A stretch of 32,000 nucleotides of DNA from Halorhodospira halophila SL1. GTDB taxonomy: Bacteria; Pseudomonadota; Gammaproteobacteria; Nitrococcales; Halorhodospiraceae. Location of the stretch: NCBI RefSeq assembly GCF_000015585.1, contig NC_008789.1, positions 390,001-422,000 on the forward strand. The letters run 5' to 3'. This document shows, piece by piece, positions 1-32,000 of this stretch. The notes under the pieces were generated by a model. That model did not search any database, was not told the origin of the DNA, and saw only the letters and a program-made list of their open reading frames with translations. Each line of letters starts with the position of its first letter. The first letter of the stretch is position 1. Position numbers and translations under genes: made by a program.

Positions 1-498
1 GAGCATCTGCACCAGACCGACCAGCGTACCGATCATGCCAAAGGCCGGGGCCTGTTCGCCCATGCTGCGGAAGATGCGCTGGCCCACCTCGTGGCGCTGC
101 ATGGACAGCTCCAGCTCCTCACGCAGGATGCGCTGCACCAGCTCCGGCTCCACGCCGTCCACCGTCAGATCCAGCGCCTTGCGGAAGAAGGGGTTGTGGA
201 CCTCGGCGTCCTCCAGGGCGAGGAACCCGTGCTTGCGGACCAGGGTAGCCAGCTCCTTGGTCTGGGTGATCAGGGCCGCCGGGTCATCCTGGCGCCGCTT
301 GAAGGCCTGGCTGGCCACCCGCACCGAGTTGATCACCTGGTGGAGCGAGAACTTGATCAGCGTCGCCGAGAAGGTCCCGCCGAATACGATGAGCACCGCG
401 GGTAGGTAGAAGAACTGCGCGGCGTCACCGCTGGCCGCGATGGCGATGAGGATGATGGTGATCCCGACCAGCAATCCCCCGAGGGTCGCCTTGTCCAA
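1..498 (-). CDS. motA: Flagellar motor stator protein MotA/PomA. Only the N-terminal 166 codons are present; the gene runs off the left edge of the window.
   Basis: My own reverse-strand translation (not in the ORF track because the start is TTG) gives MDKATLGGLLVGITIILIAIAASG...FGGTFSATLIKF...RKHGFLALEDAEVHNPFFRKALDLTVDG...APAFGMIGTLVGLVQML. This is colinear with Vibrio PomA / E. coli MotA, including the GMIGTLVGL motif. The TTG start at 498 is preceded by GGAGG with a 6-nt spacer. Confidence 0.85.
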   Translation of the reverse strand, partial: MDKATLGGLLVGITIILIAIAASGDAAQFFYLPAVLIVFGGTFSATLIKFSLHQVINSVRVASQAFKRRQDDPAALITQTKELATLVRKHGFLALEDAEVHNPFFRKALDLTVDGVEPELVQRILREELELSMQRHEVGQRIFRSMGEQAPAFGMIGTLVGLVQML

Positions 499-741
499 TG
501 TTCGCCTCCAGAATGTGCGCGCTCCTTCGCCACGACGGGGAACGGGCGAGCGGGCCCCCATTTTGCCGGACTGCTCCTCAAGGTCCAGCCCCACCCGCAC
601 AGCGACCCGGGGGATCCGTGCACCCTGCCCCCCCGGTGCGCGGCGCTGGACCAGCGCCCCGGGACCGGCCGAGGCCTTGTCACACGCGGCGCTCTCGCCA
701 ACACTACGCCGCCCGACCTGACCATTCCGTTCCCACGATCC

Positions 742-1620
742 ATGCCGTACCTGCTCCTGGTCACCCTGCTCTGGGCCTTCTCCTTCAGCCTGATCGGCGA
801 GTACCTCTCCGGTCAGGTGGATGACGATTTCGCTGTCCTCAGCCGGGTGGCGCTGGCCGCCCTGGTCTTTTTGCCCCTGGCGCGGTTTCGCGGCCTGTCG
901 CTGCCGCTGACCGGCGGACTGATGCTGCTCGGGGCGCTGCAGTTCGGGGTGACGTACCTCTGCCTCTACCGCTCCTTCGCCTACCTGACGGTGCCGGAGG
1001 TGCTGCTGTTCACCATCACCACGCCCCTGTACGTCGCCCTGCTCGACGACGCCCTGCACCGGCGCTTTGCACCGGTGGCGCTGCTCGCCGCGGCGCTGGC
1101 GGTCCTGGGGGCCGGGGTGATCCGCTACGACGGCATCACCGGCGACTTCCTGCTCGGCTTCCTGCTGCTGCAGGTAGCCAACGCCGCCTTCGCCGCCGGA
1201 CAGGTGGGGTACAAGCACCTGCTGCTGCGCCACCCCATCGAGGTGCCGGCCTACCGCATCTTCTTCTACTTTTTCCTCGGCGCGCTGCTGGTGGCCGCCC
1301 CGAGCTTCGCCGTCTTCGGCGACCCGAGCCTGATGCCGAGCAGTGGGCTGCAGTGGGGTGTGCTGGTCTGGCTGGGCCTGGCAGCGTCCGGGCTGGGGCT
1401 CTATCTGTGGAACCAGGGCGCCCGGGTGGTGGACGGTGGCACGCTGGCGGTGATGAACAACCTGCTCGTCCCCGCCGGGCTGCTCGTCAATCTGCTGCTC
1501 TGGGAGCGGGACGCCGACCTGCTGCGTCTGGCTGTCGGCGGCGGCGTCATCGTCGCCGCGCTGTGGATCAATGCCCGCTTCTCGCGCTATGCGGTCCTCG
1601 GCACCGGGAGACCGGCGTGA
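742..1620 (+). CDS. EamA/DMT-superfamily (10-TM) transporter, carboxylate/amino acid/amine transporter type.
   Basis: The 292-aa product is very hydrophobic, with about 10 predicted helices. Its N-terminus LLLVTLLWAFSFSLIG is typical of EamA repeats. The stop overlaps the next gene's start (GTGA). Confidence 0.7.
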   Translation: MPYLLLVTLLWAFSFSLIGEYLSGQVDDDFAVLSRVALAALVFLPLARFRGLSLPLTGGLMLLGALQFGVTYLCLYRSFAYLTVPEVLLFTITTPLYVALLDDALHRRFAPVALLAAALAVLGAGVIRYDGITGDFLLGFLLLQVANAAFAAGQVGYKHLLLRHPIEVPAYRIFFYFFLGALLVAAPSFAVFGDPSLMPSSGLQWGVLVWLGLAASGLGLYLWNQGARVVDGGTLAVMNNLLVPAGLLVNLLLWERDADLLRLAVGGGVIVAALWINARFSRYAVLGTGRPA

Positions 1621-3176
1621 GCCGCCCCGGGGCGTTGATCCGGCGTTGCGGCGCCGCGCTGGTCCTGCTCGGCGCCCTGATCGGCTGCGCGCCGGTCCAC
1701 CAGGCGCCGGAGACGCCCCAGCAGCCCGCCCGGCTGCCGGCCACCGAAGGCCCCCTGGCCGAGTGGCTCCGGGCGGTTCCCGCGGCGCGGCAGGGGGCCA
1801 CCGGCTTCCAGCTCATCACCGGCGGCCTCGAGGCCTACCAGTGGCGGGCGCACAGCGCTCGCATGGCCGAGCAGCGGCTTCACCTCCAGTACTACATCTG
1901 GCGCGACGACGAGGCCGGGCGCCTGCTCCTCGCCGAACTGCTCGACGCCGCCGAACGCGGTGTGGACGTGGCGCTGTTGCTCGATGACATGGACGTGCGC
2001 GGCAATGACCGCCCCCTGGCGGCGCTGGACGCCCACCCCAACGCCGAGGTGCGGCTGTTCAACCCCTACCGCGCCCGCTCCGGCGCGCTGCGGGCCGGGG
2101 TAGAGCTGCTGCTGCGCGCCAGCGATCTCAATCACCGCATGCACAACAAGGCGTGGATCGCCGACGGGCGCCTGGCCATCGTCGGTGGGCGCAACATCTC
2201 CAACGCCTACTTCTACGCCGGCGATCCGTTCAACTTCATGGACATCGACCTGGCCATGGCCGGCCCGCTGGCCCACCAGGCCGACCGCGCCTTCACCGAC
2301 TACTGGAACAGCCCGGCCGCCATCCCCATCGATCAGCTCCAGCGCGCGCGGGCCAATGCCAAGACCCTGGAGCGGTTCCAGGAACGCCTGCGCGCCTGGC
2401 GCGACGAGCAGGCCGACCACCCCTTGCGCCACCACGCAGCCGATCCGCCGGCGCAGCTGCGCGAGACCGACGCCTACACCTGGACCCGGGACGCCGAACT
2501 GGCCGTGGACAACCCGAGCAAGGCCCTGGGCCACACCGGGCAGCCGACCACCCGCGCGGTGCTCAACGCCCTCACCGAGCGCTTTGCCGGCGTCGAGGAG
2601 CGCCTGACCCTGGCCTCGCCCTACTTCATCCCCGGTGCCGAGGGCACCGCCGGGCTGACCGGCCTGGCGCAGCGCGGGGTCGAGGTCGCGATCCTCACCA
2701 ACTCGCTGGCCGCCACCGACGTGGCCCTGGCCCACAGCGGCTACGCCCGGCGCCGGCAGACCCTGCTTGAAGCGGGGGTCGATCTCTACGAACTGCGTCC
2801 CAGCGCCTGGCAGCACTACCGCGCCGACGCCGCCTTTGGCCTGGGTGCCTCGCGGGCGAGCCTGCACACCAAGGGGGCGGTCTTCGACGGCCGCGCGTTC
2901 TTCCTCGGCTCCTTCAACCTCGACCCGCGCTCGGCCCACATCAATACGGAGCTGGGGGTCTTCGTCCGCGATGCTGGGATGGCCGAGACGCTGGAGGCGA
3001 TCTTCCAGCAGGCCGCCGAGCCCCGCTTCGCCTACCAGCTGCACCTCTCGGACCGGGGCGCCGTGCGCTGGCAGGACGACACCGGCGCCACCTACCGCCG
3101 CGACCCCAAGGCCGGCTGGTGGCGGCGCTTCGTGGCGGGTTTCGCGCGCCTGCTGCCCATCGAGTCGCAGCTCTAG
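1617..3176 (+). CDS. Phospholipase D / cardiolipin-synthase-like family lipoprotein with two HKD motifs.
   Basis: Two HxKxxxxD motifs are present: HRMHNKAWIADGRLAIVGGRNISNAY and LHTKGAVFDGRAFFLGSFNLDPRS. The N-terminus has a lipobox (LLGALIG-C). I place the start at the in-frame GTG at 1617, overlapping the EamA stop (GTGA). The ORF-track start at 1353 would overlap EamA by 268 nt. Confidence 0.85.
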   Translation: MSRPGALIRRCGAALVLLGALIGCAPVHQAPETPQQPARLPATEGPLAEWLRAVPAARQGATGFQLITGGLEAYQWRAHSARMAEQRLHLQYYIWRDDEAGRLLLAELLDAAERGVDVALLLDDMDVRGNDRPLAALDAHPNAEVRLFNPYRARSGALRAGVELLLRASDLNHRMHNKAWIADGRLAIVGGRNISNAYFYAGDPFNFMDIDLAMAGPLAHQADRAFTDYWNSPAAIPIDQLQRARANAKTLERFQERLRAWRDEQADHPLRHHAADPPAQLRETDAYTWTRDAELAVDNPSKALGHTGQPTTRAVLNALTERFAGVEERLTLASPYFIPGAEGTAGLTGLAQRGVEVAILTNSLAATDVALAHSGYARRRQTLLEAGVDLYELRPSAWQHYRADAAFGLGASRASLHTKGAVFDGRAFFLGSFNLDPRSAHINTELGVFVRDAGMAETLEAIFQQAAEPRFAYQLHLSDRGAVRWQDDTGATYRRDPKAGWWRRFVAGFARLLPIESQL

Positions 3177-4174
3177 GCCAGCTGCTGCGGGCTCGCCATG
3201 CCGTCGAGCGCCGGCTCGAGGGCCTCGAGCAGTGCCCGACGCGCCTCCGGCGTGCGCGCCCGGGTGGCCTGCTCGACCACCGCCTCGGTCAGGTGCGGCG
3301 CAAAGAGGTGGATGAAGGCGTACATGAACCCGCGCAGGTGGCTGCCCCGCCGGAAGCCGATGCTGGTGGTGCTCGGCGCAAAGAGGTGGCTGGCGTCGCG
3401 GGCCACCAGCCCCTCGTCGGTGTCCGGGTCGAAGGCCATGCTGGCGATGATCCCCACCCCCACCCCGAGCTGCACGTAGGTCTTGATCACCTCGGCGTCG
3501 GTGGCGGTGAAGACCACCTCCGGGTCGAGCCCGGCGCCCTGGAAGGCCGCATCGAGCTGGGAGCGGCCGGTGAAGCCGAAGACGTAGGTGACCAGCGGAT
3601 GGGCGGCCAGGGCCTCCAGGGTCAACGGCTCGGTCTCGGCCAGGGGGTGATCGGCGGGCACCACCACGCTGCGGTTCCAGCGGTAGCACGGCATCATCAC
3701 CAGGTCCTCGAAGTGCTCCATGGCCTCGGTGGCGATGGCAAAGTCCACCTCGCCCCGGGCGGCGAGCTCGGCGATCTGCATCGGCGTGCCCTGGTGCATG
3801 TGCAGGCTGACGTTGGGGTAGCGGGCGCGGAAGCGCTGGATGACCCGCGGCAGGGCGTACTTGGCCTGGGTCTGGGTGGTGGCGATGGTCAGCTGACCGC
3901 GCTCCTGGCCGGCGTAGTCGGCGGCGATGGCGCGGATGTTGCGCGCCTCCTCGAGCAGTCGGGCGGTGGCCTCGATGATGCGCTCGCCGGCCGGGGTCAG
4001 ATGGGAGAGGCTCTTGCCGCTGCGCACAAAGATCTGCACCCCGAGTTCGTCCTCGAGGGCCTGGATCTGCTTGCTCACCCCGGACTGCGACGTGTATAGG
4101 GCGTCCGCCGCCGCCGAGATATTCAGGTTGCGGTGGACCACCTCGTGGATGAACTGCAGCTGCCTGAGCTTCAT
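3173..4174 (-). CDS. cysB: LysR-family transcriptional regulator CysB, the master regulator of sulfur assimilation.
   Basis: The 333-aa product is colinear with E. coli CysB over essentially its full length: MKL.QL..I.EVV..NLN.S..A..LYTSQ.G.SKQ...LEDELG.QIF.RSGK.L...TPAG, TATDA.VIKTYV.LG.GVG.IASMA, FAPHLT. The start is set at the ATG at 4174 (MKLRQL), not the upstream ATG at 4366. Confidence 0.9.
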   Translation of the reverse strand: MKLRQLQFIHEVVHRNLNISAAADALYTSQSGVSKQIQALEDELGVQIFVRSGKSLSHLTPAGERIIEATARLLEEARNIRAIAADYAGQERGQLTIATTQTQAKYALPRVIQRFRARYPNVSLHMHQGTPMQIAELAARGEVDFAIATEAMEHFEDLVMMPCYRWNRSVVVPADHPLAETEPLTLEALAAHPLVTYVFGFTGRSQLDAAFQGAGLDPEVVFTATDAEVIKTYVQLGVGVGIIASMAFDPDTDEGLVARDASHLFAPSTTSIGFRRGSHLRGFMYAFIHLFAPHLTEAVVEQATRARTPEARRALLEALEPALDGMASPQQLA

Positions 4175-4263
4175 GGCCGTCCCTCGTGGCGCCGGATGGT
4201 CGCGGGCCGGCCCCGCCTCCTCGCCGGGCCGGCCCCTTTCCAGCGTACACCTGCGGATCCGGC

Positions 4264-5484
4264 TCAGCAGGAGGCGGGCTGGCGCGACTGCCGCGACTCG
4301 TCGCCGAAGAACCAGGGCCGCAGGCGCACCCCGACCACATTGCCGAGGAAGGCGAAGACCAGCCACACCCAGCCGTGGAGGCTGCCCGAGGCGATGCCGC
4401 CGAAGTAGGCGCCGATGTTGCAGCCGAAGGCCAGCCGCGCGCCGTAGCCGAGCAACAGGCCACCGATGATCGACGCCGCCAGTGCCCGGGGCGGGATGCG
4501 CAGGCTCGGCGCCAGGCGCCCGGCGAGCACCGCCGCCAGCAGCGCGCCGAGGATGATGCCGAAGTTGACCACCGAGGTGGCGTCGGCCAGCACACTGGCC
4601 TCCAGCGCCCGGGCGTTACCCGGCAGCTGCCAATAGCCCCACTGGGCCACCTCGATGCCCACCGCCTCGAAGCCCTTGGCGCCCCACAGGGCGAAGGCGG
4701 CGGTGATCCCCCAAGGCCGTCCGGAGAGGATCAGGGTCAGGGCGTTGAGCAGGGCCAGGGCCACCGCCCCCCAGATCAGCGGCCACGGGCCGCGCAGGAA
4801 CCGCTGCCAACCGGCGCGCTCGGCCGCCGCCGGCTGCTCCAACGCGCCGTGGCGGCGGCGTTCGAAGTACACGGTGCCTGCATAGATGGTGGCGAACAAC
4901 GCCAGGCTCAGGGCCAGACCGCCGGTCACCCCCAGCCCCTCGACCACCGACACCGCCTCGAAGGCCGGCCGATCCCACCACCAGTCGACGTGGTGGGTGG
5001 CGATCACCGAGCCGAGGATGAAGCCGAGCAGCGTGATCACCATCCGTGCGTTGCCGCCGCCGACGGTGAACAGCGTCCCCGAGGCGCAGCCGCCCCCGAT
5101 CTGCATGCCGACCCCGAACAGGAAAGAGCCCACCACGACGGCCACCCCCACCGGGAAGACGTAGCCACTGAGCTCGTTGCCGAAGGCCGAGCCGGCATCC
5201 AGGAGCGGGAAGAAGAGCACCACCGCCACCGCCAGCATGACCATCTGCGCCCGCAGCCCGCGCCCGCGGCGCTCGTTGATGAACACCCGCCACGCCGCGG
5301 TAAAGCCGAAGGCGGCGTGGTAGAGCACCACGCCAAATGCCCCGCCGACGATCAGCAGAGCGGCCTGGGTGGGGCTGATGAACTGCCAGAGGTAGAGCGC
5401 CCCGATGGCCAGCAGGCCAAGGCTGGCCCAACCGGCCACCGGGGCGACACGGCCCCGCGCGGTCAGGGTGATGGATGACGACAT
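4264..5484 (-). CDS. yeeE: YeeE/YedE-family inner-membrane sulfur-compound (thiosulfate) transporter, TsuA-like.
   Basis: The 406-aa polytopic protein has the two family signature cysteine loops, GGGCASGTLF and AFGCNIGAYFGGIASG. The ATG at 5484 is preceded by GGGAGG with a 7-nt spacer, so it is preferred over the ATG at 5511. Confidence 0.85.
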   Translation of the reverse strand: MSSSITLTARGRVAPVAGWASLGLLAIGALYLWQFISPTQAALLIVGGAFGVVLYHAAFGFTAAWRVFINERRGRGLRAQMVMLAVAVVLFFPLLDAGSAFGNELSGYVFPVGVAVVVGSFLFGVGMQIGGGCASGTLFTVGGGNARMVITLLGFILGSVIATHHVDWWWDRPAFEAVSVVEGLGVTGGLALSLALFATIYAGTVYFERRRHGALEQPAAAERAGWQRFLRGPWPLIWGAVALALLNALTLILSGRPWGITAAFALWGAKGFEAVGIEVAQWGYWQLPGNARALEASVLADATSVVNFGIILGALLAAVLAGRLAPSLRIPPRALAASIIGGLLLGYGARLAFGCNIGAYFGGIASGSLHGWVWLVFAFLGNVVGVRLRPWFFGDESRQSRQPASC

Positions 5485-5766
5485 GCTAGAGCCTCCCGTA
5501 TCGATGGGCACCGGCCCCGTCGGATCGCGGGACCGCCTGGATCGAGAGGCTACGCCGGGCGACCCGGCGCCGTGAAAGAACGCTTTGGCCTATGCATATT
5601 CCGGCGCGGGGCCTCCGGAAGGGGGTCTCATCGGCCCACCCGGGACACGAATGCGGCGCCGGGGATCAATTGCCACACGCCCGCCCCGCTGATTGTTGAC
5701 TTCGTGGTAGGGTTGAAACATTGGGGTCGTCCAGACCCTGTTCCGGACCACCAGCGAGGAACGGCT

Positions 5767-8226
5767 TTGTCGGGCAACAGCAACCCCACTCGACACCCGC
5801 CAGGTACCACCGCCACGCCGGCGACGATCGCCGCATGGGGATCAGCGGAGTGCGACTGGCTGCGTGCCCTGGACGCCATCTCCGAACCGGTCTTCATCCA
5901 CGACGAGCACTACCGCATCCTGGCGGCCAACCGGGCCTACGCCGAGCGCGCCGGGCTAACCCCCGAAGAGTTCCGCCAACGCCCTTACTGGGAAGTCTTC
6001 CCGCATGGGGACGGACCACTGCCCAGCTGCCGGGCTGCCATGGATCAGGGCGGGTGCGGCCAGCACCGCAACCACCGCGGGGAGATCACCGAGGAGCTGG
6101 CCCTACCCAGCGGCGAGGTCTTCATCTCTCGCTCCTTCGCCGTCACCGACGCCACCGGCCACTATAAGCAGTCGGTGCACATCCTCGAGGACGTCACCGA
6201 GCAGCGCCGGCGCGAGCACCGACTCAGCGTAGCCGAGTCCCGGGCCCGGGAGCGCGAGCACCAGCTCGACCGCGTGCTGAGCAACACCGCCGAGGGCATC
6301 CTGGTTGTGGACGAGCACGGCCGGATCGTCTACGCCAACGCCACTGCCGGCACCCTGACTGGCCATTCGCCCGCGGAGCTGATCGGCCAGGATTTCGGCT
6401 TCCCGGTGGCCACCGGGAGCCCTGCAGAGATCGAGCTGCACACCAGCGGCAACGGCAACCGCATTGTCGAGATGCGCGCCCGGACCATGCGCTGGGAGGG
6501 CAAGCCGGCCTTCGTCCTCAACCTCCACGACGTCACTGAACGCAAGCGCGTCGAGCGGGAGCTGCGCCAGGCGGCCATCGTCTTCGAGGAGGCCCGGGAG
6601 GGGGTGATCATCACCGACGCCGAGGCCAACATCGTCGCCGTCAACCACGCCTTCACCCAGATCACCGGTTACGATGAGGATCAGGCCCTGGGGTGCAACC
6701 CCCGCTTCCTCGCCTCCGGCTTCCACACCCCAGCCTTCTACCAGGCCATGTGGGAGGCGATCCGCAGCCACGGCTACTGGACCGGCGAGATCTGGAACCG
6801 CCGCAACGACGGCACCACTTTCGCCGAGCTGGCCACCATCCGCGAACTGCGCGATGAATCCGGACGCCCGACCCACTACATCGGGGTCTTCTCGGACATC
6901 TCGCGGATCAAGGAGTACCAGACCCAGCTCGAACGGGTCCTTCACCTGGATCCGCTCACCGAGCTACCCAACCGGCTGCTCTTCCACGACCGCCTGGAAC
7001 AGGCCCTACGCCAACACCAGCGCCAGCGGACCAATGAGAACGCCGTGGCGGTGCTGGTCGTCGATCTGAGCGACTTCCGCGCCGTCAATGACAGCCTCGG
7101 CCACGCCATCGGCGATCGCACCCTGCGCATCGTCGGCGAGCGCCTGGACTCCGCCATGGGCGATTCGGCCACCGTGGCCCGGCTCAGCGGTGACGAGTTC
7201 GGCGTGCTGCTGCCGCAGCTGGCCACCGCCGACGATGCCGCCAGCGCCGCCGAGCGGCTGATTGAGGCCGCCGAGGCGCCGCTGGAGATCGACGGCCACC
7301 AGATCCCGATCACCCTGCGCGTCGGGCTGAGCACCTTCCCGGACCAGGCCCAGGGGGCCAATGTACTGCTCGAGCAGGCCGACGCGGCCATGTACGAGGC
7401 CAAGAGCGAGGGCGTGAGCTACCGCTTCTTCAGCGAGGAGCTGACCGAGCGCGCCCGCGAGCGCATCGAACTCGGTGCCGAGCTGCGTCAAGCGCTGGCC
7501 GGCGAGGAGCTCGCCCTGCACTTCCAGCCCCAAGTAGACCTGGACAGCGGACGCTGGATCGGCCTCGAAGCGCTACTGCGCTGGCCCCATCCGCGGCGTG
7601 GCCCGATCTCGCCGGGGCGCTTCATCCCGGTGGCCGAGCGCACCGGGCTGATGTGCCAGCTCGGCGCCTGGGTGCTGCAGCGCGCCTGCCGGCAGTACCA
7701 GACCCTGCTCGACGCCGGTCAGGACTGGGGCCGCCTGGCGATCAACATCACCGCCCCCGAGCTGGCCGACCCCACCTTCGTCGAGCGGGTGATGCGCACC
7801 CTGGAGGAGACCGGGCTGGCGGCGGAGCGCCTGGAGCTGGAGATCACCGAGAGCCTGCTGGTCAACACCGACGAGCGCATCATCGAGCGGCTCGACGCGC
7901 TGCGCCGGCACGGTGTACGGGTGGCGGTGGACGACTTCGGCACGGGTTACTCGGCGCTGAGCTACCTCAAGGACCTACCGGTGGACCGGCTGAAGATCGA
8001 CCGCTCCTTCATCGACAACGTCGATCAACCCTCCCGGGGGGCGACCATCACCCGCGCCATCCTCGCCCTCGGCCAGAGCCTGGAGCTGGAGGTGATCGCC
8101 GAGGGCATCGAGACCGAGGCCCAGCGTCGCACCCTGCAGGAGGCCGGCTGCCTGCAGGGCCAGGGCTTCTTCCTCGCGCGGCCCGCCCCACTGGAGCAGC
8201 TCCGCCCACCGGACCCGGCGCCGTAG
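5767..8226 (+). CDS. Cyclic-di-GMP signalling protein with PAS-PAS(-PAC)-GGDEF-EAL architecture.
   Basis: There are PAS blocks (ISEPVFIHDEHYRILAANRAY; AEGILVVDEHGRIVYANA; REGVIITDAEANIVAVNHAF...GYWTGEIWNRRNDG). The GGDEF domain has an SGDEF site (RLSGDEFGV). The EAL domain is intact (EALLRW, EITES, DDFGTGYS, KIDRSF, EGIET, QGQGFF). The start is uncertain. I chose the in-frame TTG at 5767, which is preceded by GAGGAA; the ORF track opens at the GTG at 5572. Confidence 0.85.
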   Translation: MSGNSNPTRHPPGTTATPATIAAWGSAECDWLRALDAISEPVFIHDEHYRILAANRAYAERAGLTPEEFRQRPYWEVFPHGDGPLPSCRAAMDQGGCGQHRNHRGEITEELALPSGEVFISRSFAVTDATGHYKQSVHILEDVTEQRRREHRLSVAESRAREREHQLDRVLSNTAEGILVVDEHGRIVYANATAGTLTGHSPAELIGQDFGFPVATGSPAEIELHTSGNGNRIVEMRARTMRWEGKPAFVLNLHDVTERKRVERELRQAAIVFEEAREGVIITDAEANIVAVNHAFTQITGYDEDQALGCNPRFLASGFHTPAFYQAMWEAIRSHGYWTGEIWNRRNDGTTFAELATIRELRDESGRPTHYIGVFSDISRIKEYQTQLERVLHLDPLTELPNRLLFHDRLEQALRQHQRQRTNENAVAVLVVDLSDFRAVNDSLGHAIGDRTLRIVGERLDSAMGDSATVARLSGDEFGVLLPQLATADDAASAAERLIEAAEAPLEIDGHQIPITLRVGLSTFPDQAQGANVLLEQADAAMYEAKSEGVSYRFFSEELTERARERIELGAELRQALAGEELALHFQPQVDLDSGRWIGLEALLRWPHPRRGPISPGRFIPVAERTGLMCQLGAWVLQRACRQYQTLLDAGQDWGRLAINITAPELADPTFVERVMRTLEETGLAAERLELEITESLLVNTDERIIERLDALRRHGVRVAVDDFGTGYSALSYLKDLPVDRLKIDRSFIDNVDQPSRGATITRAILALGQSLELEVIAEGIETEAQRRTLQEAGCLQGQGFFLARPAPLEQLRPPDPAP

Positions 8227-8227
8227 G

Positions 8228-8252
8228 CCGGCGGCGCGCTGCGCGCCGCCGG
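8228..8252 (+). terminator. GC-rich hairpin just after the GGDEF-EAL stop. It is a possible terminator or mRNA stabiliser and has no U-tract.
   Basis: ccggcggcgcg-ctg-cgcgccgccgg forms an 11-bp perfect stem with a 3-nt loop, beginning 2 nt after the TAG stop. It is followed by G-rich rather than T-rich sequence. Confidence 0.3.
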
Positions 8253-8308
8253 GGGGCAGTGCGGAATACTGCATAAGCCCTTGCACAACCAGGGAGAGGT
8301 GCGCCAAA

Positions 8309-9061
8309 TTGAAACTGATGGATCCTTCAGCCGTCCAGGTCGCTGATTACCGGGCCGCCATCTTCGACATGGACGGTGTGGTGACCCGTACCGCCACGGT
8401 ACACGCGCGGGCCTGGAAAGAGATGTTCGACACCTTCCTGCAGGAACACGCCGCGCGGACCGGCACGCCCTACCGGCCTTTCGACGCCGAGACCGAATAC
8501 TGGGAACACGTCGACGGCCTGCCCCGGCAGGAGGGGGTGCGCCGCTTCCTCGCCGCCCGCGGCATCGAACTCCCCGAGGGCGAGGACGGCGACCCGCCGG
8601 AGCGCGACACCATCCACGGCCTGGGCCAGCGCAAGGACCAGCTGATCCAGACGGTCATCGAACGCGACGGCGTGGAGGTCTTCCCGGACTGGCTGGAGCG
8701 GGTGCAGCAGTGGCGCGCGGCCGGGGTGAAGACGGCCATCGTCTCCTCGAGTCGCAACTGCCGGACGATGATCCGCGCCGCCGGGATCGAGGCGCTCTTC
8801 GATGCCCGGGTGGACGGCGAGACCGCCCGCGAGCTGGGCCTGCGCGGCAAGCCGGACGCCGACATCTTCCTGGTGGCCGCCGAACGGCTGGGTGTAGCGC
8901 CGGAGCAGAGCGTCATCTTTGAGGACGCCATCTCCGGCGTGCAGGCCGGGGCCGCCGGCCCCTTCGCCCTAGTGGTAGGGGTGGCCCGCCACGACAACCA
9001 CGACGTCCTGCGTGAGCACGGCGCCGATATCGCCGTGACCGCGCTGACCGAACTGAGCTGA
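8309..9061 (+). CDS. HAD-superfamily hydrolase, beta-phosphoglucomutase-family type.
   Basis: It has the DxDG nucleophile motif (IFDMDGVVT), the SSS motif (AIVSSSRN), GKPDADIF and FEDAISGVQAG. The TTG start at 8309 lies about 9 nt after GGGAGAGG. An alternative in-frame ATG is at 8318. Confidence 0.8.
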   Translation: MKLMDPSAVQVADYRAAIFDMDGVVTRTATVHARAWKEMFDTFLQEHAARTGTPYRPFDAETEYWEHVDGLPRQEGVRRFLAARGIELPEGEDGDPPERDTIHGLGQRKDQLIQTVIERDGVEVFPDWLERVQQWRAAGVKTAIVSSSRNCRTMIRAAGIEALFDARVDGETARELGLRGKPDADIFLVAAERLGVAPEQSVIFEDAISGVQAGAAGPFALVVGVARHDNHDVLREHGADIAVTALTELS

Positions 9062-9080
9062 GGCACAGGAGGCGCGAGCG

Positions 9081-9878
9081 ATGCACTCCCCCCGGGACCT
9101 GTTCGAGCCGGCGGTACGCGATGAACTCTACACTCGCATGGAGGGGCGGACCACGCCGCTGTTTCTTGACTACGACGGCACCCTGACACCGATCGTCGAC
9201 AACCCGGCCGATGCGCAGCTCGATCCGGCCATGCGCCAGGCCCTGGAGGCGCTGGCGGCCCGCCAGACGGTCGCCCTGGTCAGCGGCCGCGACCTGCAGG
9301 CGCTGCAGCGCTTCGTCGGCCTGGATTCGGTCTACTACGCCGGCAGCCACGGCTTCGAGATCGTCGGCCCCGGCGGCGTCCACCGCTGCAACGAGGAGGC
9401 GGAGGCCGGCCTTGAGGCCCTGGCCGCGGCGGCCGAGGCGCTGGACACGGCCCTGGCGGAGGTCGAGGGCACCCTGCTCGAGCGCAAGCGCTTCGCCCTG
9501 GCCGTACACTACCGCAACACCCCGGAGGATCAGGTCGCGGCGGTGCGCGCGGCCGTCGACGAGGTCCTCGAGCGCCACCCGGGGCTGCGCTGCGGGCCGG
9601 GCAAGTGCGTCTTCGAGCTGCAGCCGGATGTCGCCTGGGACAAGGGCCGCGCCGTGCTCTGGCTGCTCGAGGCCCTGTCCCTGAACAACGGCGACACCCT
9701 GCCCATCTACATCGGCGACGACTGGACCGACGAGCACGCCTTCCGCGCCCTGGAGGGCCGGGGCGTCGGCATCTTCGTCGGCGACCTCGACCGGGCCACC
9801 GCCGCCGACTACCGGGTGGCCGACGTGGACGCCGTCCGCCAATTCTTCGAGCAGATGCTGAAGGGGCTGGAGCGATGA
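9081..9878 (+). CDS. otsB: Trehalose-6-phosphate phosphatase (OtsB-type HAD-IIB).
   Basis: It has LFLDYDGTLTPIV (DxDGT nucleophile), LVSGRDL, and the GDDWTDEHAF metal-binding motif near the C-terminus. AGGAGG lies 8 nt upstream of the ATG. The stop overlaps the next start (ATGA). Confidence 0.8.
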   Translation: MHSPRDLFEPAVRDELYTRMEGRTTPLFLDYDGTLTPIVDNPADAQLDPAMRQALEALAARQTVALVSGRDLQALQRFVGLDSVYYAGSHGFEIVGPGGVHRCNEEAEAGLEALAAAAEALDTALAEVEGTLLERKRFALAVHYRNTPEDQVAAVRAAVDEVLERHPGLRCGPGKCVFELQPDVAWDKGRAVLWLLEALSLNNGDTLPIYIGDDWTDEHAFRALEGRGVGIFVGDLDRATAADYRVADVDAVRQFFEQMLKGLER

Positions 9879-12298
9879 CGCTACCCGAGACCGAAGGCTG
9901 GCAACTGACCTACCAGGGCTGGCTGCCCGAACAGCAGCAACACCGCGAGGCCATCTGCGTGCTGGGCAACGGTCGCTTCGCGACCCGCGGCGCCTTCGAG
10001 GGGGCCGCCCCCGGCGACACCCACTACCCCGGCACCTACATGGCCGGCGGCTACAACCGGCGCACCAGTACTGTCTCCGGCCGCGGGGTCGAGAACGAAG
10101 ACCTGGTCAACCTGCCCAACTGGCTCTGCCTGAACTTCCGCCCCGCCGAAGGCGACTGGCTCGACTTCGATACCGTGGAGTGGCTGGACTACCGCCAGAC
10201 CCTGGACCTGCGCCACGGCGTGCTCACGTGGCACCTGCACTTCCGCGACCCGGCCGGGCGCGAGACCCGACTGACCAGCCGGCGCCTGATGCACATGGGC
10301 GACAGCCACCTGGCGGCCATCCACTGGGAGCTGGAGCCGGTGAACTGGACCGGGGCGCTGCACATCCGCTCGGGGATCGACGGCGGCGTCGAGAACCTGG
10401 GCGTGGCCCGCTACCGGGCCCTGGAGACCCGCCACCTGGATGTGCTCGCCACCGAATTCTTCAGCGACGAGGCGGTCCTGCTGCGCAGCATGACCAACCA
10501 GTCCCGGATCGACCTGGCCAACGCCGCACGCACCCGGGCCTGGCAGGCCGACGGCCGGGGGCCCGAGGCCCGCGAGCGCGTCGAGACCGATGCCTACCTC
10601 GGCCACGACCTGACCCTGCAGGCGGAACCGGGGCAGCCGATCCGGGTGGAGAAGGTCGCCGCCCTGTACAGCGGCCGCGACCGGGCGATCTGCGAGCCGG
10701 GCATCGACGCCACGGCGGCGGTGGAACGGGCGCCGGGCTTCGATGAGCTGCTGCGCTCCCACGCCAAGGCGTGGGAGCGCTACTGGCGCGGCTGGGATGT
10801 AACACTGCACACCGACAACAACGGCGATGCCGAAGAGCAGACGGTGCTGCGCCTGCACATCTTCCACCTGCTGCAGACCACCTCGCTGCACACCACCGAC
10901 CTGGACGTGGGGGTGCCGGCGCGCGGCCTGCACGGCGAGGCCTACCGCGGCCACATCTTCTGGGACGAACTCTTCATCCTGCCACTGCTCAACCTGCACA
11001 GCCCGGAGATCAGCCGGGCCCTGTTGATGTACCGCTACCGCCGCCTGCCCGAGGCCCGCCGGGCGGCGAGCGCCGAGGGTCTGCGCGGGGCCATGTACCC
11101 GTGGCAGAGCGGCAGCAGCGGTCGGGAGGAGACCCAGACCCTGCACCTCAACCCGGCGTCGGGCCGCTGGCTGCCGGACGACACCCACCGCCAGCGCCAC
11201 GTCAACGCCGCCATCGCCCACAACATCTGGCGCTACTACGAGGTCTCCGGCGACACCGACTTCATGGCCTTCGCCGGCGCCGAGATGATCCTGAGCATCG
11301 CCCAGTTCTGGGCCAGCCTGGCCACCTACAACCCCGAGCGCCAGCGCTACGAGATCCACGGCGTCGTCGGCCCCGACGAGTTCCACACCCGCTACCCGGA
11401 CAGCGACACCATCGGCCTGTCCAACAACGCCTACACCAACGTCATGGCCGCCTGGTGCCTGCACATCGCCGAGCAGGCCCTGGAGGTGATCGGCCCGACG
11501 CCGCGCAACGAGCTCCTCGACCGCCTGGAGATCGACCAGGCGGAACTGGCCCGCTGGCAGGAGATCGGCCAGCGGATGTTCATCCCCTTCCACGGCGACG
11601 GCATCATCAGCCAGTTCGAGGGCTACGAGCAGCTCGAGGAGCTGGACTGGGCCGGCTACCGGGAGCGTTACGGCAACATCCAGCGGCTCGACCGCATCCT
11701 CGAGGCCGAGGGCGAGGACATCAACCGCTACCAGGCGAGCAAGCAGGCCGACCTGCTGATGCTCTTCTACCTCTTCCCCCGACAGCAGATTGAGAGCCTG
11801 TTGGCCGAGATGGGCTACGAGCTGGACGCCGAGGCCATCCCGCGCAACATCGCCTACTACGAGGCCCGCACCTCCCACGGCTCGACGCTGAGCAACATCG
11901 TCCACTCCTGGGTGCTGGCGCGCTCGGACCGGCAGCGCTCCTGGGATCTGTTCGGCAACGCCCTGATCAGCGACCTGGGCGATAGCCAGGGGGGCACCAC
12001 CAAGGAGGGGATCCACCTCGGGGCGATGGCCGGCACCGTGGACCTGGCCCTGCGCGGCTACACCGGCATGGAGCCCCAGGACGGCGTCCTGTGGCTCGAC
12101 CCGATGCTGCCCGACGGCCTCCACGAGGTGGAGCACAAGATCCACTACCGCGGCCACTGGATCCACCTGGTGATCAACCACACCCGGCTGACCCTGCGGC
12201 TGGAGGAAGGGCCCTGGCCACCGGTGCGCATTGGCTACCGCGACCGGATCCACGACCTGCACCAGGGCGAGACCCTGGAACTGGCCTACGAGCGCTAG
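9875..12298 (+). CDS. Glycoside hydrolase family 65 phosphorylase (trehalose / trehalose-6-P / kojibiose phosphorylase-like).
   Basis: The 807-aa product has typical GH65 N-terminal-domain sequence (W.L.Y.G..P..Q..REA.CVLGNGRFATRG). It also has central (alpha/alpha)6 blocks (GEAYRGHIFWDELFILP, MYPWQSG, YEIHGVVGPDEFH, NNAYTN). The start is set at the ATG at 9875 (MTLPETEGW), overlapping the otsB stop, rather than the track's 9605. Confidence 0.85.
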   Translation: MTLPETEGWQLTYQGWLPEQQQHREAICVLGNGRFATRGAFEGAAPGDTHYPGTYMAGGYNRRTSTVSGRGVENEDLVNLPNWLCLNFRPAEGDWLDFDTVEWLDYRQTLDLRHGVLTWHLHFRDPAGRETRLTSRRLMHMGDSHLAAIHWELEPVNWTGALHIRSGIDGGVENLGVARYRALETRHLDVLATEFFSDEAVLLRSMTNQSRIDLANAARTRAWQADGRGPEARERVETDAYLGHDLTLQAEPGQPIRVEKVAALYSGRDRAICEPGIDATAAVERAPGFDELLRSHAKAWERYWRGWDVTLHTDNNGDAEEQTVLRLHIFHLLQTTSLHTTDLDVGVPARGLHGEAYRGHIFWDELFILPLLNLHSPEISRALLMYRYRRLPEARRAASAEGLRGAMYPWQSGSSGREETQTLHLNPASGRWLPDDTHRQRHVNAAIAHNIWRYYEVSGDTDFMAFAGAEMILSIAQFWASLATYNPERQRYEIHGVVGPDEFHTRYPDSDTIGLSNNAYTNVMAAWCLHIAEQALEVIGPTPRNELLDRLEIDQAELARWQEIGQRMFIPFHGDGIISQFEGYEQLEELDWAGYRERYGNIQRLDRILEAEGEDINRYQASKQADLLMLFYLFPRQQIESLLAEMGYELDAEAIPRNIAYYEARTSHGSTLSNIVHSWVLARSDRQRSWDLFGNALISDLGDSQGGTTKEGIHLGAMAGTVDLALRGYTGMEPQDGVLWLDPMLPDGLHEVEHKIHYRGHWIHLVINHTRLTLRLEEGPWPPVRIGYRDRIHDLHQGETLELAYER

Positions 12299-12363
12299 CG
12301 GCGGGACTGGCCTCCCGCCGCCGCGGCCGCTAACGTGGGATCCGGACCCGGTGTGGAGGCCCC

Positions 12364-12861
12364 ATGGACCCGATGAATGACCCGCAATCGCTGTGGACCG
12401 TCTGGCTCACCCTGGCGGTGGTGCTGCTCGGCATCGAGATTCTCCTCGCCGGGGGCGCCGCCGGGGTGCTCATGGCCCTGGCCGTCATGGCCTTCGCCGG
12501 TATGGCCATGGCCCTGTTCGGCGCCCCGCTGGTGGCGCAGATCGCCGTGGCCATCCTGGCCGGGCTGGCCTCTCTGCCGTTCATGGTCTGGGTCTTCCGG
12601 CGTATGGGGCGCGGCGGCGGGCCGCCGTCGGCCGACGACAGCGCCCTGCGCCGCACCGCCTTCGAGGCCTACTACGACGCCCGCGGTCACCTGCGCGTGC
12701 GCGCCTTCGGCGACCACCTGATGGCCATCCCCGACCCCACCGACCAGCCCGAGATCGAGCCAGGCAGCGCGGTGCGCATCGTCCGGCTGGAGGGGACCCG
12801 GGCCATCGTCCGCCCGGTGGATGCCCCGGTGGGGGCACGACTCGACGACGCCCAGGCGTGA
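12364..12861 (+). CDS. NfeD-family membrane protein, short form: N-terminal TM helices plus a C-terminal OB-fold.
   Basis: The 165-aa product has three hydrophobic helices followed by a soluble tail (GSAVRIVRLEGTRAIVRPVD) typical of the NfeD C-terminal beta-barrel. GGAGG lies 4 nt upstream of the ATG. Confidence 0.6.
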   Translation: MDPMNDPQSLWTVWLTLAVVLLGIEILLAGGAAGVLMALAVMAFAGMAMALFGAPLVAQIAVAILAGLASLPFMVWVFRRMGRGGGPPSADDSALRRTAFEAYYDARGHLRVRAFGDHLMAIPDPTDQPEIEPGSAVRIVRLEGTRAIVRPVDAPVGARLDDAQA

Positions 12862-12949
12862 ACCCGAACCGCCCCAGTATGGTCTCTGTGGGGGGAGACG
12901 CATCACAGCGTCTACGACCTGGAAACCGACCCAACAGGGGGAGTCACCC

Positions 12950-13153
12950 ATGCCCTATAAGCTAGGAATCATTGCGCTGTTCGCCCTGCTGCTCGGTGCT
13001 GGCTGCGCCGGCACCGGCGACGAACCGGAGCCCACCGACGACCCGTGGGGCGAGCCGGAGCAGCAGGAGCCAGCGCCGGCGCCCGAGCCGGAGCAGCAGC
13101 CGATGCCGGAGCAGGAGCCGGCACCGACTCCTGAGGGCGACATGGGCTGGTAA
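12950..13153 (+). CDS. Small (67 aa) acidic Pro/Glu/Gln-rich lipoprotein; hypothetical.
   Basis: It starts MPYKLGIIALFALLLGAG-C, a signal peptide plus lipobox. AGGGGGAG lies upstream of the ATG at 12950. A strong intrinsic terminator follows. The mature part is low complexity (EPEQQ repeats), so the coding call rests on the signal peptide, RBS and terminator context. Confidence 0.55.
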   Translation: MPYKLGIIALFALLLGAGCAGTGDEPEPTDDPWGEPEQQEPAPAPEPEQQPMPEQEPAPTPEGDMGW

Positions 13154-13187
13154 CCGGCCGGGACCCAGCCCCGTATCCGGTGCTGCG

Positions 13188-13226
13188 AAACGGGGTTCGA
13201 GACAATACTCGGACCCCGTTTTTATT
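13188..13226 (+). terminator. Rho-independent terminator.
   Basis: aaacggggttcgag-acaata-ctcggaccccgttt forms a stem of about 14 bp (one G-U pair) with a 6-nt loop, followed by tttatt. Confidence 0.8.
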
Positions 13227-13293
13227 GGGCTATTGAGGGGCACCGGCCTTTTGGTCCACCTTATGCGCTCTTCGATCCCTGATGGAGGCATGC

Positions 13294-14766
13294 ATGGAGT
13301 CTTATAGGCAGCGCATTGGACTGTTCCTGGGGCCGGTGGTCGCACTGGCCGGATTCCTGATCGGTCCGCCGGGAGAACTGAGCCAGGCGGAGTGGAGCGT
13401 CGCCCTGGTCGCCATCCTGATGGCCATCTGGTGGATCAGTGAGGCGTTGCCCCTCGCCGCCACGGCCCTGGTCCCCATCGTCGCCTTCCCGCTGCTGGGG
13501 GTCATGGAGGTCGGCGACGTCACCGAGGCCTACGGCAACCACCTGATCTACCTGTTCCTGGGTGGCTTCTTCATCGCCGTCACCATGCAGCGCTGGAACC
13601 TCCATCGGCGCATCGCCCTGCACACCATCAACCTCGTCGGCCCCTCACCGCGACGGATCATCCTCGGCTTCATGCTCGCCACCGCCGGGCTGTCCATGTG
13701 GATCAGTAACACGGCCACGGCGATGATGATGCTGCCCATCGCCCTGGCGGTGCTCAAGCAGAGCCAGGAGGAGGCTGAGCAGAACGGCCAGGAGCTGCCC
13801 CGGGGCTTCGGCGTGGTGCTGATGCTCGGCGTTGCCTACGCCGCCTCCATCGGGGGCATCGCCACGCTGATCGGCACGCCGCCCAACGCCGTGCTCGCCG
13901 GTCAGGCCCAGGAGCTCTACGACATCGAGATCACCTTCGCCGGCTGGATGGCCTTCGGCCTGCCGCTGTCGATCCTCTTCCTGGGCATCGCCTGGGTCTA
14001 CCTGGCCTTTGGCCGCCACTGCCGTGGCATCGGGCATCTGGTCAGCGGCCGCGAGACCATCCGCCAGGAGCTGGCCGAGATCGGCCGCATGGCCCCGGCC
14101 GAGCGCCGCGTGCTGACCGTCTTCGTGCTGGTGGCCCTGGCCTGGGTGTCCCGCGGCTTCCTGCCCGAGGGCGTCCTCGACGAGTTCGGCGACGCCAGCA
14201 TCGCCATGGCCGGTGCCCTGGCCCTGTTCCTGCTGCCCTCGGGCAAGGAGAAAGGGCAGCGCCTGCTCGACTGGGACACCGCCGTGAAGATCCCCTGGGA
14301 CATCGTCCTGCTGTTCGGCGGCGGCTTCGCTCTGGCGGCCGGTTTCGGGGCCAGCGGGCTGTCCGAGAGCCTGGCCGAAGGCCTGCAGGTGCTCGACGGC
14401 GTCTCCATCTTCCTGATCATCGCCGCCTGCGTCGCCCTGGTGGTCTTCCTCACCGAGGTGACCTCCAACACCGCCACGGCGACGGTGTTCATCCCGCTGA
14501 TGGGTGCGCTGGCCGTGGCCACCAACTTCAACCCGCTGGTGCTGATGGCCGCCGTGGCGGTGGCTGCCTCCTGCGCGTTCATGCTGCCGGTGGCCACGCC
14601 GCCCAACGCCGTGGTCTTCGGCAGCCGGGCCCTGACCGTGCCGGACATGGCCCGCGCCGGGCTGCTGTTGAACCTGGTCACCATCGTGCTGACCACGCTG
14701 TTCGTCTACTTCCTGCTGCCGGTGGCCCTCGGCGTGGAGCTGACCACCATCATCGAGAAGCAGTAA
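13294..14766 (+). CDS. DASS/SLC13-family Na+-coupled anion (sulfate/di- or tricarboxylate) symporter.
   Basis: The polytopic product of about 490 aa has the two family hairpin motifs: SNTATAMMMLPI in the N-terminal half, and SNTATATVFIPL / PVATPPNAVVF in the C-terminal half. I chose the ATG at 13294 (GGAGG with a 5-nt spacer). An in-frame ATG at 13282 is the alternative. Confidence 0.8.
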   Translation: MESYRQRIGLFLGPVVALAGFLIGPPGELSQAEWSVALVAILMAIWWISEALPLAATALVPIVAFPLLGVMEVGDVTEAYGNHLIYLFLGGFFIAVTMQRWNLHRRIALHTINLVGPSPRRIILGFMLATAGLSMWISNTATAMMMLPIALAVLKQSQEEAEQNGQELPRGFGVVLMLGVAYAASIGGIATLIGTPPNAVLAGQAQELYDIEITFAGWMAFGLPLSILFLGIAWVYLAFGRHCRGIGHLVSGRETIRQELAEIGRMAPAERRVLTVFVLVALAWVSRGFLPEGVLDEFGDASIAMAGALALFLLPSGKEKGQRLLDWDTAVKIPWDIVLLFGGGFALAAGFGASGLSESLAEGLQVLDGVSIFLIIAACVALVVFLTEVTSNTATATVFIPLMGALAVATNFNPLVLMAAVAVAASCAFMLPVATPPNAVVFGSRALTVPDMARAGLLLNLVTIVLTTLFVYFLLPVALGVELTTIIEKQ

Positions 14767-14796
14767 ACCCGACGGGGAGTGCACCTCCCCGCAGCC

Positions 14797-14830
14797 AGGC
14801 CGCCGACCCGCCGGGGTCGGCGGCCTTTTT
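14797..14830 (+). terminator. Rho-independent terminator located between the convergent DASS and dinG genes.
   Basis: aggccgccgaccc-gccg-gggtcggcggcct forms a 13-bp stem with a 4-nt loop, running into ttttt on the + strand. The same hairpin would also form in the dinG transcript, but without a U-tract. Confidence 0.75.
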
Positions 14831-14842
14831 CGTTGGGGGGGA

Positions 14843-16978
14843 TCAGTCGAGGCGGCGGCGGAACGGTGGCAGGGCGTCGAGGAGCTGACGACCGTAGCGC
14901 TGGGTCACCACCCGACGGTCGAGGATGGTGATCCGCCCCCGATCATCCTCCGAGCGCACCAGCCGGCCGCAGGCCTGGATCAGGCGCAGCGAGGCCCGCG
15001 GCAGGCTGAGGGTGTGGAAGGAGGAGCGCTGCTGATCCTCCAGCCACTCGCCGAGGGTGGCGATCACCGGCTCGGTGGGAACACCGAAGGGGATGCGCTC
15101 GATGACCACGTGATCGCAGTAGCGGCCGGGCAGATCCACCCCCTCGGCCATGCCCGCCAGCCCGAACAGGATGCTCCCCTGCCCGGCATCGACGGCCTCG
15201 CGGTGGCGCTCGAGCATCGCCTCGCGGGAACGTTCGCCCTGGCACTGCAGCTGCTCACGCAGGGTCTCCGGCAGGGCCTGGGCCACCCGCTCCATGCGCT
15301 GGCGGCTGGTGAAAAGCACCAGCGCCGCCTCGTAAGGGTCGAGGAGCTCCGGCAGCCACTGGCAGACCTCGGCCAGGTGCGCCTCGGCGTTGCGCGGGTC
15401 ACTGCGCAGCGCCGGTACGTGGAGCAGCGAGCGGCTGTAGTCGAAGGGGGATGGCAGCCACCCCTGGCTGATGAGGGCGTCGTCCTCGGGGAGACCGAGA
15501 TCGCTGCGCAGGTGATCGAAGCGCCCCAGCGCCCTCAGCGTGGCGCTGGTGATCACGGCACCGGCACAGCGATCCCACAACCGCCGGGCCAGCTCACCGG
15601 CCACCGAGACCGGCGAGACCGAGACCCGGTGATCCACGGCACCGTCCGACTCCGCCTGGCGCTCCACCCAGCGGGCCACGGGCGGCACGCCGGCAGCCTC
15701 CTGCTCGCCGAGCAGCTGCCAGGTGGTGGCCAGGTTCGCCGCCCGCTCGCGCAGGAAGCCGAGCCGCGGCAGCTGGCGCTCCAGCTCCTGGGTGTCGCCG
15801 CGCTGCGCCTCCAGGGCGCTGTAGACCCGATCGGTGAACGCCTGCAGGGCCTCGTGGAGTCCCCGCGCCGGGTCGGCCACGCGCCCGGCCAGCTCGCGCA
15901 CAGGGTCGGGGGCCTGGCCGGCGCGGAAGCGCCAGCGCTCCCCCTCAGCGTCGGCGCGGTAGTTGTGCTGGAGGAAGGTGTCCGCCTCCTGCAGTGCGGC
16001 GGCCACCTCGCTGAGGCGTTCCTGCAGCCGTTGCGCCTCGGCGTCCGGCGGCTCGCCGGCCGTGTCGTCCGGCAGCACCGCCGCGGTGTCCGTGGCAACG
16101 CCCTCGCCCTCCTCCAGCCACGTCCGCGCCGCCTGCACGCGGGCACTGGCGGCGAAGCGCTGCACCGCCTTGGCGGCCAGGTGGTGGCCCTCGTCGATGA
16201 CGTAGAGCGCCTGCTCCGGGGGCGGCAGCAGCACGCCGCCCTGCTCCTCGCCGAGCTGCAGGTCGGCGAGGAGCAGATCGTGGTTGGTGATCACCACCTC
16301 GGCGCGGGCCACCCGGTCGCGGGCCGCGTAGACCGGGCAGCCCTCGAAGTGGGCACACCGCCGCCCGGAGCAGGAGTGGCTGGTGGAGGTGATCATCGGG
16401 CGCAGGTCGTCGGCCACGCCGTCGGCCCATTCGTCCAGGTCGCCGCCCCAGCGCTCCCCGTCCAGGGCCTCGGCCATCGCCTGCAGCTGCTCGGGCTCGC
16501 CCGGCTGCGGCGGGCGCGGCCAGCGCGCGGTGCCCAGGACCTCGCCGGCCAGCGCCTGCTGCGCCCCCGACTCAGCCTGCCCGGACTGGCCGACCAGCTC
16601 GTTGAGGTTGCGCGGGCAGAGGTAGCGTCCGCGGCCTTTGGCCACGGTGGCGTCGACCTCGATGCCGGCGTAGCGGGCCAGCTTGGGCAGGTCCTGGTGG
16701 AGAATCTGCTCCTGCAGGCCCACCGTGGCGGTGGCGATGACCAGCGGCAGGTCGCGGCTCCGGGCCACGGGTACCCCGCCGAGCAGATAGCTGAGGCTCT
16801 TGCCGGTGCCGGTGGGCGCCTCGATGGCCAGCAGGCGGTGGGGGTGATCCGCATCGAAGGCCTTGGCGACCTCCCAGATCATGCGTTTCTGCGCCTCCCG
16901 CTCGCGGAATCCGGGCATCTCGTCGCGGACCCGGCGGTAGGCGGTGGCGATGGTGTCGGTGATATCAGGCTCGGGCAT
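14843..16978 (-). CDS. dinG: ATP-dependent DNA helicase DinG (XPD/Rad3-like, Fe-S cluster helicase).
   Basis: The 711-aa product has Walker A (IEAPTGTGKSLSYL), a DEGH box (VIDEGHHL) and the Fe-S cysteines (YLCPRN...HSCSGRRCAHFEGCPVY). It is colinear with E. coli DinG from the N-terminus. Confidence 0.9.
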   Translation of the reverse strand: MPEPDITDTIATAYRRVRDEMPGFREREAQKRMIWEVAKAFDADHPHRLLAIEAPTGTGKSLSYLLGGVPVARSRDLPLVIATATVGLQEQILHQDLPKLARYAGIEVDATVAKGRGRYLCPRNLNELVGQSGQAESGAQQALAGEVLGTARWPRPPQPGEPEQLQAMAEALDGERWGGDLDEWADGVADDLRPMITSTSHSCSGRRCAHFEGCPVYAARDRVARAEVVITNHDLLLADLQLGEEQGGVLLPPPEQALYVIDEGHHLAAKAVQRFAASARVQAARTWLEEGEGVATDTAAVLPDDTAGEPPDAEAQRLQERLSEVAAALQEADTFLQHNYRADAEGERWRFRAGQAPDPVRELAGRVADPARGLHEALQAFTDRVYSALEAQRGDTQELERQLPRLGFLRERAANLATTWQLLGEQEAAGVPPVARWVERQAESDGAVDHRVSVSPVSVAGELARRLWDRCAGAVITSATLRALGRFDHLRSDLGLPEDDALISQGWLPSPFDYSRSLLHVPALRSDPRNAEAHLAEVCQWLPELLDPYEAALVLFTSRQRMERVAQALPETLREQLQCQGERSREAMLERHREAVDAGQGSILFGLAGMAEGVDLPGRYCDHVVIERIPFGVPTEPVIATLGEWLEDQQRSSFHTLSLPRASLRLIQACGRLVRSEDDRGRITILDRRVVTQRYGRQLLDALPPFRRRLD

Positions 16979-17044
16979 GGCGCCAGTCTAACCGCCGGCG
17001 GCCGGTCAGCGGGAGCGAGGGATGGCCGGACGATGGCGGCGGGG

Positions 17045-17073
17045 TTGCCTGGGTATACGTTATTCCATATATT
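17045..17073 (+). promoter_or_regulatory. Putative sigma70 promoter positioned to produce a leaderless rhodanese mRNA.
   Basis: TTGCCT (17045-17050), a 17-nt spacer, then TATATT (17068-17073). The A of the ATG at 17080 lies 7 nt after the -10 element, and there is no Shine-Dalgarno sequence. Confidence 0.4.
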
Positions 17074-17079
17074 GCGCGC

Positions 17080-17547
17080 ATGTTGATCGACCAGCTTCGC
17101 GCCTACTGGCACCACGCCGCCCACCGACTACCGACCCCCGAGGGCCTGCGCCGGCATGCCGTAGCCCTTCCCCTGCTGGCCTTGATTGCCGTCCCGGTGG
17201 GGCCGGCCAGCGCCGGCTACCATTCCGTAGCCCCAAGCCTGGAGGCGCTGCTCGCCTTCGACGGGGTGCTCATCGACATCCGCAGGCCCTACGAGTGGCA
17301 ACAGACGGGTGTCGTCGAAGGCTCCGTGCAGCTGACCTTCTCTAACCCCGACTCCTTCCTCGAGGCACTGGAGCCGCACCTGGAGGCGGGCACCCCCATC
17401 GCCCTGATCTGCCGCACCGGCAGCCGCACCCAACAGGCCGGGCGGATGCTGGCCCGCCACCTGGATGTGCCGGTGATCAACATCGAGGGCGGCATCGTCC
17501 GGCTCATGCACCTGGGCTACGACCCGGTCCCCCCGAACGGGCGGTAA
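17080..17547 (+). CDS. Single-domain rhodanese (sulfurtransferase), probably exported, PspE-like.
   Basis: It has the rhodanese fold signature LIDIRRPYEWQQTGVVEGS and the active-site loop LICRTGSRT (Cys in a 6-residue loop). The N-terminal hydrophobic segment RRHAVALPLLALIAVPVGPASA looks like a signal peptide. Confidence 0.8.
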   Translation: MLIDQLRAYWHHAAHRLPTPEGLRRHAVALPLLALIAVPVGPASAGYHSVAPSLEALLAFDGVLIDIRRPYEWQQTGVVEGSVQLTFSNPDSFLEALEPHLEAGTPIALICRTGSRTQQAGRMLARHLDVPVINIEGGIVRLMHLGYDPVPPNGR

Positions 17548-17568
17548 AGCAGCACAACAAATACATCA

Positions 17569-17582
17569 TTGATAACCCTCAA
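17569..17582. promoter_or_regulatory. FNR/CRP-family-type box 1 (TTGATaaccCTCAA).
   Basis: It matches TTGAT-N4-ATCAA at 9 of 10 positions. It sits in the only AT-rich island upstream of the oxidoreductase operon. Confidence 0.45.
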
Positions 17583-17597
17583 ACTCCTGTCTACCGT

Positions 17598-17611
17598 TTG
17601 AGCGATATCAA
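17598..17611. promoter_or_regulatory. FNR/CRP-family-type box 2 (TTGAGcgatATCAA).
   Basis: It matches TTGAT-N4-ATCAA at 9 of 10 positions. Its centre lies 29 bp from the centre of box 1 and 77 nt upstream of the arxB2-like ATG. Boxes 1 and 2 are mirror images of each other. Confidence 0.45.
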
Positions 17612-17681
17612 AGCTACGCGCCCCCAGCCGACCATGACCCACAATAAAACCCGGGGGCCGCGGTGAACGCAGGAGGAGAGG

Positions 17682-18860
17682 ATGCCCGAGCGGCCCCACG
17701 GCGGTGCGGGCGGTTTCCGGGTGCTGCGCCCGGAAATCGGCAGGCTGGCGTTCCGCCCGGAGGCCTGCCTGCCCCGGCGCACCCCGCTGTCCGCGTGTCA
17801 GGCCTGCGCCCGGGCGTGTCCGGTGGAGGCCCTGCACCTGGCGAACGGCCCGGCGCAGCTTACGGACCACTGCCTGAGCTGCGGGCAGTGTGTCGCGGCC
17901 TGCCCCACGGGCGCCCTGCAGGTACCGGGCTTCGGCGTGGCGGTGGCCGACGACGCGCCGGCGCGGCTCGATTGCTACCGGGTCGATCGGACGGACGCCG
18001 CGGACGTCCGGGTGCCTTGCCTGGGCGGGCTCGGCGCCGCCGATCTGCTCGAGCTCCATACCGCCGGCGGCGGCCGGGGGCCCGTGCTGCTGGATCGGGG
18101 CTGGTGCGCCGACTGCCCGCTGGGCGGCCCCGAACACCCGGCCCAGCGGGCCATCGAGCAGGCGGCTGATCTGCTGGCCGGGGGCCGGCCCGCCGAAGCC
18201 CTTCAGCCCCGCATCGAGACCGCCCCGCTCCCTTCCGCCCGCGCGCAGGCCCCGCTGCCCGGGGTTGCCGACGAGGCGCCGGTGAGCCGCCGCGACCTGC
18301 TGCGCCGTCTGGCCGGCCAGGCCGGCGCCACCGCCCGGGTCCTGGACGACGACGCCACCCCCGCGCACACCGCCCCGCTGCGCCACAAGATCACGCCCCG
18401 ACCGCGTACCCGGATGCTCAACGCCCTGGCGGCGCTCGGCGTCACGCCACCCCCGGCGCTCACCCCCCGGGTGACCATCCACGGTGGCTGCCAGGATCAC
18501 GGCGTCTGCGCCGCACTCTGCCCCACCGGGGCCCTCCACCGGGGCGAGGAGGCCGACGGCAGCGGGCTGGATTTCGACCCGGCCGCGTGCATCGCCTGCC
18601 AACTCTGCCAGCAGGCCTGCCCCGAACAGGCCCTCACCGTCACCGCGACGGGCGGCGCCCCGGCGCCGCATCCGCTGACCCGGCATGCGCAGCGCCCCTG
18701 CGCCGACTGCCAACGCACCTTCCCGGCCGCGGCAGACGAGGCGCTCTGCCCGGCGTGCCGCAAGTCCCGGGAGTTCGCCCGGGACGCCGCCCAGCGATTC
18801 CGCCCGCCTCGCCCGGGGCGCGGCAGCGACGCAACCGATCCACAGGAGGAGAGCGCATGA
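17682..18860 (+). CDS. arxB2: Multi-[4Fe-4S] ferredoxin-domain protein, ArxB2-like, the first gene of the operon.
   Basis: Cluster motifs are CQACARACP, CLSCGQCVAACP, CQDHGVCAALCP and CIACQLCQQACP, plus a C-terminal CADC-X12-CPAC. AGGAGGAGAGG lies directly upstream of the ATG. The stop overlaps the next start (ATGA). The symbol is assigned from position and context in an arx-like operon. Confidence 0.6.
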   Translation: MPERPHGGAGGFRVLRPEIGRLAFRPEACLPRRTPLSACQACARACPVEALHLANGPAQLTDHCLSCGQCVAACPTGALQVPGFGVAVADDAPARLDCYRVDRTDAADVRVPCLGGLGAADLLELHTAGGGRGPVLLDRGWCADCPLGGPEHPAQRAIEQAADLLAGGRPAEALQPRIETAPLPSARAQAPLPGVADEAPVSRRDLLRRLAGQAGATARVLDDDATPAHTAPLRHKITPRPRTRMLNALAALGVTPPPALTPRVTIHGGCQDHGVCAALCPTGALHRGEEADGSGLDFDPAACIACQLCQQACPEQALTVTATGGAPAPHPLTRHAQRPCADCQRTFPAAADEALCPACRKSREFARDAAQRFRPPRPGRGSDATDPQEESA

Positions 18861-21358
18861 GCGTACTGGATCACCTAGTCTCGCGCCGGCGATTCCTGCA
18901 GGCCACCGGCGTCGGCGGCGGGGCTGTCGCCGCCGGGGGCGTCGGCCACCTGCTCAGCTTCAGCGCCGGCGGCAGCCACGCCCGGGCCGACGGCCCCGTT
19001 GGCGGCGGCGAGACGCAGATCACCAAGAACGTCTGCCACCAGTGCCCCGCCCGCTGCGGGATCGATGTCTACACCACCGACGGCCGCGTCCACGCCATCT
19101 ACGGCGACCCCGGCAACCCCATCGCCAACGGCCGCCTCTGCCCCAAGGGCCACCTGGGCAGCTACATCCTTTACGATCCGGACCGCTTCAAGGGGCCGAT
19201 GAAGCGCACCAACCCGAACAAAGGCCGGGACGAGGATCCGCAGTTCGAGGCCATCTCCTGGGACGAGGCCCTGGGGATCGTCGCCGAGCGGCTCAATCGG
19301 CTGCGCGAACAGGAAGAGTCGCACCGCTTCGCGCTGATGTACGGGCGCGGCTGGGGGGCGTCCTGCGCCGGCCTGCTGGGGCCGTTCGCCAAGCTCTACG
19401 GCACCCCCAACGTCATCGGTCACTCGTCGATGTGCTCCGACGGCTCGATGGTCGCCAAGGGCCTGACCGACGGCAACGAGTCGTACAACGCCTACGACTA
19501 CCGCAACACCAACTACATCCTCAACTTCGGTGCCGGCTTCCTGGAGGCGTTCCGCCCCTACAACTACCTCATGCAGGTGTGGGGGCACATGCGCACCAAG
19601 AGCCCGAAGACCCGGGTCACCGCGGTGGATGTGCACATGAACCCCACTCTGGCCGCCGCCGACCGGGCGGTGACCATCAAGCCGGCCACCGACGGCGCCA
19701 TGGCCCTGGCCATCGCCCACGAGATGCTGGTCAACGGCTACTGGGACCGCGACTTCGTCGGCGACTTCACCGACGGCGCCAACCGCTTCGAGGCCGGCAC
19801 CGAAATCGACCCCGACGACTTCGAGGAGGTCTGGACCCAGGGGCTCATCCGCTGGTGGAACGACGAGCTCAAGGACCGCACGCCGGAGTGGGCGGAGTCG
19901 ATCACCACGGTACCGGCCGAGACCATCCGCCGGGTGGCCTACGAGTTCGGCACCACCCGTCCGGCCATGGCCATCATGGAGCGCGGCCCCACCTCGCACT
20001 CCAACGGCACCTACAACGGCATGGCCATCCACGCGCTGAACGCCCTGGCCGGGACGCTGTTCACCGAGGGCGGTCTGTTCTATCAGATGGACGTGCCCTA
20101 CGGCGACGGCCCCGCCGACCCGGACGATTACCTGGACGACTACGCCGGGCGTATGCAGGAACGCTTCGATGAGGGCGAGATCCCGCGCATCGATAAACTC
20201 GGCACCGATCGCTGGCCGCTGGCGCGGAACATGATGCAGGAGGTCGGGCCCAACCACGCCGCCGGCGAGCCGTACAAGCTCGACACCATCCTGTTCTACC
20301 TCAACAACCCGATCTGGACGGCGCCCGATGCCACCGCCTGGGAAGAGGCCCTGAAGGATGTCTTCATCATCGATACCTCCCCCTTCCCCGGCGAGACGGC
20401 CCGGTACGCCGACCTGATCCTTCCCGACCACACCTACCTGGAGCGGCTGCAGGACGCCCCCACCTACCCCTTCGAGGGGTACCCGATGACCGCTCTGCGC
20501 ACCCCGGCGGTGGAGCCGCTCTACGACACCAAGGTCTTCGGCGACATCCTCATCGAGATCGGCAAGCGCCTCGACGGACCTGCCGGCGAGTACTGGCAGG
20601 CGGTGGGCGATACCGAGAACCTGCTCCGCCACCTGGCCGAAGGGTTCCGGGACCACCCCGGGGACAACGGCGTCGAGGATTTCGAGAGCTGGAAGGCGAA
20701 GGGCGTCTGGTACAAGAAGCCCTACCACTGGAAGCAGGAGCGCGGCGTCTTCTATGAGTGGGTGGAGGACGACGGCGACTACACCCACGAGATGTCCGCC
20801 GAGGAAGTGGCCGACAAGCTGATGCCAACCCCCTCCGGGCGGTTCGAGTTCTTCTCCGAGAAGCTCCAGGAGCACGCGGACTTCGTGGCCTCGGAGTTCG
20901 GCATCGACCACGAGCGTGCCGGCCTGATCCAGTGGGTCGATCCCGACCACCCCGGCGGCGGGGACCTCTACTTCTCGACCCCGAAGACGGCGCTCCACGC
21001 CGAGGGGCGCGGCGCCAATATCCCCCACGCCATCGCCCACGTGCAGCCGGTGATGGGTGGACGGACCACGGTCTATCTCGAGATCCACCCGCGCACCGCC
21101 CGCGAGCGGGGCATCCGCAGCGGCGACCGGGTCCGCATCGTCAGCGACGTGGGCGAGATCGAGGCCTACGCCCGGCTGTTCGAGGGCACCCGACCGGACA
21201 CGGTCTGCCTGCCCATGGAGCACGGCCACTGGGCCCAGGGGCGCTGGGCCGAGGGACGCAAGCCCGGCCACTCCGGCGAGGTGACCGTCAACCAGTCCGA
21301 CCGCATCTCGGGCCTGGCCAGCTACTACACCACCAAGGTCCGCGTCGAGCGCGCCTAG
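18857..21358 (+). CDS. arxA: Tat-exported molybdopterin (Mo-bisPGD, DMSO-reductase family) catalytic subunit, of the Arr/Arx clade; most likely the anaerobic arsenite oxidase ArxA.
   Basis: The 833-aa product has a twin-arginine signal (VSRRRFLQATGVGGGAVAAG) and an N-terminal [4Fe-4S] motif (CHQCPARC-X27-C). The probable Mo-ligand Cys is in GHSSMCSDGS. The motif MYGRGWGAS matches the XGRGWG signature I recall for ArxA, versus (R/K)GRY in ArrA. Confidence 0.7.
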   Translation: MSVLDHLVSRRRFLQATGVGGGAVAAGGVGHLLSFSAGGSHARADGPVGGGETQITKNVCHQCPARCGIDVYTTDGRVHAIYGDPGNPIANGRLCPKGHLGSYILYDPDRFKGPMKRTNPNKGRDEDPQFEAISWDEALGIVAERLNRLREQEESHRFALMYGRGWGASCAGLLGPFAKLYGTPNVIGHSSMCSDGSMVAKGLTDGNESYNAYDYRNTNYILNFGAGFLEAFRPYNYLMQVWGHMRTKSPKTRVTAVDVHMNPTLAAADRAVTIKPATDGAMALAIAHEMLVNGYWDRDFVGDFTDGANRFEAGTEIDPDDFEEVWTQGLIRWWNDELKDRTPEWAESITTVPAETIRRVAYEFGTTRPAMAIMERGPTSHSNGTYNGMAIHALNALAGTLFTEGGLFYQMDVPYGDGPADPDDYLDDYAGRMQERFDEGEIPRIDKLGTDRWPLARNMMQEVGPNHAAGEPYKLDTILFYLNNPIWTAPDATAWEEALKDVFIIDTSPFPGETARYADLILPDHTYLERLQDAPTYPFEGYPMTALRTPAVEPLYDTKVFGDILIEIGKRLDGPAGEYWQAVGDTENLLRHLAEGFRDHPGDNGVEDFESWKAKGVWYKKPYHWKQERGVFYEWVEDDGDYTHEMSAEEVADKLMPTPSGRFEFFSEKLQEHADFVASEFGIDHERAGLIQWVDPDHPGGGDLYFSTPKTALHAEGRGANIPHAIAHVQPVMGGRTTVYLEIHPRTARERGIRSGDRVRIVSDVGEIEAYARLFEGTRPDTVCLPMEHGHWAQGRWAEGRKPGHSGEVTVNQSDRISGLASYYTTKVRVERA

Positions 21359-21381
21359 GGCCGCGCTGAGGAGGAGTCATC

Positions 21382-22143
21382 ATGCCGAAATGGGGAATGG
21401 TCATCGACCTCGACAAGTGCACCGGCTGCCAGGCCTGCACCACGGCCTGCGCCATGGAGAACAACACCCTGCCCGGCGAGTCCTGGCAGGACGTACTGTT
21501 CTACAACGAAGGACGCTATCCGCACACCTCGATCAAGTGGTTCCCGCGGCCCTGCATGCAGTGCGAGAACCCCACCTGCGTCTACGTCTGCCCCACCCGG
21601 GCAACCTACAAGACCGAAGACGGGGTGGTGCTGGTGGACTGGGACCGGTGCATCGGCTGCAAGTACTGCATGATCGCCTGCCCCTACGGGGTGCGCTTCT
21701 ACGCCGACGAGAAGCCGCTCATCGAGCCGGATCTGCGCGAGGTCCACCCCGGCGAGGACGGGCAGATCTGGAGCCCGCCCTACCAGGGGCCGAACCAGGA
21801 CCACCGCACCGGCGTGGGCATTCAGCCCAAGGGCGTGGTTTCCAAGTGCACCTTCTGCTACCACCGCATCTCGCAGGCCCCGGAGGGCGTCGCCGACCTG
21901 GACGAGGACAACCCGGAGCTGGTCGAGTACGTGCCGGCCTGCGTCCGCACCTGTCCGCCCAAGGCGCGCTACTTCGGCGACCTCGACAACCCCGAGAGCC
22001 AGGTCAACCGACTGATCGCCGACAAGCGCGGCACGCGCATCAAGGAAGAGACCGGCAACCGACCGCAGGTCTACTACCTGGGCGAACACGGCACCGTGCC
22101 GACGTTCGATCCGCAATTCGAACACGACGACCGGTCCTCGTGA
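21382..22143 (+). CDS. arxB: Four-cluster [4Fe-4S] electron-transfer subunit (DmsB/PsrB type), ArxB-like.
   Basis: The 253-aa product starts MVIDLDKCTGCQACTTAC and also has CMQCENPTCVYVCP, CIGCKYCMIACP and CTFC...CVRTCP. GAGGAGGAG is the RBS. Confidence 0.75.
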   Translation: MPKWGMVIDLDKCTGCQACTTACAMENNTLPGESWQDVLFYNEGRYPHTSIKWFPRPCMQCENPTCVYVCPTRATYKTEDGVVLVDWDRCIGCKYCMIACPYGVRFYADEKPLIEPDLREVHPGEDGQIWSPPYQGPNQDHRTGVGIQPKGVVSKCTFCYHRISQAPEGVADLDEDNPELVEYVPACVRTCPPKARYFGDLDNPESQVNRLIADKRGTRIKEETGNRPQVYYLGEHGTVPTFDPQFEHDDRSS

Positions 22144-22174
22144 CCGCGCACGGCTGCGCTGAGGAGGCAGGATC

Positions 22175-23356
22175 ATGAGCATCACCGCTGAGCAGGCCGG
22201 GGGCACCCCGGCCCGGACTTCGAACCTCGTCCCCTACGCCACCCTGGCCGTCGGCATCGTCGGCCTGATCATCGCCTGCGCCCTGGCTCTGCCGGTCCTG
22301 ACCGAGGGTGGACAGGCCATGGCCATGGGCAGCGACATGATCTGGGGGCTGCCGGTGGCCGGCTACGCCTTCCTGGCGCTGACCTCCATGGGGGTCAGCC
22401 TGGCCGCGGCCACCGCGCTGCTCTCCGGGCGCACCGAGTGGCATCGGATGACGCCGCGGCTCTTCGCCCTGGCCCTGGGCCTCTCGGTGGGGGCGATCTT
22501 CGTCCTCAACCTGGAGCTCGGCAACGCCCTGCGCTCGCTCTGGGCCATCCCCACCGGGGTGCAGCTGCGCTCGCCCCTGGTGTGGATGGGCCTGGCCTGG
22601 ACCGCCTACATGGTGCTGGTGATCGCCATCCTGGTACGGCTGCACACCGCCGGCAGCCAGGATCCGGTGACCCGGCGCCTGGCGGTCGGCATCGTGGTCG
22701 CCGGCCTGGCCGCAATCGGCACCCAGGGGCTGGCCTACGGGATGTTCGCCTTCCGCCCGGTCTGGTACGGCATGGGCACGCCGCTCTACTTCTTCGTCGG
22801 TGCGGTGGCCAGCGGCCTGGCAGTCACCCTGATCGCCGCCCAGAGCGTGCGGCGCTTCCGCGGCTCCGAGGCCGACGGCGCCGAGTGGCGCTCCATCCAG
22901 GCCTACCTGCCGGCCGCCTTCGCCCTGGCACTGGCCGCCTACGCGGCGGTTCTGCTGGCGCGGATCATCGGCGGGCTGTGGGCACCGACGGCGGGGGTGC
23001 AGGTCGTCTACCAGGAGTTCTTGCGCAGCCCGCTGTTCTGGATCGAGATCGTCCTCGGCCTGGTGGCCCCGCTGGTGCTCATGGCCCGCGCGGCCTGGCG
23101 CAGCCAGCCGTGGGCGCAGGTCACCGCCGGGGCGCTGGCCCTGATCGGCCTGTTCATCGCCCGCTATGAGCTGACCATCGGCGGCCAGATGGTGCCGCTG
23201 CTCAAGGGCACCTGGATCCCCGGCTTCATCGAGTACAGTCCCAATGCGGTCGAGTGGGGCATCGTGCTGGTGGGGGTGTTCACGGCGCTGATCTTCTACG
23301 GCCTGGGGGACCGGCTGCTGCGATCCGCCGGGCCCGACCGGGGCCGCGGGGCGTAA
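22175..23356 (+). CDS. arxC: NrfD/PsrC-family integral-membrane quinone-interacting anchor subunit, ArxC-like.
   Basis: The 393-aa product has about 8-10 TM helices and sits directly after the Fe-S subunit. GAGGAGG is the RBS. Confidence 0.75.
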   Translation: MSITAEQAGGTPARTSNLVPYATLAVGIVGLIIACALALPVLTEGGQAMAMGSDMIWGLPVAGYAFLALTSMGVSLAAATALLSGRTEWHRMTPRLFALALGLSVGAIFVLNLELGNALRSLWAIPTGVQLRSPLVWMGLAWTAYMVLVIAILVRLHTAGSQDPVTRRLAVGIVVAGLAAIGTQGLAYGMFAFRPVWYGMGTPLYFFVGAVASGLAVTLIAAQSVRRFRGSEADGAEWRSIQAYLPAAFALALAAYAAVLLARIIGGLWAPTAGVQVVYQEFLRSPLFWIEIVLGLVAPLVLMARAAWRSQPWAQVTAGALALIGLFIARYELTIGGQMVPLLKGTWIPGFIEYSPNAVEWGIVLVGVFTALIFYGLGDRLLRSAGPDRGRGA

Positions 23357-23364
23357 CCCCCGAT

Positions 23365-23391
23365 GGTGGCCCCGCCTGCGGCGGGGCCACC
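23365..23391 (+). other. Perfect 12-bp GC hairpin within the operon, between arxC and arxD.
   Basis: ggtggccccgcc-tgc-ggcggggccacc starts 9 nt after the arxC stop and ends 21 nt before the arxD ATG. There is no U-tract. Confidence 0.5.
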
Positions 23392-23412
23392 CCGAACCTG
23401 CGGGAGTACTGC

Positions 23413-24279
23413 ATGGCCACGACGGATTCCACCACGGAACGCGCGGAACTCTACCTCTGCCTGTCGCGGGCCTTCGTGACCCCGCACGCCGAGGGGTTCC
23501 TGCCGGCCCTCGCCGAGGATCTGCCGGCGGATCTGGAGGCGCTGCTCGGCGCAGACGACCCCGGCGGCGAACGGATCGCCACCCTGCGCCGGGCGGCCCG
23601 GGCGCTCCCCGACACCGCCACGCTCAGACGCGGCTACACGGCCCTGTTCCTGAACCCGCCCTACCGGGCCCCCCTCAACGCAGGCCTGCAGCTCGAGGGG
23701 GCGATCAATGGCGCTGTGGTCCAGGCCATCCGCGCCTGCTACCAGCGCCACGGCCTGGATCGAGCCGAATCCTTCCGGGATCTGCCGGACCACCTGGCCG
23801 CTCAGCTGGAGTTCGTCGCCTACCTGTGGGCCCAGCCCACCGAGGCGGAGACAACACGCCAGCTGCGCAACTTCCTGGAGCGCTACGTCACCCCATGGCT
23901 GCCGCGGCTGATCGGCCAGCTCAAGGCCGAACTCCCCCACCAGCCGGCCGCGGCGCTCTACCTGGCCCTGGCCGAGATCACCCGCCACGTCGCCGATGCC
24001 GACCACGCCCGCCTCCCGGCACCGCAGACGGCGGGCGCCCATCGGGCCCCCACGGCGGCGGATACGGCGCGCATCAGCGCCGCGGAGCAGGTGGCCACGG
24101 AGCAGCAGACGGCGGAGGTGGCGGTCGCCTGCCCGCGCTGTCAGGCCGCGGTGACGCTGCGCGGCAGCCAGGCAGCGGTCTATCGGCGGTTGCAGGGGGC
24201 CGGCGTCACCGCCGAGCATCTGTGCATTTGCCGCGACTGCCAGGCCCAAGGCCTGTCGCCGGCGCCCCGCAAGTACTGA
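23413..24279 (+). CDS. arxD: TorD/DmsD-family redox-enzyme maturation chaperone (ArxD-like) with a Cys-rich C-terminal extension of about 90 aa.
   Basis: Residues 1 to about 195 resemble TorD-like REMPs (ERAELYLCLSRAF, YTALFLNPP, DLPDHLAAQLEFVAYL). The tail carries CPRC-X27-CICRDC. GGGAG lies 7 nt upstream of the ATG at 23413. Confidence 0.65.
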   Translation: MATTDSTTERAELYLCLSRAFVTPHAEGFLPALAEDLPADLEALLGADDPGGERIATLRRAARALPDTATLRRGYTALFLNPPYRAPLNAGLQLEGAINGAVVQAIRACYQRHGLDRAESFRDLPDHLAAQLEFVAYLWAQPTEAETTRQLRNFLERYVTPWLPRLIGQLKAELPHQPAAALYLALAEITRHVADADHARLPAPQTAGAHRAPTAADTARISAAEQVATEQQTAEVAVACPRCQAAVTLRGSQAAVYRRLQGAGVTAEHLCICRDCQAQGLSPAPRKY

Positions 24280-24413
24280 TCGGGATCGAGTACTGCTCAG
24301 AAAGAGGACCACCCGCCCGGCGCCGCCGGCCAGCGTCAGACGCTACGGCCGGCGCGACGGACCGGGCGTTGCAGGTGGACGGACGGACCCGAGCGGGCCC
24401 GCCCGGGTGAGGC

Positions 24414-24719
24414 TTACTGCCGGAAGCGATTGACAGCCTCACGGAAGGCCCGCGTCATGGCCTCCCACGCCGACTCCGAGCCCTCGCGCATGTCACGGAA
24501 GGCCTCCTCACTGGCGTCCTGCATCTGGCGCAGCCGCTGTTTGCCCTCCTCGTACTTCTCCTCCAGCTCCTTGAGCTGCTCCTGATAGCGCTCGCGCATC
24601 TCCTCGCCGGCCTCCTCGGCCTGCGCACGGACGCGGTCGATCTGTTCCTGCCACTCGGCCAGGCGCGCCTTCATATCCTCCACGTGCTCGTCCTTGCGGT
24701 CCTGATCGTTGTCGCTCAT
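24414..24719 (-). CDS. Small (101 aa) highly charged coiled-coil protein; hypothetical.
   Basis: The product starts MSDNDQDRKDEHVEDMKARLAEWQEQIDRVRAQAEEAGEEMRERYQEQLKELEEKYEEGKQRL. It has heptad-like periodicity and no TM segment or signal peptide. AGGAGA lies 6 nt upstream of the ATG at 24719. Confidence 0.55.
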   Translation of the reverse strand: MSDNDQDRKDEHVEDMKARLAEWQEQIDRVRAQAEEAGEEMRERYQEQLKELEEKYEEGKQRLRQMQDASEEAFRDMREGSESAWEAMTRAFREAVNRFRQ

Positions 24720-24920
24720 CGCCGGTCTCCTCTTTATTGGTTCTTTTGGGCTAGTTCCCCCATTCAAGGTAGTCGGGAATCAGCTGTTCACAAAACCTGT
24801 GGAAAACCCTGCGGAGAAATGCCGCAACCCGCGTTTCGACGCGCCTCTCCGGCCATTGGCCACACCCTGACCAGGGCCACCAGCGGGGGCGGCACACCCC
24901 CGCGGCACGCGGATGGGGAA

Positions 24921-24949
24921 TTGACAACCGCGCGCCCCCTTGCGATAAA
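24921..24949 (+). promoter_or_regulatory. Putative sigma70 promoter for the TAXI-TRAP operon.
   Basis: A consensus -35 TTGACA (24921-24926), a 17-nt spacer, then GATAAA (24944-24949). This implies a leader of roughly 85-90 nt before the ATG at 25043. Confidence 0.4.
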
Positions 24950-25042
24950 GCGCACTGCACCCGGGTCGTGGGTGCGGATTATCAATAGTAGCGCCACGCC
25001 CGCCAAAGGGCTTCCCCGGGCTCTGGAGGAGGAGCACGAAAA

Positions 25043-26020
25043 ATGAGAATCAAGACCTGGAACATTGCCATCTGCGCCACCTCGGCGCTGGCGCTCTCGG
25101 CGCCGGCCCTGGCCGACCGCGACGACTGGCCGCGCAGCTTCACCGTGGGCACCGCCAGCCAGGGCGGCACCTACTACATCTACGGCAGCGGCTGGGCCGA
25201 TATGGTCGCCGGTATGCTCGACGTCCGCGCCGGCGGCGAGGTCACTGGCGGGCCGGTGCAGAACGCCACCCTGGTGGAGACCGGCGACCACGAGTTCGGC
25301 CTGGTGACCATGGGGCCGGCCCGCGCCGCCTGGGACGGCGAGAGCGAACTCGCCCCCGGCATGGAGCACAAGAACATCCGCGCGGTCTTCCCGATGTACC
25401 AGACCACCTTCCACATCATCACCCGCGAGGGCGATGACCTCACCTCCATGGAGGATCTGGAAGGCAAGCGCGTCGGGGTGGGGCCGTCCGGCGGCACCGC
25501 CGACATGTACTTCCCGCAGTTCTTCGATGAGCTGGGCATCGATGTGCGCGTGCGCAACGGCGGCGCCTCGGACCTCGCCGGGCAGCTGCAGGACGGGCTG
25601 ATCGACGCCTTCGCCTTCGCCGCGGGCACCCCGATCTCGGCGTTCTCGCAGCTCGAGGCGGAGATCGACACCAACATCTTCTCGGTCACCGAGGCGCAGC
25701 AGGAGCAGCTGCTGGAGGCCTTCCCGGCCCTGGCACCGGCGGACATCGAGGCGGACCTGTACGGCTCCCTGGATGAGGATACGCCGGCGATCTCCATCTG
25801 GAACTTCGCCATCACCCACCAGGACATGCCCGAGTCGCTGGTCTACGAGGTGACCAAGGCGGTCATGGAGAACCACGACCGGATGATGGACATCCACCGG
25901 GCCGCCCGCGAGACCCTGCCGGAGAACCACGAGTTCAACGACTGGATGCCCTGGCACCCGGGCGCCGTGCGCTGGTTCGAGGAGAACGGCTACGAGATCT
26001 CCGAAGACCTGCGCGGCTGA
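25043..26020 (+). CDS. TRAP transporter solute receptor, TAXI family.
   Basis: It has a signal peptide (ICATSALALSAPALA) and the TAXI signature FTVGTASQGGTYYIYGSGWA. It sits upstream of a fused TRAP permease. GGAGGAGGAG is the RBS. Confidence 0.85.
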   Translation: MRIKTWNIAICATSALALSAPALADRDDWPRSFTVGTASQGGTYYIYGSGWADMVAGMLDVRAGGEVTGGPVQNATLVETGDHEFGLVTMGPARAAWDGESELAPGMEHKNIRAVFPMYQTTFHIITREGDDLTSMEDLEGKRVGVGPSGGTADMYFPQFFDELGIDVRVRNGGASDLAGQLQDGLIDAFAFAAGTPISAFSQLEAEIDTNIFSVTEAQQEQLLEAFPALAPADIEADLYGSLDEDTPAISIWNFAITHQDMPESLVYEVTKAVMENHDRMMDIHRAARETLPENHEFNDWMPWHPGAVRWFEENGYEISEDLRG

Positions 26021-26046
26021 TCCCAAGCAGGACAGCCCATTGATCC

Positions 26047-26083
26047 CCCGCCCCCGCGCCGCACGCCTGCGACCGGGGGCGGG
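26047..26083 (+). other. Intercistronic stem-loop between the TAXI receptor and permease genes.
   Basis: cccgccccc-N19-gggggcggg forms a 9-bp G/C stem within the 131-nt spacer. Confidence 0.35.
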
Positions 26084-26151
26084 TTGTGTCAGGGGGCTTG
26101 CCCCGTAGCAGGCCCCGCACCGGTCTCACCGACGCCGAGGCATCCCCATCG

Positions 26152-28323
26152 ATGAGCGATCGATCCACCACCGCGGATTCAACGATCGAAGCCCAGGGCG
26201 AAACGGAGATTCCCCTCGGCGCCAACGAGCGCGCCCTAACCGGCTGGCAGAAGCAGCTGTTCTTCTGGGCGTGTGCGCTCTACACGGCATTCCATATCTT
26301 CACCCTGAACGTCGCCCCGCTGGAGACCTGGACCTTCCGGATCCTGCACATCGCCGGCGGCCTGTTCATCGGCTTCGCGCTGACCTCCGCGCGGACCCTG
26401 GACCGCAACGCCCCGGCGGCACCGATGGGCGTCCTTCAGTGGCTGATTCTGCTCGCCTCCACGGCCCTGATGCTCTGGGCCCTGGGCGCCCTCGCCTACG
26501 TCGGCTACCTGCTGGAGGTGGACGGGATCTCCTCCACGCAGCTGCCGCCGTGGCTGGCCAAGCAGTTCGGCTACACCCTGTTCGCCAGCGTGGCCGTCGC
26601 CACCCTGGCCGGCTGGTTCCTGCGCAGCCCGGACAACCGCGTCCACTGGCCGGACTGGATCCTCGGCTTCGGCGCGCTGATGGTCGGCGCCTACATCGTC
26701 ATGGCGCTGGGCCGCTGGCAGATGGCCGCCGGGACCCCCTTCGCCGGGGAGCAGGAGCTGTGGATCTCGGCGGCCGGCGTGCTGCTGATCCTGGAGCTGA
26801 CCCGACGGATCGCCGGCCTGGCGCTGGTGATCATCACCGGCGTCTTCCTGGTTTACTCCTTCGTCGGGCCGTGGCTGCCCGGCTTCCTGGAGCACCGCGG
26901 CTACTCGTTCACGCGCTTCTTCACCTACCTCTACACCGATAGCGGGATCCTCGGGCCAACCACTGCGGTCTCCTCGACCTACATCATCCTGTTCATCACC
27001 TTCGCCGCCTTCCTGCAGGTCTCCCGGGTGGGGGACTACTTCGTCAACTTCGCCTTCGCGGTGGCCGGCTGGGCCCGCGGCGGTCCGGCCAAGGTGTCGA
27101 TCTTCGCCTCCGGGCTGATGGGGATGATCAACGGCACCTCCGCCGGCAACGTGGTGGCCACCGGCAGCCTGACCATCCCGCTGATGCGCAAGGTGGGCTA
27201 CCCGGCGAAGAGCGCCGGCGCCATCGAGGCGACGGCCTCCACCGGCGGACAGCTGGTGCCGCCGATCATGGGCGCCGGGGCGTTCATCATGGCGGAGATC
27301 ACCGGCATCCCGTACGTGGAGATCGTCGCCGCCGCCATCCTGCCGGCCGCGCTCTACTTCCTGTCGGTCTACTTCATGGTCGACAACGAGGCGGCCAAGA
27401 TGGGCATGCGCGGCCTGCCCCGGGCCCAGCTGCCCGCATTGGGGCGGATGCTGCGGCAGGTCTATCTGTTCATTCCCATCCTGGTGCTGATCTTCACCCT
27501 GTTCCAGGGCTACTCGGTGATCCGCGCCGGGACCGTGGCGATGATCTCGGCGGTGGTGGTCAGCTGGCTGACCCCGGAGGCGATGGGCATCCGCCGCATC
27601 CTCCGCGCCCTGGAGATGGGCGGGCGCATGGTCATCCCGCTGGTGGCGGTGTGCGCCTGTGCCGGGATCATCGTCGGTGTGATCAGCCTCACCGGGGTGG
27701 GCACGCGCTTCTCGTCGATGCTGCTGGGCGTGGCGGACGCCTCCATGCTGCTGGCGATGTTCTTCGCCATGTGCATCTCGATCATGCTCGGCATGGGCAT
27801 GCCGACCACGGCCGCCTACGCGGTGGCGGCCTCCGTGGTGGCCCCCGGGCTGCAGCAGCTCGGTGTGGAGCCGCTGGTCGCCCACTTCTTCGTCTTCTAC
27901 TACGCAGTCATCTCGGCAATCACCCCGCCGGTGGCGCTGGCCGCCTACGCCGCCGCCGGCATCGCCGGCACCGACCCGCTGCGCACTGCGGTGACGGCGT
28001 TCAAGATCGGGCTGGCTGCGTTTATCGTGCCGTTCATGTTTTTCTACAGTCCGGCGATACTCGGCGAGGGTACGTGGACGGAGATCGCCCGGGTCGGGGT
28101 GACGGCTTCGGTGGGCATCTTTCTGCTGGCTGCCGCGGTGCAGGGCTGGCTCTTCGGCCACGTACCGTGGCTGCTGCGCGGTGTGCTGCTCGCCGGCGCG
28201 ATCTCGATGATCTACGGCGGAATCTACAGTGACCTGGCCGGCATCGCCCTGGGCGCCGTGCTGATGGCCTGGCAGTACCGCTTCGCCTCGCGCCAGCCGC
28301 TGGTGCCGAGCCAGGGCGGGTAG
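26152..28323 (+). CDS. TRAP transporter fused 4TM/12TM permease (TAXI-associated type).
   Basis: The polytopic product of about 720 aa has typical blocks: GPAKVSIFASGLMGMINGTSAGNVVATGSLTIPLMKK-like, GGQLVPPIMGAGAFIMAE and TPPVALAAYAAAGIA. I chose the ATG at 26152. The GTG at 26086 is the in-frame alternative. Confidence 0.85.
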   Translation: MSDRSTTADSTIEAQGETEIPLGANERALTGWQKQLFFWACALYTAFHIFTLNVAPLETWTFRILHIAGGLFIGFALTSARTLDRNAPAAPMGVLQWLILLASTALMLWALGALAYVGYLLEVDGISSTQLPPWLAKQFGYTLFASVAVATLAGWFLRSPDNRVHWPDWILGFGALMVGAYIVMALGRWQMAAGTPFAGEQELWISAAGVLLILELTRRIAGLALVIITGVFLVYSFVGPWLPGFLEHRGYSFTRFFTYLYTDSGILGPTTAVSSTYIILFITFAAFLQVSRVGDYFVNFAFAVAGWARGGPAKVSIFASGLMGMINGTSAGNVVATGSLTIPLMRKVGYPAKSAGAIEATASTGGQLVPPIMGAGAFIMAEITGIPYVEIVAAAILPAALYFLSVYFMVDNEAAKMGMRGLPRAQLPALGRMLRQVYLFIPILVLIFTLFQGYSVIRAGTVAMISAVVVSWLTPEAMGIRRILRALEMGGRMVIPLVAVCACAGIIVGVISLTGVGTRFSSMLLGVADASMLLAMFFAMCISIMLGMGMPTTAAYAVAASVVAPGLQQLGVEPLVAHFFVFYYAVISAITPPVALAAYAAAGIAGTDPLRTAVTAFKIGLAAFIVPFMFFYSPAILGEGTWTEIARVGVTASVGIFLLAAAVQGWLFGHVPWLLRGVLLAGAISMIYGGIYSDLAGIALGAVLMAWQYRFASRQPLVPSQGG

Positions 28324-28329
28324 CCGGGC

Positions 28330-29265
28330 GTGGCGGGCGCCCTGGTCAGCGCCCTGGCGGCGGTCTTCGGGCTCATCGCCCTGGGCCACCTGCTACGCCG
28401 CCATGAGGTCGTTCCGCCCCTGTTCTGGGACGGGGCGGAACGGCTGACCTACTACTTCGCCCTGCCGGCGCTGCTGGTGGTGCGCTTGGCCGAGGCGCCC
28501 CTGCGCGAGATGCCGCTGCTGCCGGTGGTGGCCATCCTTGCCGGCGGCGTGGCCATCGCCGGCGCCCTGCTGTTCCTCGCCCGGCCGCTGCTCGAGCCGG
28601 ACGGCCCGGGGTTCACCTCGGCCCTACAGGGTACCTTCCGGCCCAACACCTACGTGGGCCTAGCCACCGCGGCGGCGCTGTTCGGCGCTGAGGGCGTCAC
28701 CCTGGCGGCGATCAGCCTGGCCGTACTCGTCCCGCTGGTGAACCTGCTGGCCGTCGCCGCGCTGATCCGCTATGGCCGCAGGACCGGGCAGCGGGCACCG
28801 GGCTTTTGGGGTAGCCTGGGGCGCAACCCGCTGGTTCTCGCTTGTCTGGTCGGGGTCACACTCAGCCTGCTGCCTCTGAATCTGCCCACACCGGCGGCCG
28901 CCTTCCTCGACGGCCTAGGTCAGGCCGCCCTTCCCCTGGGCCTGATGGCGGTGGGCGCCGGGCTGTACTGGGGACAGATCGGGCGCCACCCGCGGCTACT
29001 CATCGCCGCATCGGCCATCAAGCTCCTGCTGCTGCCCGCCGGCGTCGGCGCCGTGGCCCTGGCGGCGGGCCTGGATTCGACCACCGGGGCGGTGCTGGTG
29101 CTCTTCGCCGGGGTACCGGCCTCCGCCTCGTGCTACATCCTCGCCCGCCAGCTCGGCGGCGACGCGCCGCTCATGGCCTCGATCCTCACCGTGCAGACCA
29201 TCGCTGCCGTGGCCACCCTGCCGCTGGTGGTGGGGGGCTTCCTGGCGGTCAGCGGTGGGGGATAG
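28330..29265 (+). CDS. AEC (auxin efflux carrier) family permease.
   Basis: The 311-aa product has 10 TM helices, an N-terminus ALAAVFGLIALGHLLRR, and a C-terminal half ending PASASCYILARQLGGD, typical of AEC/MdcF-like permeases. The GTG start lies 6 nt after the TRAP permease stop. Confidence 0.7.
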   Translation: MAGALVSALAAVFGLIALGHLLRRHEVVPPLFWDGAERLTYYFALPALLVVRLAEAPLREMPLLPVVAILAGGVAIAGALLFLARPLLEPDGPGFTSALQGTFRPNTYVGLATAAALFGAEGVTLAAISLAVLVPLVNLLAVAALIRYGRRTGQRAPGFWGSLGRNPLVLACLVGVTLSLLPLNLPTPAAAFLDGLGQAALPLGLMAVGAGLYWGQIGRHPRLLIAASAIKLLLLPAGVGAVALAAGLDSTTGAVLVLFAGVPASASCYILARQLGGDAPLMASILTVQTIAAVATLPLVVGGFLAVSGGG

Positions 29266-29269
29266 CTGG

Positions 29270-31885
29270 TCAGTCGCGGCCGGCGATCCCGGCCAGCAGG
29301 GCCGCCAGCCGTTGCCGGTCCACCGGCTTGGTCAGGTACTCGTCGCAGCCGGCTTCCAGGCACTCCTCGCGGACCTGATCGACGGCGTGGGCGCTCAGGG
29401 CGATGATCAGGGTGCGGGCTCGGCCGCGCTCGGCCTCGCGGGCGCGAATGGTGCGCACCGCATCCGGACCGTCAACCTCGGGCATTTGTACGTCCATGAG
29501 CACCAGGTCCCAGTCCTGCTCCTGCCAGGCGTCCACCGCCTGGCGGCCGTCCTCCACCAGGGTCGGGGTCACCCCGGCGAGCTCCAGCTGCGCCTGGATG
29601 AGCAGGGCGTTGGTGGGGTCATCCTCGGCCACCAGGACGCGCAGATGGGTCGTGCGGTGGGGCTCGGGCGTCGCCTCGAACGCCGCCTGCGGCGGCTCCA
29701 CGCGGGGCAGACGCGCCGTGAAATAGAAGGTGGACCCCTTGCCCAGCTCGCTGGTCATCTCCAACCGCCCGCCCATCAGCCGCACCAACTCCTGGCAGAT
29801 CCGCAGCCCCAGGCCGTTGCCGGGCTGGCGCCGGAACGACGGGTTCCCCTGGGCAAACGCCTTGAAGATGTGCTCCCGATCCTCCGGGGCGATCCCCACC
29901 CCGGTGTCGTGGACCGCCACGTAGAGCCAACCGCTGCCCTCGGGCGCCACCTCCAGCACCACCTCGCCGTGCTCGGTGAACTGGATGGCGTTGCTGATCA
30001 GGTTATGCACGACCTGGCCGAAGCGGGTGGCGTCGCCCCGCACCCATTGCGGCGTGCCCGGCGCCTCCCGGACGGTGAGGCGCAGTCCGGCCTCCTCGGC
30101 GACGGCCCGCAGCACCGCCACCTGGCGCTCCACGACCTCCGCCAGCTCGAAGGGCTCGTCGTGCAGGGTCAGCCGCCCCGACTCCATGCGCGAGAGATCG
30201 AGCAGGGTGTCGATCAGTGCCAGCAGCTTCTCGCTGGCGCTACGGCACAACCCGAGGTATTCGCGCTGCTGCGGGGTCAGCTCCGTGGCCTGGAGCAAAT
30301 CAGTGAAGCCGTAGATGGCATTGAGGGGCGTGCGCAGATCGTGGCTGACCGCCGCGAGGAAGGTTCGTCGATCGCGGTCGGCCTGGGCGCGCGCCCGCTC
30401 GGCCGCGACCTGCTCGGTGATGTCGATGCCCACGGCCTGGAAGTGGCTGATCAGTCCGTCCTCATCGAAGAAGGCCTGGCAGGTCCACTGCACCCGGCGC
30501 TGCTCCCCTGTGGCGGCGAGCACCGCGAGCTGCACGGTGCCCACCGGCGCCGCCCGGGTGAAGCGGCACAGGAAGGCCTCCAGCTGCTCGCGCGCCTCCG
30601 GCCCGAGCCACTCGATCCAGCGCCGGCCGTCCATCTGCGGCGGCGGGATCCCGAACAGCTCGGCCACCATGCGGTTGGCGTAGAGCAGCGTGGTATCCGG
30701 CAGGAAGCGCTGGATCAGGTGCGGGTGGTGGTCGAGGATCTCCAGCATCTGATCGCGCTCGCGCTCGATGCGCCTGCGCCGGCTGATGTCCTGGAAGGAG
30801 AGCACAATGCCGGTGATCCCGCCCTCCACATCGCGCAGCGGGGCGGCGTAAACCAGCACATCGAAGCCCCGGCCGTCGGTCCGCCAGAAGTAGTCCTGCC
30901 ACGCCTCCAAGGGCTCGCCGCTGCGCAGCACCCGGAAAATCGGACATTCCTCCAGCGGATACGGGGTGCCGTCCGGACGGCTATGGTGCGTCAGCGCGTG
31001 GGCCTCCCGGCCGAGGGCGGCCTCCTCGGAGGCAAACCCGAGCAACTGCCGGGCGGCGGGGTTGAGGAAGGTGAAACGCCCGGCGTCATCGAGCCCGCAC
31101 ACCCCTTCGTTGATGGCCTCGAGCAGGCGATCCCGCTCACCCTGCAGGCGGACGTGGGCCGAGATATCCTCGACCATGCCGTCGAATACCGTCCGCCCGT
31201 GCTCATCCTCCACCCGCCGCACTGAAAGCCGCAGCCAGAGCGGCCGACCGCGCAGCGTCCGGGCCTGGAGCTCCGCCCAGCTCACGGAGCCTTCGCGCTC
31301 GATCAGGGCACTGATCTCGGCCCGGCGTTCCGGGTCCCGGTAGAGCGCCGCGACCGGCGTCGCCAGCAGCTGCGCCTCGCTCTCGGCCTCGAAGAGCTCG
31401 ACCATCGCCGGGTTGACCTCAAGGAAACGCCCCGAAGGCCCGGGGGTGTTGCGGTAGATGCCCACCGGCAGGGAGCGGAATAGATCGTGGAAGACCTCCA
31501 GGCGGCGCTGATAGCGGCGTGTATCGGTGATGTCGTGGATGATGGAGTGAAGGTACTGCCGTCCGGCGAGCTCCAGCGGCCCGCTGTAGACCTCGACGTC
31601 CCGGACTTCGCCGCCGCACAAGCGGTGCTGGAAGCGGAAGTAGCGCCGCTGCTCGGCCCGGGCGCGGGCCATTTCGGCGCGCACTTGCGGCTCGTCCAAG
31701 GTATTGATCTGCTGGATCCGCATGCCGCAGAGCTCCTCCCGAGGGTACCCGTAGAAGCGCACGGCACTGGGGTTGGCGTCGAGGATGGCGCCGGTCTCGG
31801 GATCGATGAGCAGCTGAACCGCGACATGCTCGGTGAACATGCGGGTGTACAGCCGCTGCGCCTCGGACTGCTCGGATCGGTTCAT
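29270..31885 (-). CDS. Hybrid sensor histidine kinase: 4 x PAS, HisKA, HATPase_c and a C-terminal receiver.
   Basis: There are four PAS/PAC units. The H-box is FLAAVSHDLRTPLNAI. The N/G boxes are VVHNLISNAIQFT, DTGVGI and GNGLGLRICQ. The receiver is VLVAEDDPTNALL...LVLMDVQMPEVDG...TKP. The start is set at the ATG at 31885 (AGGGA upstream). The GTG at 31909 is the alternative. Confidence 0.85.
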   Translation of the reverse strand: MNRSEQSEAQRLYTRMFTEHVAVQLLIDPETGAILDANPSAVRFYGYPREELCGMRIQQINTLDEPQVRAEMARARAEQRRYFRFQHRLCGGEVRDVEVYSGPLELAGRQYLHSIIHDITDTRRYQRRLEVFHDLFRSLPVGIYRNTPGPSGRFLEVNPAMVELFEAESEAQLLATPVAALYRDPERRAEISALIEREGSVSWAELQARTLRGRPLWLRLSVRRVEDEHGRTVFDGMVEDISAHVRLQGERDRLLEAINEGVCGLDDAGRFTFLNPAARQLLGFASEEAALGREAHALTHHSRPDGTPYPLEECPIFRVLRSGEPLEAWQDYFWRTDGRGFDVLVYAAPLRDVEGGITGIVLSFQDISRRRRIERERDQMLEILDHHPHLIQRFLPDTTLLYANRMVAELFGIPPPQMDGRRWIEWLGPEAREQLEAFLCRFTRAAPVGTVQLAVLAATGEQRRVQWTCQAFFDEDGLISHFQAVGIDITEQVAAERARAQADRDRRTFLAAVSHDLRTPLNAIYGFTDLLQATELTPQQREYLGLCRSASEKLLALIDTLLDLSRMESGRLTLHDEPFELAEVVERQVAVLRAVAEEAGLRLTVREAPGTPQWVRGDATRFGQVVHNLISNAIQFTEHGEVVLEVAPEGSGWLYVAVHDTGVGIAPEDREHIFKAFAQGNPSFRRQPGNGLGLRICQELVRLMGGRLEMTSELGKGSTFYFTARLPRVEPPQAAFEATPEPHRTTHLRVLVAEDDPTNALLIQAQLELAGVTPTLVEDGRQAVDAWQEQDWDLVLMDVQMPEVDGPDAVRTIRAREAERGRARTLIIALSAHAVDQVREECLEAGCDEYLTKPVDRQRLAALLAGIAGRD

Positions 31886-32000
31886 AACGGTCCCTGCCGG
31901 CGCTGCCACCGACCTGTTTCAACTCCGCAGCACCATACCACCGGCGTGCACCCGATTGGGGCGGTGCGGCGGGATGCCGGCTGCTGGCCTCAGCCGCTGC

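Follow-up and report, generated by a model that had tools for sequence, protein, structure and literature searches.

An arxB2ABCD operon for a probable Arx-type arsenite oxidase in Halorhodospira halophila, with putative FNR-type boxes upstream and no adjacent arxXSR module

A compact cluster of five genes in the genome of the purple bacterium Halorhodospira halophila raises two questions: which molybdenum enzyme it encodes, and how the genes might be controlled when the arxXSR regulatory module of the reference arsenite oxidase loci is not beside them. The 32-kb stretch of DNA analysed here is referred to as the window. It contains five co-directional ORFs in the order arxB2-A-B-C-D:

17682-18860, plus strand: arxB2 (gene 1), a multi-cluster ferredoxin of 392 aa
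18857-21358, plus strand: arxA (gene 2), a predicted Tat-exported Mo-bisPGD catalytic subunit of 833 aa
21382-22143, plus strand: arxB (gene 3), a four-cluster electron-transfer subunit of 253 aa
22175-23356, plus strand: arxC (gene 4), an NrfD/PsrC-type integral membrane quinone-interacting anchor of 393 aa
23413-24279, plus strand: arxD (gene 5), a TorD/NarJ-family maturation chaperone of 288 aa

The preliminary description of this DNA had placed five genes at exactly these coordinates, with an ATGA overlap at the arxB2/arxA junction (GCATGAGC) and spacers of 23, 31 and 56 nt after arxA, and the ORF coordinates reproduce this layout in full. A GGAGG-type ribosome-binding site closely precedes genes 1–4, and gene 5 is preceded by a weaker GGGAG only. 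The GC content at the third codon position is 0.89–0.95 in the operon genes, as is typical of real genes in this genome of 70% GC. No terminator was found 3′ of arxD by a consensus scan, and the hairpin fold in this region is not significant (z −1.6).

Profile domains bear out the subunit types that had been proposed for the five products (a ferredoxin, a Tat-signal Mo-bisPGD subunit, a four-cluster subunit, an NrfD-type anchor and a TorD-like chaperone). ArxB2 has two Fer4 dicluster domains (Pfam Fer4 and Fer4_7), comprising two CX2CX2CX3CP dicluster domains and extra CX2C pairs; it has no signal peptide, a segment scan detected no hydrophobic segments in it, and in nearly all 80 related loci the gene in the corresponding position has a product 29–49% identical to it. 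The catalytic subunit ArxA contains the domains Molybdop_Fe4S4, Molybdopterin and Molydop_binding, preceded by a TAT signal (TIGR01409, which scores 21.4 bits, above its cutoff of 16.7) with RRRFL at residues 10–14. The three motifs attributed to this 833-aa protein are all present: CX2CX3CX27C at 60–95, which supplies the FS0 cysteines C60, C63, C67 and C95; YGRGWG at 162–167; and SSMCSDGS at 190–197, which holds the predicted molybdenum ligand, Cys193. ArxB (Pfam Fer4_11) has 16 cysteines in four groups and no signal peptide of its own, and is presumably co-exported with ArxA; the PDB entry that it matches best is ArrB (6cz7_B, E 1.2e-42), and it is 62–84% identical across the related loci. 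ArxC matches Pfam NrfD (64.5 bits), contains at least nine hydrophobic segments and is syntenic in the related loci. ArxD belongs to the TorD family (Pfam Nitrate_red_del, 69.7 bits) and ends in a C-terminal tail of the form CxxC-x27-CxCxxC, a Cys tail kept in 27 of 66 ArxD homologs.

The related loci were gathered by a contig search that yielded 80 species loci. Neither H. halophila nor Alkalilimnicola ehrlichii MLHE-1 was among the loci returned, and Ectothiorhodospira sp. BSL-9 (CP011994; L086) was therefore taken as the verified reference. The order B2-A-B-C-D recurs in nearly all 80 loci as well as in that of BSL-9, where the same five genes encode proteins of 400, 838, 245, 397 and 308 aa against 392, 833, 253, 393 and 288 aa in the window. 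The two ArxA proteins have in common the Tat signal, the FS0 motif, the Mo-Cys and XGRGWG, and the two ArxD proteins have the same C-terminal Cys tail.

The catalytic subunit was placed by a neighbour-joining tree of 68 sequences (755 columns, 200 bootstrap replicates). It groups with all the [YFN]GRGWG proteins in 200 of 200 replicates, in a clade that takes in the genetically verified ArxA of BSL-9 and the ArxA of Aromatoleum, and it does not join the Psr/Phs/Ttr-type reductases, a placement that, in the preliminary description, would have counted against the Arx reading. ArrA, carrying RGRY, forms a separate clade (187/200), and Psr/Phs-like sequences fall outside both the Arx and the Arr clades. 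The window protein is 69% identical to BSL-9 ArxA and 63% to Aromatoleum ArxA, as against 33% to Shewanella ArrA and 30–32% to PhsA-like representatives; it is because of this clade placement and these identities that the Arx reading stands. The identical protein is encoded on contig NRRO01000011.1 of H. halophila BN9630 and on another contig of more than 1 Mb. [YFN]GRGWG is present in all 19 Arx-clade sequences, and in the window protein it aligns opposite the RGRY of ArrA (6cz7). XGRGWG instead of the (R/K)GRY of ArrA is a published criterion for ArxA (PMC6549141, after Glasser et al. 2018). Thus, ArxA-clade placement, XGRGWG, the Tat signal with the [4Fe-4S] Cys motif and Mo Cys, and the arxB2-A-B-C-D order were all found; of the features of an Arx locus, only an adjacent arxXSR with a sigma-54 promoter, which is typical but not universal, is absent. 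The proposal that this locus encodes an Arx-type arsenite oxidase is supported by phylogeny, motif, synteny and the literature on the organism, and its identification as the arxB2ABCD operon of H. halophila, encoding an anaerobic (Arx-type) arsenite oxidase, is very probably correct as a whole.

It is very unlikely that the enzyme is physiologically instead a respiratory arsenate reductase (Arr-like) or works in both directions. ArrA is its closest structurally characterised relative (best PDB match 6cz7, E 3e-113, compared with E 9e-55 for PsrA 2vpw) as well as its top NCBIfam match (NF041714), but the 453 bits of that match lie far under the equivalog cutoff of 1600 and do not place the protein in ArrA. 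The MLHE-1 Arx enzyme is reportedly reversible in vitro, which counts for a bidirectional reading. The ArrAB of Shewanella sp. ANA-3 (6cz7) has the same fold, cofactor set, CX2CX3CX27C FS0 motif, Cys molybdenum ligand in an HSS(V/M)C context (with which C193 aligns) and four-cluster B subunit as the window enzyme; in contrast, it differs in carrying RGRY rather than YGRGWG, in its separate clade and in its opposite physiological direction, and the Arr reference has no B2 gene. The host, moreover, is an anoxygenic phototroph that has been seen oxidising rather than reducing arsenic (PMC5370401). Automated annotation of some homologs points to a reductase of polysulfide, thiosulfate or tetrathionate, which can be set aside as highly improbable. 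Several 65–69% identical homologs are labelled "thiosulfate reductase / polysulfide reductase chain A" by JGI, PsrABC shares the A/B/NrfD architecture, and both the predicted periplasmic rhodanese kept just upstream in Halorhodospira and the sulfur lifestyle of the host would fit such an enzyme, but the PhsA profile (NF012032) is matched at only 278 bits, where the cutoff is 694, the protein is 30–32% identical to PhsA-like representatives as against 69% to a genetically verified ArxA, the Psr/Phs-like sequences branch elsewhere in the tree, and outside Halorhodospira the rhodanese is unlinked to arx.

From family knowledge and the sequence features of the operon, the following mechanism can be drawn. 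The TorD-like ArxD would keep apo-ArxA in the cytoplasm until Mo-bisPGD is inserted; ArxA, with its twin-arginine signal, would then be exported in folded form via Tat, taking along the four-cluster ArxB, which has no signal of its own, and in the membrane the NrfD-type subunit ArxC would offer the docking site for the ArxAB dimer. At the molybdenum ligated by Cys193, arsenite would be oxidised to arsenate; the two electrons would reach ArxC by way of the [4Fe-4S] cluster FS0 (C60/63/67/95) and then the four clusters of ArxB, and would go on into the quinone pool and photosynthetic electron flow. Illuminated under anaerobic conditions, strain DSM 244 of H. halophila converts As(III) to As(V), and it has arxA and lacks aioA (PMC5370401); in this organism the operon is linked to the phenotype by homology and by the absence of aio. 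As(III) as sole donor gave no growth (PMC5370401), so that Arx may have a supplementary or detoxifying role in H. halophila, and in sulfidic medium a thioarsenic species might be what the enzyme really acts on.

The surroundings of the operon bear on the second question. Two upstream neighbours, a rhodanese and dinG, had been named in the preliminary description, and both were confirmed:

14843-16978, minus strand: DinG-type helicase, upstream neighbour
17080-17547, plus strand: single-domain rhodanese (Pfam Rhodanese, E 7.5e-11), a neighbour and not a core arx gene

The rhodanese has a predicted N-terminal Sec-type signal, with a hydrophobic segment at residues 27–45 and ASA|G. In Halorhodospira sp. 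L082 the gene immediately before arxB2 (8243–8686) is a 70%-identical ortholog that shares the signal-like segment; the position is thus conserved within Halorhodospira, and among the related loci surveyed no rhodanese occupies it in other genera. With reference ArxX, ArxS and ArxR as tblastn queries, no match to ArxX or ArxR was obtained in the window, and when all high-GC3 ORFs of at least 80 aa were compared with Pfam, no ArsA/B/C/D/R or Acr3 domain came up in the 32 kb, so that the absence of adjacent arxXSR and of ars genes had been described correctly. Three window genes were considered as substitutes and rejected. The hybrid PAS kinase at 29270–31909 has only a generic kinase-core match to ArxS (tblastn, 25% identity); the TAXI-family TRAP receptor at 25043–26020 belongs to PF16868 (NMT1_3) rather than PF12974, has no tblastn match to ArxX and is accompanied by its own DctM permease; and the DASS/CitMHS transporter at 13282–14766 matches Na_sulph_symp and CitMHS best in Pfam, with no match to ArsB.

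The suggestion that this context is unusual was overstated. H. halophila SL1 has been reported to oxidise arsenite, with no arxXSR identified in the genome, and Halomonas, Marinospirillum and Nitrincola likewise have no arxXSR (Ospino et al. 2019; PMC6549141). Among the related loci whose operon is flanked by 5 kb or more on each side, those of seven other species also have no arxXSR. Because of this published absence and these seven species, the context is a known minority state and not a discovery, and arxXSR cannot be regarded as defining for Arx. At BSL-9, unlike in the window, the operon stands next to a divergent module of arxX (Phosphonate-bd), arxS and arxR, the last of which encodes a sigma-54 activator, and equivalent arxXSR/arxB2ABCD loci have been described for A. 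ehrlichii MLHE-1 and Azoarcus sp. CIB. The loci of Halomonas/Billgrantia, Marinospirillum and Nitrincola (PMC6549141) resemble the window in having arxB2ABCD with no adjacent regulatory module and no good sigma-54 element upstream of arxB2. The Halomonas locus differs from the window, which has no ars genes, in carrying Acr3-ArsD-ArsA upstream and ArsR downstream.

Loss of the sensor goes together with loss of its promoter. A sigma-54 −24/−12 element upstream of arxB2 was found in 41 of 44 loci with arxXSR, compared with 2 of 15 loci without it (Fisher p 1.3e-8). At BSL-9 the element lies 110 nt upstream of arxB2, whereas the arxB2 spacer of the window contains none. One two-mismatch sigma-54 match at −294 (GGGCACCCCCATCGC) falls within the coding sequence of the rhodanese and was taken as a chance occurrence. 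In place of the sigma-54 element, the 134-nt spacer upstream of arxB2 contains two putative boxes, which, like the rhodanese gene, are not found upstream of the BSL-9 operon:

17569-17582, no strand assigned: putative distal FNR/CRP-family-type box (TTGATAACCCTCAA), centred 106.5 nt upstream of the arxB2 ATG
17598-17611, no strand assigned: putative proximal FNR/CRP-family-type box (TTGAGCGATATCAA), centred 77.5 nt upstream of the arxB2 ATG

These are the only two TTGA-N6-TCAA cores in the window, both of them in this spacer (0.02 expected), and the only boxes in the 32 kb that match TTGAT-N4-ATCAA with at most one mismatch. Boxes at this threshold occur upstream of arxB2 in none of the 44 loci with arxXSR and in 4 of the 15 without it (p 0.003); the other 11 have no such box, and the Halomonas loci have no FNR-type box. 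In L082, L084, L057 and L073, four loci with no arxXSR in the sequence available, a box is centred at −70.5 to −76.5 from the ATG, a distance like the −77.5 of the proximal box in the window, and this position is kept even though the ArxA proteins of these loci are only 59–94% identical to that of the window. As for the distal box, TTGAT and CAA are invariant in an alignment with L082 and L084, and the copy in L082 is degenerate (TTGATCTCCCGCAA).

FNR box centres are expected near −41.5 (class II) or −61.5 (class I) from the transcription start. No convincing −10 hexamer was found at canonical spacing from either box; with the candidates CACAAT (17640–45) and GACCAT (17630–35), both read from the sequence, the proximal box would come to lie near −47 or −37, respectively. 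The upstream neighbours of the box-bearing loci L057, L073 and L080 are a TctC receptor or ntrBC/dus genes; no FNR gene is among them, which leaves these loci with no neighbouring candidate for the regulator. A literature search found no paper linking arxA with FNR.

These motif matches suggest anoxia-driven rather than arsenite-driven control of arx: since the operon has no arxXSR and no sigma-54 promoter but two FNR-family boxes in the arxB2 spacer, its transcription may be switched on by anoxia via an FNR/ANR-type regulator and not by a periplasmic arsenite sensor. We tentatively propose, as a possibility short of an even chance, that arx has been rewired in Halorhodospira and at some other loci lacking arxXSR, an FNR-family, oxygen-responsive promoter having replaced the ancestral ArxX-ArxS-ArxR/sigma-54 control, and that in Halorhodospira the operon has become coupled to the conserved periplasmic rhodanese. 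It is also conceivable, though again somewhat doubtful, that the operon is still regulated by arsenite, through an unlinked arxXSR-like system, an ArsR-type repressor or the nearby PAS hybrid kinase, and that the boxes are incidental or bind a protein other than FNR. This alternative is favoured by the sister strain L082, in which a fusion of an ArsR-type HTH with a rhodanese and a full ars cluster adjoin arx, by the ArsR near arxD in the Halomonas loci, by the hybrid PAS kinase 5 kb downstream in the window and by the many sensor-less loci that have no box. It is opposed by the reported absence of arxXSR from the SL1 genome (PMC6549141), by the lack of an ArsR or other HTH gene adjoining the operon in the window, by the conserved position of the box across divergent loci and by the statistically exceptional standing of the boxes within the window.

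The arx cluster of H. halophila, its placement in the ArxA clade, the As(III)-oxidising phenotype and the absence of arxXSR are all already published; the FNR-type boxes, at the place where other species carry the arsenite-sensor promoter, may be the sole new point. In some 60 species compared, arxXSR and a sigma-54 promoter before arxB2 go together almost perfectly; the sensor-less loci have lost this promoter, and some of them, including that of the window, show FNR-type boxes instead. If the proposed rewiring is true, Arx would be made whenever cells are anoxic, with or without arsenite, and such control might be related to the oxidation of As(III) by H. halophila without growth on As(III) alone; in sulfidic brines, thio-arsenic species could be substrates of the conserved periplasmic rhodanese of Halorhodospira. 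Environmental surveys of arxA transcripts would then, for these lineages, report anoxia and not exposure to arsenite.

The five genes proposed in the preliminary description were recovered as open reading frames at exactly the following positions, all on the forward strand, and the subunits predicted there (a ferredoxin, a Tat-signal Mo-bisPGD subunit, a four-cluster subunit, an NrfD-type anchor and a TorD-like chaperone) were matched by Pfam and NCBIfam.

Genes of the arx operon (window coordinates; domains from Pfam and NCBIfam)
17682-18860, +, arxB2: 392 aa, two Fer4 dicluster domains
18857-21358, +, arxA: 833 aa, Molybdop_Fe4S4, Molybdopterin and Molydop_binding domains, TAT signal
21382-22143, +, arxB: 253 aa, Fer4_11, 16 Cys
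22175-23356, +, arxC: 393 aa, NrfD, with at least nine hydrophobic segments
23413-24279, +, arxD: 288 aa, TorD/NarJ family

The packing is as tight as described, with an ATGA overlap at the arxB2/arxA junction and later spacers of 23, 31 and 56 nt. GGAGG-type ribosome-binding sites lie just upstream of arxB2, arxA, arxB and arxC, arxD having only a weaker GGGAG, and third-position GC is 0.89-0.95 across the five arx ORFs. When one genome was scanned for each GTDB species, 80 loci were obtained, nearly all with the same arxB2-A-B-C-D order, and the gene sizes of the reference locus of Ectothiorhodospira sp. BSL-9 match those of the window operon. ArxA carries a Tat signal, the FS0 cluster motif and the Mo-Cys; ArxB, with four Cys4 groups, lacks a signal peptide; ArxC, of the NrfD type, is polytopic, and ArxD is TorD-like. 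ArxB2 has neither a Tat/Sec signal nor a hydrophobic segment and is therefore probably cytoplasmic, in contrast to the periplasmic location predicted for ArxAB. Beyond its two dicluster ferredoxin domains, ArxB2 carries further CX2C pairs (142/145, 340/343 and 356/359). Past its TorD domain, ArxD has a zinc-ribbon-like C-terminal CxxC-x27-CxCxxC tail (residues 240-276, window 24130-24240), whose Cys pairs are kept in 27 of 66 ArxD homologs, including that of BSL-9; in the others the tail cysteines are gone, and a GL...HL core is still present in many.

All three motifs reported for the catalytic subunit are present: CX2CX3CX27C at 60-95, YGRGWG at 162-167 and SSMCSDGS at 190-197. Its top NCBIfam match is ArrA, the respiratory arsenate reductase, at 453 bits, far under the 1600-bit equivalog cutoff, and its PhsA score is 278 bits (cutoff 694). 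Among solved structures the top match is Shewanella ArrA (6cz7, E 3e-113), followed by Thermus PsrA (E 9e-55); the alignment with 6cz7 brings the Mo-ligand Cys contexts and FS0 motifs of the two proteins into register, but 6cz7 has RGRY in place of YGRGWG. The XGRGWG versus (R/K)GRY criterion is cited by Ospino et al. (PMC6549141). To sample the wider family, 1.84 billion cluster representatives were scanned exhaustively with HMMER, and named Arx proteins from the ArxA homologs and related loci were added, together with ArrA; 146 sequences were aligned, and a neighbor-joining tree was built from 68 of these over 755 columns. Every [YFN]GRGWG protein fell into one clade (200/200 bootstrap), which includes the window ArxA, the genetically verified BSL-9 ArxA (69% identical) and Aromatoleum ArxA (63%). 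RGRY proteins form a separate clade (187/200) that includes ArrA of ANA-3, 33% identical to the window protein, and PhsA-like representatives are 30-32% identical to it. ArxA therefore does not branch with Psr, Phs or Ttr enzymes, the outcome that would have counted against the Arx reading. An identical ArxA is encoded on a second contig of more than 1 Mb and on contig NRRO01000011.1, NRRO being H. halophila BN9630 (strain table, PMC8877833), and the next-closest relatives are from unclassified Halorhodospira (94% identity). Three lineages from the representative library (P0122, P0123 and P0124), 42-49% identical to ArxA, are sisters of the Arx clade, joined to it with 200/200 support; they carry the variant motifs GGRYRG, AGRLRG and YGRGMG instead of GRGWG or RGRY.

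Judging from family knowledge, ArxD would help to insert the cofactor, ArxAB would be exported via Tat, and arsenite would be oxidized at Mo in the periplasm, the electrons passing from FS0 through the ArxB clusters and ArxC to the quinone pool and then feeding photosynthetic electron flow. The quinone listed for H. halophila is MK-8 (PMC8877833).

The observation and its Arx interpretation are thus both correct, and the operon, including its missing regulatory module, is already known. Under anaerobic conditions and in the light, H. halophila DSM 244 oxidizes As(III) to As(V); it does not grow with As(III) alone, and has arxA in an arx-like cluster but no aioA, its ArxA having been placed in the ArxA clade (PMC5370401). 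The arsenite sensor/regulator genes arxXSR were not identified in the SL1 genome by Ospino et al., who also report their absence from Halomonas, Marinospirillum and Nitrincola (PMC6549141). To call the context unusual is an overstatement: it is already published, and 15 of the loci surveyed here, the window included, lack the module.

A search of the window revealed no ars genes, as had been noted. In the sister strains L082 (Halorhodospira sp.) and L083, Usp-Acr3-ArsA'-ArsD-ArsC-ArsR lies directly downstream of arxD and an ArsR-HTH/rhodanese fusion lies upstream (in L082, arsenic-resistance genes at 7063-7719 and 15533-19094); ArsB follows arxD in L084 (8885-10177), and Acr3-ArsD-ArsA and ArsR are near arx in Halomonas L085 (1-2728 and 14066-14419). 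Their absence from the window is therefore strain-level variation. The gene immediately upstream of arxB2 (17080-17547) encodes a single-domain rhodanese bearing a Sec-type signal; it is kept at this position in L082, another Halorhodospira species (8243-8686, 70% identity), and not in other genera, and any tie to the chemistry of sulfide or thioarsenate would be speculative. The gene list of the public record for this stretch (L001 4297-5987) contains no call for a DASS/CitMHS-family transporter ORF at 13282-14766 (+, 494 aa, GC3 0.94; 254 bits to Pfam Na_sulph_symp). Other neighbors (3173-5511, 5572-8226, 8309-12298 and 29270-31909) comprise a LysR regulator beside a YeeE/YedE sulfur-transport protein, a PAS-GGDEF-EAL protein, a trehalose module (HAD hydrolase, trehalose phosphatase and GH65 phosphorylase) and a PAS hybrid histidine kinase with a receiver domain.

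Using ArxX, ArxS and ArxR of Thioalkalivibrio sulfidiphilus, identified by Pfam, as references, arxXSR was found adjacent to arx in 44 loci and absent from 15 whose upstream flank spans 5 kb or more, 8 of which, including the window, reach that length on both sides. No arxX or arxR was found in the window, and the sole ArxS match there is a generic kinase core, which bears out the reported lack of an adjacent module. In two Burkholderiales MAGs without arxXSR, a TctC/Bug-family periplasmic solute receptor, divergent from arxB2, sits where arxX is elsewhere (L057 7349-8305, -; L073 6186-7160, -). ArxR is a sigma-54 activator. A -24/-12 element (TGGCAC-N5-TTGC, GG and GC exact, at most two mismatches, within 300 nt upstream of arxB2) is present in 41 of the 44 loci with the module, including BSL-9, versus 2 of the 15 without it (Fisher p 1.3e-8), and none occurs in the window's arxB2 spacer. 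Across L002-L086, promoter type within these 300 nt and the module are acquired or lost as a pair.

The 134-nt spacer upstream of arxB2 instead contains two FNR/CRP-family-type boxes, each with a TTGA-N6-TCAA core.

FNR/CRP-family-type boxes (window coordinates)
17569-17582, distal box
17598-17611, proximal box

These are the only such cores in the 32-kb window (expected 0.02; 0.08 when scored as TTGAT-N4-ATCAA with at most one mismatch). FNR-type boxes precede arxB2 in none of the 44 loci with arxXSR versus 4 of the 15 without it (p 0.003), being absent from most of the latter, and occur in two further loci with short flanks. In five loci (the window, L082, L084, L057 and L073), the center of the proximal box lies 70.5-77.5 nt before the ATG; this box is the sole core in 19 kb in L082 and a perfect palindrome in L084, and the TTGAT...CAA of the distal box is invariant in a three-way alignment of the window, L082 and L084. 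No clean -10 hexamer was found at canonical spacing from the boxes, and a search of the accessible literature found no paper linking FNR to arx. These putative boxes suggest that anaerobic FNR/ANR-type control may operate in place of arsenite sensing. This regulatory contrast is the only point that may be new, and the coupling of arxXSR to a sigma-54 promoter, apparently replaced here by FNR-type boxes, constitutes a testable footnote.
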